Source: Paludibacteraceae bacterium (GTDB lineage Bacteria > Bacillota > Clostridia > Lachnospirales > Lachnospiraceae). From it: a DNA stretch of 64,000 nucleotides. Numbering within the stretch: position 1 is the stretch's first letter; the number at the start of each line of letters is the position of its first letter. Below are positions 1 to 64,000 of the stretch, piece after piece. Position numbers and translations under genes: made by a program. The notes beneath the pieces are model-generated. The model was not told the origin of the DNA. It was given only the letters and a program-made list of their open reading frames with translations, and did not search any database. The stretch lies in NCBI GenBank assembly GCA_963628035.1, contig CAVGED010000015.1:1397-65396 (forward strand), given 5' to 3'.

Positions 1-259
1 CGTAGACAGCAGGGAAGATCCCTTCGTGGGGATTGCCCAGGAGGAAGCTGTCGATCAACTGCTCTGGATATGCTTTTTTCGCCGCGTCAATGGATGCCCG
101 CACCGCACTGATATCTCCGGTAAAAATAATGATATATTTGCCCGGACATACTGTCTGCGCCTCGATCACTTCCACGTCTGCCGTCTTGATCACCAGATCT
201 GCCGCCAGAATACCCGTGGACACGGTCTTATATTCCACCATTCCGATTGCTTTTGCCAT
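1..259 (-). CDS. pduT: BMC-T shell protein, PduT-like (N-terminal part only; gene runs off the left edge)
   Basis: Reverse-strand ATG at 257-259. Translation MAKAIGMVEYKTVSTGILAADLVIKTADVEVIEAQTVCPGKYIIIFTGDISAVRASIDAA...LLGNPHEGIFPAV fits the PduT pattern (CPGK Cys, GD..AV, L.N.H....PA). Lies 10 nt downstream of the pduS-like gene. Confidence 0.75.
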   Translation of the reverse strand, partial: MAKAIGMVEYKTVSTGILAADLVIKTADVEVIEAQTVCPGKYIIIFTGDISAVRASIDAAKKAYPEQLIDSFLLGNPHEGIFPAVY

Positions 260-269
260 TCTCTTTTCC

Positions 270-1604
270 TCACTTTACTGCCTTGATTGTCACTGCTTTA
301 TCATTCACATCAATAACGATACCGTCAATGGATGCGTGAACCGGAAGGCTTAAGGCCTTCTCCTTGGCCGCTCCTATCAACTGTCCTGCGCTTACGCGAT
401 CTCCAACCTTCACCATCGGTGTGGCCGGTGCGCCGATGTGCTGGCTCAGCTTCAGCTTCACCTGTTCTGCATGCACCGCCTGTTCATCCAGGGCAGCCGG
501 AACATCGTATTTGTTAAGTCCAAGCCTTGCCCGCAAACGCTTCAAGGGTACTCTGCGGTAATCGAAAGCCTTATCTACCGGGCGTACCTCTACATCCGTC
601 GGCGGCTTGATCCCATTGGCACGAAGTCCGGCCTTATAGTTCTGGATCAGACTTCTGGGAGACAATCCCTGGCCGCAGGAATACATCTCACACAGTCCGC
701 AGGAGCTGCAGAACATCGTATTCAAAAACGGTGCCACATCCTGTGTTGTTCCGGTTGAGGCTGCCCGCATAAAAGCATGCGGCTCGATGGGATGCCCCAA
801 AAGATACCGCGGACACAGATCCGTACACATCTGACATTGACAGCAGGCTGCCATTGCCCGTTTCAGGTTGATCTGGGCATTTCCCTGTTTCTTTAAGATC
901 ACCGGATGATCGGCTTCCAATACCAGGATGGCATTGGATGTCTTGGTGATCACATCCTGTGGGCTTACAATGGGTCCTGTCATAGGCCCGCCCATAATAT
1001 AAGCCGGATTCTTGGCGGTCACACCTCCTGCCAGGCTGACCACCTCCTGCACAGTCATGCCGAGCGGGACGACTCTGGTACAGGGATTTTCTACTTCTCC
1101 GGTTATGGTAATATATTTCTTCGTTACCGGCACATGTGCATTCAATGCCTGGTAAATGTTATAGACTGTCTCAACATTAAACACCGCCACTCCAACCTGG
1201 ATGGGAATACTCCCCGGCGGCACCACCTTTCCGGTGGTCTCATGGATCAGAATCACCTCATCCCCGGCCGGATAGACCTCCGGCAGAAGCCCCAGTGAGA
1301 CCCGTGGAAAAGAATCAATCTGTGCCTTCAGTGCTGTCACCGTATCCTTGTAGGCTTCCTTGACACCAACGATAACCTGATCCGCGCCTATCGTCTCCGC
1401 CATTAATTCCAGCGTGCTTAAGATCTCATAGGCATGGGCTGCCAACAACTGACGATGCAATCGAAGCAGCGGCTCACACTCCGCACAGTTCAGGATGATG
1501 GTTTTCGCCCTCGGATCCAGCTTCCCATAACTGGGGAAGCCAGCTCCCCCGGCTCCGGCCACTCCTGCATTTTTTACAATATCAACGAGTTCCGTAAATT
1601 CCAT
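270..1604 (-). CDS. pduS: PduS/RnfC-like Fe-S flavoprotein of the microcompartment
   Basis: 444 aa. GAGGAGFP nucleotide-binding motif at the N-terminus. Two Cys clusters (CCQCQMCTDLCP, CSSCGLCEMYSC) typical of 2x[4Fe-4S]. C-terminal barrel-sandwich-like tail. BMC operon context. Confidence 0.8.
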   Translation of the reverse strand: MEFTELVDIVKNAGVAGAGGAGFPSYGKLDPRAKTIILNCAECEPLLRLHRQLLAAHAYEILSTLELMAETIGADQVIVGVKEAYKDTVTALKAQIDSFPRVSLGLLPEVYPAGDEVILIHETTGKVVPPGSIPIQVGVAVFNVETVYNIYQALNAHVPVTKKYITITGEVENPCTRVVPLGMTVQEVVSLAGGVTAKNPAYIMGGPMTGPIVSPQDVITKTSNAILVLEADHPVILKKQGNAQINLKRAMAACCQCQMCTDLCPRYLLGHPIEPHAFMRAASTGTTQDVAPFLNTMFCSSCGLCEMYSCGQGLSPRSLIQNYKAGLRANGIKPPTDVEVRPVDKAFDYRRVPLKRLRARLGLNKYDVPAALDEQAVHAEQVKLKLSQHIGAPATPMVKVGDRVSAGQLIGAAKEKALSLPVHASIDGIVIDVNDKAVTIKAVK

Positions 1605-1610
1605 GATGCT

Positions 1611-1877
1611 CTACTCCAATTCTGTTCCGTTATCCACAATTCCAACGATAGCCGCGTCCACTGGTTCGGTCTCAATGCCGCAGCCGATGCGGGCGGCGCT
1701 TCCGGTTGCCACCAGAACGACCTCGCCGATTCCGGCTCCCACATTATCAATGGCCACAATGTTATTTCCAGAAGCCTTCATTGATTTGAGCGGCTCCACG
1801 ATGAGAAACTTATTTCCCACCAGATTTTCATTTTTGCGTGTGGAAACAACACTTCCCACTACTGTTCCTATGATCAT
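1611..1877 (-). CDS. eutN: BMC-P pentameric vertex protein (EutN/PduN/CcmL family)
   Basis: The ORF-track start at 1904 is TTG. The ATG at 1877 gives MIIGTVVGSVVSTRKNENLVGNKFLIVEPL, a typical EutN N-terminus, with an AAAGGA RBS upstream. Confidence 0.85.
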   Translation of the reverse strand: MIIGTVVGSVVSTRKNENLVGNKFLIVEPLKSMKASGNNIVAIDNVGAGIGEVVLVATGSAARIGCGIETEPVDAAIVGIVDNGTELE

Positions 1878-1913
1878 ACTGTCAAATCCTTTTCTTCCTG
1901 ACAATGGAATGTG

Positions 1914-2567
1914 CTACCGGCTGCTGTTTATCACAACCGCGTCTCCGGTCTTAATATTGGAAGCATTTGCTTCGTCCGTGTCAATATGCATCTCCAGCGT
2001 AAAGCTGTCATCCACACGGATCAACACCTCATCGAAGGTAGTTCCTCTGGCATTTTTCGCCGTCACAGAAACTACATCCTTGTCCTTAAGGCCTGCTGCA
2101 CGCGCATCCGCCGGAGACATATGGATATGCCTTCTGGCTACGATACAGCCTTCCTTCAAATAAATGGCTCCCTTGGGTCCCACCACTGCGATGGGTGCAG
2201 AGCCCTTGATATCTCCGGAATCACGAAGCGGTGCGCGAACACCCAGCTTCATGGCATCCGTCTGGGAGATCTCCACCTGTGAGGCCTTCCGTACCGGTCC
2301 TAGGATCCGTACGTTTTCAATGGCCCGAAGCTTCGTTCCCACGATGGTGACCTGTTCATTCGAGGCAAACTGCCCGCCCATGAGATCCTTCTTCTTGGTA
2401 AGCTGATAGCCTGGTCCAAAAAGTGTCTCTACATCGGCCTGGGTCAGGTGAACGTGCCGTGCTGACACGCCCACCGGTACCAGAAAGCCTTCTTCTTTTG
2501 CATCATCGCCCCGGAGCATTTCCATTACAAGCTTTGTTATCTGTTCAATGTTTCTCTCATCCACCAT
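1914..2567 (-). CDS. pduL: phosphate propanoyltransferase PduL with N-terminal encapsulation peptide
   Basis: 217 aa. Duplicated PduL signature (SARHVHLTQ and ARRHIHMSP). Amphipathic N-terminus ERNIEQITKLVMEML followed by a linker. Confidence 0.9.
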   Translation of the reverse strand: MVDERNIEQITKLVMEMLRGDDAKEEGFLVPVGVSARHVHLTQADVETLFGPGYQLTKKKDLMGGQFASNEQVTIVGTKLRAIENVRILGPVRKASQVEISQTDAMKLGVRAPLRDSGDIKGSAPIAVVGPKGAIYLKEGCIVARRHIHMSPADARAAGLKDKDVVSVTAKNARGTTFDEVLIRVDDSFTLEMHIDTDEANASNIKTGDAVVINSSR

Positions 2568-2602
2568 TGCATGCTCCTCATCTTAATTCCAACCGGCTAA
2601 GA

Positions 2603-2881
2603 TTATTTCAGTGTGGGAAGGATCTTCTCCACATCGCCATGAGGCCTGGGAATTACATGGGTAGCTACCAGCTCGCCCAGCTTGGAGGCGTTGGCTGCGC
2701 CTGCTTCTACAGCGGACTTCACGGCTCCTACATCGCCGCGAACCATAACGGTTACCAGTCCGGATCCGATCTTCTCGGTTCCGATCAGAACTACGTTTGC
2801 GGCCTTAACCATGGCATCTGCTGCCTCGATGGCTGCTGTAAGACCTCTTGTTTCTACCATTCCTAATGCTTCCTGTGACAT
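2603..2881 (-). CDS. BMC-H hexameric shell protein (PduA/EutM type)
   Basis: [30 protein letters not shown]... is a canonical BMC domain. The ATG at 2881 has an AAGGAGG RBS. The ORF track extends to 3004 with a K/A/T-rich 41-aa extension (see findings). Confidence 0.85.
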
Positions 2882-3037
2882 AATATGTACCTCCTTGTTT
2901 TTGGCTGGCGCATTCTCCGGCGCCGTCTGTTGTTTTGTTGCTGCCGCAGTCTTCGCTGCGGGCTGTTTCCTTGTTGTTGTTGCTTTCTTTTCGTTGTCTG
3001 GCATTTTATTTCACCGCCTGTTTTTTCTCTGCTGCAA

Positions 3038-3403
3038 TCAGACTTCACTGAAGGTCTTCTCGTCTAATGTCTCATCTTCCGCCTTCTTCTGCTCTGTCTG
3101 TTCCTTCACCGCCTGTTTCTTCTTCATGCGGCTTGCACTCAGCTCTACCATTTTGATGGTTTCTTCATGAGGTCTGGCGATCACTGCCTTGGTGACGGGC
3201 TTGTCGGACAGGCATCCGGCCGCTGCGGCTTCCACTGCCTCTGTCACGGCTGACACGCTTCCCTGCACGATGATGGTGACAAGACGTCCGCCCATTTTTC
3301 TCTCCCAGGTGACGAATTCCACATCTGCCGTTTTCACCATGGTATCCAGGGCATTCACTGCAGCTACCACACCGCTGACCTCAATAAATCCTAACGCGTT
3401 CAT
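3038..3403 (-). CDS. BMC-domain shell protein with charged C-terminal tail
   Basis: MNALGFIEVSGVVAAVNALDTMVKTADVEF... is a BMC fold pattern. The roughly 35-aa K/E-rich tail lies after the domain. Confidence 0.8.
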   Translation of the reverse strand: MNALGFIEVSGVVAAVNALDTMVKTADVEFVTWERKMGGRLVTIIVQGSVSAVTEAVEAAAAGCLSDKPVTKAVIARPHEETIKMVELSASRMKKKQAVKEQTEQKKAEDETLDEKTFSEV

Positions 3404-3446
3404 ATACTCGCTCCTTTACCTGGCGCGTATTCCTTGCAGTCTCTGC

Positions 3447-3725
3447 TTATTTAAGAGTCGGCAGAATCTTCTCCACATCGCTGTGAGGTCTGGGAATTAC
3501 ATGAGTAGCTACCAGCTCGCCCAGTCTAGATGCGCTTGCGGAACCGCTCTCTACAGCTGCCTTCACGGCTCCTACATCGCCGCGAACCATAACGGTTACC
3601 AGTCCGGATCCGATCTTCTCGGTTCCAATCAATGTAACCTCAGCTGCCTTCACCATTGCATCCGCTGCCTCGATCGCTGCGGTCAGTCCTCTTGTTTCTA
3701 CCATTCCTAATGCTTCCTGTGCCAT
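3447..3725 (-). CDS. BMC-H hexameric shell protein (PduA/EutM type)
   Basis: [30 protein letters not shown]... from the ATG at 3725, which has an AAGGAGGA RBS. The ORF-track start at 3785 adds 20 unlikely residues. Confidence 0.85.
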
Positions 3726-3822
3726 TTTTGTATCCTCCTTGTTTGATACGGGTTTTTGTTTTATATGTTTATTTTTTATATACATTTACTTCGCAGTGCA
3801 GCTCGATTCCGCTTTGCTGCCA

Positions 3823-4140
3823 CTACACTTTATCTAATCCGTTCAGCTTGAACATCATCTCGGTATCCTCTGCCGGGCCGGCCATGATGTGCTTGCTGAC
3901 TGTTCCGGTCAGGCTGTTTGCCGCCTGCTCTGCTGCTGCCACAGCCGCTGTCACATCCTCTACGCTTCCGCGGAACTTCACGCATACGATCAACGGAACC
4001 GGGAGAGCGTCCGCGTTGGCAGGCTTGTTACGGTCGAAGGGCTCCATAGTGACATTGGCTGCCTTACAGCCGGCATCCCCCGCCACAAAGGCGCATACCA
4101 GACCAAATACTTCAATGATTCCCACTGCCTGCTGTGCCAT
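3823..4140 (-). CDS. divergent BMC-domain shell protein
   Basis: 105 aa. MAQQAVGIIEVFGLVCAFVAGDAGCKAANV... is BMC-like with an internal insertion. Shell-gene cluster context. Confidence 0.7.
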   Translation of the reverse strand: MAQQAVGIIEVFGLVCAFVAGDAGCKAANVTMEPFDRNKPANADALPVPLIVCVKFRGSVEDVTAAVAAAEQAANSLTGTVSKHIMAGPAEDTEMMFKLNGLDKV

Positions 4141-4153
4141 TTCCTACCTCCGA

Positions 4154-5368
4154 TTACTCGTTGATGATCGCAATCTTAAGGCCCGCCATCGCCAGGTTGG
4201 TCTTGTGTGCTTCGTTGATCTGATCCAACGGGAAGGTATGAGTGATCAGCTTATCCATGGGCAACCCAATGGCCTTGGCACTCTTTAAGAAATCAAAGGT
4301 GGTGGCATAATCGCGCAGGGTATATACCCAGGAACCAACCGTTGTGATCTCTTTGGAGCAGATGTCAAAGTGCGGGTTGATGGTAGCATCTCCACCGTTG
4401 ATGAAGAATCCAAGCTCACACAGTCCGCCGCCGTTGCGGATGAACTTGTAGATGTTGGAATGTGCTACAGGAGAACCGGTACACTGGAAGGCAAAGTCTG
4501 CCAGATGTCCGCCGAATGCCGACTTAACAGCATCGGTCAGCTCCTCGATTCCCTTATGCTCCTTGAAGTTCACAGTAGCGGAAGCTCCCATCTCTCTCGC
4601 GAAATCAAGACGCTTCTGCTCGCCGTCTACCGCTACGATGTTGACGATTCCCATGGTCTTTAAGATCGCGATGCAGATCAGACCGATGGGGCCGCATCCC
4701 TGAACAGCCACCCGGCTGTTGAAGCGCAGGATTCCGGTGGTCTTCGCACGCTCTACTGCATGGATCAATACCGCGCAAGGCTCGATCAGGATTCTGGACT
4801 TCAGATCCAGATCGCTGACGTTAAATACCGTGGAACCGCCCCGAATCACGATATAATCAGCAAACCATCCGTTCAGATGGATGTCATCGTCCGGCAGCAG
4901 GCCATAGACATCAGCCGCGCCTACATTCTGTTTGTTCAAGTCATACATGGTGATCTCGGGATCATCCTGGAAGATCATGCAGGTAACGACCTTATCGCCC
5001 AGCTTCAGAGGCTTGCCTGCGCTGTCCTTCTTCACATTCTTTCCCATCTTCACGATCTCACCGGTTCCTTCATGTCCCAGCACTACAGGGATCAGTCCGA
5101 AGGGATCACGCTTGAACTCGTGGGCATCTGTGCCGCATACGCCGCAGCCTTCCACCTTTACCAGGATATCATCATCGCCCAGCTCAGGAATCGGGAATTC
5201 CTTGATGTCATAGTGCTCCAGCGCTGTCAGCATAGCTGCCCGGCTGGTCTTGGGGATCGTTCCGTTCTTCACGGCACCAGCAGTGCTTCCGGCCAGAGCG
5301 GATGGATCACGCATGCCATCCAGCACCTGTTTTACGATTGCTTCGATCTCTCTCTCATTCATTGCCAT
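4154..5368 (-). CDS. Zn-dependent alcohol dehydrogenase (MDR family) with N-terminal encapsulation peptide
   Basis: 404 aa. CGVCGTD and GHEGTGEIV zinc/catalytic motifs. About 40-aa N-terminal extension EREIEAIVKQVLDGM plus an Ala/Gly linker. Confidence 0.85.
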   Translation of the reverse strand: MAMNEREIEAIVKQVLDGMRDPSALAGSTAGAVKNGTIPKTSRAAMLTALEHYDIKEFPIPELGDDDILVKVEGCGVCGTDAHEFKRDPFGLIPVVLGHEGTGEIVKMGKNVKKDSAGKPLKLGDKVVTCMIFQDDPEITMYDLNKQNVGAADVYGLLPDDDIHLNGWFADYIVIRGGSTVFNVSDLDLKSRILIEPCAVLIHAVERAKTTGILRFNSRVAVQGCGPIGLICIAILKTMGIVNIVAVDGEQKRLDFAREMGASATVNFKEHKGIEELTDAVKSAFGGHLADFAFQCTGSPVAHSNIYKFIRNGGGLCELGFFINGGDATINPHFDICSKEITTVGSWVYTLRDYATTFDFLKSAKAIGLPMDKLITHTFPLDQINEAHKTNLAMAGLKIAIINE

Positions 5369-5377
5369 AATTTCCTC

Positions 5378-6772
5378 CTATCTGATGCACAGGCTGTCTG
5401 ACATGACACAACGGCGCCTCTTGGTAAAGGTGCTGGCTGAGGTCAGGCCCTCGCCGGTACGGCTGGCGATGGTGAAGGTGCAGTAGCCCTCTCCGCCAAA
5501 TCCCAGAGCCGCATAAGACGGTGCATTTTTTACAAAAATAGCGGTATCAATCGCTTTCCCGAACTTCGTCAGGTTATCAACATTCTTGGAGTGCATATGG
5601 GCGGAATGGCGGTTGCCATGCTCCAGCCATACTGCCTTCGCGATCCCGTCATCCACATCCTTGGCACGAACGATTCCCAGGATGGGCATCATCAGCTCGG
5701 TTGCGATCAGCGGGTGCTCCTTCTCTCCCTCAAAAATGATACAGCGGATGTCATCCGATACGGTAACACCAATCATTCCAAGAAGCGTCTTGGCGTCACG
5801 GCCAACACATTTCCGGTTCAATGCTGTACCCTTGGTAAATACGGTGGCGATCAGCTTATCCTGTTCTTCCTTGGAAGCCATGTAGCAACCGCATTCCTCA
5901 AGCATCCAGTGGATCAGTTCATCCGCTACGGAATCCACAACCACCACCTCTTTCTCTGCGATGCAGGGAAGGTTGTTGTCGAAGGTACAGCCGTTTACGA
6001 TATCCATGGCTGCCTTGCGGATATCTGCAGTCTCGTCCACCAGTGCCGGCGGATTACCTGCTCCGGCTCCGATGCCACGCTTCCCGGAGGAAAGCACGGT
6101 GGTCACAACGCCGGGGCCTCCGGTAGCTGCGATCAGATGGATGTCCGGATGCTTCATCATGATAGCGCTGGTCTCAATGGAAGGATGCTCCAGGGAAACC
6201 GCGATGTTTACAGGGCCGCCAACCTCCATGGATGCACGGTTGACCATATCTACCGCGAAATTGGACACCTTCACAGCAGCCGGATGCGGACAGAACACGA
6301 TGGTGTTTCCTCCTGCGATCATCCCGATACTGTTGCAGAGGATGGTCTCACTGGGATTGGTGCAGGGCGTGATAGCTCCGATCACCCCAAAGGGTCCCAT
6401 CTCGATCAAGGTAAGTCCCCGGTCACCAGACCAGGCGGTTGTTGTGATATCTTCTGTTCCCGGTGTCTTTTCAGCTACCAGGCGGTGCTTCAATATCTTG
6501 TGGCCGACATTGCCCATGCCGGTCTCCTCCACACCCATTTTTGCCAGAAGTTCTGCATTCTCCAGGGTTTTCTCGCGAATCTTGCTGATGATCTTCTCGC
6601 GGAAATCCATAGGCATCTGCTGCATGATCTTCTGTGCGTCCTTTGCAGCTGCGATAGCTGTATTCATATCGTTAAAGATTCCAAGCTGTGCAGCGGGAGC
6701 CTGCTCCTGCTCGTTCAGCTTCTTCACTACTTCCGACACGATAAGCCGCAGTTCTGACTCATTTACTGCCAT
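5378..6772 (-). CDS. pduP: CoA-acylating aldehyde dehydrogenase (PduP/EutE family) with N-terminal encapsulation peptide
   Basis: 464 aa. FDNNLPCIAEKE catalytic-Cys region. N-terminus ESELRLIVSEVVKKL followed by a linker. Confidence 0.85.
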   Translation of the reverse strand: MAVNESELRLIVSEVVKKLNEQEQAPAAQLGIFNDMNTAIAAAKDAQKIMQQMPMDFREKIISKIREKTLENAELLAKMGVEETGMGNVGHKILKHRLVAEKTPGTEDITTTAWSGDRGLTLIEMGPFGVIGAITPCTNPSETILCNSIGMIAGGNTIVFCPHPAAVKVSNFAVDMVNRASMEVGGPVNIAVSLEHPSIETSAIMMKHPDIHLIAATGGPGVVTTVLSSGKRGIGAGAGNPPALVDETADIRKAAMDIVNGCTFDNNLPCIAEKEVVVVDSVADELIHWMLEECGCYMASKEEQDKLIATVFTKGTALNRKCVGRDAKTLLGMIGVTVSDDIRCIIFEGEKEHPLIATELMMPILGIVRAKDVDDGIAKAVWLEHGNRHSAHMHSKNVDNLTKFGKAIDTAIFVKNAPSYAALGFGGEGYCTFTIASRTGEGLTSASTFTKRRRCVMSDSLCIR

Positions 6773-7245
6773 ATATCAAGTGCCTCCTTCAATAATCTCT
6801 CGCCGTACTCAGCCAGTGCCGTGTCCTGGGCTTCACTGCCTCCGCTGACTCCAAGACCACCAATGACTTTATCGCCCCAGCGGATGGGAATCCCTCCGCC
6901 GAAGATAACGATCTTCCCTTCGTTGGTATGCTGGATCCCGTAGAGCTCGCCGCCCGGCTGACTTAATCTTTTCAACTGCGTGGTGGGCATCTTCAGTGCT
7001 GCACAGGTGTATGCCTTGTTCAATGCAATGTCGTAGCTGGCGATGTAGGAATCATCCATACAGTGAACCGCCACCGGACGTCCGCCCCGGTTCGCCACTG
7101 CGACCACGGCATTCACACCCATGCGGGCAGCCTCGGCTTCGACCGCTTCAATCAGCTTGACAGCCAACCGAAGTGTGACATCTGTATTCTTCTGCACATT
7201 CTCAACGACACGTGAGACGACCTCGGCTATGTATTGATCTTCCAT
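6763..7245 (-). CDS. GlcG/DUF336 (PduO C-terminal-like) heme-binding-family protein
   Basis: 160 aa. GGGIPI...GGLGVSGGS glycine-rich C-terminal pattern of the GlcG/HbpS family. Overlaps the ALDH start by 10 nt. Confidence 0.7.
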   Translation of the reverse strand: MEDQYIAEVVSRVVENVQKNTDVTLRLAVKLIEAVEAEAARMGVNAVVAVANRGGRPVAVHCMDDSYIASYDIALNKAYTCAALKMPTTQLKRLSQPGGELYGIQHTNEGKIVIFGGGIPIRWGDKVIGGLGVSGGSEAQDTALAEYGERLLKEALDIWQ

Positions 7246-7258
7246 TTTCTCACATCCC

Positions 7259-8068
7259 TTACTTGGAAAATCCCAACTGCTCCATAACCTTCTTGGTAAT
7301 ATCGGCTACCAGCTCGGCATTCTCTTCCTTGCCCTGCTTCTTGCCGCCGCAAGCTCCGCAGCTATGGCAACTTGGCTTACCTGCTACAGTGTTGGGGCAG
7401 AGGTTTGCCGGATGCTTTCCCTTCATACCGAACTGTCTGCGGATCTCATACAGGTCCTCAACCTGCTCCGGTGTGAACTCGTGAGGGCCACCCATCATCT
7501 TGGACTGATACAGCAGCTGTGCATAAAACTCTACAGATTCCATCTTCAGATATGCAGAAAGCAGGGAATCGGAGTAGGTCAGTGCACCGTGATTCTCCAG
7601 CAGTACCGCATCAAAATGCTGCAGGTATGGGGATACCGCATCGGGGATCTCCATGGTGGACGGTCTTCCGTACTTAGCGATCGGTACGCATCCTAATGCG
7701 ATTACCGCCTCAGGCATGATCGGCTGAGTAAGAGGAATCCCGCAGATCGCGAAGGTCGTTGCATACATAGGATGTGCATGTACTACGGACTTTACATCGG
7801 GACGCTCCTGATATACTCTCATATGCATCTTGATCTCGGATGACGGCTTGAAGTTGCCGTTTGCCTGGATGACCTTTCCTTCCTTATCCACCTTGCAGAT
7901 GTAGTCCGGGGTCATAAAGCCCTTGGATACACCGGTCGGTGTACATAAGAATTCATTGTCGCTGATCTTCACGGAGATGTTGCCGTCATTGGCCGCAACC
8001 ATGTTGCGGTTGTAGATCCGTTTACCGATGTCACAGATCTGTTTTTTGATTTCATATTCGGATACCAT
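7259..8068 (-). CDS. class II aldolase (rhamnulose/fuculose-1-phosphate aldolase-like) with Cys-rich linker and C-terminal encapsulation peptide
   Basis: 269 aa. NDGNISV and HAHPMYAT metal-binding motifs. 52-aa tail ...CPNTVAGKPSCHSCGACGG...ELVADITKKVMEQLGFSK. Confidence 0.85.
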   Translation of the reverse strand: MVSEYEIKKQICDIGKRIYNRNMVAANDGNISVKISDNEFLCTPTGVSKGFMTPDYICKVDKEGKVIQANGNFKPSSEIKMHMRVYQERPDVKSVVHAHPMYATTFAICGIPLTQPIMPEAVIALGCVPIAKYGRPSTMEIPDAVSPYLQHFDAVLLENHGALTYSDSLLSAYLKMESVEFYAQLLYQSKMMGGPHEFTPEQVEDLYEIRRQFGMKGKHPANLCPNTVAGKPSCHSCGACGGKKQGKEENAELVADITKKVMEQLGFSK

Positions 8069-8132
8069 AACTTTCCTCCTGTTTTTTGTTGGTTTTCCTT
8101 GCTTAAGTTTGTTTTTAGTTTGCTTTAGGCTT

Positions 8133-8161
8133 ATTATAATACATCAAAAGAGACAAGTCAA
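8133..8161 (-). promoter_or_regulatory. sigma-A type promoter TTGACT-17-TATAAT upstream of the aldolase/shell operon
   Basis: Reverse complement reads TTGACT tgtctcttttgatgtat TATAAT. About 65 nt upstream of the aldolase ATG. Confidence 0.65.
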
Positions 8162-8188
8162 CATGTTTTATGTGGTTTTTTGTTGTTT

Positions 8189-8980
8189 TTATCCGCCGAT
8201 CTGTCCCTTTAGTCCTACGCAGTTTACTTCTTCCAGAAGTATCTGCATATGCTCCTTGTCCGGCGGAAGCGCATCCCCCATGAGATATTCCCGCCCAAGG
8301 CCGGTATACTTGTCCTGTCCGAGCCGATGATACGGCAGCAGATGCATTTGTTCTACCCCCTTTAAGGTGGCTGCGTACCGGGCGATGGCACGGATCTCCT
8401 CCGGCGTATCATTAAAGCCCGGAATCACCGGAACGCGAATGATCAGCTCCGTGCTGCTGGCTGCGATCCGTTTTGCATTTTCCAGCATAAGCTCATTGCT
8501 CCTTCCGGTAAACAGCTCATGCTTCTTCGGATCCATGTGCTTAATATCCATCAGATAGAGATCCAGATTCGGCAGATAGCGTTCTATCGTCTCGAACTTC
8601 GCGCAGCCCATAGACTCCATGGCTGTGTGATAGCCTTCCTCCTTCAGTCCATGCAGCAGCGCTTCTCCGAAATCCGGCTGGCAAAGCGCTTCTCCGCCGG
8701 AAAGCGTCACGCCTCCGCCGCTCCTCCGATAGAATGTCCGATCCTGGGATATCTCCAGAAGAACCTCTCCTACCGTCACGTCCCGGCCGATGGTCTTCTC
8801 CTTTCCGTCCACCACCATAGTCTCAATCTCATAGTGCTGTGACTCTGGATTGCAGCACCAGCGGCAGTGCAGTACGCATCCCTTGAAGAATACAATGGTC
8901 CGTATCCCCGGTCCGTCATGAACGGAAAATTTCTGGATGTCAAAAATCCTTCCTTTTACATTTCTATATTCTCTGTCCAT
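8189..8980 (-). CDS. glycyl-radical enzyme activating enzyme (radical SAM)
   Basis: 263 aa. CVLHCRWCCNP (CxxxCxxC) cluster. Abuts the GRE gene with no intergenic gap. Confidence 0.9.
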   Translation of the reverse strand: MDREYRNVKGRIFDIQKFSVHDGPGIRTIVFFKGCVLHCRWCCNPESQHYEIETMVVDGKEKTIGRDVTVGEVLLEISQDRTFYRRSGGGVTLSGGEALCQPDFGEALLHGLKEEGYHTAMESMGCAKFETIERYLPNLDLYLMDIKHMDPKKHELFTGRSNELMLENAKRIAASSTELIIRVPVIPGFNDTPEEIRAIARYAATLKGVEQMHLLPYHRLGQDKYTGLGREYLMGDALPPDKEHMQILLEEVNCVGLKGQIGG

Positions 8981-11512
8981 TTAAAAACCCTGCTCCGTTC
9001 TTCGGATGATATCGTCCTGCAGTGACTTAGAAAGCGTCGTGAACAGCGCACTGTAGCCTGCCACACGCACTACCAGGCCTTTATACTTGTCCGGATTCTT
9101 CTGGGCATCCAGAAGCGTTTCCCGATCCACCACATTGAACTGCATATGGCTTCCCTTCTGATCGAAGTACCCCCGAACCAGAGCCACGAAATTCTCCAGC
9201 CCCTTCTGTCCTGCCAATGCCGACGGATGGAACTTCTGATTAAACAGCGTTCCGTTGGAGGCTATGTAATGATCCAGCTTTGACACGGAATTAGCCGCCG
9301 AAGTGGGTCCGTGGGTATCCTTTCCCGCGGAAGGTGATACACCGTCTGCCACCGGCGTGTTAGCGTACCGTCCGTCCGGCGTAGCTCCGGTCTGTGCTCC
9401 CAAAGGCACATTGGCCGACACCGGATACAATCCTGCCTGGAACTGTCCGCCCCGCGGATTCCTGTATTTTTCCAGAGGACGTGTGTAGGTATAAGCCGCA
9501 TCCCTGGCCATTGCATCCACCTGTGGGATGTCGTTGCCGAACTTCGGTGCTTCGGACAGTAGCTCGCGAATCTCTTCGTAGCGCTCACGGTTTTTGCTGT
9601 TCTCTTCCTGAACCATCGCTGTCACTGCACCTGCGATCTGCTCCATATCGGAAGCTGTCACGCTCCTGCCATTTTCTGCGATCTCACCTACAATTCTTGC
9701 CGTGATCTCCTTTACGGAATCCTCCGAAAGACCTTTCCCGAAATTATGCTCCAGTGCGGCCTTCAGCTCTTCCATAGTAATCTTCTTCTGCTCATAGACC
9801 AGCGTCTTGATCGCATATAAGGAATCCGCCACATTCGCAATGCCAAAGCCCTGCGGCCCGGTAAAGTTATAAACAGCTCCGCCCTCCTGGACGCTCTCTC
9901 CTCTGCCGATGCAATCCTCCACCATACCGGAAAGGAATGGAAGCGGGCAGCGCTCTCTGTGCGCCATATCGATGGCATTATCCGCGTTGACCATCAGAGA
10001 GATCATGTACTCCATCTGGGTTTTATAAGCATCATAGAACTCCTGAAAGCTCTCCATCCCAGTCACATCGCCGGTCTCTCTTCCTATCTGTTCATTCTTG
10101 TCCCAGCCGTTGGAAAACACCAGCTCCAGAGGTCTGCACATATTGAAAAATGCTGCGTCATGCCAGCCGTCCGTCTTCCCGGACTTCTGGGGTTCTACAC
10201 ATCCGATGATGTTGTATTCTCTGGCATCCTGCAAGGTCAGCCCCCGGCTCATCAGTGCCGGAATGATCACTTCATCATTATAGTAGGCCGGCAATCCGAT
10301 CCCGGTTCTGGTCAGCTCCGCTGCCTTCAGCAAAAGCTCCTGGGGGCTCTTGTTCCACACCCGGATTGACAGGGATGGCTGTGGCAGGAACACATGATGA
10401 CTGGCCTCAATACACATAAAGGAAAGGTCATTGGTCACATCCCCCCCGTCCTTATCCTGGCCGCCTACGATCAGGTTCTGGAACATACTGTAGCCGGCGA
10501 AGCCTTCTGCGCTGGCCGCATCCCTGGCTTTATTGAGGTCGTTGAGCTTCACCCAGACGCAGTCGATAAGCTCCTGTGCCTCCTCTATTGTGATCCTTCC
10601 GGCATCCATATCCTTCTTATAATAAGGATACATATACTGGTCAAACCGTCCCGGAGAGATGGAGTGCCCGCTGGACTCCACTTGAAGCAACAGTTGTACG
10701 AACCAGAAGGACTGACAAGCCTCCCAGAAAGTGGTCGCTCCCTTTTCTGGCACATTTCGACAGTTTTTCGCGATCATCAGAAGCTCCTGCTTTCTTGCCG
10801 GATCTGACTCCTTTGCCGCCTCTGTCTCTGCCAGCGCCGCATAGCGCCTCGCATATGTAATGGCCGCATCACAACTTATAATGACCGCCTGCAGGAACTG
10901 GGAACGTCTGCAGTAATCCGCATCGCCCACATTCATAGCTTCCAGTGCCTTAACAGCTCTCTGACGTATTCCGGAGAATCCCTCCTTTAGCACCTCGCCG
11001 TAATTCACTGTCACATGGCCGATTCCGTTGTAGAAATAATTGCCGGGCGTGAAGATATTGTGAGCGATCGCATCCCTGGCCTCAGGTGCCATATACGATT
11101 CGGCTAATTCGCTGGTAGTTCTGCCCTTCCAGTAAGGATAAACCCGGCGGAGTGTCTCCTTGGTCTCTTCCGAGATATGGAATGGATCTGCCGATCTCGT
11201 CTCGATGGTATCAAATTCCTTCTCCAACCATTCCCAGGAGAATTCCGGGAACACCTGGCAGCTTCTGGGAGCTTTGGTACTGCTCCCCACCACAAGCTCC
11301 TCCGGCCGGATGGTAATAGGCAGCCCTTCGCATATATGCGCGAAGGCTTTGGCTCTGCGCATGATGATAGGTTCTCCCTCTGTGGCCTGATAGGACTCAG
11401 TCAACAGTACAGCGCGGTCAGCCTCGATCTGCGGCATATTTTCGAACAGATGCTCCACCAGTCGCTGGATACGAGGAGACTTCGTGATCTCTCCATCGTA
11501 GTATTCCGTCAT
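8981..11512 (-). CDS. glycyl radical enzyme, probable B12-independent 1,2-propanediol dehydratase
   Basis: 843 aa. Thiyl-Cys loop IIGCVEPQ. C-terminal glycyl radical motif VVRVAGYSALF. Substrate assigned from context only (rhaA, rhaB, aldolase, pduP, pduL, BMC shell). Confidence 0.8.
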   Translation of the reverse strand: MTEYYDGEITKSPRIQRLVEHLFENMPQIEADRAVLLTESYQATEGEPIIMRRAKAFAHICEGLPITIRPEELVVGSSTKAPRSCQVFPEFSWEWLEKEFDTIETRSADPFHISEETKETLRRVYPYWKGRTTSELAESYMAPEARDAIAHNIFTPGNYFYNGIGHVTVNYGEVLKEGFSGIRQRAVKALEAMNVGDADYCRRSQFLQAVIISCDAAITYARRYAALAETEAAKESDPARKQELLMIAKNCRNVPEKGATTFWEACQSFWFVQLLLQVESSGHSISPGRFDQYMYPYYKKDMDAGRITIEEAQELIDCVWVKLNDLNKARDAASAEGFAGYSMFQNLIVGGQDKDGGDVTNDLSFMCIEASHHVFLPQPSLSIRVWNKSPQELLLKAAELTRTGIGLPAYYNDEVIIPALMSRGLTLQDAREYNIIGCVEPQKSGKTDGWHDAAFFNMCRPLELVFSNGWDKNEQIGRETGDVTGMESFQEFYDAYKTQMEYMISLMVNADNAIDMAHRERCPLPFLSGMVEDCIGRGESVQEGGAVYNFTGPQGFGIANVADSLYAIKTLVYEQKKITMEELKAALEHNFGKGLSEDSVKEITARIVGEIAENGRSVTASDMEQIAGAVTAMVQEENSKNRERYEEIRELLSEAPKFGNDIPQVDAMARDAAYTYTRPLEKYRNPRGGQFQAGLYPVSANVPLGAQTGATPDGRYANTPVADGVSPSAGKDTHGPTSAANSVSKLDHYIASNGTLFNQKFHPSALAGQKGLENFVALVRGYFDQKGSHMQFNVVDRETLLDAQKNPDKYKGLVVRVAGYSALFTTLSKSLQDDIIRRTEQGF

Positions 11513-11581
11513 TTTTTCACATCCTTTCCGATTTTATTTGTTTTTGTTTGTTTTTATTTGTTTTATGTTCGTTTCACATTC

Positions 11582-11610
11582 ATTATACGTCTGTTTTTCT
11601 GATACGTCAA
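11582..11610 (-). promoter_or_regulatory. sigma-A type promoter TTGACG-17-TATAAT upstream of the GRE gene
   Basis: Reverse complement reads TTGACG tatcagaaaaacagacg TATAAT. It is followed by an A-rich leader of about 60 nt and a GGAAAGGA RBS. Confidence 0.6.
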
Positions 11611-11710
11611 TAGGATTTCAACAGATATACAACATATATTCCATCAAAAATTCCCGGCGCGATTATCGGGATACTATAATACACACCGGGATTTTTTACC
11701 ATTTTATGAT

Positions 11711-12970
11711 TTATCTCTTGGAGAGAACCTCTTTCTCGTACTTCTTGATCTCTTCAAACCAGGCAGTGTCTCCGGCTACGCCGCAGCGGTCACAGTATTC
11801 TGCCCACACATCGCCGAAGGGATAGGTCTTCATCTCCTCCTGCATTACCATCAGCTCTGTCATCTGATTGGTATCCTGAAGCTCGGCAAGCTTCTCATTG
11901 GGCGTGCAGAGCGCCATCAGCAGTGCCTTCTGCCAGCTACGGAAGCCAACGGTCCAGGCAGAGATACGGTTGATGCTGGCATCGAAGTAATCCAGCGCCA
12001 TGTATACGCGACCCAGAGCGTTATTGCGAACGATCTCCTTGGCCATCTCTCTGGTCTCATCGTCAAACAGTACCACATGGTCGCTGTCCCAGCGGATGGG
12101 ACGTGTAATATGCAGTGCGATCTCCGGGAAGAAGCACAGAAGCGCCGGAATCTTATCGGAAACCACCTCGGTGGGATGATAATGTCCGTTGTCCATCAGC
12201 GGCATACACTTTTCCTTGTGGGCAGCTGCGAAGCTTAAGGTAAACTCAGCACTTCCAACGGTGTAAGCTTCCACGCCGATACCAAACACCTTGGACTCCA
12301 CGCAGGGCTTTACCTTGTTAAAATCATACGGCTCGGACAGGATCTGCTCGATGGAATCCTTATAGCGCATTCTGGGACCCATACGGTCAGCCGGGATATC
12401 CTTGAAGCCATCACCAGTCCAGATATTCATGACACAGGGGATTCCTGTCTCCTCTGCAAAATACTGGGAGATGCGGATGCAGGCCTTGCCATGCTCGATC
12501 CAGAACTTCCGTGTCTCCTCATCCGGGCTTGACAGGGTCAGACCATCCTTCACTCTCGGATGTGAGAAATAGGTGGGGTTAAAGTCGATTCCCATATGAT
12601 GCTTCTTGGCGAATTCCACCCATTTTGCGAAATGCTTCGGCTCCAGCTTGTCCCGATCCACAAACTCTCCCGGCTCGAAGATGGCATAGCTGGCATGAAG
12701 GTTCAGCTTTGCTTTTCCAGGCACAAGGCTTAATACCTTCTCCATATCCTCCATCAGTTGTTCCGGTGTCCTAGCCTTGCCGGGGTAATTGCCGGTAGTC
12801 TGGATACCTCCGGTCAGTGGGCCGTCATGGTCAAAGCCGGTGACATCGTCTCCCTGCCAGCAATGAAGGGAAACCGGAAGTCCCTTCAGTGTCTCGATGG
12901 CTTTCTCAGTGTCTACGCCCAGCCTGGCATAGGCTTCCCGGGCAGCTTCGTAACGTTCTTTGTTCGTCAT
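11711..12970 (-). CDS. rhaA: L-rhamnose isomerase
   Basis: 419 aa. SLHCWQGDDVTGF motif and overall length typical of RhaA. Confidence 0.85.
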   Translation of the reverse strand: MTNKERYEAAREAYARLGVDTEKAIETLKGLPVSLHCWQGDDVTGFDHDGPLTGGIQTTGNYPGKARTPEQLMEDMEKVLSLVPGKAKLNLHASYAIFEPGEFVDRDKLEPKHFAKWVEFAKKHHMGIDFNPTYFSHPRVKDGLTLSSPDEETRKFWIEHGKACIRISQYFAEETGIPCVMNIWTGDGFKDIPADRMGPRMRYKDSIEQILSEPYDFNKVKPCVESKVFGIGVEAYTVGSAEFTLSFAAAHKEKCMPLMDNGHYHPTEVVSDKIPALLCFFPEIALHITRPIRWDSDHVVLFDDETREMAKEIVRNNALGRVYMALDYFDASINRISAWTVGFRSWQKALLMALCTPNEKLAELQDTNQMTELMVMQEEMKTYPFGDVWAEYCDRCGVAGDTAWFEEIKKYEKEVLSKR

Positions 12971-13083
12971 GATTGATCTCTCCTTATATTATATAAATTT
13001 TCATATCTGTTACTGCAAGAATTACTATATATAAAATTATAAAATTCCACGGATTGCTTCGCTTTCACACGCTTCAATATGTA

Positions 13084-14481
13084 TCAATACTTCTTTATTT
13101 CAAAGGAATGATAGATGCAGGTTCTGGCTTCCTCTACGGTCTTGAACTCGCCCTCTTTCAGCATCTGGGCTGTGAGGTTTCCGATGGCGGTAGCCTCGGT
13201 GGGGCCTGCATGGACTTCCTTGCCGGTGTACTTAGCGGTCAACTGGTTCAGATAAACGGCATTGGCACCGCCGCCCACCACATGGATACGGCTGTAGGTC
13301 CGCCCCATGATATGTTCGATCTGCTGTGCGGTTCTGGCATAGCATTCTCCCAGGCTGTTGTAGATAACTGCTGCGATCTGTCCCGGCGTTTCCGGCACTG
13401 CCTGATCGGTATCCCGGCAATAGCGCTGAACCTCAGCGATCATATTGGCCGGAGCCAGGAAGCAATCGTCGTCCACTTCCACTCTGGACTTGAAATCGTC
13501 ACACCCGGCAGCCATGTCGCAGAGCTCCGCAAAGGAATACTTGTTATCAAGCTCCTTCTTGACATTCTGGATCATCCAGAGTCCCATGATATTCTTCAGA
13601 TAACGGAAACGGTAATCGTAGCCGCCCTCGTTGGTGATATTCGCTTTCTTGCTCTCCATAGAGCAGTTTGCCTTCTTCGTCTCGATTCCCATCAGAGACC
13701 AGGTTCCAGAACTGATGTAAAGGAAATCATCATCGTTGGCGGGTACGCTTAAGACGGCGGAAGCAGTATCGTGTGTTCCCGGCAGCACCACATTGCAGTT
13801 AAACCCAACCGTTTCCTGAATCTCCGGTTTAAAGCTGCCCACCAGAGTTCCCGGCGTATGGATCGGAAGGAACATCTCACGATTATAGCCCAGCATGTCG
13901 ATGAGTTCATAATCCCAGTCCTTTGTCTCCGGATTCACCAGCTGTCCGGTGGTGGCCATGGTATACTCCTGCATCTTCACACCGGTCAGCAGGAAATGGA
14001 AGTAATCCGGTGTCATCAGCATGGCCTTCGCCTTGTCCATATATTCCGGATGTTCACACTTTACTGCCATCAACTGATAGATGGTATTGAAGATTGCCTT
14101 CTGGATGCCGGTCCGTGCGTACAGATCATCCTCGGAGATGATCTCATAGACCTTGTCATCCATTCCCTTAGTCCTGCTGTCACGGTATCCCACAGGGTCA
14201 CCCAGAACCTGATCGTTTTCATCAAGGAGAACGAAGTCAACACCCCAGGTGTCGATTCCCATGCTCACCGGGATCTTGCCGATCTCCTTGCACTTCTTAA
14301 TCCCAGCCAGAATATTCGCAAAAAGTACTTCGTGATCCCAGCAGAGGTGTCCGTTTTTCTCCTTCATTCCGTTCTCAAAACGATAGATTTCTTCCAGCTC
14401 CATCTTGCCATCCCGGATGCTCCCCAGGATATGACGGCCGCTGGAAGCGCCAATGTCAATGGCTAAATAATAGTTGCCCAT
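13084..14481 (-). CDS. rhaB: rhamnulokinase (FGGY family)
   Basis: 465 aa. AIDIGASSGR N-terminal and HVVGGGANAVYLNQ C-terminal FGGY motifs. Adjacent to rhaA. Confidence 0.85.
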   Translation of the reverse strand: MGNYYLAIDIGASSGRHILGSIRDGKMELEEIYRFENGMKEKNGHLCWDHEVLFANILAGIKKCKEIGKIPVSMGIDTWGVDFVLLDENDQVLGDPVGYRDSRTKGMDDKVYEIISEDDLYARTGIQKAIFNTIYQLMAVKCEHPEYMDKAKAMLMTPDYFHFLLTGVKMQEYTMATTGQLVNPETKDWDYELIDMLGYNREMFLPIHTPGTLVGSFKPEIQETVGFNCNVVLPGTHDTASAVLSVPANDDDFLYISSGTWSLMGIETKKANCSMESKKANITNEGGYDYRFRYLKNIMGLWMIQNVKKELDNKYSFAELCDMAAGCDDFKSRVEVDDDCFLAPANMIAEVQRYCRDTDQAVPETPGQIAAVIYNSLGECYARTAQQIEHIMGRTYSRIHVVGGGANAVYLNQLTAKYTGKEVHAGPTEATAIGNLTAQMLKEGEFKTVEEARTCIYHSFEIKKY

Positions 14482-14511
14482 GATGCTTCTCCTTCCCTTT
14501 TCGTAAGCATT

Positions 14512-14539
14512 GTTCAGCCTGCGCCCGTTCTGGCTGAAC
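14512..14539. repeat. short palindromic REP/MITE-like element, family GTTCAGCC...GGCTGAAC (copy A)
   Basis: gttcagcc-tgcgcccgttct-ggctgaac. Related copies at 26891, 57581 and 60053. Confidence 0.7.
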
Positions 14540-14575
14540 TTATATGTAAGTTAGTATACCGTTTTTTCGGGCATA

Positions 14576-14614
14576 AAATAAGGACGGTATTTTACAAAAT
14601 TACCGTCCTTATTT
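14576..14614. terminator. 14-bp-stem hairpin, possible bidirectional terminator between the regulator region and rhaB
   Basis: aaataaggacggta-ttttacaaaat-taccgtccttattt. T-rich flanks on both strands. Confidence 0.45.
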
Positions 14615-14637
14615 GCGATTTTTGATTTCACTTGCTA

Positions 14638-14665
14638 TTTGGCGGGATAAAAATTTCCCGCCAAA
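14638..14665. other. 10-bp-stem GC-rich hairpin of unknown role upstream of the small peptide gene
   Basis: tttggcggga-taaaaatt-tcccgccaaa. No U-tract on either strand. Confidence 0.4.
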
Positions 14666-14755
14666 CGAAATGGTGTTTCCGAAGAAAATGTATTACTATT
14701 GAATCACGGATCGGATATAGCGCTATATACCCCGTCAGAATGGAGGTGAATCAAA

Positions 14756-14902
14756 ATGAACATGAGAAAATCTATAATTGCTTTCGCAATGATCGCGGCA
14801 ATTCTTGCCGCAGGCATCCTGCTTCCGGCATCTGACAATGCATGTAGCGCTGACGATACGGTTGTTGCCTATTTCCCTTGGGACATGATTGAGGGCACTT
14901 AA
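14756..14902 (+). CDS. unannotated 48-aa secreted pro-peptide, candidate signalling peptide precursor
   Basis: GGAGGTG RBS 7 nt before the ATG. MNMRKSIIAFAMIAAILAAGILLPASDNACSADDTVVAYFPWDMIEGT has a basic n-region, a hydrophobic h-region and a polar C-terminal part. It is below the 60-aa ORF-track cutoff. Its stop codon overlaps the stop codon of the convergent TPR regulator. Confidence 0.6.
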   Translation: MNMRKSIIAFAMIAAILAAGILLPASDNACSADDTVVAYFPWDMIEGT

Positions 14903-15816
14903 TCAAGTTCCAGATGATACTTAATTGCTATTTCATCCTTTATATGCTTTGCTGACCCCTCTTTCTCGCATATATTGAAGAGCGTAACCGCCTGATGAAA
15001 TAGCAATTTTGCTTCATCCTGTTTATGCATCTCATAAGCTGCACAGGCCTTATTACTAATCAGATACGGCAGTACTGCCAGCTTATTATGTTTTACACAA
15101 TAATGAATCCCCACACTGCTGATCCGATATGCTTCCCAGTGGTTTCCCACCTCTTTTCCGATTCTCCAGGCGATGTTGTTTAGAATCATCGGATACTTCT
15201 TCGCCTTCTCTTCCTCATCGATCACATGCTCTTCCAGATAATCCTTCAATTCATACAGCAATTTCAAGCCGCGCTCCTGCTGTCCCATATTGTAGTATTC
15301 CAGAGCAATGCTGTTGAGAACCGTGATCTCATCGAAGGTAAGCAGCCGGTTCCTGATATTTTTCCGTTCCTCAAAGTCCGACATTGTCAGTCGGATCGCC
15401 TCCAGCAGCTTCTCTAAGACCACCTCACTTGGCTCGCCATTCCGCTTCATCATACTGGCCTTGGCAAAGATCAGATACTGCTTCTCCAGGACATCCGAGT
15501 CGCTTATTCTGCTCTCCAGTTCCTGTATCAGAGCATCTACACTGGTATAATCCTGACTCTCCAACCTCCAGGCCAATTCCTGTATCAAGCGGTAGATCTC
15601 CATCTCCCGCTTGCTGACAAATGCACTGTAAATGGACATCGACATGCCCATCCGCTGCATGAGTGCGTCAAAGACACGTTTGCTTGGAACCTGTGAGTTG
15701 TTCTCGATCCGCGACAAGGACGATGTACTGCAGATGCCAAAGCTCAGCGCCTCCTGCGAATAGCCACGGGCTTCCCTGGTATCAAAGACCATGTCTCCAA
15801 TCGTGTAATTCGCCAT
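14899..15816 (-). CDS. XRE-family HTH regulator with C-terminal TPR-like domain (RNPP/Rgg-like architecture)
   Basis: The N-terminus MANYTIGDMVFDTREARGYSQEALSFGICSTSSLSRIENN is an XRE HTH. The remaining roughly 230 aa are helical-repeat (TPR-like). The start was moved to the ATG at 15816, which has a purine-rich RBS; the track start at 15846 has none. Confidence 0.75.
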   Translation of the reverse strand: MANYTIGDMVFDTREARGYSQEALSFGICSTSSLSRIENNSQVPSKRVFDALMQRMGMSMSIYSAFVSKREMEIYRLIQELAWRLESQDYTSVDALIQELESRISDSDVLEKQYLIFAKASMMKRNGEPSEVVLEKLLEAIRLTMSDFEERKNIRNRLLTFDEITVLNSIALEYYNMGQQERGLKLLYELKDYLEEHVIDEEEKAKKYPMILNNIAWRIGKEVGNHWEAYRISSVGIHYCVKHNKLAVLPYLISNKACAAYEMHKQDEAKLLFHQAVTLFNICEKEGSAKHIKDEIAIKYHLELD

Positions 15817-16142
15817 TCTTCCACTTCCTTTTCCTAAGTATTTCATTCATGGCAACCGGAAGCTCAAAAATCGTGCTTCCTATTGTTGAAAATTTTTTCA
15901 ACCGCCATTATACGAAAAAAAGGACTGTATAAGTGCAAATTTTGCCCGATTTGCAAATCGCATTGGCTATTCGTATATTTTATGAAGTTTGTCCATTCAA
16001 CAATGCAAAATATTTTTTCTGCTTGTCAGGCTTGTCTTTACAGTGTCAAATTTTAGTGGTATCATTACAGAAAGAGGAAGTATAAGGCATTGCATTTAAA
16101 TCGCATGACAAAAAGTACAATCACTAGAACAGGAGGTACACC

Positions 16143-16688
16143 ATGCCACTACCCAAAGAACAAATCCACACCACTGAAGATATCTACGCCCTACCGGAAG
16201 GACAGCGTGCGGAGCTGATCGACGGCCAAATGTACATGATGGCCCCGCCAAACACAAACCATCAGCGCCTTGTTATGAACCTCTCTGCCGAAATACGGGA
16301 TTACATTAGAAGAAATCATGGATCCTGTGAAGTATTTCCTGCTCCATTTGCCGTTTTTCTGAATGAGGACGATACAAATTACGTTGAACCGGATATCAGT
16401 GTCATTTGTGACAGGGATAAACTTACAGACAACGGCTGTGTCGGTGCTCCGGATTGGATCATCGAAATTGTTTCTCCTTCAAGTACCAGAATGGATTATT
16501 TCGTAAAGCTATTCAAGTATCGTACTGCCGGTGTCCGTGAATATTGGATTGTCAACCCCATGAAAAAGACTGTCCAGACCTACTCCTTTAAGGGAGAAGA
16601 AGACTCTAACCAGTATTTCTTTCAGGATGACATTCCATGTACCATTTATAAAGACTTAATCATCAATATTGATCGCCTGCTGCAGTAA
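16143..16688 (+). CDS. Uma2-family (DUF820) PD-(D/E)XK-like endonuclease
   Basis: 181 aa. The pattern ...RAELIDGQMYMMAPPNTNHQRL...EPDISVICD...PDWIIEIVSPSS is typical of Uma2 proteins. AGGAGG RBS. Confidence 0.75.
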   Translation: MPLPKEQIHTTEDIYALPEGQRAELIDGQMYMMAPPNTNHQRLVMNLSAEIRDYIRRNHGSCEVFPAPFAVFLNEDDTNYVEPDISVICDRDKLTDNGCVGAPDWIIEIVSPSSTRMDYFVKLFKYRTAGVREYWIVNPMKKTVQTYSFKGEEDSNQYFFQDDIPCTIYKDLIINIDRLLQ

Positions 16689-16699
16689 GAGTGTACTGC

Positions 16700-17665
16700 T
16701 CACCGCCACTCGTCCCGGTACTTCTTCGGTGTCATTCCATACCGTTCCCGGAAGATCCGGTGGAAATAGCTGGTGTTGTCATAGCCAACTGCCAGAATGA
16801 TCTCCTCCACCGTTAGTCTGGTTGTCGTCAGCAAAAAGGACGCCTGATTCAGACGCTTCTGCTGCAGAAGCTGCTGGAAATTCATGTCGGAGTTTTTCTT
16901 GATAAAGCGGCTTAGTCCTGTCACAGACTGATTCATCAGCTCCGCCAGTTCCGTCAGCGTCCCTTCTTTATAATTCTCCTCAATATAGCGCAGCACCGTA
17001 AACATCATATTCTGCTCGTACTGCCTCGGATTACTCCCTTCGATACGATCCGTATAGTTGGCCAGCTGCAGCATCAGCAGCCCCATGGTGGTCTGGTTGA
17101 TATTGCGGACATTTCCCTGCTTATGTACCAGCGACCAGATCATGTTCTCAATGAGATTCTGTACCGGAAGAACATCAGCCACCTTGAAATAGATGTAATC
17201 CCTTCCGTCACCATTCTGCTTTAAGCTTCCCACAAGAAAGTCCCGGATCACATTCTCCTCCTCCACCATCTCGAAGGCTTTGTCGAAGAATTCCGGCAGC
17301 ACAATAAAATTCACAGCGATATCGTCCTCTCTTGCCGGATAGATCTCATGCGAAGTATTCCGGTTTAAGAACAACAGATCTCCTTTATTCAGAACGACCT
17401 TCTCGCTTCCGTTTATGATGTGAGTGGTCGTTCCCGAACACATGTAAATGATCTCGATATAGTCGTGGCTATGCCTTGGAAAATGGATAAAGCGGGTATG
17501 TATACGGATGTCGATGAGTTTTCCCCGCTCCAGCATACGCTTTCCGTTGATGACAAACTCCCGCCGCCCCGTATAGATACTCCGTTCAACCTCCGTCTTC
17601 CCCTCCAGGATATCCTGCTCCTCCGGGGAGATTTCTTTTAATTGTGCCAATAATTCCTGCTGCAT
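16700..17665 (-). CDS. AraC-family regulator (N-terminal cupin, C-terminal double HTH), 12 nt downstream of jetC
   Basis: 321 aa. Cupin-like FPRHSHDYIEIIYMCSGTTTH. C-terminal ...GYDNTSYFHRIFRERYGMTPKKYR AraC signature. GAGGATAAGGG RBS. Confidence 0.85.
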   Translation of the reverse strand: MQQELLAQLKEISPEEQDILEGKTEVERSIYTGRREFVINGKRMLERGKLIDIRIHTRFIHFPRHSHDYIEIIYMCSGTTTHIINGSEKVVLNKGDLLFLNRNTSHEIYPAREDDIAVNFIVLPEFFDKAFEMVEEENVIRDFLVGSLKQNGDGRDYIYFKVADVLPVQNLIENMIWSLVHKQGNVRNINQTTMGLLMLQLANYTDRIEGSNPRQYEQNMMFTVLRYIEENYKEGTLTELAELMNQSVTGLSRFIKKNSDMNFQQLLQQKRLNQASFLLTTTRLTVEEIILAVGYDNTSYFHRIFRERYGMTPKKYRDEWR

Positions 17666-17677
17666 AACCCTTATCCT

Positions 17678-20600
17678 CTACTCTCCATCCTCCAGCTGCT
17701 CAAAATCCTTCTTCTCAAACTCCTGAATGGAGATACTCTTCTTATTCGGATTGGCAAAAACAAAGGTCTTGTCCACATTTTCCAGATAATTCTGGATCTT
17801 GTCATTGGTGGCACTGATGATGACCTGGAAGCCAAGGCTTCGGATCAGGCCGATACAGCTGGCCACCTTCTCGCCGTCCATCTTGGAAAAAGCCTCGTCC
17901 AGCACCACCAGGCGGATGGTCGGATTCCGAAGGAGCCTTGACGGCATATTGATACGATAGGCCTGGGCGAAGCTGGCAAGAAGCGCTACGTACAGGGGGT
18001 TCTGACCCTCACCGCCGGAATTCTTCTTAAGCATCTTAGAGAGCTTCAGCTTAATCTGCCCCTCCTCGCTTCGGATGATCTGCTGCATATCGAAGGACAG
18101 ATAGGTGCGGTAATCCGCATACTTCTCCATGTTCCGTCTGGCTTCCTCCTGCTCCTCATTGCTGGCATCCGCCGGCGGGATGAACACGCTCATCAGCTCG
18201 TTTAACAGCTCCCCGTACTTCTGTCCATGCTCTATGGAGAAGAGATTCATCTGTTCCTCCATATTGTCTGACAACTGATCCGGGCTGATCTCCAGGGACT
18301 TATCCATGAACATGTCATAATACTTTCCATCTTCCCCGTGGTTCCTGGTAAAAACAAACTGATACTTATCTTTACCGAAATCCAGCTTGTCGATGATCCG
18401 GTTCAGCTCATCCTTCCGATCCATGGCGTCCTTGATGGCACTGCGGATCTTGTAGATAAAGTCATTCTGGAAATGCTGCACGGCGGACTTGGCCTGTTCC
18501 CTGGCCAACTGCTGGTACTTCGAAAGCTCCGTAAACTGCAATTCCTCAAGAACTCTGTCATATTCCCGGTTATCCTGACTAAACTGGGAGAATCCGCGGT
18601 TGGGGTACGCCTTCAGGTAGCTTCCTCTTGTCTCCGCCAGTCGCTGGAACAACTGTTCCTTCTCCTGTCCGGCATTTTCCTTCTTGGCAATAAAGCGTCG
18701 CTTCAACTGTTCAGAGGAGAAACGGTTCTCCTTAGCGACAATCTCAGAAAATTCCTGTTCCAAGGCTTCGACCAGCGTCCCGGAAGACTCCTGTCCCGGC
18801 TCCTGTTCCGGTGCCGCGCCGGACTTCTCCACCATAGGAATCACATTCTCTCTGAATTCCTTCTCCAACTGGGTCAGAAGTTCAATCCCCTCGATGCGCT
18901 TCTGCTTGTCTTCCTCCAGGGTGCGCTTTAAGAGTGCCGTTTTTTCCAGATGACCTTTGAGTCTCTCATCGGCTCTGCGAAGCTCTTCCTCCACATTCTC
19001 CTTCTGCTGCTTCAGTCTGGCCACATCCTTCTTCTGAAGCTCCAGGATCCGCTGCTCCAGACGTTGCTTCTCCTTTTCCTTGGCCTTGCTTTCCCGGATA
19101 TCGGAAAGCCATTCCATATATTCGTAAGGTTCCTTTCCCAGCTGCTCCATGGAGAGCATTGCCACGAATTCGCCCTGCTGTGACAGCTTGGGGGAAAGCT
19201 TTGATTCCAGCCCGGAAAGCTGCTTCTTCAAGAGGGAGATCCGGCGCTTCAAGCTCTCCGCACCGATATAGGCTCCTCTGGTGTAATTATGCGGATTCAT
19301 ATGGGACAGCTTGTAGCCCTGGTACAGCAGGCAGTTGTCCATGACAGCCACCGGATACTCCCGCATCTCCTCAATGGTATCGCACTTTATCACGTTTCCA
19401 AGGAGATAATTCAGATAGCTCTGCACATAGGATTCCTTTGCCTTCACGGCTTCGGACAGAGCATTCTCCCGCACCCGATGCTCCTTCTGAAGAATTTTCT
19501 CTGTATCCAGAACCGCTGTCCGGTAATATTTGCTGCTGTCCAGCTCCCGATAGATCTCCATGGCATCCCTGGCATACTTAGGCTCCACCACCAGCAACAG
19601 CTTGTTGTTGCCCATGTAGCCCTCCACCGCGTTGCGCCAGCGCTCTTCCTTAATATCGATAAGATCCGCCAGAACTTCCACGCGCACAGCCTTACCGAGG
19701 CGCTTCACCAGTCCCTGGTACAGGAACTGTCTGGCCTCCGTGACCTCCCTGGGATAGACCTTGCTTCCGGTGTGAAGCTCCGCAAGCTCTCCCTGGATCT
19801 GCTTCATCTCTCCCCGCAGGCTGCGTATCTCTCCATCCAGTTCGTTCTTCTCCTCCTTCACCTCATTCATCAGCTGGGCGATGTCAGCCTTCAATTCGGC
19901 AAGCTGATCATCCTCGATCTCATAGGAAGCAAACCGCTTGATGTTCCAGAGGATGGCATTGCTGGCCATGTCATTGTCATTCCACGCCTTTAATCGTCCC
20001 GCTGTCTCATCCCAGCGCGCCCGGCTCTTCTCCATGCGCTCCAGCAGCTGATTCACGCCTTCCAGACGCTCCGCAGCCTCCTGATAGCCGGTCTCCGCGA
20101 TCAGTCGGATCAATTCCTCCTTCTTTCCGTTCAGTTCCTCCTTCTCCGCCTCCAGTCCGGTCAGGCTTTCCGCCAGTGCTTCAAGATCCTTCTCATGCAG
20201 ATCGGCCTTCTGCTCCAACTCTGCCAGCGCCTCCTTCTGCTGAAGAATCTCGAATTTTCTTGCGAAATAGTCGTATTTTTCCAGTTCCTTCTGCTTATCC
20301 TCCACCAGCAGATACTTCTCCTGCACCTCGGTAAGGGCATCAATTTCCTCCGCCGTATCCGCGATCTTCTTCTGCATACGGCCATACTGCATGACGCTCT
20401 CCTGCATATCCTCGATATGGATATCCTGCTCCATGCAGATATATTCCTTCACGAAGTCCTCCAGCCTGCTGTTCATCTTGAAGGGAATCGCCCGCTTAAA
20501 CAGCATGGGGAACTTCTCCATGTCCAGTCCGCCTAGATAGATATCGTAGAGTCTGCGCCGGAAGGACTCATTCCGGGATGTCGTATAGAAATCTGTCCGG

Positions 20601-21115
20601 TCGAAGCTGCGGGCCAGATATTCCTTGACCTCCTCCGTAGACATGACCCTCCGGTCTATCCGGTAATCGTTTTTCAAAAGCTCGCCCTTGTGCCAGAAAA
20701 AGCACCGTGCGATCTCATTGGTAGCTGTCTCCACATCAAAGACTACGCCCACGCACTGACATTCTCCCGTGTCGCTGTCCTCAAGCTCCAGCACGATGGT
20801 ACTGGAAAAATTCCTGTTTCGCAGGTAAGCACTCTCATTATTGTCCTCGATGTTGATCATACCGCGCAGATATTCGATAAGGTTTCGGTCGGAATCCTCC
20901 GCCGCGGCCTTATTGAAGAAGCCCCGGCCATCGGTATTTGCATACAGCACGATCTGCAGCGCGTCGATGATGGTGGACTTTCCGCTTCCGGAATGTCCGG
21001 TAAAAAAGTTGATCTCCTTGTGAAAGGAAAGTATCTTTTTATCAATATAATGCCAGTTATTGAGGCACATCCGGGACAGCGCCTCAAATCGCTGTCGGTT
21101 CGTCTTCGTTTCCAT
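17678..21115 (-). CDS. jetC: JetC/MksB-like SMC-family ATPase
   Basis: 1145 aa from the ATG at 21115 (GAGGAGG RBS). LNNWHYI plus Walker A GHSGSGKST. Long E/K/L/Q-rich coiled-coil region. Signature SGGEGQ. Walker B VVLDEAF. The track start at 21229 lies inside jetB and lacks an RBS. Confidence 0.8.
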   Translation of the reverse strand: METKTNRQRFEALSRMCLNNWHYIDKKILSFHKEINFFTGHSGSGKSTIIDALQIVLYANTDGRGFFNKAAAEDSDRNLIEYLRGMINIEDNNESAYLRNRNFSSTIVLELEDSDTGECQCVGVVFDVETATNEIARCFFWHKGELLKNDYRIDRRVMSTEEVKEYLARSFDRTDFYTTSRNESFRRRLYDIYLGGLDMEKFPMLFKRAIPFKMNSRLEDFVKEYICMEQDIHIEDMQESVMQYGRMQKKIADTAEEIDALTEVQEKYLLVEDKQKELEKYDYFARKFEILQQKEALAELEQKADLHEKDLEALAESLTGLEAEKEELNGKKEELIRLIAETGYQEAAERLEGVNQLLERMEKSRARWDETAGRLKAWNDNDMASNAILWNIKRFASYEIEDDQLAELKADIAQLMNEVKEEKNELDGEIRSLRGEMKQIQGELAELHTGSKVYPREVTEARQFLYQGLVKRLGKAVRVEVLADLIDIKEERWRNAVEGYMGNNKLLLVVEPKYARDAMEIYRELDSSKYYRTAVLDTEKILQKEHRVRENALSEAVKAKESYVQSYLNYLLGNVIKCDTIEEMREYPVAVMDNCLLYQGYKLSHMNPHNYTRGAYIGAESLKRRISLLKKQLSGLESKLSPKLSQQGEFVAMLSMEQLGKEPYEYMEWLSDIRESKAKEKEKQRLEQRILELQKKDVARLKQQKENVEEELRRADERLKGHLEKTALLKRTLEEDKQKRIEGIELLTQLEKEFRENVIPMVEKSGAAPEQEPGQESSGTLVEALEQEFSEIVAKENRFSSEQLKRRFIAKKENAGQEKEQLFQRLAETRGSYLKAYPNRGFSQFSQDNREYDRVLEELQFTELSKYQQLAREQAKSAVQHFQNDFIYKIRSAIKDAMDRKDELNRIIDKLDFGKDKYQFVFTRNHGEDGKYYDMFMDKSLEISPDQLSDNMEEQMNLFSIEHGQKYGELLNELMSVFIPPADASNEEQEEARRNMEKYADYRTYLSFDMQQIIRSEEGQIKLKLSKMLKKNSGGEGQNPLYVALLASFAQAYRINMPSRLLRNPTIRLVVLDEAFSKMDGEKVASCIGLIRSLGFQVIISATNDKIQNYLENVDKTFVFANPNKKSISIQEFEKKDFEQLEDGE

Positions 21116-21707
21116 CGCTCTCCTCCTCAAAGGATTGTAGTAATTCCTGCACCCGATCACCGAAAAGCACCATGCTGATCGAGGGATATATGATAAGGCG
21201 GCTCTCGCTCTCCAGCTCATCCAGGGCATCTAAGATCTCGATGATCTGATATTTTTTCAGCAGAGTCAGTGTCCGGCGAACCTCTGTTGGCGAAGGCCGT
21301 TCCTTCAGGAGACGAAAACTTCCCATCCGCTCGTTCAACTCGCCCAGGGTGGTATAGATATTCACGCTGGTGGAGGCCTGAGACATCTGCTCGTCATAAA
21401 TGAGCTTTAAGAGCAGCAGATAGATCGTTGCCAGCTTGGTAAGCCGCAATGCCTGAGCATCCTCCCCCACCAGATAGATCACACCGGTTGGCGTGTTCTC
21501 CTTAAGCTCCATGCCAGCCACCTGAAAATATTCCTGCAAGAATTCCAGATGTCTGCAGCAGATACGGTACTCCTTATTAAAAACAAAGCGACTTCCCTTC
21601 TTGTCATATTTCCGTTCCAGCAGGAAGGTCTGCGCAAGCAGCGTGCGTATGATTCCTGTCAGCTGCTCTTTTTCCTCGTCTGAAAGCTCTTCTATATATG
21701 TTATCAT
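21084..21707 (-). CDS. jetB: JetB/MksE-like (DUF4194-type) protein
   Basis: 207 aa with an acidic C-tail. Its size, its position between the JetA-like and SMC-like genes, and its 32-nt overlap with jetC all fit. Family assignment is by architecture and pattern only. Confidence 0.65.
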   Translation of the reverse strand: MITYIEELSDEEKEQLTGIIRTLLAQTFLLERKYDKKGSRFVFNKEYRICCRHLEFLQEYFQVAGMELKENTPTGVIYLVGEDAQALRLTKLATIYLLLLKLIYDEQMSQASTSVNIYTTLGELNERMGSFRLLKERPSPTEVRRTLTLLKKYQIIEILDALDELESESRLIIYPSISMVLFGDRVQELLQSFEEESDGNEDEPTAI

Positions 21708-21776
21708 CTTGACTGCCCTTTCTCTATATTATCGTTCTTTCCATTCCACAGATACCGCTCGTCCACACAATGCGCG

Positions 21777-23141
21777 CTATCCCACATCCTTCTTTATAAA
21801 TGTAAGCTTCGGATAGATATAGGAACCATTATCTACGATCTCCTCCGCGCCGACATCCACCTGGAAGCTGCTGTTCCGCTTGATGGCATAATCATATGCC
21901 AATATCAACTTCTCAAAGTCTTCATCCGTCTTCACGGCTTCCTCGTCGATCTGGACATTCCCGGCCGGATCCATGCGCGCCTCCAGATATTCCTCCAGCT
22001 GTTTTCTGGTAAAACGGTGCTGGATCTTATTGAGCCGCAGAATCTCCTCCTTGGAAAGTTCTTCCCTCTCCTCCTCCGGCTCCAACTGATCGATGAAGTT
22101 CTTCCGGGGGGAGCGTTTCTTATAGAGGGACTTTTCCGCCAGAAGCTGCTGGCTGGACAGATTCATGATAGCCGCCGTCTGCTCCAAGGCCTGCGTGTTA
22201 TCCGTCAGTTCAGACAGATGATTCAGAAGTTCAATGATCAGCCCCTTCATGCTGCCTTCCCCGTTCAGAAGATAGTTTAGTCGCACCACGGTAGCCTTCA
22301 CATACTTCATATTTTCCTTATCCATGTTCGCAATGCGCCGCTCAATATCGTCAAAGCCCCGCTGGATGCGTTCCAGATTCTCCAGGATCTCCGTCTCGCT
22401 GACCTTTCCATGCTCCTTCTTCAGTATCTGCTGCATCCAGGCCTCATCCTGCTGCATCTGTCGGATCCAGTTCTTGATGTCTGTCTTATAGATATAGAAG
22501 TTGTCACTGGTCTTTAAGATGTGATATTTTTTTTCAATAATCTGCGACACATAGCCTTCCAGGTGTTCCTTCAAGAGATCCCCGTAAAAATTCTTCTCCA
22601 GCAGACCGCCAAAGAATCGATCCATATTGTGGAGCATGTTCTGAAGCGAGCGGTTCAACTGCCTGGTATTCACCAGGGCTGTCTTTAGGAGTCGGTAGCT
22701 GGCCCGCTTGTCATTCTGCAAGGAAAACAGGATAGCATAGATATTCTGGATATAGATCTCCGTAACATCCAGTTCATCATCGGTGAGCCGTTCAAAGGCT
22801 TCGATGAAGATAGCCGCATAATCCGGGATGATGATATTGGTCACCTGGGCGTAATAATCCTCCAGCTTCTTCAGCCACTGTGCCCGAAGGAGCCAGTTGA
22901 GGATCCGGTTGGCCGGCGTCTCTAAAAGATCCAGCTCCGTCTCATCCTCCTCCCTGGCCATGGTCAGCTTCTTCTGGGAGAAATAATCGCTGAGGATACG
23001 AATGCAGGACTCTTTACTCAAAAAATAACTGTTGTATTGATATTCTTCGTTTATGATCAGCAGCGCTTCTATGTAAGTATCCCGGTTCGGTGACCGGAAC
23101 AGACCGTAGAAGCGTTCGGGAATCTGATAATGGAATTCCAT
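21777..23141 (-). CDS. jetA: JetA/MksF-like kleisin-type protein
   Basis: 455 aa from the ATG at 23141 (MEFHYQIPERFYGLF...). All-helical composition and first gene of the jetABC-like operon. The track ORF extends to 23486 only because the upstream 54-bp repeat is stop-free in frame. Confidence 0.6.
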   Translation of the reverse strand: MEFHYQIPERFYGLFRSPNRDTYIEALLIINEEYQYNSYFLSKESCIRILSDYFSQKKLTMAREEDETELDLLETPANRILNWLLRAQWLKKLEDYYAQVTNIIIPDYAAIFIEAFERLTDDELDVTEIYIQNIYAILFSLQNDKRASYRLLKTALVNTRQLNRSLQNMLHNMDRFFGGLLEKNFYGDLLKEHLEGYVSQIIEKKYHILKTSDNFYIYKTDIKNWIRQMQQDEAWMQQILKKEHGKVSETEILENLERIQRGFDDIERRIANMDKENMKYVKATVVRLNYLLNGEGSMKGLIIELLNHLSELTDNTQALEQTAAIMNLSSQQLLAEKSLYKKRSPRKNFIDQLEPEEEREELSKEEILRLNKIQHRFTRKQLEEYLEARMDPAGNVQIDEEAVKTDEDFEKLILAYDYAIKRNSSFQVDVGAEEIVDNGSYIYPKLTFIKKDVG

Positions 23142-23157
23142 AACTGTCCTTTCTATA

Positions 23158-23436
23158 AAGCTTCGCGCTTCGGGAAACCCAAACTCCGCTTCGCTACGTT
23201 TGGGTAGCGGAAAGCTTCGCGCTTCGGGAAACCCAAACTCCGCTTCGCTACGTTTGGGTAGCGGAAAGCTTCGCGCTTCGGGAAACCCAAACTCCGCTTC
23301 GCTACGTTTGGGTAGCGGAAAGCTTCGCGCTTCGGGAAACCCAAACTCCGCTTCGCTACGTTTGGGTAGCGGAAAGCTTCGCGCTTCGGGAAACCCAAAC
23401 TCCGCTTCGCTACGTTTGGGTAGCGGAAAGCTTCGC
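23158..23436. repeat. perfect tandem repeat, 54-bp unit x 5.2
   Basis: The unit aagcttcgcgcttcgggaaacccaaactccgcttcgctacgtttgggtagcgga starts at 23158, 23212, 23266, 23320 and 23374, with a partial sixth copy from 23428. The copies look identical by eye. Confidence 0.95.
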
Positions 23437-23444
23437 TTTCCTTC

Positions 23445-23473
23445 ATTATAAACAACTTTACCTCTGCTGGCAA
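23445..23473 (-). promoter_or_regulatory. sigma-A type promoter TTGCCA-17-TATAAT reading into the tandem repeat and jetA
   Basis: Reverse complement reads TTGCCA gcagaggtaaagttgtt TATAAT. The predicted transcription start falls at the edge of the repeat array. Confidence 0.55.
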
Positions 23474-23518
23474 GTTTGGGATACAAAAAATACGGCGAAA
23501 ACTCAAATCAGATTTTCA

Positions 23519-23546
23519 TTGACATTTTTTTCGGATGGATTATAAT
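23519..23546 (+). promoter_or_regulatory. sigma-A type promoter TTGACA-16-TATAAT for the antiporter gene
   Basis: ttgaca tttttttcggatggat tataat, about 30 nt upstream of the ATG at 23576. Confidence 0.6.
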
Positions 23547-23575
23547 AAATAGGTTCGAGCGAAGAAAGGGGAAAT

Positions 23576-24844
23576 ATGTCAATGGAACATTCATTCAATA
23601 TTTTGAACATCTTATATTATCTCGCCATCATTCTGGTAGCGACAAAGGGGTTGGGTGTACTGGCCAGGCGTTGCGGACTGCCTCAGGTGGCAGGCATGGT
23701 CATCGCAGGACTGCTGGTAGGGCCGGCGCTGTTCTCCGGGCTGGACGGCAGCTTTCACGGATTAACGAATCCCTCGGCGGAAGAAATGGATGTGCTAAAT
23801 ACCTTTTCCCAGATCGGGGTCATAATGATTCTATTCACCAGCGGGTTGGAAACTGACCTGAAGGAACTGAAACGCAGCGGTCTGGCGGCGACGCTGATCG
23901 CGCTGTCGGGGGTGCTGGTGCCTATCGGGCTGGGCTTTGTAGGATCCATGTTGTTTATGGACGGGTTCGGCGCCGGATACTGCCACGAGAAAATGCTCAA
24001 CGGTCTGTTCGTCGGCTGCATTCTGGCGGCTACCAGTGTGGGCATCACCGTGGAGACCCTGCGGGAACTTGGAAAGCTTAATACCCGCGTCGGCACCACC
24101 GTGCTCAGTGCCGCCATCATCGACGATGTGATCGGCATTATCGCCCTGAGCCTTATCACCAGTCTGAACGGCGGCAGCAGCGTATGGATCACCCTGTTGA
24201 AAGCAGTTGGGTTCTTCGTATTCTCCATCGGGCTGGGGCTACTCATCCGCTATCTGTTCAAGAAGTTGGAAAAGAGCCATCCCCACACACGGCGCACCGG
24301 GATTTTTTCACTGGCAGTGGCTTTTTTCTATGCATTCTGTGCAGAAAAATACTTTGGCATCGCCGCCATCACCGGCGCCTATATGGCAGGGATTATGCTC
24401 AGCGGTATGGACGATACCGGATTTGTGGATCGGCGTATCGAGATTAGCGAGTATATGTTTTTCGCTCCGCTGTTTTTCGCCTATATCGGAATCAGCGCTG
24501 ATTTCAGTCGGTTCCACTTGGGGGATCTGGTATTCGGGCTGACCTTTGTGGCGCTAGGCATTATCGGAAAGATTGTGGGCTGTAGCGGTATGGCACGGCT
24601 GTGCCGGTATGATAAGAAGGAGGCTCTAACCATCGGCTGTGGGATGATTGCCCGGGGCGAGGTGGCACTGGCGGTGTATACCACCGGTCATGCTCTCATC
24701 TATACGGCGGCAGACGGCACGCTGCTGGGTATTGACCCGCTGGTGGGCATCATCCTGTTGATTATCCTCACCTCCATCCTCTGCCCGGTGTTGCTGAAAC
24801 TCCTGTTCCGGCACAATGGAGCGTCTCAACCTGCAAAAGCGTAA
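23576..24844 (+). CDS. cation:proton antiporter (CPA2, NapA/Kef-like)
   Basis: 422 aa and polytopic. N-terminal LAIILVATKGLGVLARRCGLPQVAGMVIAGLLVGP is typical of CPA2 exchangers. Confidence 0.8.
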   Translation: MSMEHSFNILNILYYLAIILVATKGLGVLARRCGLPQVAGMVIAGLLVGPALFSGLDGSFHGLTNPSAEEMDVLNTFSQIGVIMILFTSGLETDLKELKRSGLAATLIALSGVLVPIGLGFVGSMLFMDGFGAGYCHEKMLNGLFVGCILAATSVGITVETLRELGKLNTRVGTTVLSAAIIDDVIGIIALSLITSLNGGSSVWITLLKAVGFFVFSIGLGLLIRYLFKKLEKSHPHTRRTGIFSLAVAFFYAFCAEKYFGIAAITGAYMAGIMLSGMDDTGFVDRRIEISEYMFFAPLFFAYIGISADFSRFHLGDLVFGLTFVALGIIGKIVGCSGMARLCRYDKKEALTIGCGMIARGEVALAVYTTGHALIYTAADGTLLGIDPLVGIILLIILTSILCPVLLKLLFRHNGASQPAKA

Positions 24845-24850
24845 TCGAAA

Positions 24851-24894
24851 ATGGTACATACCAGAATACACTTCTATGGTATGTACCATTTTTA
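24851..24894. terminator. bidirectional rho-independent terminator
   Basis: 12-bp stem atggtacatacc/ggtatgtaccat, flanked by an A-run and a T-run, between convergent genes. Confidence 0.8.
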
Positions 24895-24907
24895 ATTTAC
24901 GATAATA

Positions 24908-25411
24908 TCATCCCTTCGACTTCGTAGACAACACCTGTCGCGGTTTCTCCGCTTCCGCCTCGTTGTCCCAGGGAAGAACGTCTCCCGGTTCACGCAGATA
25001 TTCCAATAACTGCCATATCCCTTCTCCGGTGTAAGAGCTCACATGAAATACCTCCTGGCACCCCGCCAGCCGCAGCCAGCGTTCCGCCCATTCGGGGTTT
25101 GCTTCCGGCTCATCGATCTGGGTCACAATGCCGATAACCGGGCGACAGGATACCGCTGCCACACAGGGTGGAAACAGTGAATACGGCTCTGTGGCATTGA
25201 TAAGAAGCGCCACTATATCCGCCTCATAGGAATACAGTGCCAGCGCTCGTCCCAGTTTACCGTTCTCCGCATACTCTCCCGGTGTGTCAATGACCACATC
25301 GTAGTGATTGATGTATTGTGTTTTGTGATAATGAATGGTGTCACCCTTTAAGGCCTGACGCAGAGTGGTCTTTCCGCACTCACTGCGCCCCACCAATATA
25401 AGCTTCTTCAT
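24908..25411 (-). CDS. pduV: EutP/PduV-family small GTPase (BMC-associated)
   Basis: MKKLILVGRSECGKTTLRQAL...VIDTPGEY pattern. The ATG at 25411 is preferred over the GTG track start at 25435. Confidence 0.8.
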   Translation of the reverse strand: MKKLILVGRSECGKTTLRQALKGDTIHYHKTQYINHYDVVIDTPGEYAENGKLGRALALYSYEADIVALLINATEPYSLFPPCVAAVSCRPVIGIVTQIDEPEANPEWAERWLRLAGCQEVFHVSSYTGEGIWQLLEYLREPGDVLPWDNEAEAEKPRQVLSTKSKG

Positions 25412-25413
25412 AA

Positions 25414-25755
25414 TTACGTCCTGGTGATCTCGCACACCGTAAAGCCCAGCTTCTCGATCAAATATGTATTAATAGCTGTGATGGCCTCCTCCACGGAGGA
25501 TACGGTTCCGGTGAAGATCAGGGTCCCGCTGAATCGGTCGATAAATCCAAGCTCAATATCTGCACTCTTAATAGCGATATCTCCGGCAATCACTGCGATC
25601 TCCGCAGGACTCATGCTCAGAATACCGATGGCTGCACGGCTGTAGTCCACGCTGGGATCCAGCCCCAGCTTCTTATATACGATGGGATCGGGGCTTGCAA
25701 TGATATGAGCCAGCGTCACCTGCTTGCCTGGAACAAGCTCCTGTACAATTCTCAT
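25414..25755 (-). CDS. pduU: PduU/EutS-family (circularly permuted) BMC shell protein
   Basis: MRIVQELVPGKQVTLAHIIASPDPIVYKKLGL... closely follows the PduU/EutS N-terminal pattern. The ATG at 25755 has a GGAAGGA RBS; the track start at 25800 is TTG. Confidence 0.8.
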   Translation of the reverse strand: MRIVQELVPGKQVTLAHIIASPDPIVYKKLGLDPSVDYSRAAIGILSMSPAEIAVIAGDIAIKSADIELGFIDRFSGTLIFTGTVSSVEEAITAINTYLIEKLGFTVCEITRT

Positions 25756-25915
25756 TTTTCCTTCCTGGGAAGGCGGTAATTGGAATTCCACAAAAATCAA
25801 CTCCTTTTACACATATAATACAACATAAAACAACAAAATACAATAAGAAAATATATTTTTTTATAGGATGGACTGAATTGTTACACTTATGCAGGAATAT
25901 CGCAAACCCGATTGT

Positions 25916-26858
25916 TCACACCAGCTCCACGATCATCTCATGCAGTGCTCTTTGCACCTGACTGAAATGTCCTTCCTCCGGGCATTGCACGGCAATCACC
26001 ATCTGCTGACCGGGCAGCACCATCGTAATCTGTCCATAAGCTCCGTCCGCCCGATAGGAACCGGGATATTCGCTGAGCCAGAATTGGTAACCGTAGCCAT
26101 GTCCTTGCCACGGAAGCTTTCGCTCCTTCCCATTCTCGTCAAACACCGGATTCTCAATCTGCTTCTTCACTGCTTCCTTCACCCATGCATTGCTCACGAT
26201 CCGGTTTCCCTTCCATTTGCCGCCGTCCAGATATAACTGTCCAAGCTTCGCCATATCAGCAAGACGCAGACACAGACCGCTTCCTCCCAGAGGATGGCCC
26301 TGGGGGCAGCATTCCCACATGGAATATGGAATATCCATGGGACGAAACATCCGTTCATACACATATTCCGCCAGATTTTTCCCCATTTTCGCTTCCAGCA
26401 TACGGGCAAACAGACAGCTATCTCCGGTAGAATAGAAAAAATGGCTGCCCGGCTCCTGCACCACAGGCTGAGACATCATATAAGCCACATAATCAGGAAA
26501 GCCCTCGCCGCTTCTGCGCCCTTCCACAAACAAGAGCCGCTTCTCAAATCCAGAGGACATGGTAAGCAGTGACCTTAGGGTAATCTTCTCCAATCCCGGA
26601 TTGCCGCCCTTGGGAACCTTATCCGGGAACACATCCACCAGCCGATCCTCCAGGGAGAGAATGCCATCGTCGATAGCAATTCCAACGGCCGTCGCCACAA
26701 AGCTTTTGGTGTTGGAATAGATATTTCGCTCCCGGTCCGGTGTCCATCGGTGGGAAAAGATCTCCGTTCCTTCCCGGTATACCAGAATTCCCTCCACCTT
26801 CAGATTATCTGATTCCACCCGGTGTACAAATTCTTCCAATGCTTTCACGTGCCTGACT
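25916..26858 (-). CDS. serine hydrolase (beta-lactamase/transpeptidase-like family)
   Basis: SNTKSF (SxxK) motif. The start was set at the GTG at 26858, 8 nt after AGGAAGGAG. The track start at 26908 lies inside a repeat element. Confidence 0.7.
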
Positions 26859-26890
26859 CCTTCCTGATTTCGGTTTGACTTGCGATGTAA

Positions 26891-26925
26891 CAGTTCAGCT
26901 CGCGCCATTCGTTCTGGCTGAACTG
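26891..26925. repeat. REP/MITE-like palindromic element (copy B)
   Basis: cagttcagc-tcgcgccattcgttct-ggctgaactg. Overlaps the 3' end of the asparaginase ORF. Confidence 0.7.
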
Positions 26926-27920
26926 TTGGAGAAAATTATATCATAATTCACCCTCTGGTAAAACGCCTCTTCCACGGTCCGGGTTCCGATGTTTCCTGTT
27001 CCAAGCATCCACATGGACTTGGCGATTACTGCCTCCAATGTCATGTCATAGGACTCCAGAATCCCGCACTCCTGCTTGATCTTATTGCCAACCTCATAAA
27101 CGGTCATATCGCTGCCTTCATGGGCTACCTGGGTTGCCATGATCACAACTGTATTAGGGAACTCCTGATACAGCCGATAGAACTCATCGGCGATGGAAGC
27201 CGGAATACCGCCAACCCCAAAGCTCTCCACGATGATGCAGTCGTGCTCTTCAAAAAGAAACCGCAGCACCCGCGGCGAGATTCCGGGGATCAGCTTCAGC
27301 AAGAAAATGTTCTCATCAAGATTCTCATAGAAACGTACATGATCCCGGTAGGGCATCATAGGAATATAGCGCATGATCCGCGTATCCTGAATCATGGCAA
27401 GATAAGGATAATCGATACTCTCAAAGGCATTGTAGCTCTTGGAGCGTATCTTCTTTGCCCTGGTTCCGGCGATGACCTTCCCGCCGAAAACGATCTGCAC
27501 TCCCTGGGAATCCTCATCCGCCGCATACCGGAAGCTGTCTATGAGATTCGTTTTTGCATCGGTGATCTCAAGGTCGATAGACTTCTGCGCACCGGTGATG
27601 ACGATGGGTTTCTCTGAATTCTGGATCATGTAAGACAGCGCTGCTGCCGTGTAGGCCATGGTATCTGTCCCGTGAGCGATCACAAAGCCATCATATGACT
27701 CATAATTCTCACGGATCGCCCGGAGCATCTGCTTCCAATGGGAAGGTTCTATATTGGTGCTGTCAATGTTGCAGACCTGCACTGCATAAGCATCACAAAA
27801 CTCCCGGATCTGCGGGACATAACTAAGGATCTCCCCGGCATCGATCTGCGGGCAGAGTCCATTGGCAGAATGCTTGGAAGCAATGGTGCCTCCAGTTGCC
27901 ATCAATAATATTTTCTTCAT
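26895..27920 (-). CDS. ansA: type I L-asparaginase
   Basis: 341 aa. The N-terminus MKKILLMATGGTIAS has the catalytic TGGTIA motif, and HGTDTM is present. The last 10 codons and the stop lie in repeat copy B. Confidence 0.85.
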   Translation of the reverse strand: MKKILLMATGGTIASKHSANGLCPQIDAGEILSYVPQIREFCDAYAVQVCNIDSTNIEPSHWKQMLRAIRENYESYDGFVIAHGTDTMAYTAAALSYMIQNSEKPIVITGAQKSIDLEITDAKTNLIDSFRYAADEDSQGVQIVFGGKVIAGTRAKKIRSKSYNAFESIDYPYLAMIQDTRIMRYIPMMPYRDHVRFYENLDENIFLLKLIPGISPRVLRFLFEEHDCIIVESFGVGGIPASIADEFYRLYQEFPNTVVIMATQVAHEGSDMTVYEVGNKIKQECGILESYDMTLEAVIAKSMWMLGTGNIGTRTVEEAFYQRVNYDIIFSNSSARTNGAS

Positions 27921-27960
27921 ATACTTACGATCCTACCGGTCTGCGCACAGCCGTCCCTTC

Positions 27961-28599
27961 TTATTTCTTTTCTGCAAAACTGATATCACGTACGTCAAAC
28001 TTCTGCTTATCCAAAGCCTTCACAACTCTGTCGAAGTCCTCCGCATCAATTCTCAAGAAGATCTCCACCAGGTTCATCACGTCCGTGTGCATAACCAGCA
28101 TGTTACGGATATCCCCGCCGGCCTTCGCGATGGTCTCACACAGCTTCGCCATGGTTCCACGGCTGTCATAGGTGTAAACCACCAGTGAATTGTGCTCATG
28201 CCCAAACATTTTCTGATACTGCTTGAACACGGCCTGCTGGGTAACGATTCCTAACAGTTCGCCGTTCTTATCTGTAATGGGAATAAAGCGCACCTTGGAG
28301 TTAATGAACCGGACGGCAGCCTCCTCAATCCGCATGTCTGCCGGTATCGGCTCGATCGTTGTCCGCATGAATTCCTGAACCTTCTTCTGCAGGAACTCTT
28401 CCTTGCTCACCTGGTCACAGCGAAAATACTCCTCATACACAAACTGCTTGGACAGCACGCCCACAAACTTCTTTCCGTCCACCACCGGAAGCGACAGCAA
28501 CTCATGTTGATCGATGATCCGGATCGCAGTCTCAATGGTATCCGTCACCCTGATACAGCTAAGTCGTTCATACGGCAGCATGATAGCTTTTACTCTCAT
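27961..28599 (-). CDS. CBS-pair plus ACT-domain protein (AcuB-like)
   Basis: 212 aa. Two CBS-like segments followed by a C-terminal ACT-like segment (VVYTYDSRGTMAKLCETIAKAGGDI). Confidence 0.65.
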   Translation of the reverse strand: MRVKAIMLPYERLSCIRVTDTIETAIRIIDQHELLSLPVVDGKKFVGVLSKQFVYEEYFRCDQVSKEEFLQKKVQEFMRTTIEPIPADMRIEEAAVRFINSKVRFIPITDKNGELLGIVTQQAVFKQYQKMFGHEHNSLVVYTYDSRGTMAKLCETIAKAGGDIRNMLVMHTDVMNLVEIFLRIDAEDFDRVVKALDKQKFDVRDISFAEKK

Positions 28600-28643
28600 T
28601 TGAAAATCCTCCCTTTATTATATGCATTTTACTTCACAATACA

Positions 28644-28681
28644 CGCTACGTTTGGGTAGCGGAAAGTGCTTTGCACTTTCC
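28644..28681. repeat. single dispersed copy related to the 54-bp tandem unit
   Basis: Shares the 23-nt core cgctacgtttgggtagcggaaag with each tandem unit. It is followed by a perfect 9-bp hairpin, ggaaagtgc-ttt-gcactttcc. Confidence 0.75.
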
Positions 28682-28710
28682 CTTAGTATACCATACTCTT
28701 CACAGTGAAC

Positions 28711-31700
28711 TCAAGAGTCTTTCTGCATTATGGCCTCATCCAGTCGTCGACTCATCGCAAGGAGTTCCTCCTTCTGCACCTTTAAGACCTTCCGGTCATA
28801 CGTGTAGAAGCCGTTGGTCTCATCCTCCACATCGGAGAGCTGGGTATAGATACAGCCGCAGACACCCTTACTGACAGCAGGCAGGATCGTCTTTTCATAC
28901 AGGCTGCAGATCTGATCCGTCAGCGCCTGCCCACTGTCTGAGCCCCCATAGCCATAATGCGTGTATTTTGCATAGAAGTGCCCCGGCACGCCATAGGAAT
29001 ATCCGCCTGCCTCCGACACCAGTATCGGCAGCTTGGGATTTTCCGGCAGTTCCAACCGCTTATAATAGATGTGCTGACTGTCGAAATCACTCTTTTTCCC
29101 CGGAAACCAGCCGGAGGCTGCATCATACAGCCGGGTGCCGTCCAGTTCCTTTGCCTCTTCATACATGGCATCGCTCTCAAACTGTCCCCATCCCTCATTA
29201 AAAATCGTATACGCAACAATGCAGGGATGATTATGCAAGTGCATAATTGTTTCTCGCATATGCTGCCGGAAAAAGGCTTTTCGCTTTTTCCTTCCCAGGT
29301 GCGCCCCGATATCCTTCCGGTAGATGCCAAGCGTCGGCAGCGCAGTGTCCTTCAGCCAGGAATACCGACCACTGTTCACCATATCCTGCATTACCAGCAT
29401 TCCGTGAACATCGCAATAGTAATAGAAGCATTCCGGCTCGATCTTGATGTGCTTCCGCAGCATGCGAAAGCCCAGTTCCTTCATGCCCAGGACATCACGC
29501 TCATACTCCTCTTCCTCCGCGGGAAGGTATATGCCATCACAGAAGTAGCCCTGATCCAGCACACCGTTTAAGAAGATCGGCTTTCCATTCAGACATACTC
29601 TCGGCCGCCCATGAACTTCCTTTATCTCCACTGCTCTGAGGCCGAAGTAGGATTCCACTGTGTCCTCACCCATGGTGACCGTCATCCGGTACAGATATGG
29701 GTTCTCCATGCTCCAGAGTACCGGCTGATAACGGCTGCCGTCCGAAAGCCGGATGTCTGTCATATCAAGCTCAGCCGCGTTGCCCTCTGCATGGACAGTA
29801 TGAACGGTTCCGTCATGCAGGGTGACACGGACCGATATTCCATCCGTATTCTCCGTCTGGCTGCCGTCCGTCCTCACTTCCACAGACACATGCTCCAGAT
29901 CCGCTGTCACCTTCAGGCTGCTTATATACGCCTGTGGCACCTCCTCCAGCCACACACTCTGCCAGATCCCGCTGACCGGGGTATACCACATGCCGCCTCT
30001 GGCCCTGCGCTGCTTTCCATAGGGATAATCCATAGACAACGTATCCTTTACCTTCACTTCCAGAAGGTTTTCGGTGTCTTTCGAATCCTCCCGGTCTACA
30101 CACTCCGTGATATCGAAGGAGAAAGGCAGATAGCCTCCTTCATGCTTTCCCAGATATCGACCATTTACGAACACCTCCGCCACCTGGTCAACCGCCCCGA
30201 AATGCAGCAGAATACGATTGCTCTTATCTGTTTTATGAAATACGAATTTTCTTCTGTATGTCAGATGATTTCCCACGTGTCCCCGAAAGCCGGAAAGCAA
30301 CGACTGCGGCGGAAACGGCACTAAGATTTCCTTACCATCCAGCTCCCAGATTCCATTCAGACTACAGAAGCTCTCCCGCTTCATCTGCGGCCTTGGATAT
30401 TGATTCCATACCTTATCAGCCGCCCCTGCCCTCCCGTTCCCGGACAACTGCTTCATCAATGCTTCCCCGGATTGGGAAAGCAGCCGATTATGACCATTTT
30501 GCATCATGGCAAAGATCAGATACAGCACTGCCAACAGCAAAACTGCAGCCACCAGCGCCGCCAGATAAATATTCCGGTTGGGAAGAAAGGATGTGGTTCC
30601 GTCCGAGTTGACGATCTGCTCCGCATCGCGGAGGACATACGCCCCGATCGCCGGGCCAACAATCCCCGGCACAAGCACCTGACCGATGATACGGATTCCC
30701 TGAAACTGCCCCGCTTTTTTCTCCGGGATATTGCTTCGGATCATGGCGCCGAAGATCGCCATCCCGGTGAGATACCCTGTCATCATCAGTAGGGAGCCGA
30801 TAAACACGATCCCCGTGCCGGTTCCGACATACAGCAGCACATAGCCGACGATCAGGAAAAGTACAGTAGGAACCACAGAAGAACGAAATCCCAGCAGATC
30901 ATAGAGCTTTCCGTAAAAAGCCGTGATAACCGCAGCAATGACAATGGCCGGAGCCATAATAAATACATAGTTGGTCATCCCTAAGGTTTTCTCATAATAT
31001 AGGATCAGATATGGCATGAAGATCTGGATGGAGATGCCGAATATCGCAAACGCTCCGATCACTGCATAGAGCAATGGATTGCCCTTGATCACAGAAGGCC
31101 GGAAGCTGTGGATCACGGTGGCAAAATAGCCATCTTTCCTTCTCCCGGTCAGCCCCGGCTTCTCATCAATAAGTATAATTCCAAGCACACCGATGAGAAG
31201 CACAGCCGCTCCGACAATGAGATAGATCATGGTCCAGCTTGATGGCTGTTCCATGTCGAAAGCAGAGAATCCGCCAAATACCACCAGGATTCCCACCAAC
31301 GGCATCATGGAATTGATTCCCTCGATTCTCCCACGGTTGCCATCAGCGCCCCAATCCGTCATCCAGGCATTGAAGCTGGCATCATTGGCCGAAGAGCCTA
31401 AGAATGTCATGACGCAGTCCATAAGGATCACCAGCGATATGCCAAGAGAAGCCGCCCGGACGGTACTGCCTGCCATGGGCGTCAGAATATCCATACGGAT
31501 AAAAGCAAATGAAACAATCGAGATTCCCCATGCAATATACCCACCGCAGATCAGAAGCTTCCGCCTGCCGATATAATCCGAAAATGCACCCACCAGAATG
31601 GTTGTCACCGTGGCAGCCACGGAGCTGGCTCCCACCATTCGGGAGATGTCTGCCGCCGAGGCATGGAACATCTTGTAGATGAACACATTGAAATACATGT

Positions 31701-31782
31701 TCTCCACAACCCAAGCCACCTGTCCCATGAGGCTGAATACCACCAGCGCTGTCCAGAATCTTTTTGTAAGCTGTTTTCCCAT
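28711..31782 (-). CDS. fusion protein: N-terminal MFS/GPH-type sugar transporter and C-terminal GH2-family glycosidase
   Basis: 1023 aa from the ATG at 31782. The first roughly 460 aa are polytopic with the MFS motif GAFSDYIGRRK. The remainder has a GH2-like sugar-binding/Ig/TIM layout with NHPCIVAYTIFNEGWG (acid/base) and LVSEAGGY (nucleophile-like). Confidence 0.75.
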   Translation of the reverse strand: MGKQLTKRFWTALVVFSLMGQVAWVVENMYFNVFIYKMFHASAADISRMVGASSVAATVTTILVGAFSDYIGRRKLLICGGYIAWGISIVSFAFIRMDILTPMAGSTVRAASLGISLVILMDCVMTFLGSSANDASFNAWMTDWGADGNRGRIEGINSMMPLVGILVVFGGFSAFDMEQPSSWTMIYLIVGAAVLLIGVLGIILIDEKPGLTGRRKDGYFATVIHSFRPSVIKGNPLLYAVIGAFAIFGISIQIFMPYLILYYEKTLGMTNYVFIMAPAIVIAAVITAFYGKLYDLLGFRSSVVPTVLFLIVGYVLLYVGTGTGIVFIGSLLMMTGYLTGMAIFGAMIRSNIPEKKAGQFQGIRIIGQVLVPGIVGPAIGAYVLRDAEQIVNSDGTTSFLPNRNIYLAALVAAVLLLAVLYLIFAMMQNGHNRLLSQSGEALMKQLSGNGRAGAADKVWNQYPRPQMKRESFCSLNGIWELDGKEILVPFPPQSLLSGFRGHVGNHLTYRRKFVFHKTDKSNRILLHFGAVDQVAEVFVNGRYLGKHEGGYLPFSFDITECVDREDSKDTENLLEVKVKDTLSMDYPYGKQRRARGGMWYTPVSGIWQSVWLEEVPQAYISSLKVTADLEHVSVEVRTDGSQTENTDGISVRVTLHDGTVHTVHAEGNAAELDMTDIRLSDGSRYQPVLWSMENPYLYRMTVTMGEDTVESYFGLRAVEIKEVHGRPRVCLNGKPIFLNGVLDQGYFCDGIYLPAEEEEYERDVLGMKELGFRMLRKHIKIEPECFYYYCDVHGMLVMQDMVNSGRYSWLKDTALPTLGIYRKDIGAHLGRKKRKAFFRQHMRETIMHLHNHPCIVAYTIFNEGWGQFESDAMYEEAKELDGTRLYDAASGWFPGKKSDFDSQHIYYKRLELPENPKLPILVSEAGGYSYGVPGHFYAKYTHYGYGGSDSGQALTDQICSLYEKTILPAVSKGVCGCIYTQLSDVEDETNGFYTYDRKVLKVQKEELLAMSRRLDEAIMQKDS

Positions 31783-31917
31783 AATCGCATTCCCCCACAT
31801 GAAGTGTCCCAGCTCTGTGGGCAGGGACAACATCCGATTTTCTTATCAACAGCATACCTGTTTTTCCTGGATACGTCAAGAGACTGATGGATATTTATGA
31901 TTTAACAGTTGTGGATT

Positions 31918-32583
31918 CTATTTCTCATTTAAAGCTTTCAATATTGTCTCAAAGGATACTCCGGCAAACCCCGATATCAGGTAATCTGCCTCTGATAAAT
32001 CCTCTTTTTTCCCAATTCCAATGCAACGCATGCCGCCTCGGTGTCCAGCTTCTATTCCCGCTGCCGCGTCTTCAAATACCAGACACTCCCCGGGTTTTAA
32101 TCCAAAATATACCATACTTTTCACAAACACTTCCGGATCCGGCTTCGTATTCGTGATCATCGTACCATCCACAATATAATCAAAGGATTCCCATAAACCC
32201 AAGCGATCCATAATGACAGACGTATTCTTACTGGCACTTCCCAGCGCAATCTTAATTCCACGTTCCCGTAGCTCTGTTAAGAACACTTCTACTCCCGGCA
32301 GAATCTCCCTTTTTTCCATCTTTGAAATCAGCTCTACATACCCTGTATTCTTGCGTTCTGCCATAGCAAGCTTTTCTTCCGCGGTCAGATTATTTCGCCC
32401 GCCTAATGATAATATAATTTCCAATGAAGCCATCCGGCTGACACCTTTCAATCGTTCATTGTCCTTAAGTGTAAATGGAATCTGCAACTCATCTGCAAGT
32501 TCCTTCCATGCCAGATAATGATACTTTGCCGTGTCACAGATCACGCCATCCAAATCGAATATACATAATTTTATTCCCATCAT
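31918..32583 (-). CDS. pgmB: beta-phosphoglucomutase (HAD family)
   Basis: 221 aa. FDLDGVICDT, LKGVSR and GIEAGHRGGM motifs. AAGGGAG RBS. Confidence 0.85.
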   Translation of the reverse strand: MMGIKLCIFDLDGVICDTAKYHYLAWKELADELQIPFTLKDNERLKGVSRMASLEIILSLGGRNNLTAEEKLAMAERKNTGYVELISKMEKREILPGVEVFLTELRERGIKIALGSASKNTSVIMDRLGLWESFDYIVDGTMITNTKPDPEVFVKSMVYFGLKPGECLVFEDAAAGIEAGHRGGMRCIGIGKKEDLSEADYLISGFAGVSFETILKALNEK

Positions 32584-32613
32584 TTTCTCCCTTTCACTGC
32601 TTTCCTAAATTCA

Positions 32614-33006
32614 TCACGGAAACGGTATGATCGGAAGTTCAATAACGGTATCTTTTGTTTCTCCCGAAACTGGGGAGTCCATATTTTCACTTCCTCTGAC
32701 AGTCGTTTCGCCCTCCTGTGCCTTTCCCGGTTCTGTGGCGGACTTGGTCTGAGAAGGCTGAACCGTATCAACCGGAAGCTCAAGCTCACCCTTGGAATCT
32801 TCTGTTCCGCCTAACTGCCCAGCATCCTGCTCCCCAGTCGTATCCGGCTGCCCGACGTTCTGCTTCCCGGCCAGATCCGAATGTCTGGCATCCTGCTCCC
32901 CGGCCGTATCCGGCTGCGCCGTTCCGCTCTGACCGGACCGGCTGCAACCGTCCAGTGACAGTGTCACCAGAAGCAATAATACAACGAAAAAACGTGCTTT
33001 CTTCAC
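32614..33006 (-). CDS. small lipoprotein with low-complexity repeats
   Basis: GTG start after GGGAGGA. Lipobox LSLDGC. Duplicated PDT.GEQDA segments. Confidence 0.6.
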   Translation of the reverse strand: MKKARFFVVLLLLVTLSLDGCSRSGQSGTAQPDTAGEQDARHSDLAGKQNVGQPDTTGEQDAGQLGGTEDSKGELELPVDTVQPSQTKSATEPGKAQEGETTVRGSENMDSPVSGETKDTVIELPIIPFP

Positions 33007-33029
33007 TCACATTCCTCCCATAAATTATC

Positions 33030-33167
33030 TTAATCCATGAAACCCGAATTTTCAAAACTCTGCGTATCCGCCGGGTGAATCGGCAATGAAGGATCATTGG
33101 TTGACACAATATCCTCCGCATTGTAAGGAATAATCTCTATTTGTGGATTTTCATATATCATCTTCAT
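33030..33167 (-). CDS. unannotated 45-aa ORF
   Basis: AAGGAGG RBS 5 nt before the ATG at 33167. MKMIYENPQIEIIPYNAEDIVSTNDPSLPIHPADTQSFENSGFMD. The track shows a longer 69-aa version that overlaps the upstream gene. Confidence 0.5.
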   Translation of the reverse strand: MKMIYENPQIEIIPYNAEDIVSTNDPSLPIHPADTQSFENSGFMD

Positions 33168-33178
33168 CCTGACCTCCT

Positions 33179-36100
33179 TTATTTCTCTGAAGATGTATTT
33201 TGATACGCATAATACGCAACCGCTTTCTGGTGATACCAATATATTGCACTTATAATATCATTAGTTTTCTCGTTCACTGATATCTGCGTATTATACATTC
33301 CCTTCACATAGCTCATAAAACCATATGTGATTGAAAGCGTGTCAGCGTCTTCTGCCTTCCCGCTGTCTGTACCCGTTACGGTAACCGTATACATCGTTCC
33401 CAGATCGTATGCATTGATTTCCTGGACATCTACATAATAAAGTCCGCCTTTTTCCTGTAAAGTGAGTGTCTCTGCTTCCGTTCCTTCTTTGCTGAGGGTA
33501 ATCGTGAAGCCATTGGCCTCTGCTCCATCCTTCAACTTGAAATAATGACGGATCGACGTGCGGGAACTCAGTATCAATGTACTTCCGTAATAGCTGATTC
33601 CTGCCGGCGCAGTTCCGGAAATCTTACGATCATAAGCTGTATCTGTTATTTCGGGCATTTCAGCCAGGGTACGATCTGTCTCCTCCAGCACCTGATTCGC
33701 CGGCACCGTCTCCGGTGCATATTTTATCTGAGAATATCCGCCATAGTTCAGCATAGCTTTCACCAGATCTTTCGCTTCCTGGGGCTGGGACGGATCATTC
33801 AGAAGCGTCTGAGCGTATTCCGTAACAGAATATTCCATCACAGGACTCTTGTCTGTACCACTGACAATTAGCTGAGCTTTCACACTCTCGGCCATCTGGA
33901 TGGCATTGACATTACAGGTAAAAACAAAATATTCGGTACCGCCGATTTCCTTTTTGACGGCGTCTTTTACAAAAATTCGTATCGGTTCATTCTCCCCCAC
34001 AGCAAACTGCATGTAAGCAGTCGTGCTATGCTTCACGTCTTCGGAGAGGCTGACATAATAGTTGATTCCGATATCTCCATCCAGGCTTAAGGATACGTAA
34101 GAAACCTCCGCGCCAATATCCTTCAGAATTGCTGTGTATGTGGCGTCCTCTGTGAATTTTGTTCCGATTGTCGGTGGCGTGATTGCTGTTTCGGACTCCG
34201 CTTTCCATTCACTGGACACAGCCAGCGTTACGGCAACGTCATCCCCGATCATAATGCCGGTGCTGTCGGTATAGTAAGCTCTTGTAAATCCCTCCTGGGC
34301 CTCACTGTTATCCAGCGCAGTGAAGGTCACTTTTACAGGAGCCGAATTGCTTTCATCAGCAAAGCACACCATGGTGCTTGTCTCATCATCTGCATCTGTC
34401 GTTCTGATCACTGCCCAGTCGGCATCTTCCTCGCTATTTTCCCGGTTTGCAGTGTACATTGCCTCACCGGAAAGGAAAGCTTCCTGGGACAACCTTACAA
34501 CAGTGGCCTCGTCGACGGCGTCTGTGCCACCGATTGTCCCTTTCATGCAGGTTGCTTCCTCGTGGTAGACATTTGACAGCGTAAGTGTACTATGCGCATC
34601 AGTTCTCATCAACTGGTCAACATTTTCCGTATTGAAGACTAACACGTTATGGATTGTAAGACCTGCATCCGTTTTTCCTGTTCCATTCCGAAAAGCGCCA
34701 ACCAGGGAACCGTATCTCCCAAGTGTAGGCTTTTTCACACCATCACTGGCATAAAAGCCGCCTCCCCAGACAGCAGAATTTGTAAGTTTTACATTTGCTC
34801 CGTTACATTCTCCCAGATACAGTCCGATGGAAGAAAAGGCACTCCCCAAAACCTTATTATTTATGGATAGATTATGCTCAAATATGCAGTCATCCGCATT
34901 TACCTGTCCCATGATCATTCCAACATTCACGACCTGGGACGCAGCCGTTTTTGTGACATCCAGCACACAATCTGAAACTACGCAATTCCGAATTGTTACC
35001 GGCTTCCCCTTGTTGCTCCGGGAAACCAATACGGCAATGGCATTTTGAGTATCCCCTTCTGCCTTGGAAACAGTTGTGTCTTTCACCACAACATTCTCAA
35101 CCGTCAAGGCATTGGTATACTGCTCCACCAAAGCAGCAATCGCGTAGGAGCCTGCTACAGAGCTTTTATTTAACGTCATTTTTTTGATACTGCTGCCTGC
35201 ATACAGCTTGAAAAAACCGCTGGTTCCCATATAATTTGAAACCGTATGATCACGTCCATCAAAGCTTGCTTTCAGTCCGTTCATTCCGTTGAAGCTGGAA
35301 TTCGTCAAGTCAATATCATCCCCCAGATACAATGTCTGCTCTGCTGTAAAGCTGCCTGCGGCTTTTCCGGCTGCTTCCAAATCATCTGCATTCATGATCA
35401 TGAAGCCCGGCGCGTCAGAATATTTTTCCCATTCAACAACTGGCGGCAGTTCCGGTACATCTGCATAAACATAAGCTGTTTCCAGAGCACTTACATCCGC
35501 ATCAATCTCCTGCTGGCTTGTATATGCAGGCGTTGTTTCCGTCCCGATATTGTTTAATTTCATCTGCACACTTTCCAACAGCGTTTTCAGTGCTTCTGAA
35601 TTCCTGAAATACTTCGTATCCTTCCCTTCATACCTTGCAAGCTGTGTCTGCAAAGCACTGATATCCATTCCTGACTGAATAATGGTAACAGCAACATCCG
35701 TTGCAGGTACAGTAAAGGTTCCGTCCGGCGCAATCGTGACACTTTCTTCGCCCTCCGTCACTTGATATGCTCCGCTTTCCAACATATATTCCGTACCAGC
35801 CGGAATATAATATACATTTGTTGTCTCAACCCCAGCAGCGCTAATAGTCGTCAACGTAAGCCTAACCACCTGGTTTTCTTCGGTTCCAAATACGGTTTTA
35901 TAATCCGCTAATGTATAGTAGACCTGTGTCCCCTTTCCTTCTGTATATCCTTTGTTCAGCTTATAAGCCAGCTCGCCGTTAGAATAAGCTTCAGAATCAA
36001 GTGTACAGGTACTATCATTCAATTTATTGGAAACATTTGATCCAATCGCATAAACATTCGCATATGGACTGGTGCTTGGATTGTTGTAGCGGAGAACATA

Positions 36101-36919
36101 GACGCCGCTTTGCGTGCCTGACGTACTGACATGAAATGCTCCGGCATTAAAGCTGTTATACGCATACCCTGTGTTTTGTCCCCAGTCATTTAAGCCTGCA
36201 GCACGCCCATTTGCCATATTCGTAACAGTACCTATATTATAGCAGCCATCAATGGTACTCCCATTTAATGCACGACCAACCAGACCGGAAACTGAACAGT
36301 TCTTACCCGTTGTATTCTGCGTCACAGCGACATCTGCTCCATTCCAGCAATGCTGGATAACTGCTCCGCTGCCTGCGCTTCCGGCGATTGTGCCAATCCC
36401 TTGTCCATCATCTGTATAACTATAAATTACGGAAACACTTCCACTGGCAATTCCCAGACTCTGCACCACACCCGTGCTTCCAATCGTTCCGATCAGTCCC
36501 ACCGGAGTCTTTGCCGAGATTGTCTCCTCAATCTTAATATTCTCAAACACATACCCATGACCATCAAGCACCCCTGTAAATGTTCCTGCATATGCCAACG
36601 GCTTCATCTGCTGGCTGTTCATATCAATATCATTCATAAGGTGCAACGTCTTTCCTGCAAAAGCGCCAGTCAAACCATTACTGTCCGTAACCGCTGCAAG
36701 CCAATCTGCTGCTGAAGCAATTCCCCAATCCGTTATTGCTTTTGCAGCTTCTTCGGTCATGTCCGCCTTCGTCGAATATAATGGATATTCATCTCCGTCT
36801 ACGGACATCTTCCCTGTCTCCGTTTCTCCTTCTGCGCTTACAGGAAGGATGTGGCTGGTTGACATCGAGAAAAGCAATAGCAATGCCATAACAGCAGCCA
36901 AGATTCTTTTTCCTCTCAT
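33179..36919 (-). CDS. large secreted protein with GLUG-type repeat modules (putative adhesin or glycan-binding protein)
   Basis: 1246 aa from the ATG at 36919. Signal peptide MRGKRILAAVMALLLLFSMSTSHILPVSAEG. Two modules of the type F.G.LDG.G..........VGLIG / SGLVGRA. The track start at 37270 overlaps the GH65 gene. Confidence 0.7.
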   Translation of the reverse strand: MRGKRILAAVMALLLLFSMSTSHILPVSAEGETETGKMSVDGDEYPLYSTKADMTEEAAKAITDWGIASAADWLAAVTDSNGLTGAFAGKTLHLMNDIDMNSQQMKPLAYAGTFTGVLDGHGYVFENIKIEETISAKTPVGLIGTIGSTGVVQSLGIASGSVSVIYSYTDDGQGIGTIAGSAGSGAVIQHCWNGADVAVTQNTTGKNCSVSGLVGRALNGSTIDGCYNIGTVTNMANGRAAGLNDWGQNTGYAYNSFNAGAFHVSTSGTQSGVYVLRYNNPSTSPYANVYAIGSNVSNKLNDSTCTLDSEAYSNGELAYKLNKGYTEGKGTQVYYTLADYKTVFGTEENQVVRLTLTTISAAGVETTNVYYIPAGTEYMLESGAYQVTEGEESVTIAPDGTFTVPATDVAVTIIQSGMDISALQTQLARYEGKDTKYFRNSEALKTLLESVQMKLNNIGTETTPAYTSQQEIDADVSALETAYVYADVPELPPVVEWEKYSDAPGFMIMNADDLEAAGKAAGSFTAEQTLYLGDDIDLTNSSFNGMNGLKASFDGRDHTVSNYMGTSGFFKLYAGSSIKKMTLNKSSVAGSYAIAALVEQYTNALTVENVVVKDTTVSKAEGDTQNAIAVLVSRSNKGKPVTIRNCVVSDCVLDVTKTAASQVVNVGMIMGQVNADDCIFEHNLSINNKVLGSAFSSIGLYLGECNGANVKLTNSAVWGGGFYASDGVKKPTLGRYGSLVGAFRNGTGKTDAGLTIHNVLVFNTENVDQLMRTDAHSTLTLSNVYHEEATCMKGTIGGTDAVDEATVVRLSQEAFLSGEAMYTANRENSEEDADWAVIRTTDADDETSTMVCFADESNSAPVKVTFTALDNSEAQEGFTRAYYTDSTGIMIGDDVAVTLAVSSEWKAESETAITPPTIGTKFTEDATYTAILKDIGAEVSYVSLSLDGDIGINYYVSLSEDVKHSTTAYMQFAVGENEPIRIFVKDAVKKEIGGTEYFVFTCNVNAIQMAESVKAQLIVSGTDKSPVMEYSVTEYAQTLLNDPSQPQEAKDLVKAMLNYGGYSQIKYAPETVPANQVLEETDRTLAEMPEITDTAYDRKISGTAPAGISYYGSTLILSSRTSIRHYFKLKDGAEANGFTITLSKEGTEAETLTLQEKGGLYYVDVQEINAYDLGTMYTVTVTGTDSGKAEDADTLSITYGFMSYVKGMYNTQISVNEKTNDIISAIYWYHQKAVAYYAYQNTSSEK

Positions 36920-36971
36920 GGAAATCTCCTCCTTCAATTTTAATCTTTGTTTTCTTTCCGCTCTTGCTCCT

Positions 36972-39302
36972 TCAGGCAAGACACTCCCACTGCAGCCTTC
37001 CCACGCCTGTAACCTCCCCGGTGTCTGTAAGGATACGAAGCTCCTGCTGTCCCTCCAGTACCTGGACCGCCACATCAATCCAATCTGAACGATTCCGCAC
37101 AGCTTCCAGTTCCAAATGGCTTCCCCGCCACCAGAAGCGTACCCACAAGCTCGTCCAAAGTTCCGGCAACCTTGGCCGGATACACAGCTTATCTCCACGC
37201 AAACGGATTCCGCCAAAGCCCAGGACGCAACACTGCCAGATACCACCGAGAGAAGCTGCATGGATTCCATTATCGCTGGACTTCATATCCGGCCCTAAGT
37301 CGATCTCCCTGGCCCTTTCAAACAATCGGTATGCTTTTTCACCCTGGCCGCAATCTGCCGCCAGCATGGAGTAGGCGCATAGGCTTAGGGAGGACTCATG
37401 CACACAGAAAGGCTCGTAATAAGCCAGACTGGTCCGCTTTACTTCTTCCGAAAACTGTTCCTCCATCAGCAAAAACAGATTCATCACATCCGCCTGTTTG
37501 GACACTTTAAGCTTCACATAGGAAGGGTATGGATAATCCTCCCGCAGCTTTTTCTTTCCGGCTCGGTACAACTCCAGGTTGATCTCCGGCAGGGACAGGT
37601 ACGTATCGTCCTGAGGCAGGATATTCTGCTCATTTGCTGTAGGGAGCATCAATTTCTCCATGCGCTTCTGCCAAAAAATCTGCTGCTTCTTAAGCCCCAA
37701 TGCTTTCTCCAGTTGCTCATAATCCACAGGCGACTCTTGTCTAAGCCGCTCAGACCACATGAGGGCCAGCTCCAGATTCCGGTGAGCCAGATAATTGGTA
37801 TATGCATTGTTATCGGCATGATGGGTATACTCGTCCGGGCCGATCACATCATGAATCTCATAGCAGTCCTTTTCTCTGTTATATTCCAGCCTGGAAGCCC
37901 AGAAACTGGCTGTCTCAAACAGGATCTCACAGCCATACCGACACATGAAATCCAGATCGTGGGTGATCTCATAATAGGAATAGACGCCATAGGCCACATC
38001 CGCCGTCACATGATACTCATACTCTGAAAACCGTGGTTCCGGGCAGACATCTCCATCTGTGATCCAGGCCGCCTCCCAGGGATACATTGCCCCCTGATAG
38101 CCGTGTTCCACAGCCTTCTTCCGGGCGCTGTCCAGACAGCGGTAGCGATATTCCAGCAGGGAGCGGGCTCCCTTGGGATTTTCCCAGATAAAATAAGGTA
38201 GCATATAGATCTCCGTGTCCCAGAAGCTGTGACCTTGGTAGCCATAGCCGGAAAGCCCTTTGGCTCCGATATTCATACGGTTGTCATGCAGAGGTGCCAT
38301 GACAGTCAGATGGTACACTGCGAACCGAAAAGCCAGTTGATCTCTACTGCTCCCTGCAATCTGCATATCGCGCTCCGACCAAAGCCTGTCCCAGTATTCT
38401 TCAGATTTCCGAAATACCTGATCGTAGCTAACTGCTGTAAGTTCCTGCATATTCTGTAATTCCGCTTTCATCAACTGCTCCGCAAGATTTCCGACTGGCC
38501 GACCACTCCACTCTGTATCCCTGCTGGTGGCTACCCGGCACAGCTTTTCCAGGATAAGCGTCTCGCCTGCGTAAAGCTTCTCCACACACTCGGTCATAAC
38601 TTGCTCCGGCCGGGCTTCCCGACGCAGCTTCACCTGCCTGCGTTTTCCGGCAGCATCCACGCGCCAGACCTGAATGAAAGCGCTGCTCACAAAGGTAATC
38701 CGGCTCTCATGAGTAATCTCCGCGTATTGCAGCACATCCTCCTGCACTCGGCTCTGTACCAATTGAAAATGCGGCTCTCCGTATCGTTCTCCGCCCCGGA
38801 TCCCGCTGGCAAGCTGCAACTCTCCTGATCCTTCCAGCACTTTCACTGTGACCCGCTGGCCAATCGTATGGAGGTTTGCCAGAGATACAAAGCGTTCTGA
38901 CGCAAAGGCCAGTCGCAGTCCCTCCCTGGGGCTCCACTCGAAGCTGCGATGAAGCAATCCGTTTTTCAAATTCAACGTACGCTGATACTCCCGAACAGTT
39001 TTCTCCGTCAAGTTCAGAAGAATTCCATCGGCAGCCAGGATGACCGCCGTGATGTCTGCACTGCAAGGAAGTTCTGTTGTATTTTTTGTCTTCATCCGGT
39101 CGAAGGTTCCTGCTACCAGGGTATAACGGACATTGCGGGGATAATCCTCCTCCACCGCCGCCCGTATACCCAGATAACCATTTCCCTGGCACATGATGGA
39201 TTCGTATTTTCTCACATGTTCCGGGCAAAAGTATTTCTCCGTTACCAGCCAATCTCTCATACCATTGCTTGCTGTTTCCTTCGTCTTGTCGTATTTCACC
39301 AT
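36972..39302 (-). CDS. GH65-family glycoside phosphorylase (maltose/kojibiose/nigerose phosphorylase type)
   Basis: 776 aa. CQGNGYLGIRAA near the N-terminus. Catalytic-region IHDVIGPDEYTHHADNNAYTNY. Co-located with beta-PGM. Confidence 0.85.
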   Translation of the reverse strand: MVKYDKTKETASNGMRDWLVTEKYFCPEHVRKYESIMCQGNGYLGIRAAVEEDYPRNVRYTLVAGTFDRMKTKNTTELPCSADITAVILAADGILLNLTEKTVREYQRTLNLKNGLLHRSFEWSPREGLRLAFASERFVSLANLHTIGQRVTVKVLEGSGELQLASGIRGGERYGEPHFQLVQSRVQEDVLQYAEITHESRITFVSSAFIQVWRVDAAGKRRQVKLRREARPEQVMTECVEKLYAGETLILEKLCRVATSRDTEWSGRPVGNLAEQLMKAELQNMQELTAVSYDQVFRKSEEYWDRLWSERDMQIAGSSRDQLAFRFAVYHLTVMAPLHDNRMNIGAKGLSGYGYQGHSFWDTEIYMLPYFIWENPKGARSLLEYRYRCLDSARKKAVEHGYQGAMYPWEAAWITDGDVCPEPRFSEYEYHVTADVAYGVYSYYEITHDLDFMCRYGCEILFETASFWASRLEYNREKDCYEIHDVIGPDEYTHHADNNAYTNYLAHRNLELALMWSERLRQESPVDYEQLEKALGLKKQQIFWQKRMEKLMLPTANEQNILPQDDTYLSLPEINLELYRAGKKKLREDYPYPSYVKLKVSKQADVMNLFLLMEEQFSEEVKRTSLAYYEPFCVHESSLSLCAYSMLAADCGQGEKAYRLFERAREIDLGPDMKSSDNGIHAASLGGIWQCCVLGFGGIRLRGDKLCIRPRLPELWTSLWVRFWWRGSHLELEAVRNRSDWIDVAVQVLEGQQELRILTDTGEVTGVGRLQWECLA

Positions 39303-39303
39303 A

Positions 39304-40791
39304 TCAGTTCCTCTTCAGCTTCGCCATCCAGTCTGCAACATAGGTGTACAGACTGTCATAACCGGCAGAACTGGGGTGAAGTCCATCATCAAAATCAATG
39401 TCAATATCCGTCCTGCTGTACAGGTTCAAATACGGAATACCCCAGTCCTCACAGATACGAATCGCCATATTGGCATAAGCCTCATCTTCCACGCTACGCT
39501 CCGTCTTAAAGTTCACGATATAGCCCAAAACCGCCTCCGGGTGCTGTTGCTTCGCCGTATAGAACAGAAGCTCCAGTCCTCCCGCAAAGGTACTGGTATC
39601 CGCCTTGGTCGGATCAAAGGCTGCCTGCCCCTGTAGCGTACCAAGTGCCACCTTATCGCTGGCATCGTTAAACATGCCGTGCATGATGACATAATCGTAC
39701 TTGTTGTCCTTAGCTTTCATCAGGTTGTTGTAGATGTAATGGTTCGCTCCGCTACTCTCGATTCTGGAGGTGGAAATGCACGCGCCGGACACACCGTTGT
39801 TGGTGACGTCCATCTTACAGTAATAGCCGATACGCCCGGCCCAGCCGCCACAGGCATAGATATTCGCTCTGTCCCGCGCACCATAGGTGATGGAATCCCC
39901 TACGAAGAGGGCGCTCTTTCCAGCCAACGCTTCCACAGTAGCGCTCACAGGCTGCGGAACGCCGTAGGCAGTGAGGAAGCTATTTACAATCTCTGTATCT
40001 GTCACCATTTCGCTCGCCGCAACCTGCCGACTTGTATAATAGTCCTGATAATCCGTATCATAAGCAATCTTCACATAGGACGGTGAATCTTTCGTTGGAA
40101 CCGTATAACAGTAAATCCCAAAGTCACCGCCAAAGCTCTCCACCAGCCGTAGATCCGATGATGCGATGGTTCCAGTGCTGCTTCCATTCTTGCCATAGGT
40201 TTCGCTGGCTAGAGCCATGACCTCAGTAACAGCTCCGAAATACAGCCTGTCTCCAGCCTTCACATCACAGTAGCTGCTGACACCCACAATGTCCTTCACA
40301 TCCACACCCTTCATGCTCCAATAGGCTCTCCAGGTCAGGTTGGAGATCTCTGTCTTCGCCACGGAATAGACCTTCCCAATGTCGCTCGGTGCGGAGAATA
40401 CCAGCTTTTCCACACCAGTTGGCACCGTGTACTGATAGATCACCATGCCATTTTCAAATTTATCACTGACCGTAAGTTCTGTGTCGCGGATCTTATCCGT
40501 CACGGCAGTGCCGTCTGCTGCCAGTCCGACAAGATGAAAATACTGTGCGATGTCGCATGGCCCGAACCACACATTCTCTCCGCTTTTCACTGAAATAACC
40601 TCAGAAGACACATAATCCGTGGTCAACACCCTTCCTTCATCAGAAGTATAGCCACTAAATCCCTGTTCAAATAGATTATCGAAAGGATAATCCTGAGCTG
40701 ACGTACTGAAATGGGATACTGCCAAGCATGTCAGTATAACCACCGCGATTACTGCAATTACGGAAGTTAAGATTTTCATTTTCTTCTTCAT
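39304..40791 (-). CDS. membrane-anchored SGNH/GDSL-family esterase
   Basis: 495 aa with an N-terminal TM helix. SGNH blocks FVGDSITYG, GVSGACI, MHGMFND and DGLHPS in the C-terminal half. Confidence 0.8.
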   Translation of the reverse strand: MKKKMKILTSVIAVIAVVILTCLAVSHFSTSAQDYPFDNLFEQGFSGYTSDEGRVLTTDYVSSEVISVKSGENVWFGPCDIAQYFHLVGLAADGTAVTDKIRDTELTVSDKFENGMVIYQYTVPTGVEKLVFSAPSDIGKVYSVAKTEISNLTWRAYWSMKGVDVKDIVGVSSYCDVKAGDRLYFGAVTEVMALASETYGKNGSSTGTIASSDLRLVESFGGDFGIYCYTVPTKDSPSYVKIAYDTDYQDYYTSRQVAASEMVTDTEIVNSFLTAYGVPQPVSATVEALAGKSALFVGDSITYGARDRANIYACGGWAGRIGYYCKMDVTNNGVSGACISTSRIESSGANHYIYNNLMKAKDNKYDYVIMHGMFNDASDKVALGTLQGQAAFDPTKADTSTFAGGLELLFYTAKQQHPEAVLGYIVNFKTERSVEDEAYANMAIRICEDWGIPYLNLYSRTDIDIDFDDGLHPSSAGYDSLYTYVADWMAKLKRN

Positions 40792-40803
40792 TGGATCTCC
40801 CTC

Positions 40804-43800
40804 CTATTCTGCTTTTTCAGTGAAGGTTTCTGCCCCCGGCTCACTCTGGGTTGTTAGCGTCATGAAATCCGGAAGGCCCTCCTTGACTTCGCGAATGCCA
40901 CTCTTGACATTACCATGCACTGCATTTCCACAATTCCGATACCACAACGTTGTAATATGCAGATTCGCGTCTGTAATAGGTTTTGCAGCCGTAATGGCAT
41001 ACCCCTTACAACTGTCAGCCACCATATTCCGAATGGTGATGCTTGGATATGTGCTAATATCATTACTATTGTTATATATCCGCAGGCCATTCTGCTTCGT
41101 GGAATTTAAAATAACAAGCTGATCCACCTCCAATGTATTGGCATGGTTAAGCTGGATGCCCTGATTCGTCACTGTGTCAATCCAAATCTCCGCTGCCCGC
41201 AACGTACTGTTCTTTTCCATCAGGATTCCCGTTCCGGAAGTCCCGGCTGTATTGATATTCGACACAAAAATATTGGCTCCTGGTGCACTGATGGTTCCTC
41301 CATTGTTGCGGATCCCACTAGCGGTACCAACCACATTATCCACCTTTAAGTAGCTGCCAGTGATATTCATAATGCCGGAATTCTCAATGCCATAATAGTT
41401 GCCCAGCACATCTGACACCTGGATATTAGCCGCCGTTATGGTTCCCACGTTATTGATTCCTCTTCCTGCCTTCGGGCCTGTTACCTTTATGGTTCCCGTC
41501 GCTGTCATGCTGTCTGTTGCACTCCGAATCCAGATTCCGTTACCGCCCACGTTTTTTACTGTAACATTGCCAGCTCCAAGCTTAGCGCCGCCGTTCGCCG
41601 CATAGATCCCCTGGTTTTTCACATAGGACACAGTTATATCTCCCTCCAGGCTCATAACAGTCTTATCCAGCAGAATACCGTTAAAAATAGAATTCTCAGA
41701 AGAAGTGCTGTCTGCGGCTTCCGACCCTGTGATGGTCACGCTGCCTTTTCCGGTTATGGTTCCGCCGTTCTTTACCACAATGCCACTTCCTACCGTATTG
41801 TCTGTCTTGCCATTGGCTGTTGTGGTGTAGATATTGCGGATGTCTATGACTCCATCTGCCACCAGGGTTCCGGTGTTCATAATTCCGTTTCCGGAATTGG
41901 TGTTCAGTGTAGTCGCATTATACATGGTGACATATACATGTACGCCGTCAATGATCACGTCTCCCAGAGACATCTTAGCTTTGGCCCCATTGTTATTGAT
42001 GGCATTGATATTGTTTCCGGAAATATTCTTTACCGTCAGTTGCGAATCTGCCGCTGCCAGGAAGGACCCTTTATTGTTGATGCCATGGCCTCCTGCCCCG
42101 TCAATCATGAGGTTCGCTCCGGCATACAGGGTCACTCCATTTTCATAGGAATCTCCATCATCCTTTCCAAAGGTGCGGATCGGATTAGCTTTCATTTCAA
42201 TGATACGGCTACTTCCGGTGAGAGTTGCCCAGCCGTCATAACGACACACAAGGCCGTTATTGGCACGCGCTACATCCAGATTTTTCACATACATGATACC
42301 TTTGTTGTAAACAGCATTCTCGCCTACACCATGTATCGCCAGGTCATAGCCGGAATAGCTTCCGTTGTCAATCTGCAGTGCCGTCTTGGGGATCGTGATC
42401 TCTTCCGCATCTTTGGATGCCGTTCCGGCAAGACTTCCGCTTGCTCCGGTCACCGCTTCGTTGTAGTCGCCCAGGGTCACATGATCCAGCATGGTCAGCT
42501 TGCCCTGATTCTTGATGGCAATCCCCTCCGCACCGGAAGCTGTGGGTGACACATGATTCACCACCAGGCCATCACCAGACAGCCTGGAACCCTTTTCCAC
42601 AAAAATCCCATAATTTTCAGCATAATCCAGGATCACATTCGTCACATTTGTAGCTGCATTGCCCCGGTTCCAGAGAGACGTGCTTGCCGCATTTAACACC
42701 GTCGTGTCATTTAAGTCCAAAATACCACCATTATTATCGATGAGATAATCATGGGTCGCCTGCGAACCATCCACCTGTACCGTATATAGCTTTGCATGAC
42801 CTGTATTATAAATAGCCTTGCTGGCCGTTCCGGTCAGCGTTAGTCCCTCCGCCTTCAATTCGCCGCTATTGTTTAAGAGCAAATCGCCCGCATTGGTCAC
42901 AGTGACATTTTTCACAATCAATGTCTTGCCATTGTAGATTCCATGCTTGCCGGCACCTATGATATCTGCGGATCCGGTGATCTTCAGTTCGCCGCTGTTC
43001 TGGATCCCGTTAGCTGCTGCAGACGTGATGGTAAACACCGCCCCCTCCAGCGTTCCGGTATTGTTCACGCCATATCCGGAAACCCCGGACACATTGACAA
43101 CTTCCAGCCGCATAGTTCCGCCATAATTGCTGATTCCATTCTGGGCAGCCTCCGCAACTGCCACCGTTCCAGTAGCAGTAAAGTCCCCGCTGTTGTATAT
43201 TCCGTGGTTTTTGGAATTCAAAGCCGTCACGCCACTCACCGTCATGGTTCCCGTATTCTGGATACAGTTCATACCTTTTCCACTGCCGTCCAGTTCCACG
43301 CGGGTGGCCGTCATGGTTCCCGTGTTGCTAATCCCGTGTTCCTCTGGGTTTTTCACAGTAAATCCGGTAATATAAGCTGTGCCCTTATCATTATAAAATC
43401 CATTGTGGCTGGTTCCGTTCACCTGGACATTTTTTCCTGTCATAGTTCCCGTATTATAGATTCCGTGGTTTTTAGAGGATTTGATGGTGACATTCTCCAC
43501 CGTCATGATCCCATTGTTCTGGATTCCGTTCTTGTCCGCCCCGGTGTCGCTGATTTTTACATCTGTGAGCTTCATGTTACTCTTATTGCTGATGCCATGC
43601 TCCGCTACACTGGCAACAGTCAGATTGGATGCCGTGACACTCCCCGGAGCCTTGTTATAGATTCCATTGTTGCCCGCTCCGGTGATAATGACTTCCGTTG
43701 CCGTCACCTTGGATGAGTTGTTAATTCCCTGTTTCCCCGCCCCCTCAATAGCCACCTTTTTTAATATCAGCTCGTTCTTATCATCAATAATGTAAAAACC

Positions 43801-45462
43801 GTTGGACGCCATATTCTTCAAGGTACTATCCGCAACAGTCACTGTACCCCTGGCGATATATGCGCCATGGTTTCCAATGTTGTCCGCCTTGATGCCGGAC
43901 AAAGATGTGCTTCCTTCCTTATTCTGAAGCATATTCTTGGCTACTGCGTCAATAGTCGCTCCATCGACTACAATATTACCCTTATTATTGTATAACCCGT
44001 GACTACCGATATTCTCCATAGAAATCTCCGTCGCCACGATTCGGCCACCGTCTGTCTGGATTCCGTTCTGTGCGATATCCTTCATAGCCACATTCTTAAG
44101 CTCCGCATAGGCTCCGGCATCCAGTTTCACCGCCGTAGAGCTCACGTCCTTGATATCGCAGTCCTGCATATACAGTTCACCGCCATACACGTACACGCCA
44201 TACTTTTCTCCGGTGGTTCCGGCAATGGTCACGTCTGTTACCACTGCCTTGCCGCCACCCACCGACATAGACTTATCCTTGCACTTGTTCAGCAGGCCTC
44301 CGTTGATGGTAAGGGTTCCGCCGGCATTGGACACGTTTCCGTCCCGGCTGCCAGACACAGTCAGGTTGGTAAGCACCATATCCCCGGAGAAGTTATACAC
44401 CGCGCAGGTATCACAACCCTTTGCAATAAAATCCGTTGCCGTCACTTTGCCGCCGCTATTTGCCAGACAGTACACCGCCGCCGTATCCACCATAGTTCCG
44501 CTTAATTCCATGGCACCGGTGGTGTAATTCATGATACCGCACTCGTTCAACGTGACTTTCCCGGCATAGAGACTACCACTGTTGCAAAGACCATGGTTGC
44601 AGTTGGAGATCGTTCCTCCTGTCACCTTCGCTTCAGCTCCATCCGCAACAAGGATTCCATCCTTCGCTGCCTTGTCATTGAGTCCGCCTGTCATGGCAAA
44701 GGTTCCTGCGGCCACATATACATTGTGATTCCTTGAACTGGAAATGGTTCCACCGCTCTGGGTTGTCTGCCCTGTGGTATAGACCAGCGCTCCCGTGGAA
44801 TTCCCGAATAATGTCCCTCCGGTAACAGTTAATTTTCCGTCGTTGATAACGCCGAAGGCAAGCCCGTTTTCCAGTTCTCCTCCAACGATTTCCGCCATGG
44901 CTCCCTGCGCGACCATCAGATTAACATAGCGCCCATTTGACACCACTGCCTTTTCCGTAAGGAAGAAGCTTCCGTCCTTTTCCACCAGCACGCCGTTTGT
45001 CTTTTTAACGGCATCTGCCTCCACGGAGTCCTTCATGGTTAGAGTAGCTCCGCCTTTTATCGTTAGGAGCACTGACATCCCGGAGGTATCCTCTGTCTTC
45101 ACCGCCGAACAACCCTTTCCCCAACCGGTGGTATTGTTCTCCGCTTCGTTCCAATCTCCTCCCAGATCACTTTTCACCAGGATTCTGCCGCTCCCTGTCA
45201 GTATTTTGTCTCCGTTTACGATGAGTGGTTTCGTTACGTAGATATCTCCGGTAATCTCAATGGTATCGGTGCCCTCTGCGGCCAGACGCTTCGCCAGCTC
45301 GCTGCCGCTGATGTTACTGTCGCCTGTGAACTTCCAGACCAAGAACCCGATGCAGCCGCTTAAGAAAAGCAGCAACAGGATCAGCAGCAGGATCAGACGT
45401 TTCTTTCTTCTTTTCTCATCGTTCTGCTCGCTTTCTATTACTTGCACTTCCTGTTCTTCCAT
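40804..45462 (-). CDS. giant N-terminally anchored right-handed beta-helix repeat protein
   Basis: 1552 aa from the ATG at 45462 (GGAGGAG RBS). TM segment LILLLILLLLFLSGCIGFLVW. Dozens of degenerate units of about 22-23 aa of the type ..(H/N)GI.N.G.(L/M).(V/I)....(V/I).... Confidence 0.8.
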   Translation of the reverse strand: MEEQEVQVIESEQNDEKRRKKRLILLLILLLLFLSGCIGFLVWKFTGDSNISGSELAKRLAAEGTDTIEITGDIYVTKPLIVNGDKILTGSGRILVKSDLGGDWNEAENNTTGWGKGCSAVKTEDTSGMSVLLTIKGGATLTMKDSVEADAVKKTNGVLVEKDGSFFLTEKAVVSNGRYVNLMVAQGAMAEIVGGELENGLAFGVINDGKLTVTGGTLFGNSTGALVYTTGQTTQSGGTISSSRNHNVYVAAGTFAMTGGLNDKAAKDGILVADGAEAKVTGGTISNCNHGLCNSGSLYAGKVTLNECGIMNYTTGAMELSGTMVDTAAVYCLANSGGKVTATDFIAKGCDTCAVYNFSGDMVLTNLTVSGSRDGNVSNAGGTLTINGGLLNKCKDKSMSVGGGKAVVTDVTIAGTTGEKYGVYVYGGELYMQDCDIKDVSSTAVKLDAGAYAELKNVAMKDIAQNGIQTDGGRIVATEISMENIGSHGLYNNKGNIVVDGATIDAVAKNMLQNKEGSTSLSGIKADNIGNHGAYIARGTVTVADSTLKNMASNGFYIIDDKNELILKKVAIEGAGKQGINNSSKVTATEVIITGAGNNGIYNKAPGSVTASNLTVASVAEHGISNKSNMKLTDVKISDTGADKNGIQNNGIMTVENVTIKSSKNHGIYNTGTMTGKNVQVNGTSHNGFYNDKGTAYITGFTVKNPEEHGISNTGTMTATRVELDGSGKGMNCIQNTGTMTVSGVTALNSKNHGIYNSGDFTATGTVAVAEAAQNGISNYGGTMRLEVVNVSGVSGYGVNNTGTLEGAVFTITSAAANGIQNSGELKITGSADIIGAGKHGIYNGKTLIVKNVTVTNAGDLLLNNSGELKAEGLTLTGTASKAIYNTGHAKLYTVQVDGSQATHDYLIDNNGGILDLNDTTVLNAASTSLWNRGNAATNVTNVILDYAENYGIFVEKGSRLSGDGLVVNHVSPTASGAEGIAIKNQGKLTMLDHVTLGDYNEAVTGASGSLAGTASKDAEEITIPKTALQIDNGSYSGYDLAIHGVGENAVYNKGIMYVKNLDVARANNGLVCRYDGWATLTGSSRIIEMKANPIRTFGKDDGDSYENGVTLYAGANLMIDGAGGHGINNKGSFLAAADSQLTVKNISGNNINAINNNGAKAKMSLGDVIIDGVHVYVTMYNATTLNTNSGNGIMNTGTLVADGVIDIRNIYTTTANGKTDNTVGSGIVVKNGGTITGKGSVTITGSEAADSTSSENSIFNGILLDKTVMSLEGDITVSYVKNQGIYAANGGAKLGAGNVTVKNVGGNGIWIRSATDSMTATGTIKVTGPKAGRGINNVGTITAANIQVSDVLGNYYGIENSGIMNITGSYLKVDNVVGTASGIRNNGGTISAPGANIFVSNINTAGTSGTGILMEKNSTLRAAEIWIDTVTNQGIQLNHANTLEVDQLVILNSTKQNGLRIYNNSNDISTYPSITIRNMVADSCKGYAITAAKPITDANLHITTLWYRNCGNAVHGNVKSGIREVKEGLPDFMTLTTQSEPGAETFTEKAE

Positions 45463-45503
45463 GTAAGATTCTCCTCCTTCTTCTTGCTCTCCGTTTTGCA
45501 AAT

Positions 45504-46490
45504 TCAATAATACAGCTCTGCCTGTATCGGGCAATGATCAGAGATATGCTCTCCGTCGTAGCGGTCATCTACCACCTCAAAGATCTTGGCTGCCATATTC
45601 TCTGACTGGAAGAGATAGTCACCAAATGCATAATTTCCTTCCTCACGCTTGCCCCAGTTGTTGAAGGAACCGCTTGTGGTAGTCTCTGCCGCTTGAAAGC
45701 GTACGTCCGGATAGCCTCCCTCCGTAATGGCATGGTAAGCGGCATCGGTAATGCTCATGTTCCAATCACCGCCCAATATGGCCGGACGCTCACCACGAAG
45801 TTCCGTTACCATCTGAGCCGTCAGTTTGCAGGAGTTGGTCCGAACCATATCATTCTCCGGGTCAGTGTGGATATCCAATGCCAGGAACTCTCCGCCCGTC
45901 TTCTTATCCTTAAGGATCACCCAGTTTACGCATCGCGGAAAGTTGCTGATGGTTCCGTCCGTCCATGCTGCGGAATATACCTCCGGCGTGGAAGACAGCC
46001 AGTAGTGTCCGCTGTCCACAAGGTCGTATTTTTCTGTTTTCCATAAAACCGGTGCAAACTGTTCTCCGCTCTTAAGCCCCGCTTCGCTCAGTTCTCCGCC
46101 ATAGCGACCGTAGCCGTAATAGCTGTACCCATTCTCTGTCATAAATGCCTGGACATAGGGGATCCAGTCTGTGCTGACTTCCTGGAGCATAAGCACATCC
46201 GGGTCGTTCTTTAAGACGAGATCCCAGATCTTGCCTACCCGCTCCTCCACAACGTCTTGATAGTAGACGTTGTAGCTCATAACCTTTACTTGATTCTTGT
46301 ATTGTTCCATATCATTCTCCACCGGAACGTTCATATTGTCGTTTTTCGTTCCATTTTCATTATCATCAATTTTAGTCTCCGAATCCGATGTTCCGCTCTG
46401 GCCCTGCTGACTGTCCTTCGGTGCGCCACAACCTGTGAAGCACAGAGTCAATGCCACGAAAACAACGATAAAGCGTAATCTTTTTTTCAT
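45504..46490 (-). CDS. endonuclease/exonuclease/phosphatase (EEP) family lipoprotein
   Basis: MKKRLRFIVVFVALTLCFTGCG lipobox. EEP motifs VMSYNVYY, MLQEV, GGDWNM and SDHCPI. Confidence 0.8.
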   Translation of the reverse strand: MKKRLRFIVVFVALTLCFTGCGAPKDSQQGQSGTSDSETKIDDNENGTKNDNMNVPVENDMEQYKNQVKVMSYNVYYQDVVEERVGKIWDLVLKNDPDVLMLQEVSTDWIPYVQAFMTENGYSYYGYGRYGGELSEAGLKSGEQFAPVLWKTEKYDLVDSGHYWLSSTPEVYSAAWTDGTISNFPRCVNWVILKDKKTGGEFLALDIHTDPENDMVRTNSCKLTAQMVTELRGERPAILGGDWNMSITDAAYHAITEGGYPDVRFQAAETTTSGSFNNWGKREEGNYAFGDYLFQSENMAAKIFEVVDDRYDGEHISDHCPIQAELYY

Positions 46491-46513
46491 GTTCTGCCTC
46501 CTTTTCATCAACG

Positions 46514-47383
46514 CTATCCTTTCAACGACCCCATCATAATGCCCTTTTTGAATGACTTCTGCACCAACAGATATGCGATCAGCATAGGCAGGGTAGACAC
46601 CACGATAATGCCGTATTTCAGGCTTTCATAGATGAGCTGATCCGATATGGTGTTGCCGCTGCTCATTCCATCCATGCTGCCTAATACCAGGATCCTTCTT
46701 AAGAAAATCTGTAAAGGCATGAGCTGGTCATCAGACAGGTAGATCAATGCGCTGAAGTAGGCGTTCCAGTGACCTGACATGTAATAGATTGTCAACACCC
46801 CCAGGATAGAGCCGGATAAGGGCAACACGATTTTCCTTAAAATTTGCCACTGACTGGCTCCTTCCATGTATGCTGCCTCCGTCAGTTCCTCCGGAACGGA
46901 ATGAATGAAATAGTTCCGCATGATCAGGAAGTTGGTGACGCTGATAGCCGAGGGGATGAACATGACCCAGGGCGTGTTCAGCATGTGCAGACTGTTCAGA
47001 TTCAGGTAGGTGGGAATCATACCTCCGCCGAAAAACATGGTGAATGTCACAAACATGGTCAACACGTTTCTTCCCCGCAGGTTCTTCTTAGACAACGGGT
47101 AGGCTGCAAACACCGTCAGAACCATATTATACAGTGTTCCTACCACCGAGTAGAAGATGGTGTTGCGATAGCCTGTCATAATGTTCTTATTTTTAAATAT
47201 GTAGCGATAGGCGTCCAGGGTGAAGCCCTTAGGGAACAGCGTCACATTCCCGGCTAAGAGCTCCTGAGGATCCGAAAAGGACGCGCTCAGCACAAAGATC
47301 AGCGGATACAGCCACAACAGCGCTGTGACGATTGCCACCGTGTAGACAATGACAACATAAATCGTATCCGTGCTGAATTTCAT
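46514..47383 (-). CDS. carbohydrate ABC transporter permease (LplC-like)
   Basis: Polytopic. EAA-type loop EAAYMEGASQWQILRKIVLP. The ATG at 47383 has an AAGGAGA RBS. Confidence 0.85.
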   Translation of the reverse strand: MKFSTDTIYVVIVYTVAIVTALLWLYPLIFVLSASFSDPQELLAGNVTLFPKGFTLDAYRYIFKNKNIMTGYRNTIFYSVVGTLYNMVLTVFAAYPLSKKNLRGRNVLTMFVTFTMFFGGGMIPTYLNLNSLHMLNTPWVMFIPSAISVTNFLIMRNYFIHSVPEELTEAAYMEGASQWQILRKIVLPLSGSILGVLTIYYMSGHWNAYFSALIYLSDDQLMPLQIFLRRILVLGSMDGMSSGNTISDQLIYESLKYGIIVVSTLPMLIAYLLVQKSFKKGIMMGSLKG

Positions 47384-47424
47384 TCTCCTTCTTTTCTTTC
47401 TTTTCACGTGCTTCCTCCTTATTG

Positions 47425-48378
47425 TTACCACAAGCTCACATCGCTCTTCTTCTTTGCAATCCAGTTCACCAACAGCAGCACCGTCACATTGATCACCGAA
47501 TTGAACAGTCCAATGGCTGTGGCGTAGTCATACTGCTGAGCCGAGATTCCACGGTCATACACGAAGGTGGAGATGATCTGGGATACGCTCGTGTTTGTGG
47601 ATGTCTGCATCAACAGCACCTTTTCATAGCCAACGCTCATAATATGACCGCATTTTAAGATCAACTGGATCACGATGGTCGGCACGATACATGGGATGGT
47701 GATCCTGGTCAGTTGCTTCCACCGACTGGCCCCATCCACCTTAGCTGCCTCGTAGAGCTCCTGGTCAATGGCCGTCAAGGCAGACAAGTAGATGGCTGCG
47801 CTCCAGCCGGTGTTCTGCCACAGGCCGGAGATGATGTACATTGGCCGAAAATATTCTGGCATCCGGGTAAAGTAGATTCCTTCCTCGATGATGCCCAGGT
47901 TCTGGAGCAGGATGTTCACAATGCCCGTTGTTGGGGACAGGAATGCCTGCATCATACCCACCACCACTACCGTGGATACAAAGTGAGGCGCGAAGAACAC
48001 GGTCTGCAAGGCGCTGTTCAGCCTTTTTACACGAATCTCGTTGAGCACAAGGGCCAGGCAGATACTTAAGGGGAAGGAAAACGCCAGGCTCAAAAGACTT
48101 AAAATCAGCGTGTTCCCCAGTATCTTCCAGAAATTATAGGCTTCAAAAAAACGGATGAAGTGCTCAAAACCCGCCCAGGCACTGCCCCATATTCCATCCC
48201 GGATGGTGAAATTCTTAAATGCAATCTGTATCCCCGCCATTGGAATGTAATGGAATATCACAAAGTTGGCGATAACCGGAATCAGCAGTAGGTATAGCTG
48301 CCAGTACCGCTGCAGGGAGATCTTCCATAAGTGGACGGAAACACTGATCCGCCCTTTTTTAGCATTCTTTTCTTTCAT
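47425..48378 (-). CDS. carbohydrate ABC transporter permease (LplB-like)
   Basis: 317 aa and polytopic. EAAKVDGASRWKQLTRITIP loop. Confidence 0.85.
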   Translation of the reverse strand: MKEKNAKKGRISVSVHLWKISLQRYWQLYLLLIPVIANFVIFHYIPMAGIQIAFKNFTIRDGIWGSAWAGFEHFIRFFEAYNFWKILGNTLILSLLSLAFSFPLSICLALVLNEIRVKRLNSALQTVFFAPHFVSTVVVVGMMQAFLSPTTGIVNILLQNLGIIEEGIYFTRMPEYFRPMYIISGLWQNTGWSAAIYLSALTAIDQELYEAAKVDGASRWKQLTRITIPCIVPTIVIQLILKCGHIMSVGYEKVLLMQTSTNTSVSQIISTFVYDRGISAQQYDYATAIGLFNSVINVTVLLLVNWIAKKKSDVSLW

Positions 48379-48392
48379 ATAGTTCTCCGTTC

Positions 48393-50093
48393 CTACTTAT
48401 ACTCGTTCTGGGTATGGTAGCCTTCCTTAAAGCCACTGTCATAGGCCCGCTGTAAGGCCGTCTCATAGACCTCCAACACATCCTTCACTCCCATGCTTTC
48501 AATCGTGCGCACATACTGATCCCAACTGTCATCCGTCAACTCCGTAGTCCCCATGATCCAAGCGTCACGCATGGAAGCCACATAGGCATCGATGTCCTTC
48601 TTCTGATCCTCGATGATACGCTGCTCCTTGGTATTGAAGGTGAAACTGGGCCAGGCGATAACGCAGTCACCAATGAGGGCATTGGCCGCCTCCAGAGCGA
48701 TGCCTTTATTGTCATCAGCACTGTTATAGGGTACCTTGGTCATGGTAGGTGTGTGTCCGTAGCCGTAGAGGCTAACATACACGGCACAGCCATCGTAGGA
48801 GTTGGATCCGGAGTAATAGTCCGCCAGTACCGCATCCGTGAATTTATAGGTACCGTCCGCCTGGGTCTCATAGGTCACTCCCTCGTCCCCATAATAGAAG
48901 AACAGGGAACCCTCATCGCTGTAGAAATAATCCGCCCAGCGCAAGGCCACCTCCGGATACTTACATGCCGTGGTAATGATGTAGGCCCCGGTGTCCCCCA
49001 GACTATTGATCCCGTAATAATCCTTGTCACCACCCGATCCCTCCATGACACCGTCCAGGTAAGTATATTTCTGCTGTACACTCTCACCCACCATGCATAG
49101 GTTGGTGTAGGCGAATACGCCACAGACGTCGTTATTTAGATAGTTTCCAAGATTTCCCTCTGTGAAATCAAAGTATTCCTGATTCAGAAGTCCTTCCGCA
49201 TACAGCTTGTGAACCCATTCCACCCACTGACGGAAACCGTCGCTGGTGGCAAAGAACCGTACCTTCTCATTCTCTTCATCCCAGTCGATGTAGCCGTTAT
49301 TCCGCCCTCGGTTGCCAATTCCGAACAGACCGTAGGTAGTAAACTGCAAATGGTTGGGACTTAAATACAGCCCCACCTCATCTGCCATACCATTGCCGTT
49401 TGGATCTCCGTTTTTGAACTTATCCAGCACGTTATAAAACTCGTCTGCCGTGGTGGGAGTGGAGAGCCCCAGCTTCGTCAGCCATTCTTTATTAAAAAAC
49501 ATTTTGCTAGCCAAAGTGGAACCGGTGGAATTCCGCACCATCCCTAAGGAATACACGCTGCCGTCCGGCATCATGGATGAAGATAAGATTTCCGGGTACT
49601 TCTGGCACAGTGCCCAGTAGTTGGGGGCATAGTTTTTCAACAGGTCGCCCTCCATCAAGTTCAGGAAATACCCTTGCTCCCCGTATTTCAGTTGAGATGA
49701 ATTGGACGTGCCGCCTTTTAAGATAATGTCCGGCAATTCCCCGGTAGTGAGTTTTAAGGCCAGTTGATCCGCGAAAGCGTCCGAGGATACCTCCTCCCAT
49801 TCGATATGTACGCCTGTTTTTTTCTCATAAGCGTCCACAAAGTATACGTCGTGGATGCTGTTCATGTTGGAATACATGGTTCCGTTGACAATCATGACCT
49901 TCAGGGTGATATCTGTCCCCTCCTTCACGATAGGGAACTGGGAATCTGTGTTCAGGTAGTCCGGTACTCCCTCAGAAACATTATTCCCCTTGTTTGCATT
50001 ATTGCCATCCTTGTTTCCTCCGTTGCCACCGCAGCCCATAAGTCCAACAGCCAGGCTCAGTGCCACAAACAGCGTCAATGTTCTCTTCTTCAT
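48393..50093 (-). CDS. large extracellular solute-binding lipoprotein (LplA-like)
   Basis: 566 aa from the ATG at 50093 (AAGGAGG RBS). Lipobox LMGCGG. Size and position are typical of the oligosaccharide-binding component. Confidence 0.8.
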   Translation of the reverse strand: MKKRTLTLFVALSLAVGLMGCGGNGGNKDGNNANKGNNVSEGVPDYLNTDSQFPIVKEGTDITLKVMIVNGTMYSNMNSIHDVYFVDAYEKKTGVHIEWEEVSSDAFADQLALKLTTGELPDIILKGGTSNSSQLKYGEQGYFLNLMEGDLLKNYAPNYWALCQKYPEILSSSMMPDGSVYSLGMVRNSTGSTLASKMFFNKEWLTKLGLSTPTTADEFYNVLDKFKNGDPNGNGMADEVGLYLSPNHLQFTTYGLFGIGNRGRNNGYIDWDEENEKVRFFATSDGFRQWVEWVHKLYAEGLLNQEYFDFTEGNLGNYLNNDVCGVFAYTNLCMVGESVQQKYTYLDGVMEGSGGDKDYYGINSLGDTGAYIITTACKYPEVALRWADYFYSDEGSLFFYYGDEGVTYETQADGTYKFTDAVLADYYSGSNSYDGCAVYVSLYGYGHTPTMTKVPYNSADDNKGIALEAANALIGDCVIAWPSFTFNTKEQRIIEDQKKDIDAYVASMRDAWIMGTTELTDDSWDQYVRTIESMGVKDVLEVYETALQRAYDSGFKEGYHTQNEYK

Positions 50094-50112
50094 GATAGAC
50101 CTCCTTTTATTG

Positions 50113-50976
50113 CTATTCATTTATTGTAATCCTTCTTTCCGATTGTCCGGTTCGATCCGCCAGATATTGCTTTAAGGGCAGCACCCAGTCAGTCTGGATA
50201 ATGTCAAATCCTCGATCCAATATCCAGCCCCAGCCATGATCGGGGCTCCCGGTCACTGCCACATCATCTGTGTGACCGCCGGACAACTGACTCTTGTAGG
50301 AATATAAAATTGCATTGCACCACAGCACTCGTCTCCGTTCATGGTGACGTCTTATGTATTCTTCGGAAGCCAGCGGCGAATCCTCCGACGCAAACACAAC
50401 TTCCGCGCCCACAAAGTTCAAATTCATCTGCTCCAACTGCCCGGTCAGCTCGTCCTTTTCCTTATAAATCGGCATAAACATCATATCCGGTGCCAGCGCC
50501 TCCATCTGCTGCGCATACGTAAGCTTCGCCGGAGCCTTGATCAGCACCTGCCGTTCCATCCCGTGACGCCTTACCAGCCGGGTCATCTCCGGTAGGCAGT
50601 CCCAGCCATGATCCAGATTAATAAAACAACGCCCCTTGTAAGTCTCCAGAAACTCCTCCAGTGACGGAAGGTGATACTCCGTGGCCGCCCGATCAAAATT
50701 CACATAACGAAGCTCCCGTATTTCCTTCCCGGTCATCTGTTCCAGATGGATATCCAGGTTCAGATGCTTCCGCTCCTGGCTCGGATGGAAGATAAACAAT
50801 TCCCCGTCTGCACTGACAGTCACATCCGTCTCCAGCATATCAGCTCCCTGAGCCAAGGCAGCTTCGAAGGCCTGTATGGTATTGAAGGGAATATTCCCGC
50901 CGGACACTCCTCTATGCGCAGCGATCAGAACACCCTTCTCCCTTCGTGCTTTTTGCAATTCATTTTCATATTCCAT
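50113..50976 (-). CDS. cytoplasmic glycerophosphodiester phosphodiesterase family protein
   Basis: 287 aa. AAHRGVSG and MLETDV GDPD motifs. No signal peptide. Confidence 0.8.
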   Translation of the reverse strand: MEYENELQKARREKGVLIAAHRGVSGGNIPFNTIQAFEAALAQGADMLETDVTVSADGELFIFHPSQERKHLNLDIHLEQMTGKEIRELRYVNFDRAATEYHLPSLEEFLETYKGRCFINLDHGWDCLPEMTRLVRRHGMERQVLIKAPAKLTYAQQMEALAPDMMFMPIYKEKDELTGQLEQMNLNFVGAEVVFASEDSPLASEEYIRRHHERRRVLWCNAILYSYKSQLSGGHTDDVAVTGSPDHGWGWILDRGFDIIQTDWVLPLKQYLADRTGQSERRITINE

Positions 50977-51172
50977 TGGTTCTGTCTTACCTCCTTCAGT
51001 AACATTTTGCTAAACAAGGTTTGCTTTTTCATAACCATTTTCCCATTCTCAGGCATTGCTTTTCAGGATTTTTCACTTATTTTCCAGTATTTAGCAATCC
51101 TTTTTCTCACATTTCAAACATTCTTTTCCAAACTTTGTTTTTATTTTATTCTATTATTTTAAAAAAAGCCAT

Positions 51173-51202
51173 TGCATGATGTGTCCATTATTTGATATAA
51201 TG
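51173..51202 (+). promoter_or_regulatory. sigma-A type promoter TTGCAT-18-TATAAT (extended TG) for the AraC regulator
   Basis: ttgcat gatgtgtccattatttga tataat, 30 nt upstream of the ATG at 51233. Confidence 0.5.
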
Positions 51203-51232
51203 TTACCAATTCATTTAGGAGGTTCCCATCCA

Positions 51233-52048
51233 ATGAACAAATTAGTTGACCGCTTCACCGTGAACCCCATCCCCACCACCGACATTGTCCCCGTCCGCGC
51301 CGGATACCAGAAATGTGACCCCGGCTACGACTTCGGTCCGGTGACCCGCGACAGCTACACCATCCAATACGTGTTAAGCGGCTGCGGTACTGTATCCAAG
51401 GGACAAGCCACATTTCCGGTACACGCTACGGAATGTTTCATCCTGCGTCCGGGTGAGACAATCCGCCTGACTGCTGACGTCTTAAATCCCTGGACCTATA
51501 TATGGATTGGCTTTCGTTCTACGCTAGATCTCCCAGAGCTGCATAAGGAGGATGTGATACCAGGAAAAAGCCTGGAAAACCTATTTCTGGAGATTGCCAA
51601 CTGCAACAAACCGGCCAACCGGCCCCTGGAACCGCTGTTACTCTCCTATCTCTGGGATCTGATCTTCCGCATGAGACAGATGAACGCCGGAAAGCACAAC
51701 ATCTACAAGAATTCCGAAGCCTACGTAGAAAAGGCCTGCCAGCTCATCTCCAGCAACTATGCCACCATAGATGTCAATCACCTGGCAGCTCATCTTAAGC
51801 TGAGCCGCTGTTACTTAAGCCGCATTTTTAAGGAAGGAACCGGGATCTCCGTACAGTCATATCTTACCAACACACGGCTGCAGGCCGCCAGAAGTCTTCT
51901 GCTCTCCGGTTATACGGTATCCCAAGTCAGTAGCATGGTGGGCTACGCGGATATCGCCAGCTTCTCCAGAGCCTTTAAAGCGTATTATAAGTTTTCACCC
52001 CGGCAATATGTGCAGTTGGATTGGAAAGAAAACGAAGGAGATGGATAG
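51233..52048 (+). CDS. AraC-family transcriptional regulator (divergent from the glycan cluster)
   Basis: 271 aa from the ATG at 51233 (AGGAGG RBS). N-terminal cupin-like part. C-terminal HTH ...GYADIASFSRAFKAYYKFSPRQY. Confidence 0.85.
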   Translation: MNKLVDRFTVNPIPTTDIVPVRAGYQKCDPGYDFGPVTRDSYTIQYVLSGCGTVSKGQATFPVHATECFILRPGETIRLTADVLNPWTYIWIGFRSTLDLPELHKEDVIPGKSLENLFLEIANCNKPANRPLEPLLLSYLWDLIFRMRQMNAGKHNIYKNSEAYVEKACQLISSNYATIDVNHLAAHLKLSRCYLSRIFKEGTGISVQSYLTNTRLQAARSLLLSGYTVSQVSSMVGYADIASFSRAFKAYYKFSPRQYVQLDWKENEGDG

Positions 52049-52103
52049 AAAAACAGAATTTTGAACACGTCCAAGATACGCATCTCTAACTATAATATAA
52101 CAA

Positions 52104-52129
52104 GAGGCAGGGAATACTTTCCCTGCCTC
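52104..52129. terminator. 10-bp GC-rich hairpin between convergent genes (probable terminator)
   Basis: gaggcaggga-atactt-tccctgcctc. The U-tract is weak on both strands. Confidence 0.5.
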
Positions 52130-52143
52130 ATACTGTAATAATA

Positions 52144-52800
52144 TTATTCCTCTACGCTTCCGCTATCCGCGGTATCTCCGGTGTCTTCAGCAGCACTTCC
52201 TCCATCCGCGGTATCTCCGGTGTCTTCAGCAGCGCTTCCGTCATCCGAAGTATCCGTCTCCGGCTCTTCCGTCACATCCGCCACGCTCTTCTGGAATGCG
52301 GTATAGATGGTACTGTCCACCAGATAGACGCTGTCATCGCCGCTAACCATTAGGTAATACTGGCTTGTCATACTGTTATACATGCCGATGGTGATGGTAA
52401 GCTCCTGATCTCTGCCTTTTAACCGGATCACATTCTGCGGCTCATCAAAGCCATACTCGCTGATGTCCTCCGGCGCTTCGAGCTTTTGGCCAGCTGTGAT
52501 CGTCCCCACATTCGAGAGCATTGCGGTGATCGACGTCTGCTTGATGCTGACGGACTTATCGGCCTGGTAATACCAGGTATCGTCTTCTTTTATAAAAGTG
52601 ATCTCTTCGCCGCTATTCTGATAAGAAAACTCTGTGACCTTATCCGCGGACATACCTGTCACCGTGATCTTTTCATCCTCTTCCTTCTGTGCCTCCTTCT
52701 CCTCCTGATGCTTGTTGAAGGCCTTCAGTCCGAAAAATGTCCCACAGAAAGCAACCAGGACTACGCACAGAATAATAAACTGCCTTTTCTGCTTCTTCAT
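52144..52800 (-). CDS. DUF4340-like membrane-anchored protein of the ABC-2/GldG module
   Basis: 218 aa with an N-terminal TM helix. Position downstream of the GldG-like gene. Acidic tail with a 39-bp in-frame duplication. Confidence 0.6.
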   Translation of the reverse strand: MKKQKRQFIILCVVLVAFCGTFFGLKAFNKHQEEKEAQKEEDEKITVTGMSADKVTEFSYQNSGEEITFIKEDDTWYYQADKSVSIKQTSITAMLSNVGTITAGQKLEAPEDISEYGFDEPQNVIRLKGRDQELTITIGMYNSMTSQYYLMVSGDDSVYLVDSTIYTAFQKSVADVTEEPETDTSDDGSAAEDTGDTADGGSAAEDTGDTADSGSVEE

Positions 52801-54950
52801 TATCTCCGTCTCCTTCTCACCCAGATCACGATACCCGCTACCAGCAGGATCACAGGTATGATAATGGCTGCTGCCAGACCGCCCAGAACAATACCTGCCT
52901 GGTTGATGATCAGCTGGGAATTGTCATAGCTCTTCACCGGCACAACGCTGGTCACCTCACTGCCTGTGAATTGTGATACCACACCGGTAAACAGCGCCGC
53001 ATTGTTTCCGTACACCATCTGGCTGGCGTTGTCTGAGAAGATGCTGTCACTGGAGAAAATATACAATTCTGTCGTCTGATTCTCCCCACTCTCGCTCTCC
53101 AAAGTCTTAGATACATAGAGTCCCAGGGCAAAGGGGCCGTCGATATCTCCTGCTTCCTTATCATAAGTCTCCATGCTCTCCACATTCACCTTGGAATAGG
53201 CTGAATCGCTGGTGGACAACAACTCCTTATAGGTGACAGCAGAACCGGCATCCTCGCCGTCTCCATCTGTCTCATCCTGCTGCTCATACAGAAGTCCCCT
53301 CACATACGGAAGGAATACGTATTCTCCGGAAATGTCGGAGGTTGCAGATGCATAGGATACTTTCGGAATCAGGTAAAACGGCATCTGATAATAAGCCGTC
53401 CGATCCGTCTCCAGTACGACACCCTCTGCCATAGTCACACCGTAAGCCGCCAGCAGACTCTCGAAGTTGGGAAGCTTCTGCCCGTTATAGCCGGAAGCAA
53501 TAACTGCCTTCCCGCCTTTTTCCAGGTAAGCCAGCACCTTCTCCACATCATCCTGGGAGAAATCCTTGGCCGGTGCGTTGATGATGAGCGCCGCCGCATC
53601 CTCCGGGATCTCGTCTTTTTCCAGGAGATTCAGGGACTCCAGCGTCACATTCAGCTTGGCAATGGAATCCGTAAAGGTTCCGTTTAAGCTCTGTTCATCA
53701 TGTCCGGTAAGCTGATAGATCACCGGCATATTCTCGCCCGTCACATAGGTGATGGCGCTGGTAAGCTGCCCCTCTGCATCATAGCCTGTCACCGTGCTTT
53801 GGTATGTCGAATAATCAATCTCCGTCTCGTACAGATCGGAATAATCGATGACCTTCGCGCGTTTGCTGCCCTCCACGATCAGACTCTTCATGGTAACACT
53901 ACTGTCGGTATAGTTCGTATAGAAGGAAGGCGACACTGCCGGATCCTTATATACGACCTTGATGTGCTTGGAGTAGCCGGCATACCGCTCCAAGGTCTTG
54001 CCTACCGTGGCATCCTGCGATTTCTCGCTTGCCAGCACATAGATCGTGATATCTTCATCCAGGTTATCCAATACTTCTTTGGTGGCATCTGTGATGGAAT
54101 ACAGCTTCTGGGATGACATGTCGATGGCGCGTACCTCATCCGGCAGTTGCGCACCGATCAGGTTCACCACCACAACAGCCGCCAAAGCCACCGCGATAAA
54201 GCCTGTGCTGAACACGCCAGTCTTGATGCGCATGGTGCTCATGCTCCAGCGCCGCTTCTGGATTGCCTGCACGGTCAGGAACAAAAACAGCACGATCAGG
54301 GACACATAATAGATCACGGACTGCACATCCAGAAAACCGCTCAGGAAATCATCCAGCGGACTTGTCAGGTCATAACAGCCTAATATCTTCGTCAACAGGT
54401 TTCCCGTAGAGGAAATGATGCCGGTGATACCGCTCATCATATAGCCCAAGAATAATGCGCCAAACGTCAGTACCGCAGCAATGACCTGGCTCTCGGTCAG
54501 AGCTGACAGAAATGTTCCGATGGCGATACAGGTCATTCCAAACAGCCAATATCCCAGAACCGCGGCGTAACACTCTCCGAAGGGAACCGTTCCAAAGGCG
54601 CTTAAAACGACAGGTGTCACACATATGACTGCAACCGTTATGGTAAATACTGCACCCATGGCCAGGTATTTTCCAATAACCACCTTACCCAGTGAGACCG
54701 GAGAGGTCAATATCAACTGATCCGTTTTATTCTTCCGCTCCTCCGCCAGCACACGCATCGTCAGAATTGGCACTGTGATCAGCAATATGAATGTGATGGC
54801 CGACAACGTGTTGGCCAGCGTAGGATATCCATATGCAAGATTGTATACGTAAAAATAAAGTCCGAATACGCCTAACGTCACCGCCAGGAACAGCCAGCCG
54901 ATCACTGACTGGAACAAGGACTTGAATTCTCTCTTAAATATTGCCGCCAT
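52800..54950 (-). CDS. ABC-2 type permease fused to a GldG-like extracytoplasmic domain
   Basis: 716 aa. About 230 aa of ABC-2 TM helices, a large soluble domain, and a C-terminal TM helix plus RRRR. 1-nt overlaps with both neighbours. Confidence 0.7.
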   Translation of the reverse strand: MAAIFKREFKSLFQSVIGWLFLAVTLGVFGLYFYVYNLAYGYPTLANTLSAITFILLITVPILTMRVLAEERKNKTDQLILTSPVSLGKVVIGKYLAMGAVFTITVAVICVTPVVLSAFGTVPFGECYAAVLGYWLFGMTCIAIGTFLSALTESQVIAAVLTFGALFLGYMMSGITGIISSTGNLLTKILGCYDLTSPLDDFLSGFLDVQSVIYYVSLIVLFLFLTVQAIQKRRWSMSTMRIKTGVFSTGFIAVALAAVVVVNLIGAQLPDEVRAIDMSSQKLYSITDATKEVLDNLDEDITIYVLASEKSQDATVGKTLERYAGYSKHIKVVYKDPAVSPSFYTNYTDSSVTMKSLIVEGSKRAKVIDYSDLYETEIDYSTYQSTVTGYDAEGQLTSAITYVTGENMPVIYQLTGHDEQSLNGTFTDSIAKLNVTLESLNLLEKDEIPEDAAALIINAPAKDFSQDDVEKVLAYLEKGGKAVIASGYNGQKLPNFESLLAAYGVTMAEGVVLETDRTAYYQMPFYLIPKVSYASATSDISGEYVFLPYVRGLLYEQQDETDGDGEDAGSAVTYKELLSTSDSAYSKVNVESMETYDKEAGDIDGPFALGLYVSKTLESESGENQTTELYIFSSDSIFSDNASQMVYGNNAALFTGVVSQFTGSEVTSVVPVKSYDNSQLIINQAGIVLGGLAAAIIIPVILLVAGIVIWVRRRRR

Positions 54951-56014
54951 TAGTTATCGCCCCCTTTCTCATCCTCTGCATCGATATTTTCTATATGATC
55001 CGTTTCCTCCGAATCCGACTCTGAATCAACTTCCGGTTCCGTATCCGTTCCCGGCTCCGACTCGGCTTCCAGACCGGAATCCGACTCCTGTGTCAGCTTC
55101 AGGAACACATCCTCCAGAGACTTCTTCTCTATACTCATGCCAAGGATCGGCTGCTTTGCCTCTGCCAACGCATAGAACAGCCGCTCTCTGGGATCGCTGT
55201 TCTTCTCGGCCGTAACCGTCACATGCACCGTTCCATCCTTTCCATCTGCTGTAACCGCATAGGAAGTGATCTCCCTGACCGCATCCAGCACCTGACAGAT
55301 CCGCTTCTCGTCGCCCTTGATCTCCAGCTTGATCTCCGGCGCTCCCTCCATCCGCTGGCTCAGATTCTCCGTAGCATCGCTGGCTACCAGCTTTCCTTTG
55401 GAAATAATAAAGATATGATCGCAGACCTCGCTGACTTCCGACAGGATATGGGAGCTTAAGATCACAGTGTGCTTTTTCCCAAGTTCCCTGATCAGATCCC
55501 GCATCTCAATGATCTGCTTGGGATCCAGACCTACGGTAGGCTCGTCTAAGATGATCACCTCCGGATCGCCCAGGATTGCCTGTGCCAGCCCGACTCTCTG
55601 CTTGTAGCCCTTGGACAGATTGCGGATCAGGCGGCTCTCCATCTCCGTGATGCTGGTCATCTCCATGACCTTCTCCACCTGCTCCTTGCGCGCCTCTCTC
55701 TTGATTTTCTTCAGCTCCGCCACGAAATTCAGATACTCAAGAACCGTCATCTCCTGGTACAGCGGCGGTATCTCCGGCAGGTAGCCAACACACCGCTTGG
55801 CCTCCTCCGGCTGCGCGAAGATATCGAAGCCGTTGATCTTCACCTCACCGGCAGTAGCGCCCAGATATCCGGTGATGATATTCATCGTAGTGGACTTTCC
55901 TGCGCCGTTTGGCCCCAAGAATCCATAGATTCTGCCTGGCTCCACGGTGAGACTCAGATCGTCCACCGCCACATGATCTCCGTACTTCTTCGTCAAATGA
56001 CTTATTTCGATCAC
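54950..56014 (-). CDS. ABC transporter ATP-binding protein with acidic C-terminal tail
   Basis: GTG start after GGGAGGA. Walker A GPNGAGKST, signature LSKGYKQR, Walker B VIILDEPT. About 45-aa D/E/S-rich tail. Confidence 0.9.
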   Translation of the reverse strand: MIEISHLTKKYGDHVAVDDLSLTVEPGRIYGFLGPNGAGKSTTMNIITGYLGATAGEVKINGFDIFAQPEEAKRCVGYLPEIPPLYQEMTVLEYLNFVAELKKIKREARKEQVEKVMEMTSITEMESRLIRNLSKGYKQRVGLAQAILGDPEVIILDEPTVGLDPKQIIEMRDLIRELGKKHTVILSSHILSEVSEVCDHIFIISKGKLVASDATENLSQRMEGAPEIKLEIKGDEKRICQVLDAVREITSYAVTADGKDGTVHVTVTAEKNSDPRERLFYALAEAKQPILGMSIEKKSLEDVFLKLTQESDSGLEAESEPGTDTEPEVDSESDSEETDHIENIDAEDEKGGDN

Positions 56015-56101
56015 AAAAAATTCCTCCCTTTTTCATCGCATTTTTTTCATTCTAAAAATGAAATGTGATAAAAAACGGAAGGAATTGTGTTTTTTCTGTG
56101 T

Positions 56102-57460
56102 CTATACCAGCTGTTTCTTCTTCCAGCCTCCCTGAAAATACCGGGCCGCCGCGATGACAAGCCCCACGAACCAGCCAATGGGATTCGCCCACATGATGAT
56201 CATGCCGCCTGTCGCGTCCGCCAGCGCATAGGTCAAAAGCACTCTGGTACACAGATTTGCCAGGCTGCTGGTTAGAAACCACTTCATATCGGCAGCTCCC
56301 CGGAGCACGCCGTTACTGACGTTCATAAGGCCCATGACAAAATAGAACAGCGACACGATCCCCAGATATTCCGCCCCGATGGCAATGGCCTCCGCGCCCT
56401 TGTCAGAATCCATGAACAGCCCTACAAACTGCTCTCCGCAGAAGAAAAAGATAACTGCTATAAGGATTCCGATGCCTGCTGACATCATCAGACAGATGCG
56501 GTAACCCTTGCCGATGCGCTCCGGCTTCCTGGCTCCCATATTCTGCGCCACATAGGTGGACATGGCGTTGCCTACCGCTACCATGGGAACAATGGCAATT
56601 CCGTCAATCTTGATGGCCGCCGTGTACCCGGCCAGGAACATGGAACCGAAGCGATTCACCGCCGCCTGTATCAGCAGCATACCCACAGATACGATGGACT
56701 GCTGAATAATGGTGGGTATGGCAACTGTTATCATATTTTTCAGCATATGCGCATCGTAGCGTACATACCGCTCCGTCTTGATTCCCCTGAGCTTAATCAT
56801 CAAAAATACAAAGGACAGCACCGCCGAAATTCCCTGGGCGATCAGCGTCGCCCATGCCACACCGGCCACCCCCATTTGAAGCCCTGCCACAAAGTAGATA
56901 TCCAGTCCGATATTCAATAAGGAGGAAAAGATCAAAAATATCAGCGGCTTCACGGAATCCCCCAGTGCATTGAAAATGGCTGAGAATGCATTGTATAAAA
57001 ACAAAAATACAAATCCGTAGAAATAGATCTGCAGATAAGTCACCGCATCTGCAAATATATTCTCCGGCGTACCCATCAGTCCAAGCAGCCCCCGGTTGAT
57101 TGCCATCCCGATAAGGCTTAAGATCAGACTGAATCCCAGGATGGAAATCAGGGCTGTGGAGATAGCCGTCTTCATTTCTTCCAGCTTCCTTGCACCGTAT
57201 AGCTGGGATATGACAACCGAGCAACCTATACCGGTGCCGACTGCGATCATCACGAAAAGCATCGTGACGGAGGTGGATGCTCCCACCGCCGCCAGGGCGT
57301 CGGAACCCACCACGTTTCCCACTACGATGGAATCAATGATATTATAAAATTGTTGAAACAGATTCCCCACTACCATGGGGATTGTAAAAAGGATCAGGGG
57401 CTTCACCGGATTTCCTACGGTCATGCTGGCCCTGCTGCTCTTTTGTTCTTGCTCGGACAT
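56102..57460 (-). CDS. MATE-family efflux transporter
   Basis: 452 aa with 12 predicted TM segments. N-terminal PMVVGNLFQQFYNIIDSIVVG is typical of MATE/NorM-like pumps. Confidence 0.85.
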   Translation of the reverse strand: MSEQEQKSSRASMTVGNPVKPLILFTIPMVVGNLFQQFYNIIDSIVVGNVVGSDALAAVGASTSVTMLFVMIAVGTGIGCSVVISQLYGARKLEEMKTAISTALISILGFSLILSLIGMAINRGLLGLMGTPENIFADAVTYLQIYFYGFVFLFLYNAFSAIFNALGDSVKPLIFLIFSSLLNIGLDIYFVAGLQMGVAGVAWATLIAQGISAVLSFVFLMIKLRGIKTERYVRYDAHMLKNMITVAIPTIIQQSIVSVGMLLIQAAVNRFGSMFLAGYTAAIKIDGIAIVPMVAVGNAMSTYVAQNMGARKPERIGKGYRICLMMSAGIGILIAVIFFFCGEQFVGLFMDSDKGAEAIAIGAEYLGIVSLFYFVMGLMNVSNGVLRGAADMKWFLTSSLANLCTRVLLTYALADATGGMIIMWANPIGWFVGLVIAAARYFQGGWKKKQLV

Positions 57461-57580
57461 TGCTGTTTACCTCTGCGCTTTTAATTTCTTTTCTTAATTC
57501 TTTGCATGTCGGCGAAAAAGCCGTTCAAGAGATTATGGTAACACAGGCGCCCCAAAAATACAAATGCTAATTTCTTATAA

Positions 57581-57736
57581 TAGTTCAGCCCACGCCATTC
57601 GCAAAGGAACCTTCGGTTCTTTCTCGCTGCTTCGCAGCTAACTTTGCTCATAAACGGGCGTTCCCTCAGACCGAAAGTAGTCCGCTAAATTCGTGCAAGC
57701 ACGATTTATCGTCCTGCTATCGGTCTGGCTGAACTA
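57581..57736. repeat. 156-bp highly structured MITE/REP-like element (copy C, full length) with 10-bp terminal inverted repeats
   Basis: tagttcagcc ... ggctgaacta termini. Internal nested hairpins (aggaacc/ggttct, gctgc/gcagc, cagaccga/tcggtctg, aaattcgtgc/gcacgattt). Confidence 0.7.
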
Positions 57737-57795
57737 TTTTATAAACTTTTAATATTTTCAGTTTTCCTTTATTTTCCGCACTTTTTCGAGCCTTG

Positions 57796-57822
57796 TTAGC
57801 ACTCGCTTTGAAAGAGTGCTAA
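57796..57822. promoter_or_regulatory. CIRCE operator (HrcA binding site)
   Basis: TTAGCACTC-gctttgaaa-GAGTGCTAA is a perfect match to the CIRCE consensus TTAGCACTC-N9-GAGTGCTAA. Confidence 0.9.
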
Positions 57823-57829
57823 TTTTCTA

Positions 57830-57858
57830 TTGACTTTTTTAACGGACAGTATTAAAAT
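57830..57858 (+). promoter_or_regulatory. sigma-A type promoter TTGACT-17-TAAAAT for htpG
   Basis: ttgact tttttaacggacagtat taaaat, beginning 7 nt downstream of CIRCE and ending about 70 nt upstream of the htpG ATG. Confidence 0.6.
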
Positions 57859-57930
57859 TCTTAACAGAATGCAGAGGCTCTTACATACTGTCCTCTGTCA
57901 CCAATATATCAATAAAGGAGTGTATGCGAT

Positions 57931-60048
57931 ATGAGTAACAAACATGGAAGTCTTTCCATTAACAGCGACAATATTTTTCCGATTATAAAGAAATGGCTGT
58001 ATTCCGACCACGATATCTTCTATCGTGAGCTGGTATCCAACGGCTGCGACGCCATCACCAAGCTGAAGAAGCTGGATCTGATGGGCGAATATACCCTGCC
58101 GGACGGCTATGAGCCCAAGATACAGATCGTGGTAAATCCTGAGGACAAGACCATCAAGATCAGCGATAACGGTCTTGGCATGACCGCGGATGAGGTTGAG
58201 GAATACATCAACCAGATCGCCTTCTCCGGCGCCACGGATTTTCTGGAGAAATACAAGGATAAGGCCAGCGAGGAACAGATCATCGGCCATTTCGGTCTGG
58301 GCTTCTATTCTGCCTTCATGGTAGCAGACGAAGTTCATATTGATACGCTGTCCTACCGGGAAGGTGCCACCCCGGTACATTGGGAATGCGACGGCGGCAC
58401 GGAATTCGATATGACCGACGGCACGAAGGATAGCGTCGGCACCGAGATCACACTGTTTTTAAATGAGGACTGTGTGGAATTTGCCAACGAATACAAGGCC
58501 AGAGAGGTTCTGCAGAAATACTGCTCCTTCATGCCTACCCCGATCTTCCTGTCCAAGGCCAACGCCGAGACAGAATATGAGACGATTCCTGCCGAGGAAG
58601 TCACCGAGAAGGATACAGTTGTTGAGCACATCACCGAAGAGGCCAAGTACGAAGAGAAGGAAAAAGAAGACGGCACCAAGGAGCAGGTTGAGGTCTCCCC
58701 GAAGAAGGAGAAGGCCAAGATTGTAAAGCGCCCGGTTCCGTTAAACGATACCAACCCGCTGTGGGCAAAGCACCCCAACGAATGCACCGATGAGGAGTAC
58801 AAGGCCTTCTACCGTAAGGTGTTTATGGATTACAAGGAGCCCTTGTTCTGGATCCATCTGAACATGGACTATCCCTTCAACTTAAAGGGAATCCTCTACT
58901 TCCCGAAGATCAATACGGAGTACGATTCCATCGAAGGAACCATCAAGCTGTACAACAACCAGGTGTTTATCGCAGATAACATCAAGGAGGTTATCCCGGA
59001 ATTTCTGATGCTCTTAAAGGGCGTTATTGACTGTCCGGATCTGCCGTTAAATGTCTCCAGAAGCGCTCTGCAGAACGATGGCTTTGTGAAGAAGATCTCC
59101 GACTACATTACCAAGAAGGTAGCAGACAAGCTCATCGGCATGTGCAAGACCGACAAGGAATCCTATGAGAAATACTGGGATGACATCAGCCCCTTCATCA
59201 AGTACGGCTGCTTAAAAGATGAGAAGTTCTGTGACAAGATGAACGATTACATCCTGTTCAAGAACTTAGACAGCAAGTATCTGACACTGCCGGAGCTTCT
59301 GAAGAAGGAAGAAGAAAAAGCTGCGGAAACCGCGGTAGACGAGAATGGCAATCCGGTGGATGCAGAGGTTGTTGAAGATAGCAAGGATGCTTCAGCTGAT
59401 ACTGCTGACAGCGATGCGGATACTGCAGAGAATGAAGAAAAGGATACCAGAAAGACCGTTTACTATGTAACGGACTTACAGCAGCAGAGCCAGTATATCA
59501 ACATGTTCAAGGAACAGAATATGGACGCTGTCATCCTGGATCACAACATTGACACCTCCTTCATCACACAGTTGGAGCGCCGGAACGAGCACTATCGTTT
59601 CCAGCGGATCGATGCTGATGTAAATGAATCCATGAAGGAAGAAGGCTCCGAAGAGGAGTTGAAGGAAGCTACCGACACGCTGACGGATACCTTCAAGAAA
59701 GCCCTTGGACGCGACAACCTGAATGTGAAGGTGGAGAAGCTGAAGAATGCCAATATCTCCTCCGTCATCACCCTCTCCGAGGAAGGCCGTCGTATGCAGG
59801 ATATGATGAAGATGTACGGCATGGCCGGTATGGATCCGTCCATGTTCGGCGGTGACAGCACGCTGACACTGAATGCCAACAATGCCCTGGTGAAGTACAT
59901 TCTGGAGCATAAGGATTCCGAGCATGTACCCATGTTCTGCCAGCAGTTGTATGACCTGGCACTGATCTCCAATCACCCGCTGACGCCGGATGAGATGAGC
60001 AAATTTATCGCCAGAAGCAATGAGATAATGATGCTGCTTGCGAAGTAA
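57931..60048 (+). CDS. htpG: molecular chaperone HtpG (Hsp90)
   Basis: 705 aa. GHKL ATPase motifs ELVSNGCDA, DNGLGMT and GHFGLGFYS. Acidic linker. AAAGGAG RBS. Confidence 0.95.
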   Translation: MSNKHGSLSINSDNIFPIIKKWLYSDHDIFYRELVSNGCDAITKLKKLDLMGEYTLPDGYEPKIQIVVNPEDKTIKISDNGLGMTADEVEEYINQIAFSGATDFLEKYKDKASEEQIIGHFGLGFYSAFMVADEVHIDTLSYREGATPVHWECDGGTEFDMTDGTKDSVGTEITLFLNEDCVEFANEYKAREVLQKYCSFMPTPIFLSKANAETEYETIPAEEVTEKDTVVEHITEEAKYEEKEKEDGTKEQVEVSPKKEKAKIVKRPVPLNDTNPLWAKHPNECTDEEYKAFYRKVFMDYKEPLFWIHLNMDYPFNLKGILYFPKINTEYDSIEGTIKLYNNQVFIADNIKEVIPEFLMLLKGVIDCPDLPLNVSRSALQNDGFVKKISDYITKKVADKLIGMCKTDKESYEKYWDDISPFIKYGCLKDEKFCDKMNDYILFKNLDSKYLTLPELLKKEEEKAAETAVDENGNPVDAEVVEDSKDASADTADSDADTAENEEKDTRKTVYYVTDLQQQSQYINMFKEQNMDAVILDHNIDTSFITQLERRNEHYRFQRIDADVNESMKEEGSEEELKEATDTLTDTFKKALGRDNLNVKVEKLKNANISSVITLSEEGRRMQDMMKMYGMAGMDPSMFGGDSTLTLNANNALVKYILEHKDSEHVPMFCQQLYDLALISNHPLTPDEMSKFIARSNEIMMLLAK

Positions 60049-60052
60049 GAAT

Positions 60053-60092
60053 ACAGCTCAGTCAGACCGGAAATGGGTGTGTGCTGAACTGT
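60053..60092. repeat. degenerate REP/MITE-like element (copy D)
   Basis: acagctcag-...cagaccgg...-ctgaactgt. One mismatch in the 9-bp arms. The interior resembles part of copy C. Confidence 0.5.
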
Positions 60093-60100
60093 TACGTAAA

Positions 60101-60137
60101 AAAGCCGGGAGGTTCATCTCTGAATCTCCCGGCTTTT
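60101..60137. terminator. bidirectional rho-independent terminator (htpG / prsA-like)
   Basis: aaaagccgggag-...-ctcccggctttt: 9-bp GC stem flanked by an A-run and a T-run. Confidence 0.85.
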
Positions 60138-60150
60138 CTACGTCATTTTC

Positions 60151-61155
60151 CTACTCTACCGTAACCTTCCCATACTCCTCATATACTTCAAAGAAGCTGT
60201 CTGTCTTAAGTTCATCGCTGAATTTCAGCTTCACGCCATTCCACAGCTTCTCATTCATTCTGGAAGGTGTCTGGGCTACAAAGGCATCGTACACGTCGTC
60301 GAAGGCTTCCTTCTTGCGGCGTTCCAGAATCGTCTGCTTGTTGGCATCCGTCAGCTCCTGGTCGTAATTATTGATGCATTTGATGAAATAATAACCGTCA
60401 TCCGTCTCTATCGCACCGCTGATTGTATCCTTAGCCAGTGCAAAGGCAATCTCCTCCACCGCTTTGGGCCTGTCGCCCCGGCCGAAAGAAACCTCTGTCT
60501 GCTCCGCCTCATTATATGTACCTGCCAAGGTCAGGAAATCTGTCCCCTGCGTCAATGCGGCCGCCACGGCATCCGCCTTTTCCTTTGAGGTAACGAAAAT
60601 CTCCTGGGCCGTCATCACTCTGGCTTCATCATCGCTGACCTCTTCCCTGACACCGGCAGTCAGGCTCTGATACAACTTGTCAGCCAGACCATACTGGCGG
60701 TACAGCTTCGCGATATCGCTCTCCTTTACCCCCATGTACGCGATTTCCTTTTTGCTTAAGGAATCATAATACTTCTTTGCTGCCTCCTTGATCCGATCCT
60801 GCTCCTCGTCCGTCAGACTGATCCCCTGCTCATCAGCCAGGAGATCCATACTGACAATCTTGGCGAGCTGGGAAATCGTCAGATCCTTCACATACTGTTC
60901 CAGGCTGTTATCGCCAAGGTCCTGTTGCCATAGATTCACACCATATACCGTACCGTAAATATTCTGGTAATTGAGCAGGATCACCCTGGCCTCCGCCAGT
61001 GAACAGCTGGTCTTATCAATGCGGAACACCTCATTGCCGGAAAGCTTGGGGTTTATGACGACCTCCTTACCATTCAGACGGCAGCCGCCGACATTCATGC
61101 CAACCGTCAGGGCAAGTGTCAGCACCAGCGCTGTTTTTTTTATAAAATTCTTCAT
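60151..61155 (-). CDS. PrsA-like lipoprotein foldase (parvulin-type PPIase domain, degenerate)
   Basis: Lipobox MNVGGC. Parvulin-like segment ...TAQEIFVTSKEKADAVAAALTQGTDFLTLAGTYNE...DDGYYFIKC. Confidence 0.65.
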   Translation of the reverse strand: MKNFIKKTALVLTLALTVGMNVGGCRLNGKEVVINPKLSGNEVFRIDKTSCSLAEARVILLNYQNIYGTVYGVNLWQQDLGDNSLEQYVKDLTISQLAKIVSMDLLADEQGISLTDEEQDRIKEAAKKYYDSLSKKEIAYMGVKESDIAKLYRQYGLADKLYQSLTAGVREEVSDDEARVMTAQEIFVTSKEKADAVAAALTQGTDFLTLAGTYNEAEQTEVSFGRGDRPKAVEEIAFALAKDTISGAIETDDGYYFIKCINNYDQELTDANKQTILERRKKEAFDDVYDAFVAQTPSRMNEKLWNGVKLKFSDELKTDSFFEVYEEYGKVTVE

Positions 61156-61172
61156 CCCTGCTATCCTTGCCT

Positions 61173-62573
61173 TTACTCCGCTGTACTTTCGAGAATGCTT
61201 CGCGCCACGCTGATTCCGTTGGCGGAAGCCTGCTGTAAGCCTCTGGTCACAGAAGCACCGTCCCCGATGGCACGTAAGCCCCGGATACTTGTCTCAAAGC
61301 CCTTATCCACTACGACCTTATTGGAGTAGAACTTAACCTCCACGCCATACAACAGTGTCTCGTCACTGGCAATTCCGGGTGTCACCTTGTCCAGTGCCTC
61401 CAGCATCTCCACAATGTCCACCATGATACGATGGGGGAATACCAGGGACAGATCTCCCGGAACCGCGTCCTTCAGGGTCGGGATCAGGTTGTTGCGGCAC
61501 AGCCGCTCCTCTGTGGTTCTCCTGCCCCGTTTGAAATCTCCGAAGGTCTGTACCAGGATCTTCCCATCACAGAGCATATTGGAGAGCTGGGCGATCTGCT
61601 TGCCATAGGCGATGGGTGTCTTGAACGGCTTCGTAAAGTTCTTGGACACCAGCAGGGCAAAGTTGGTATTGTTCGTCTTAAGATCCTTGGACTTATAAGC
61701 ATGGCCATTCACCACAGCCAGACCATCATCATAATATTCCGTGGCCACCTCGCCGGATGGATTGGTACAGAAAGTACGCACCTTATCATCGAAGGTAGGT
61801 GTATGATATACCAGCTTGGCCTCATAAAGATTCTTGTTGAGGAATTCCATCACCTCATCGCGCACCTCCACGCGAACGCCGATATCCACGGTTCCCACCT
61901 GGGTCTCAATGCCCTTCTGTTCACAGACATGTGCAAACCAGTCCGCACCTTCCCGGCCTACCGCACAGACCACCTCAGGTGCATAATAGGTCTCGTTTTT
62001 ATCCGTAACGACTCCCTTTACCTGACCATCCTCCACCAGGATGTCTGAAACCATCGTATGGAACTGCATGACAACTCCCTGCTCCAAAAGATGCTCCTGG
62101 AGCCGGCAGTAGATCTTGTAGCCCTCCTCAGTTCCCAGATGACGGATCGGACATTCGATAAGCTTTAAGTTGGCATTGATGGCCTTCTTGCGGATCTCGC
62201 GGATCTCCTTCTCCTTATCCACACCGTACACATTGGTATCGGCGCCGAATTTCAGATATATATCATCGGACTCCTTGATCAGCTTTGTAGCCTCTTCATA
62301 GCCCAGGATTTCCGGCAGATTCCCGCCGACGTCCGGGGACAGGGACAGCTTCCCATCCGAGAATGCTCCCGCTCCGGCAAAGCCCGTGGTTATAGAGCAG
62401 GGCTGGCAGCCCACACAGGTCTTTGTCTTCCGCTTGGGACATTGGCGCTCCTCAATCCGTCTTCCTTTTTCAATCATCAGTACCTTCAATTCCGGCTTTG
62501 TATGGATCAGCTCATAGGCACAAAATATGCCGGATGGTCCTGCACCGATAATGATCACATCAAATTTTTCCAT
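61173..62573 (-). CDS. FAD/NAD(P)-dependent oxidoreductase (uncharacterised FAD-dehydrogenase family)
   Basis: 466 aa. N-terminal dinucleotide fold DVIIIGAGPSG. Confidence 0.7.
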   Translation of the reverse strand: MEKFDVIIIGAGPSGIFCAYELIHTKPELKVLMIEKGRRIEERQCPKRKTKTCVGCQPCSITTGFAGAGAFSDGKLSLSPDVGGNLPEILGYEEATKLIKESDDIYLKFGADTNVYGVDKEKEIREIRKKAINANLKLIECPIRHLGTEEGYKIYCRLQEHLLEQGVVMQFHTMVSDILVEDGQVKGVVTDKNETYYAPEVVCAVGREGADWFAHVCEQKGIETQVGTVDIGVRVEVRDEVMEFLNKNLYEAKLVYHTPTFDDKVRTFCTNPSGEVATEYYDDGLAVVNGHAYKSKDLKTNNTNFALLVSKNFTKPFKTPIAYGKQIAQLSNMLCDGKILVQTFGDFKRGRRTTEERLCRNNLIPTLKDAVPGDLSLVFPHRIMVDIVEMLEALDKVTPGIASDETLLYGVEVKFYSNKVVVDKGFETSIRGLRAIGDGASVTRGLQQASANGISVARSILESTAE

Positions 62574-62578
62574 TCTTC

Positions 62579-62842
62579 TTATGCCTCCACAATAAGATAT
62601 CTTCCGTCCGGAAGTGCAAACACTTCCGACGCTTCTTCCAGTTCATCGTCATCCATCTGCGAGATATCTGCACCTTCTTCTAAAAAATACTCACGTACCT
62701 CACGCAGATTCCCACAGACAACCGCCAGACAGTCCGCAAGGAATTCTTCTGCTTCCTCCGGGCTCTCAGCAACCGGTTCCTCAAATAGCTGGGACTGCTT
62801 CTTCAAGAACGTTTTCAGCACAATCTCATCATATTCGTTCAT
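62579..62842 (-). CDS. small acidic hypothetical protein
   Basis: 87 aa, 5 nt upstream of the oxidoreductase gene. No recognisable motif. Confidence 0.5.
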   Translation of the reverse strand: MNEYDEIVLKTFLKKQSQLFEEPVAESPEEAEEFLADCLAVVCGNLREVREYFLEEGADISQMDDDELEEASEVFALPDGRYLIVEA

Positions 62843-62948
62843 ATCGATTCCTCCTTGCGCTTATTCGCACATTCTATCTTAATATGAATCTATGGAAAAT
62901 TCAATGGTTTTTTCATGAAACTTTTGATATCCCCCATTATTGCTTTCT

Positions 62949-64000
62949 CTACGTGTCCTTCCTCAATATTCCCATATACGCTTCATAAACGTACACTCTA
63001 TTCCTAGCCGCATTCGTTGTTTCCTGCAAAATGTCTAGTTCTACAAGTTTCTTCACTGCTGTGGCTGCCGTATTATAACTGATTCCTAGTTCCTTTGCCG
63101 TCCTCTTGATATCAATAATTGGATACTGCTCGATGTAATCAAACACTGCTCGCAAATTATCTTTCCTTCGCGTAGCCCTCGGAAGCTTTGTGATATTCTT
63201 ATCATGTAAATTCGAAAGCATACTTATTGATTCTAACGAATCCAACGCCGCCTTACTTACCGCTTCCAGGAAAAACTTTATCCATTGTTCAAAGTTCCCC
63301 TTTCTTCTTACCTCGCTGATTCGATCATAATATTCCACTTGATTCTTTTTCAGAAAAAAAGATATATAAATAATCGGCTTACTAAGCAGCCCCTGCTCCA
63401 TCAGATAAAGCAATATCAATAATCTTCCAATTCTTCCGTTTCCATCCAAAAAAGGATGTATTGTTTCAAACTGATAATGAATAAGCGCCGTTCGAATCAA
63501 TGGATCATAATCAGCATTTTCATTCATATACTTTTCTAAATCTGACATTGCTTCTTGCATGTCCTGTACATTCGGCGGAACATATCGTGCTTCTTTTAAA
63601 GAACAATTCGCCGGCCCTATCCAGTTCTGAGAAATCCGAAACTCTCCCGGTGTCTTATCCTGCCCACGAGTTCCTTCCATCAACACTGCATGTACTTCTC
63701 TAATTAATCTGCAACATAATGGTAAATTTTCCAATCGTTTCAAAGCATACTGAGTTGCCTTTATATAATTAATAACATCAGAAACATCAAGATTTGCATT
63801 CATGTCCACCTCTGGGTCAAGTACATCATCAAGCGTACACTGTGTTCCCTCTATTTGAGAAGAGATCAGTGCTTCTTTTCTGACATACATCGATATAAAC
63901 AAATCTGCGTTTTTTATTAAGTTTGATGCCATATCAAGCTTAGCAAGCTGGCGATTTGCCTCCACTACCAGCCCTACCATTTCTTCATCTGTTATAATTT
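62949..64000 (-). CDS. Fic-family protein (probable AMPylase) with C-terminal wHTH; the 5' end probably lies beyond the window
   Basis: Fic motif HPFLDGNGRIGR. N-terminal inhibitory-helix-type motif SSQIEG. The reading frame stays open from 63980 to the window edge. Confidence 0.8.
   Translation of the reverse strand, partial: IITDEEMVGLVVEANRQLAKLDMASNLIKNADLFISMYVRKEALISSQIEGTQCTLDDVLDPEVDMNANLDVSDVINYIKATQYALKRLENLPLCCRLIREVHAVLMEGTRGQDKTPGEFRISQNWIGPANCSLKEARYVPPNVQDMQEAMSDLEKYMNENADYDPLIRTALIHYQFETIHPFLDGNGRIGRLLILLYLMEQGLLSKPIIYISFFLKKNQVEYYDRISEVRRKGNFEQWIKFFLEAVSKAALDSLESISMLSNLHDKNITKLPRATRRKDNLRAVFDYIEQYPIIDIKRTAKELGISYNTAATAVKKLVELDILQETTNAARNRVYVYEAYMGILRKDT

Follow-up and report, generated by a model that had tools for sequence, protein, structure and literature searches.

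For Bacilli and a small number of clostridia, RNPP-type peptide quorum sensing has been worked out in detail. In the PlcR/PapR system of the Bacillus cereus group, the peptide precursor PapR is 48 amino acids long and signals through its C-terminal heptapeptide, and its C-terminus is LPFEF/Y. In Streptococcus pneumoniae, TprA is a repressor that is relieved by the peptide PhrA, it controls a lantibiotic cluster, and the system is tied to carbohydrate availability. In PrgX/prgQ of Enterococcus faecalis pCF10, the receptor and peptide genes give overlapping, opposed transcripts, which interfere with one another. The length of PapR and its heptapeptide signal are also given in PMC7376267, which in addition describes the RNPP-type Qsr/Qsp cassettes of Clostridium acetobutylicum, with mostly unannotated pro-peptides of 39-50 aa, qsp downstream of qsr, six to eight predicted TPRs in Qsr, and the Qsp C-terminus L..P...W. 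TprA belongs to the five-TPR PlcR/TprA clade (PMC12700828), and the TPR motifs of Rgg regulators are degenerate (PMC9765709).

The locus described here is part of a window of 64,000 nucleotides, i.e., the whole stretch of DNA that was analyzed. The following features were assigned:

14576-14614, no strand: palindrome of the rhamnose locus, AAATAAGGACGGTA-N11-TACCGTCCTTATTT, predicted at about -20 kcal/mol, z about -6
14638-14680, no strand: peptide promoter, candidate operator with the -35 region, TTTGGCGGGA-N8-TCCCGCCAAA followed by CGAAATGG, putative function
14694-14699, plus strand: TACTAT, putative -10 element of the peptide promoter, aligned with TACAAT in orthologues
14743-14749, plus strand: GGAGGTG, Shine-Dalgarno sequence of the peptide gene, separated from the ATG by 6 nt (AATCAA)
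14756-14902, plus strand: pro-peptide gene, 48 aa, Sec-type N-terminus and conserved C-terminal signalling part ...VVAYFPWDMIEGT
14899-14902, no strand: TTAA common to both convergent stop codons, with no intrinsic terminator between the genes
14899-15816, minus strand: PlcR-like RNPP receptor/regulator, 305 aa, HTH at about residues 1-60, helical TPR domain at about residues 69-300
15891-15913, minus strand: putative regulator promoter with the -10 element TATAAT (15912 to 15907), the palindrome GTTGAAAAAATTTTCAAC and the box TGGCGGTTGAAAAAATT

The first-pass annotation had reported the 48-aa ORF, its GGAGGTG ribosome-binding site, and the overlap of its stop codon within TTAA with that of a convergent 305-aa XRE-HTH regulator gene, and all of these were recovered from the sequence. 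The small ORF extends from the ATG at 14756 to the TAA at 14900-14902, and the product read from it is MNMRKSIIAFAMIAAILAAGILLPASDNACSADDTVVAYFPWDMIEGT. It starts with MNMRK, carrying the charges R4 and K5, followed by a hydrophobic core of 18 residues; by inspection, this N-terminus resembles a Sec signal, and the signal peptidase may cut, with some uncertainty, between ACS and A or between PAS and D. Dozens of ORFs of 30-60 aa are present in the region, and thus a 48-codon ORF is by itself within chance; its significance stems from its conservation and not from its length. A homologous ORF of 48-51 aa has been annotated by gene callers in five related metagenome contigs. The regulator stop codon TAA occupies 14901 to 14899 of the minus strand. 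The ORF listing gives the regulator 315 aa from an ATG at 15846, but the start was placed at 15816 (305 aa), because all homologues begin with MANYTIGD. The same 4-nt (-3) overlap of the stop codons was found in L022, L025, L020/L028, L042, L045 and L054, and also in another cassette of this genome, which is located on contig C119.

The Pfam model HTH_3 matched residues 14-60 of the regulator with an E-value of 6.2e-8, while the TPR matches were weak, and the regulator of the window itself was below the Pfam thresholds for RNPP_C and TPR. Among 21 family members HTH_3 was found in all, TPR_2 in 12 and RNPP_C in 10, so that the tie to RNPP_C and TPR runs via the homologues and the structural model. 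When the family profile was compared with the PDB, PlcR (2qfc_A) was the best match (E 1.6e-18, residues 1-295 against 1-283), and PrgX, ComR and Rap gave weak matches only. The similarity to PlcR is thus significant over the full length, at a pairwise identity of about 16-18% in the structural alignment. The AF2 model (pLDDT 90.1, pTM 0.89) is all-helical with about five helical-pair repeats, and its top Foldseek match was the PlcR-PapR7-DNA complex 3u3w (E 4.5e-8, TM 0.63/0.68), followed by ComR, Rgg3, Rgg2, Rap and PrgX. The C-terminal domain is therefore modelled as an RNPP-type TPR fold, with PlcR as the best match by profile and by structure, and both approaches show fold and homology of the regulator to be those of RNPP receptors. 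No NCBIfam model, including that of the Rgg C-terminal domain, matched the regulator at E <= 1. The label "RNPP/Rgg-like" of the first-pass annotation can consequently be retained for RNPP, but not for Rgg, as profile and fold place the regulator in the PlcR-like five-TPR clan.

Several properties are shared with PlcR/PapR, i.e., the XRE-type HTH with five TPR-like repeats in about 290-305 aa, the 48-aa Sec-type pro-peptide with a conserved C-terminal signal as partner, and a variation of receptor/peptide pairs that resembles pherotypes. In contrast to PlcR/PapR, the PlcR box TATGNAN4TNCATA is missing from the cassette, the peptide gene is convergent with overlapping stop codons while papR lies co-directionally downstream, the motif is acidic and aromatic (F-x-x-D-x-x-E-x-x; ...FPWDMIEGT), the host is an anaerobic gut Lachnospiraceae (Clostridia) and not a member of the Bacilli, and the cassette is situated within a sugar-catabolism locus. 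As in TprA/PhrA, the gene for a small secreted pro-peptide adjoins the regulator gene, but lantibiotic cluster genes are not present here; these two systems were compared by description. ComR, Rgg2 and Rgg3 share the superfamily fold (Foldseek E 5e-6 to 1e-3), and the leaderless peptides of sister clades resemble SHP and ComS. Unlike in Rgg, TPR motifs are recognizable, and the peptide of the window has a Sec-type leader and an acidic C-terminus instead of being short, hydrophobic and leaderless like SHP. Qsr/Qsp systems are likewise clostridial RNPP-type cassettes, but the cassette of the window differs by its five TPR-like repeats, its D..E.. C-terminus without L..P...W and its convergent genes. 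PrgX is also an RNPP receptor, and the suggested antisense control has a precedent in PrgX/prgQ; however, in pCF10 it is the 5' ends, at divergent promoters, that overlap and here the 3' ends, and PrgX is matched only weakly (E 0.02-0.03 by profile, 2e-3 by fold). A TPR-like C-terminal domain, an HTH and an adjacent pro-peptide gene with predicted export, the features of RNPP (RRNPPA) systems, were all found, and the cassette can be regarded as a new member (subfamily) of them.

The regulator family comprises at least 174 loci in species-representative genomes, and in about 50 loci a convergent small ORF with a strong ribosome-binding site was found 3' of the regulator gene. A search near orthologous and paralogous regulators, which had been proposed together with the first description of the ORF, thus revealed that it is conserved, including its C-terminus. 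A homologous ORF is present in every complete orthologous locus except L029, and GGAGGTG precedes almost all homologous peptide ORFs, also the leaderless ones. The common C-terminal motif is aromatic/hydrophobic-x-x-D-x-x-E-x-x. In the form [hydrophobic]2-x2-[DN]-x2-E-x2-stop it was found in 23 of 212 convergent-downstream ORFs versus 3 of 10,121 elsewhere, and two of these three are true peptides that are located slightly further off. The C-termini of the orthologues are AYFPWDMIEGT, AYFHWDLIEGS, AYFLGDLIEGS, AYMPWDLIEGT, AFFLGDLIEGT, GYFLPDAIECS and SFILGDMIETS, and those of paralogous clades include GFFLGDVEETF/Y, FFFLDDVEETF and MAYFDDLIEYY. The peptide classes map onto well-supported receptor clades, showing that peptide and receptor have co-diversified. 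Many loci have a peptide ORF that is separate from the regulator gene, with the stop codon up to 194 nt away, and therefore the motif is not a by-product of regulator coding. In some sister clades the peptides are leaderless and have only 11-23 aa, and thus Sec export is not universal in the family. In L032, L035 and L037 genes for an ABC ATPase and a membrane protein precede the peptide gene, which recalls the PptAB exporter (PMC7564271, PMC5167397).

Taken together, the cassette is very probably an RNPP-type system for cell-cell signalling by peptides, with PlcR/PapR as the closest relative, and the earlier interpretation as a signalling cassette is strongly supported by sequence comparison and structural modelling. 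In the proposed mechanism, the 48-aa product would be exported via Sec with the aid of its N-terminal signal sequence and trimmed extracellularly, leaving a piece of about 7-11 C-terminal residues from within ...AYFPWDMIEGT. This fragment would be re-imported, probably through an oligopeptide permease; the genome encodes at least four OppA-type (SBP_bac_5) binding proteins. Inside the cell it would bind to the TPR groove of the 305-aa regulator and alter its DNA binding.

The orthologous cassette is always located between the gene for the AraC-type rhamnose regulator and rhaB-rhaA. It is carried by 10 of the 12 species of the genus, and in genome G074 of the same genus it is split at contig ends. 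The regulator diverged much faster than its neighbors, i.e., the identities among orthologues are 53-92% versus 72-99%, and in the closest pairs its dN amounts to 4-10 times the values for rhaA, rhaB and araC. As to a signal of balancing selection or recombination, dS was only mildly raised in the TPR part (0.48-0.53 versus 0.21-0.31 in the flanks). The rhamnose BMC locus and the jet operon had both been named as neighboring genes in connection with the regulon; conserved synteny is confined to the rhamnose genes and does not include the jet operon. The palindrome at 14576-14614 is present in a single copy in the genome and is invariant in all orthologues. It was tried as operator of the cassette and ruled out, since it is unique in this genome and recurs in other genera that do not have the cassette, with the AraC gene on one side and rhaB or rhaA on the other. 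According to this sequence comparison, it belongs to the rhaR/rhaBA system and marks the insertion boundary. The cassette would have been inserted once, in the ancestor of the genus, between the gene for the AraC-type regulator and the rhaBA promoter region, followed by diversification into species-specific receptor/peptide pairs.

This position suggests, tentatively and as an added claim on the target that is compatible with the signalling reading, that the cassette is tied to rhamnose catabolism. Either the peptide-bound regulator would modulate the divergent rhaBA/microcompartment operon, or the rhamnose regulator, bound at the adjoining palindrome, would make peptide production dependent on rhamnose. 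The position between araC and rhaB is invariant even where the regulators share only 53% identity, peptide gene and rhaB are divergently oriented, the putative operator is only about 25 nt away from the rhamnose palindrome, and sugar-gated peptide signalling is known for TprA/PhrA and Rgg2/3. Targets of RNPP regulators also often adjoin the cassette (PMC10075063). However, a fixed synteny within one genus may be plain vertical inheritance, and in other genera the palindrome, and presumably also the rhaBA promoter, works without the cassette. In addition, a DUF5680 gene separates the peptide gene and rhaB in L018, L024, L026 and L027, and paralogous cassettes are found in unrelated genomic contexts.

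Upstream of the peptide gene, the 10-bp GC hairpin noticed in the first-pass annotation is indeed present; its arms TTTGGCGGGA (14638-14647) and TCCCGCCAAA (14656-14665) enclose a loop of 8 nt, and folding is predicted to yield about -18.8 kcal/mol (z -3.8 to -4.9 versus shuffles). In more distant relatives the right arm and the downstream ATGG are retained, but the palindrome is not. A conserved RNA element or terminator was rejected, because only the right arm is kept and neither a T-tract nor a terminator-like site is present. Paralogous loci contain long AT-centered palindromes 50-90 nt upstream of the peptide ATG, and repeats of this kind are overrepresented in that zone (30 of 75 loci versus 0-9 of 72-79 loci for control zones). 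In the peptide promoter the -35 element (TGGTGT) is poor and the -10 element matches at four of six positions; the latter was assigned from the alignment and was not listed at 14694-14699 by a consensus promoter scan. At the regulator promoter the -10 element TATAAT is conserved in the orthologues, with the palindrome directly after it. The box TGGCGGTTGAAAAAATT resembles TGGCGGGATAAAAATTT upstream of the peptide gene, a similarity that was found post hoc, and the idea of a 17-nt box common to both promoters was downgraded, as an unbiased 16-mer test was not above shuffles in most loci. When additional copies of the operator or regulon members were sought across the genome, matches at two mismatches were at chance level. 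The PlcR box had no match within 14400-16200, and with one mismatch allowed there were four matches in the window, again at chance level. We infer the identity of the cassette operator, as well as the direction of regulation, activation or repression, and the target regulon.

In the most likely circuit, the peptide-bound regulator would act at the repeat at 14638-14680, which overlaps the weak -35 element, resulting in positive feedback. Transcription of the peptide gene may run antisense into the regulator gene and damp its expression, as the two genes are tail to tail without a terminator. The opposite logic, as in TprA/PhrA, PrgX or QsrB, is that the peptide-free regulator represses the peptide promoter and its own promoter and is released by the imported peptide. 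It would fit the overlap of the candidate sites with core promoter parts, i.e., the peptide -35 element and the region just past the regulator -10 element, and within this five-TPR clan several RNPP regulators act as repressors or are anti-repressed (PMC12700828; for QsrB PMC7376267). It is nevertheless rather unlikely, because the operator assignments themselves are weak, PlcR, the closest solved relative, is a peptide-dependent activator, and a poor -35 with a four-of-six -10 element would be typical of activator-dependent promoters.

Purifying selection on the small ORF, which had been proposed as a further check, was detected in its own frame, with dN/dS values of 0.07-0.33 among close orthologues and 5-13 synonymous changes per pair. 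Together with the signal-peptide-like N-terminus, this could also be expected if the ORF encoded a real secreted or membrane protein, e.g., a bacteriocin-like or envelope protein, that is a neighbor or target of the regulator and not its ligand, and the binding of peptide to regulator is a prediction. However, only the last ten or so residues are conserved while the N-termini diverge and are freely replaced or lost, the ORF moves with the regulator into unrelated contexts, and the C-terminal classes track the receptor clades, a pattern that is the signature of RNPP pro-peptides (PMC7376267, PMC10075063), and a non-ligand protein is therefore very unlikely. That the ORF is untranslated and its conservation due to DNA or RNA elements located where the regulator gene ends is hardly credible, although the ORF is short, overlaps the regulator gene at its 3' end in some loci and has a weak hairpin across the stop junction (z -2.1), since the synonymous changes are far above neutral drift, the protein motif outlasts complete DNA turnover also at non-overlapping positions, and a strong, correctly spaced Shine-Dalgarno sequence has been kept.

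The peptide signalling cassette, the preferred reading, would extend RNPP systems to a group of bacteria that is dominant in the human colon. The surveys of RNPP signalling that were consulted contain almost nothing on Lachnospiraceae, they are absent from the text and available supplements of PMC10075063, and literature searches that paired RRNPP, PlcR or Rgg with Lachnospiraceae, Roseburia or rhamnose did not turn up a description of this regulator/peptide family. The family offers readable ligands, as the catalogue of C-terminal peptides can be directly synthesized and tested. It also contains natural contrasts, i.e., Sec leader versus leaderless peptides for the export routes and species-specific variants for specificity. 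Furthermore, cell-cell signalling may be linked to rhamnose/propanediol metabolism, one of the sources of propionate in the gut. A more far-reaching proposal, speculative and in our view improbable as a whole, is that the genus gates, or is gated by, rhamnose-to-propanediol/propionate microcompartment metabolism via species-specific secreted peptides, and that the cassette is the founding member of a large undescribed signalling family of commensals, which switches repeatedly between Sec-exported and leaderless acidic pheromones of 11-23 aa. If this were true, the PlcR-like cassette, inserted in the control region of rhaR-rhaBA, would tie this costly pathway to cell density, read as pherotype.

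The cassette lies between the gene of an AraC-type rhamnose regulator and rhaB-rhaA, and consists of two convergent genes. The following elements lie in and around it.

14576-14614: palindrome AAATAAGGACGGTA-N11-TACCGTCCTTATTT in the spacer between rhaB and the peptide gene
14638-14665: inverted repeat, some 90 nt before the peptide ATG
14756-14902, plus strand: peptide gene, 48 codons, product MNMRKSIIAFAMIAAILAAGILLPASDNACSADDTVVAYFPWDMIEGT
14899-14902: common TTAA with the TAA stop codons of both genes
14899-15816, minus strand: regulator gene
15948-15959: palindrome GATTTGCAAATC upstream of the regulator gene

The small ORF, its strong ribosome binding site (GGAGGTG, 6 nt ahead of the ATG), the overlap of the two stop codons and the 10-bp hairpin, which has a stable predicted fold (z about -4 to -5), had been claimed in the first-pass annotation, and all four were present. 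No terminator was found between the convergent genes, and therefore each transcript must continue antisense into the opposite gene.

The regulator has 315 aa in the automatic ORF listing; every homologue starts with MANYTIGD, and thus the start at 15816, which gives 305 aa, is the real one. Pfam placed an XRE-type HTH at residues 14-60; its TPR matches all stayed below threshold, and an NCBIfam search gave no match. The homologues form 97 clusters, and among 21 aligned family members RNPP_C was matched by 10 and TPR_2 by 12. The profile of this alignment matched Bacillus thuringiensis PlcR over the full length (E 1.6e-18), and PrgX, ComR and Rap only marginally. The AlphaFold2 model was confident and all-helical (pLDDT 90.1, pTM 0.89); its nearest structures were PlcR-PapR7-DNA (3u3w, E 4.5e-8, TM 0.63/0.68) and PlcR-PapR (2qfc), followed by ComR, Rgg3, Rgg2, Rap and PrgX. 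Based on Pfam, the family profile, the model and its structural neighbours, the regulator is an RNPP receptor with five TPRs and belongs to the PlcR-like clan. Of the initial assignment to an HTH-TPR regulator of the RNPP/Rgg type, RNPP, the HTH (Pfam) and the TPR-type fold (model, PlcR neighbours) were retained, while the closest relative is PlcR and Rgg ranks further down. An orthologue of PlcR was ruled out by the identity of about 16-18% and the absence of a PlcR box around the cassette.

By its length alone a 48-aa ORF would be unremarkable, and its status as a gene rests on comparison. On contigs with regulators of 92, 91, 85, 67 and 63% identity, a convergent gene of 48-51 aa abutting the regulator had been called, and at 60% and 53% the ORF is present though missed by gene callers. 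Across 80 loci from species-representative genomes, the convergent small ORFs just beyond the regulator stop end in a common C-terminal motif.

Peptide C-termini by clade
Window's clade: AYFPWDMIEGT, AYFHWDLIEGS, AYFLGDLIEGS, AYMPWDLIEGT, AFFLGDLIEGT, AFFLHPIIEGS, GYFLPDAIECS, GFCLPFLIECS, SFILGDMIETS
Sister clades: GFFLGDVEETF/Y, GFFLGDVIETY, FFFLDDVEETF, PLDDVEEMF, CFFLGDMWECD, MAYFDDLIEYY, CYILGDVRVSS, F(Y/F)(I/V)AVEGD

Of the 212 ORFs in convergent-downstream position, 23 carry the pattern, versus 3 of 10,121 elsewhere in the same loci, and two of these three are true peptides sited slightly further away. Many motif-bearing ORFs lie wholly outside the regulator gene, with the stop at up to +194 nt, and regulator coding therefore does not explain the motif. 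GGAGGTG precedes nearly all of the ORFs at a suitable distance. The conservation and purifying selection on which the original proposal depended were both seen: among the four closest orthologues the peptide-frame dN/dS was 0.07-0.33 (5-13 synonymous differences), with amino-acid changes clustering at C-terminal positions -8, -7, -5 and -1. Peptide classes track well-supported receptor clades in a maximum-likelihood tree of 85 receptors.

Most N-termini are Sec-like, i.e., a K/R-rich stretch followed by 15-20 hydrophobic residues, and they are freely replaced between loci. Four clades or more lack the leader, with an ORF of just 17-23 aa, or possibly of 11 aa in one of them (e.g., MSKEIHSFILGDMIETS, MKKNKNAAGFFLGDVEETY, perhaps MAYFDDLIEYY). 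Because N-termini are replaced or absent, the active part is limited to about the last 10-11 residues. In one species of the rhamnose-linked clade (homologous loci L020/L021/L028, about 3909-3962) the signal-peptide part was lost in frame, leaving the 17-aa MSKEIHSFILGDMIETS behind the conserved GGAGGTG, and the receptor is intact. Paralogous clades, many with leaderless peptides, carry an ABC ATPase gene and a ~270-aa ORF without Pfam match directly upstream of the peptide gene in the same direction (L032:4243-5810, L035:4303-5807, L037:4224-5767), which by analogy with PptAB may be a dedicated exporter. A conserved hairpin, ACCTCCCCTCTA...TAGAGGGGAGGT, contains the peptide gene's Shine-Dalgarno sequence in the GFFLGDVEETF/FFFLDDVEETF clades (L032:4110-4143, L033, L039, L048, L049, L058, L096), which suggests translational or attenuation control. 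In two close relatives (L011:3912-3945, L013:3608-3641) the regulator is extended by 9-10 codons (…IDQEPSIKSQWK), and the overlap is 34 nt versus 4 nt. Another contig of the same genome, C119, encodes a second HTH-TPR-like paralogue (70-1130; 24% identical, same architecture) with a convergent small ORF (927-1130, minus strand; 4-nt stop overlap) ending in ...MKKIVKTLVASVAAILLLLSCVHISNSDKQDNVSCHEQEAVDLCFQGDDWENS, with a lipobox-like LLLSC.

All orthologues (regulator at least 53% identical) have the order AraC-type gene, regulator, convergent peptide gene, rhaB, rhaA; in the window rhaB-rhaA heads a glycyl-radical propanediol microcompartment locus. An orthologue is present in 10 of 12 species representatives of the genus (54-91% identity), the two others being the least complete genomes but one, and in none of 200 other genera sampled from the family. 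The neighbours are far more conserved than the regulator (RhaB and RhaA 80-99%, AraC 72-98%); in the two closest pairs its dN was 0.036-0.047 versus 0.004-0.008, and omega about 0.10 versus 0.01-0.03. The constant order, the species distribution and the elevated dN argue that the cassette is vertically inherited in the genus while diverging fast. A locus labelled Thermoguttaceae, Planctomycetota (L072) is virtually identical to that of Roseburia amylophila (L071), suggesting contamination or mislabelling, and divergent members in Treponema MAGs (L084, L085, L088) would reflect transfer or binning error. In some species a DUF5680 gene lies between peptide gene and rhaB (L018, L024, L026, L027; e.g., L018:4276-4770).

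The palindrome at 14576-14614 is the most conserved element of its spacer, invariant in all orthologous loci and unique in the genome. Six or more other Lachnospiraceae genera without the cassette have it too, between their AraC-type gene and rhaB/rhaA (proteins 50-68% identical), and thus it belongs to the rhamnose system, probably as operator of the rhamnose regulator (an AraC-type site over the PrhaB -35), rhaR terminator, or both. The cassette was inserted just upstream of it. Communication between cassette and rhamnose operon is a tentative possibility: the invariant position and the closely spaced divergent promoters speak for it, but vertical inheritance can explain the position, some species have the extra gene before rhaB, and paralogous cassettes occur in unrelated contexts.

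More distant orthologues keep only the right arm of the hairpin at 14638-14665 and the ATGG after it, at the -35 position relative to a conserved -10 TACTAT/TACAAT. In paralogous loci, long palindromes with an AT centre precede the peptide genes by 50-90 nt; in this zone 30 of 75 loci have repeats whose arms reach 12 bp or more, versus 0-9 of 72-79 in the four zones used as controls. The likeliest operator is tentatively placed at 14638-14680. A 17-nt box seemingly common to it and the regulator promoter was downgraded, since it was chosen post hoc and did no better than shuffled sequence when tested without bias. At the palindrome upstream of the regulator gene, orthologues have (A/T)TTCGC(A/G)AAT(C/T)GAG directly after the AraC stop.

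The cassette is best read as a PlcR/PapR-like signalling loop. The precursor would be exported by Sec and trimmed outside the cell, and the resulting 7-11-residue C-terminal fragment would be taken up by an oligopeptide permease (the genome has at least four OppA-type genes). Bound in the TPR groove, the fragment would activate the peptide promoter, which has a poor -35, and antisense transcription or collision would damp the regulator gene. The main alternative to activation, release of a repressor as in TprA, PrgX or QsrB, is judged less likely.

RRNPPA systems are reported almost entirely from Bacilli (PMC9765709), and Lachnospiraceae are not mentioned in the accessible parts of two surveys (PMC10075063, text and supplements; PMC12700828). 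Convergent orientation is already among the arrangements tabulated in such surveys, as far as accessible. The clostridial Qsr/Qsp, as described in the accessible part of PMC7376267, is unlike the cassette in repeat number and peptide motif. Targeted searches found no description of this regulator/peptide family within the literature searched. Taken together, it is a new subfamily of the well-known RNPP kind, not a kind of its own, and the rapid divergence of the regulator is as expected for species-specific signal/receptor pairs.

Follow-up and report, generated by a model that had tools for sequence, protein, structure and literature searches.

Wadjet is understood as a machine that extrudes DNA and then cleaves it, with JetD as the executing part. 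In characterised type I Wadjet (JET; JetABCD of E. coli GF4-3, P. aeruginosa PA14, and B. cereus Q1), jetD lies immediately after jetC or overlaps it, and extrusion followed by cleavage is the defining reaction (10.1101/2023.11.03.565488). The MksBEFG system of Corynebacterium glutamicum and EptABCD of Mycobacterium smegmatis are homologous SMC-based plasmid defence operons, in which both MksB and the nuclease, MksG, are required for plasmid control (PMC10123090). Defence systems have been proposed as the origin of SMCs without a nuclease, such as MksBEF and MukBEF (PMC10586767).

This study focused on a jet locus within 64 kb of a gut Lachnospiraceae genome (the window, meaning the whole stretch of DNA analysed), and on related loci, denoted L, which were examined over about 10 kb on each side. 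A first-pass annotation had identified JetA-JetB-JetC without JetD, and this was right, as judged by Pfam, PADLOC, and a JetD search of the window. We consider it rather probable that the locus is a type I Wadjet minus jetD, carried on the chromosome and inherited vertically, that jetABC specifies an SMC complex resembling MksBEF whose role does not depend on JetD, and that the araC gene beside it is a neighbour belonging to a rhamnose locus. The components of the SMC system are as follows.

21777-23141, minus strand: jetA (kleisin, DUF5716), 454 aa; Pfam PF18982 JetA, E=1e-133; PADLOC JetA1, 1.7e-208, full length
21084-21707, minus strand: jetB (KITE, DUF4194), 207 aa; PF13835, E=1.6e-20; PADLOC JetB1, 1.6e-94
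17678-21115, minus strand: jetC (SMC-like ATPase), 1145 aa; PADLOC JetC1, E=0, 1528 bits
20972-20998, minus strand: JetC Walker A, GHSGSGKST, aa 40-48; invariant in 38 homologues
18002-18019, minus strand: JetC ABC signature, SGGEGQ, aa 1033-1038; invariant in 38 homologues
17888-17908, minus strand: JetC Walker B, VVLDEAF, aa 1070-1076

All three are clear type I Wadjet genes, and profile searches placed their products in the JetA1, JetB1, and JetC1 families. The best matches were in each case to Jet type I models rather than to the MksF, MksE, or MksB families, and JetB, which has an acidic C-terminus, scored 25.0 bits against the MksE family (PF21980), below the cut-off of 27. The jetB and jetC genes overlap by 32 nt (21084-21115). 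JetC carries the Pfam domains AAA_29, SMC_hinge, and SbcC_Walker_B, with LNNWHYI at aa 18-24, and six of the seven Walker B residues are invariant among the 38 homologues, the second Val being at least 90% conserved. A profile of these homologues matched the solved E. coli JetC structures 8as8/8bfn (E=7e-20), and also the solved P. aeruginosa JetC structure. What had been read earlier from the sequence (coordinates, motifs, the jetB/jetC overlap, a 12-nt gap after jetC, and the AraC domains) all holds.

There is no jetD gene in cis. In the 64-kb window, the best ORF reached only E=0.12 against an HMM made with 22 JetD proteins from related loci, and tblastn with the same 22 proteins found neither JetD nor a JetD remnant there. 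The position after jetC is taken not by a JetD Toprim nuclease gene (DUF3322/DUF2220, PF09983) but by araC. This leaves a kleisin-KITE-SMC operon without an MksG/JetD gene in cis, a state also found in L084, L086, and L093, and because jetD is absent in cis, extrusion followed by cleavage is impossible with the locally encoded parts.

Among 80 related loci, jetD was intact in 19, present as fragments in four, not found within about 10 kb in 47, and the remaining 10 were uninformative. JetD+ and JetD- loci interleave in the JetC tree, and clean deletions of jetD have been recurrent in these relatives. In three JetD+/JetD- pairs, with collinear flanks and 80-91% DNA identity over the aligned flanks, a deletion of 1.2-2.9 kb takes out jetD; near-isogenic pairs include L038 with L044 or L057, and L036 with L048. 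The JetD- loci include those of two complete genomes, Hungatella hathewayi DSM 13479 (NZ_CP102274.1) and Lacrimispora sp. HJ-01 (NZ_CP173277.1). In JetD- loci, jetC is now followed by unrelated housekeeping genes, with no enrichment of any alternative gene family at that position. The window shows synteny with L005-L011 and L027 (upstream, asparaginase, BMC, and EutP; downstream, an HTH_3 gene), a group in which jetD occurs only in L007 and L008, and the jet locus appears to be chromosomal and vertically inherited.

If the system were still a nuclease-dependent Wadjet, with JetD or another nuclease encoded elsewhere in the genome and acting in trans, continued purifying selection on jetABC would be explained. 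The equal constraint on jetABC in JetD- and JetD+ loci (see below) is in keeping with this, as is the head-proximal region of JetC, the JetD docking site in E. coli (10.1101/2023.11.03.565488), which is invariant in JetD- loci, and coverage of the present genome was 64 kb. However, such an arrangement would require jetD to have relocated independently in many lineages, whereas what is seen is deletion and decay in situ, as clean jetD indels and as jetD fragments adjoining jetC (L029, L051, L062, L078). For both of the two closest JetD relatives sampled for context, the position suggests linkage in cis: P0131 lies directly 3' of an annotated jetA-jetB-jetC, and on its upstream side P0122 overlaps an unannotated partial ORF of 133 aa that was taken as the 3' end of jetC. 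None of the best 120 of 270 homologues of the sister clade's JetD was named as coming from the JetD- Lacrimispora or Hungatella, a weak point, most of the proteins being nameless, and no other gene family was enriched near JetD- loci. A nuclease supplied in trans is, on balance, improbable.

The strength of selection on jetABC was estimated as pairwise Nei-Gojobori dN/dS, for which dS is near saturation in the deeper pairs. The JetD-less 12-nt junction is common to the window, L084, and L086, and among these three dN/dS was 0.05-0.06 for jetA, 0.02-0.11 for jetB, and 0.02-0.08 for jetC, with dS up to ~1.3; the control genes rhaA and rhaB gave 0.01-0.06 in the same lineages. Across the clade, jetC values were 0.02-0.10 for JetD-/JetD- pairs and 0.04-0.13 for JetD+/JetD+ pairs, with one near-identical JetD+/JetD+ pair at 0.23, where dS was merely 0.013. 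The jetABC genes are not decaying, and are under strong purifying selection that is undiminished relative to JetD+ loci, although such selection shows only that some function has been kept.

These values bear on the suggestion, made in the first-pass annotation, of a degraded defence locus, which was correct insofar as jetD is gone, but does not fit the strong constraint on jetABC (dN/dS 0.02-0.11), with no relaxation compared to JetD+ pairs. A dead system that lost jetD recently, and in which jetABC is intact for lack of time, would be in line with the further erosion visible in relatives, namely the jetD fragments of L029, L051, L062, and L078, and a Dorea-like clade whose jetBC has either a displaced jetA or none within 10 kb. 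However, the JetD-less junction is common to lineages at dS ~1.0-1.3, in which all three ORFs are full length, the ATPase motifs of JetC are essentially invariant, and even L093/94, with JetC just 69.5% identical, have an intact jetABC followed by araC. Decay is strongly disfavoured, and we regard it as very unlikely.

The region downstream of jetC comprises the following.

17666-17677, minus strand: jetC-araC junction, 12 nt, located where JetD+ relatives have the start of jetD
16700-17665, minus strand: araC-family regulator, a neighbouring gene outside the SMC system; cupin and two HTH (Pfam)
15980-16704, plus strand: strain-specific insertion of ~720 bp, with a Uma2-family gene at 16143-16688
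14899-15846, minus strand: HTH_3 (XRE-type) regulator, 315 aa (Pfam)
11711-14481, minus strand: rhaB-like gene (13084-14481) and rhaA (11711-12970), the start of a rhamnose/fucose glycyl-radical microcompartment locus

The jetC stop codon is TAG (17678-17680) and araC starts with ATG at 17665, with AGAGGA on its 5' side; sequence and Pfam agree with the earlier description of an ORF 12 nt after the jetC stop, with its own RBS and a cupin plus double HTH product. That product has the C-terminal double HTH and N-terminal cupin/AraC_binding domain of AraC/XylS regulators (PF12833 5.9e-20, PF00165 5.2e-12, PF02311 2e-10, PF07883 6e-8; HTH_18/HTH_AraC, AraC_binding/Cupin_2), and regulators of the RhaS/RhaR type likewise combine a cupin sensor with two HTH motifs. 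Among NCBIfam models it matched RhaS best (NF010028, 9e-22), but the 77.8 bits are so far below the RhaS equivalog cut-off of 288 that orthology with E. coli RhaS can be rejected. The gene most probably regulates the rhamnose locus beside it, a role to which its genomic association with rhaB and rhaA alone points. It heads a co-oriented araC-HTH_3-rhaB-rhaA-aldolase-microcompartment block that is conserved in relatives and that, unlike RhaS/RhaR loci, has an extra HTH_3 regulator between araC and rhaB. In L084, the rhaB and rhaA orthologues are annotated as FGGY and PF06134 RhaA, and 3' of them are genes for a PFL-like glycyl radical enzyme, activase, aldolase, and aldehyde dehydrogenase, and BMC genes. 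Homologues of the HTH_3 gene occur directly 3' of jetC in L009/10/11/27, 3' of jetD in L007, and after araC in L084-L093. The Uma2-family gene of the insertion matched PF05685 Uma2 (E=7e-33) and the PADLOC candidate PDC-S03 (1.1e-52); L084 lacks the insertion, with the two flanks joined directly, and neither L084 nor L086 has a Uma2 gene called between araC and HTH_3.

The araC gene is independent of jetABC. It follows jetC in a narrow clade (L004, L084-88, L093/94; JetC at least 69.5% identical) and in none of 47 other JetD-less loci, where matches to the AraC family were weak (22-34% identity), mostly partial, and never located downstream on the same strand. Two relatives without jet genes still have the block araC-HTH_3-rhaB-rhaA-microcompartment; L091/92 (AraC 76%) have araC-HTH_3-rhaB-rhaA beside a rhamnosidase, with neither jet genes nor remnants of them, and L089/90 (AraC 84%) have GH3-araC-HTH_3, again without jet genes, on contigs that end before rhaB. 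The junction is 12 nt long in L084 (identical sequence) and L086 (few substitutions), and no terminator-like site was found at the jetC/araC junction, so that co-transcription of araC with jetABC is plausible because of the short gap and the lack of a terminator; we read it as an accident of jetD loss beside a co-oriented neighbour. That the cupin-HTH protein in the JetD slot senses a ligand and binds DNA as a partner of the SMC complex, or is a regulator dedicated to that complex, a coupling raised in the first-pass annotation, could appeal to this likely co-transcription and to an adjacency kept in several species-level lineages, down to 69.5% identity in JetC and 78% in AraC, but it is not supported and is scarcely credible, given that an araC-like fourth gene is confined to the narrow clade (0/47 elsewhere), that araC keeps HTH_3, then rhaB/rhaA if the contig extends, with rhamnosidase or GH3 adjoining, where jetABC is absent, that spacing varies (12 nt in the window, 93 nt in L093), that the best curated match of this head gene of a rhamnose catabolic locus is RhaS, and that its product has no PADLOC match.

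Two further features precede jetA.

23445-23473, minus strand: promoter-like site upstream of jetA, TTGCCA-17-TATAAT, 11 of 12 consensus matches (consensus scan)
23157-23436: perfect tandem array of 54 bp x 5.2 in the jetA leader (TRF, 100% matches)

The array, which the first-pass annotation did not mention although it falls within the coordinates given there, lies between the promoter-like site and the jetA start and is specific to the window strain, being absent from L084/L085 (JetA 98% identical), while L086 has a related repeat unit upstream of jetA. The conspecific L084 has the same promoter-like and RBS sequence 5' of jetA. The leader had a predicted fold of -130 kcal/mol (z=-4.7) and no Rfam match.

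The reading that we favour as the most likely is of an SMC complex like MksBEF, free of a nuclease and serving a role independent of JetD. Of the possibilities raised earlier, a JetD-less condensin-like Mks system fits best, as a three-gene operon without jetD, except that the sequences are those of type I Jet and not Mks. By homology, JetA (kleisin), JetB (KITE), and JetC, with its intact ATPase motifs, would form an ATP-driven motor that extrudes DNA loops, and a complex without the Toprim subunit cannot make the double-strand cut that defines plasmid restriction by Wadjet. Since jetABC is constrained as strongly as in JetD+ relatives, we infer a selected function that does not depend on JetD: JetABC may compact or organise the chromosome, or may handle or silence small circular DNA non-destructively. 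Assembly of the complex, its motor activity, and the nature of this function we likewise infer. Counting against this reading, published reconstitutions attribute plasmid restriction to cleavage by JetD. JetD- loci also keep invariant the JetC region downstream of the LDFGKDKY motif, where the counterpart of F919, the Phe of E. coli JetC that docks JetD, would tentatively be placed, and a partner could still dock there. The araC gene would have come to abut jetC upon the disappearance of jetD and, as first gene of the rhamnose/fucose locus, is probably co-transcribed by read-through, its product presumably being neither an SMC subunit nor a sensor. As a wider proposal, on which we find the balance even, type I Wadjet of gut Clostridia, especially Lachnospiraceae, repeatedly sheds the nuclease gene alone and keeps JetABC for a JetD-independent role under undiminished purifying selection.

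Wadjet operons without JetD are presumably unreported by defence-system finders. In this large clade of gut Clostridia, about two-thirds of the related chromosomal loci are without jetD, through clean, recurrent deletions, and jetABC is as constrained as a catabolic enzyme gene despite the loss. This provides a handle on whether JetABC is useful on DNA without cutting it, and on how a defence system could have given rise to nuclease-free SMCs such as MksBEF and MukBEF. If the wider proposal is true, the JetD- lineages would capture in nature the suggested transition of a defence SMC into a housekeeping one (MksBEF/MukBEF), and JetABC might serve, for example, in chromosome or episome organisation, or in non-destructive plasmid control. 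In gut genomes, a call of 'incomplete Wadjet' should be taken to mean neither an active barrier against plasmids nor a set of dead genes.

Compared with the known systems, the locus shares with type I Wadjet the gene order, the jetB/jetC overlap, and the protein families (JetA1/JetB1/JetC1, Pfam JetA, DUF4194, and the JetC structure match), and differs in having no jetD in cis. MksBEFG and EptABCD contain a fourth gene, for the executing nuclease, which is missing here. MksBEF of Pseudomonas aeruginosa, which likewise consists of three genes, for kleisin, KITE, and SMC, and has no MksG/JetD nuclease, would be the best functional analogue. It differs in that the present sequences fall in the type I Jet families rather than the Mks families, and in that the loss in Clostridia is recent and recurrent, with JetD+ sisters that are still 80-91% identical in DNA sequence over the aligned flanks.

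The three minus-strand genes of the locus, encoding a kleisin, a KITE protein and an SMC ATPase, were assigned to the JetA, JetB and JetC families in the first-pass annotation, and Pfam and PADLOC profile searches agree, placing all three proteins in the type I Jet families (type I Wadjet being jetABCD):

21777-23141, minus strand: jetA, 454 aa; Pfam JetA PF18982, E=1e-133; PADLOC JetA1, 1.7e-208
21084-21707, minus strand: jetB, 207 aa; DUF4194, 1.6e-20; PADLOC JetB1, 1.6e-94
17678-21115, minus strand: jetC, 1145 aa; PADLOC JetC1, E=0, 1528 bits; AAA_29, SMC_hinge and SbcC_Walker_B domains

The jetB and jetC genes overlap by 32 nt. The motifs quoted previously were all found in JetC (Walker A at aa 40-48, signature at aa 1033-1038, Walker B at aa 1070-1076), and the ATPase motifs were essentially invariant among 38 homologues. 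An exact-sequence look-up found JetB only on contigs of at most 5.5 kb, ending at the tandem repeat or within jetC. Since the Toprim nuclease gene jetD is absent, the locus lies outside the Wadjet system definition. A JetD HMM made from 22 proteins of related loci reached no better than E=0.12 for any ORF of the 64-kb window, and tblastn with related JetD proteins returned nothing there, so the earlier statement that these 64 kb lack JetD holds.

A genome scan with JetC recovered 80 related loci, mostly from Lachnospiraceae and other Clostridia; the analysis covered 64 kb of the source genome and, for every related locus, about 10 kb to either side, and contigs encoding close homologues of the AraC protein supplied the wider context. 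An intact jetD was present in 19 of the 80, and mostly either overlapped jetC or began no more than about 150 nt from its stop; fragments occurred in four. JetD-like sequence was absent from the fetched DNA (up to ~10 kb each side) in 47, and ten stop too soon past jetC for their jetD status to be called. Loci with jetD (JetD+) and without it (JetD-) were interleaved throughout a JetC neighbour-joining tree, a distance-based tree that carries no support values. In three closely related comparisons both flanks were collinear and 80-91% identical, with the following differences past jetC:

JetD+ L038 versus JetD- L044 and L057: ~1.3 kb with jetD against ~150-160 bp
JetD+ L036 versus JetD- L048: ~1.2 kb with jetD against ~100 bp
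JetD+ L042 versus JetD- L024 and L030: ~2.9 kb (jetD plus ~1.6 kb) against ~75-100 bp

What comes directly past jetC in the JetD- loci is an assortment of unrelated housekeeping genes, specifying GlpP, purine nucleoside phosphorylase, an ABC ATPase, GNAT, aspartate dehydrogenase, a zinc-ribbon protein, citrate synthase and others, and clustering of all flanking ORFs revealed no family enriched with JetD- loci that might be an alternative fourth gene. The interleaved tree, the clean deletions and these unrelated successors together mean that jetD has been deleted many times independently, with no other effector in its place. Full-text literature searches turned up no account of JetD-less type I loci in nature, nor of how often they occur; the only related statement concerns MksBEF of Pseudomonas aeruginosa.

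The only suggestive candidate for a replacement was a small Metallophos_2 (calcineurin-like phosphoesterase) gene directly 3' of jetC, limited to two sister loci (L045:13390-14028, with a 4-nt overlap, and L064:3958-4527) and therefore rejected as a general fourth gene; in these two loci it may have come to lie there by chance or may serve as an alternative effector. The jetD remnants directly after an intact jetC (L029:13359-14144, L051:7808-8065, L062:13436-14551 and L078:11555-12418), which are truncated or degraded, resemble steps on the way to complete loss of the gene.

The main rival explanation is that jetD, or another nuclease, is encoded elsewhere in the genome and acts in trans. This is unlikely, given that jetD deletions in situ and jetD fragments were both seen, that the two closest JetD homologues sampled sit in a cis or apparently cis context, and that many independent relocations would be required.

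The JetD-less junction is common to the window, the conspecific contig L084 and the related contig L086, and jetD loss is therefore older than their divergence. Among these three, pairwise Nei-Gojobori dN/dS values, which are near saturation in the deeper comparisons, were 0.05-0.06 for jetA, 0.02-0.11 for jetB and 0.02-0.08 for jetC, with 0.01-0.06 for the rhaA and rhaB controls; dS reached 1.2-1.3 in the deeper pairs and every ORF was full length. The jetABC genes were also intact without jetD in the more distant L093/94 (JetC 69.5% identical). In a clade-wide comparison of jetC, confined to pairs at least 80% identical, dN/dS was 0.02-0.10 for JetD-/JetD- pairs and 0.04-0.13 for JetD+/JetD+ pairs, plus one near-identical JetD+ pair at 0.23 with a dS of only 0.013, so these pairwise jetC values gave no sign of relaxed selection after jetD loss. 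Simple decay of the locus is thus very improbable, as the junction predates the divergence and yet the ORFs remain full length with low dN/dS, and the previously suggested degraded defence locus can be set aside as far as jetABC is concerned.

In a Dorea-like clade (L066, L069, L071, L072, L074 and L076) jetA is separated from jetBC by 2.4 kb in L069 and ~9 kb in L074, and in the other four none was detected within 10 kb; either variable DNA was inserted between jetA and jetB, or jetA was lost. The jetC dN/dS in this clade is still 0.04-0.10.

The gene order in the conspecific contigs L084/L085 (JetC 99% identical) is asparaginase, beta-lactamase-like, BMC, EutP, Na/H exchanger (opposite strand), then jetA, jetB, jetC, araC, the XRE-type regulator gene HTH_3, rhaB (FGGY), rhaA, a PFL-like glycyl radical enzyme, its activase, an aldolase and an aldehyde dehydrogenase. 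The window follows the same arrangement apart from four strain-specific differences, and the genes upstream of the locus are also syntenic with L005-L008. HTH_3 homologues lie directly 3' of jetC in L009, L010, L011 and L027, and after jetD and a HicB-like gene in L007. This synteny with relatives shows that the locus occupies a stable, vertically inherited chromosomal position and rules out a mobile defence island. The HTH_3 genes (~305-360 aa; window 14899-15846, minus strand; L007:15434-16513; L009:13530-14462; L010:13702-14625) are conserved in two settings, next to jetC or jetD where JetABC(D) is encoded and next to araC in rhamnose loci that lack jet genes; the copies in relatives give weak TPR matches, and the genes evolve fast, at 35-40% identity where JetC shows 60-66%.

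One of the four differences from L084 is a jetA-jetB spacing longer by ~60 bp; the others are:

23157-23436: perfect tandem array, 54 bp x 5.2, in the jetA leader between a promoter-like site and the RBS
15980-16704: ~720-bp insertion with a Uma2-family gene (16143-16688, plus strand; PADLOC candidate PDC-S03, E=1e-52)
23576-24844: Na+/H+ exchanger gene, transcribed divergently from jetA; L084 has another allele here, a gene of 422 aa

The array is absent from L084/L085, while a related unit occurs in L086, and the short-read contigs L001 and L086 break within it. The array shows partial self-complementarity, with a folding energy of -130 kcal/mol (z=-4.7), and may alter jetABC expression; a 23-nt piece of it is repeated at 28644-28666, and an Rfam search of the whole window gave no match. 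The ~720-bp insertion, absent from L084 and L086, is placed exactly at the araC stop, and its gene, whose product is a putative PD-(D/E)xK endonuclease, is convergent with araC at a distance of 11 nt. The exchanger proteins of the window and L084 share 36% identity over a 99-residue local alignment, with no nucleotide match between the genes, although the aligned flanks are 89-97% identical, which suggests that the gene beside the jetA promoter was replaced locally.

The araC gene (16700-17665, minus strand) starts 12 nt past the jetC stop, as reported before, and its 321-aa product carries AraC_binding/Cupin_2 and HTH_18/HTH_AraC domains. No terminator-like site was seen between the two genes, and this tight spacing makes read-through from the jetA promoter into araC likely. 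The same adjacency occurs in L004 (JetC 99%), L084/85 (AraC 97%), L086-88 (AraC 89%, JetC ~83-85%) and L093/94 (AraC 78%, JetC 69.5%), the gap in the last being 93 nt, not 12 nt. The jet-free L091/92 (AraC 76%) carry rhamnosidase, araC, HTH_3, rhaB, rhaA and aldolase genes and run on into BMC genes; L089/90 (AraC 84%), likewise jet-free, carry rhamnosidase, GH3, araC and HTH_3 before the contig ends, and tblastn detected no jet remnants adjoining araC in L089-L092. In the 47 other JetD-less loci jetC is never followed by araC, and the AraC-family matches elsewhere in them are few, weak and never downstream on the same strand. The best curated match of the product was RhaS (9e-22), far under the equivalog cut-off; PADLOC gave no match, and an exact-sequence look-up of the protein found no record. 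On the simplest reading, araC and HTH_3 regulate the rhamnose/fucose microcompartment locus that araC heads, and araC simply abuts jetC. The proposed coupling of the AraC protein to the SMC complex, for which no functional indication was found, is the least credible explanation of all, the adjacency being confined to a few lineages while the araC-HTH_3 block survives with its rhamnose partners in jet-free relatives.

The window ORFs at 270-14481 are collinear with the L084 locus annotated as rhamnose/fucose catabolism with a glycyl-radical enzyme, and araC is probably their regulator. They include the PFL-like enzyme (8981-11512), its activase (8189-8980), rhaB, rhaA, aldolase and aldehyde dehydrogenase; below ~7 kb, the functions are putative, taken from this synteny. 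In L087 and L091/92 the locus goes on further, to genes for alcohol dehydrogenase and BMC shell proteins.

Judged by the solved complexes of E. coli and P. aeruginosa, to which it is homologous (a family profile matched the JetC structures 8as8/8bfn at E=7e-20), JetABC would form a dimeric loop-extruding motor. In complete systems the JetD aCAP domain docks on the JetC head, E. coli JetC F919 inserting in the aCAP pocket, and U-shaped DNA held by the stalled motors is cut (10.1101/2023.11.03.565488); without JetD this cutting step would be unavailable. With the window JetC as a single query, the sole phmmer match was to a head construct from P. aeruginosa; with a 38-sequence profile the alignment to E. 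coli JetC stopped at residue 891, short of F919, and a C-terminal sub-profile left the stretch around F919 unaligned. The aromatics F920, F936 and F959, candidate counterparts of F919, are invariant in JetD+ and JetD- loci alike.

That jetD has been lost cleanly and repeatedly, while constraint on jetABC has not diminished, is a testable finding. Because of the selection data, we favour as the probable explanation a JetD-independent, MksBEF-like function of JetABC, with a cellular role that we infer. The JetD-less Mks-like system put forward in the first-pass annotation is therefore retained in part: like P. aeruginosa MksBEF the locus is nuclease-free, and it most probably works in a similar way, but by sequence it falls outside the Mks families, JetB scoring 25 bits against the MksE profile, under the 27-bit cut-off.
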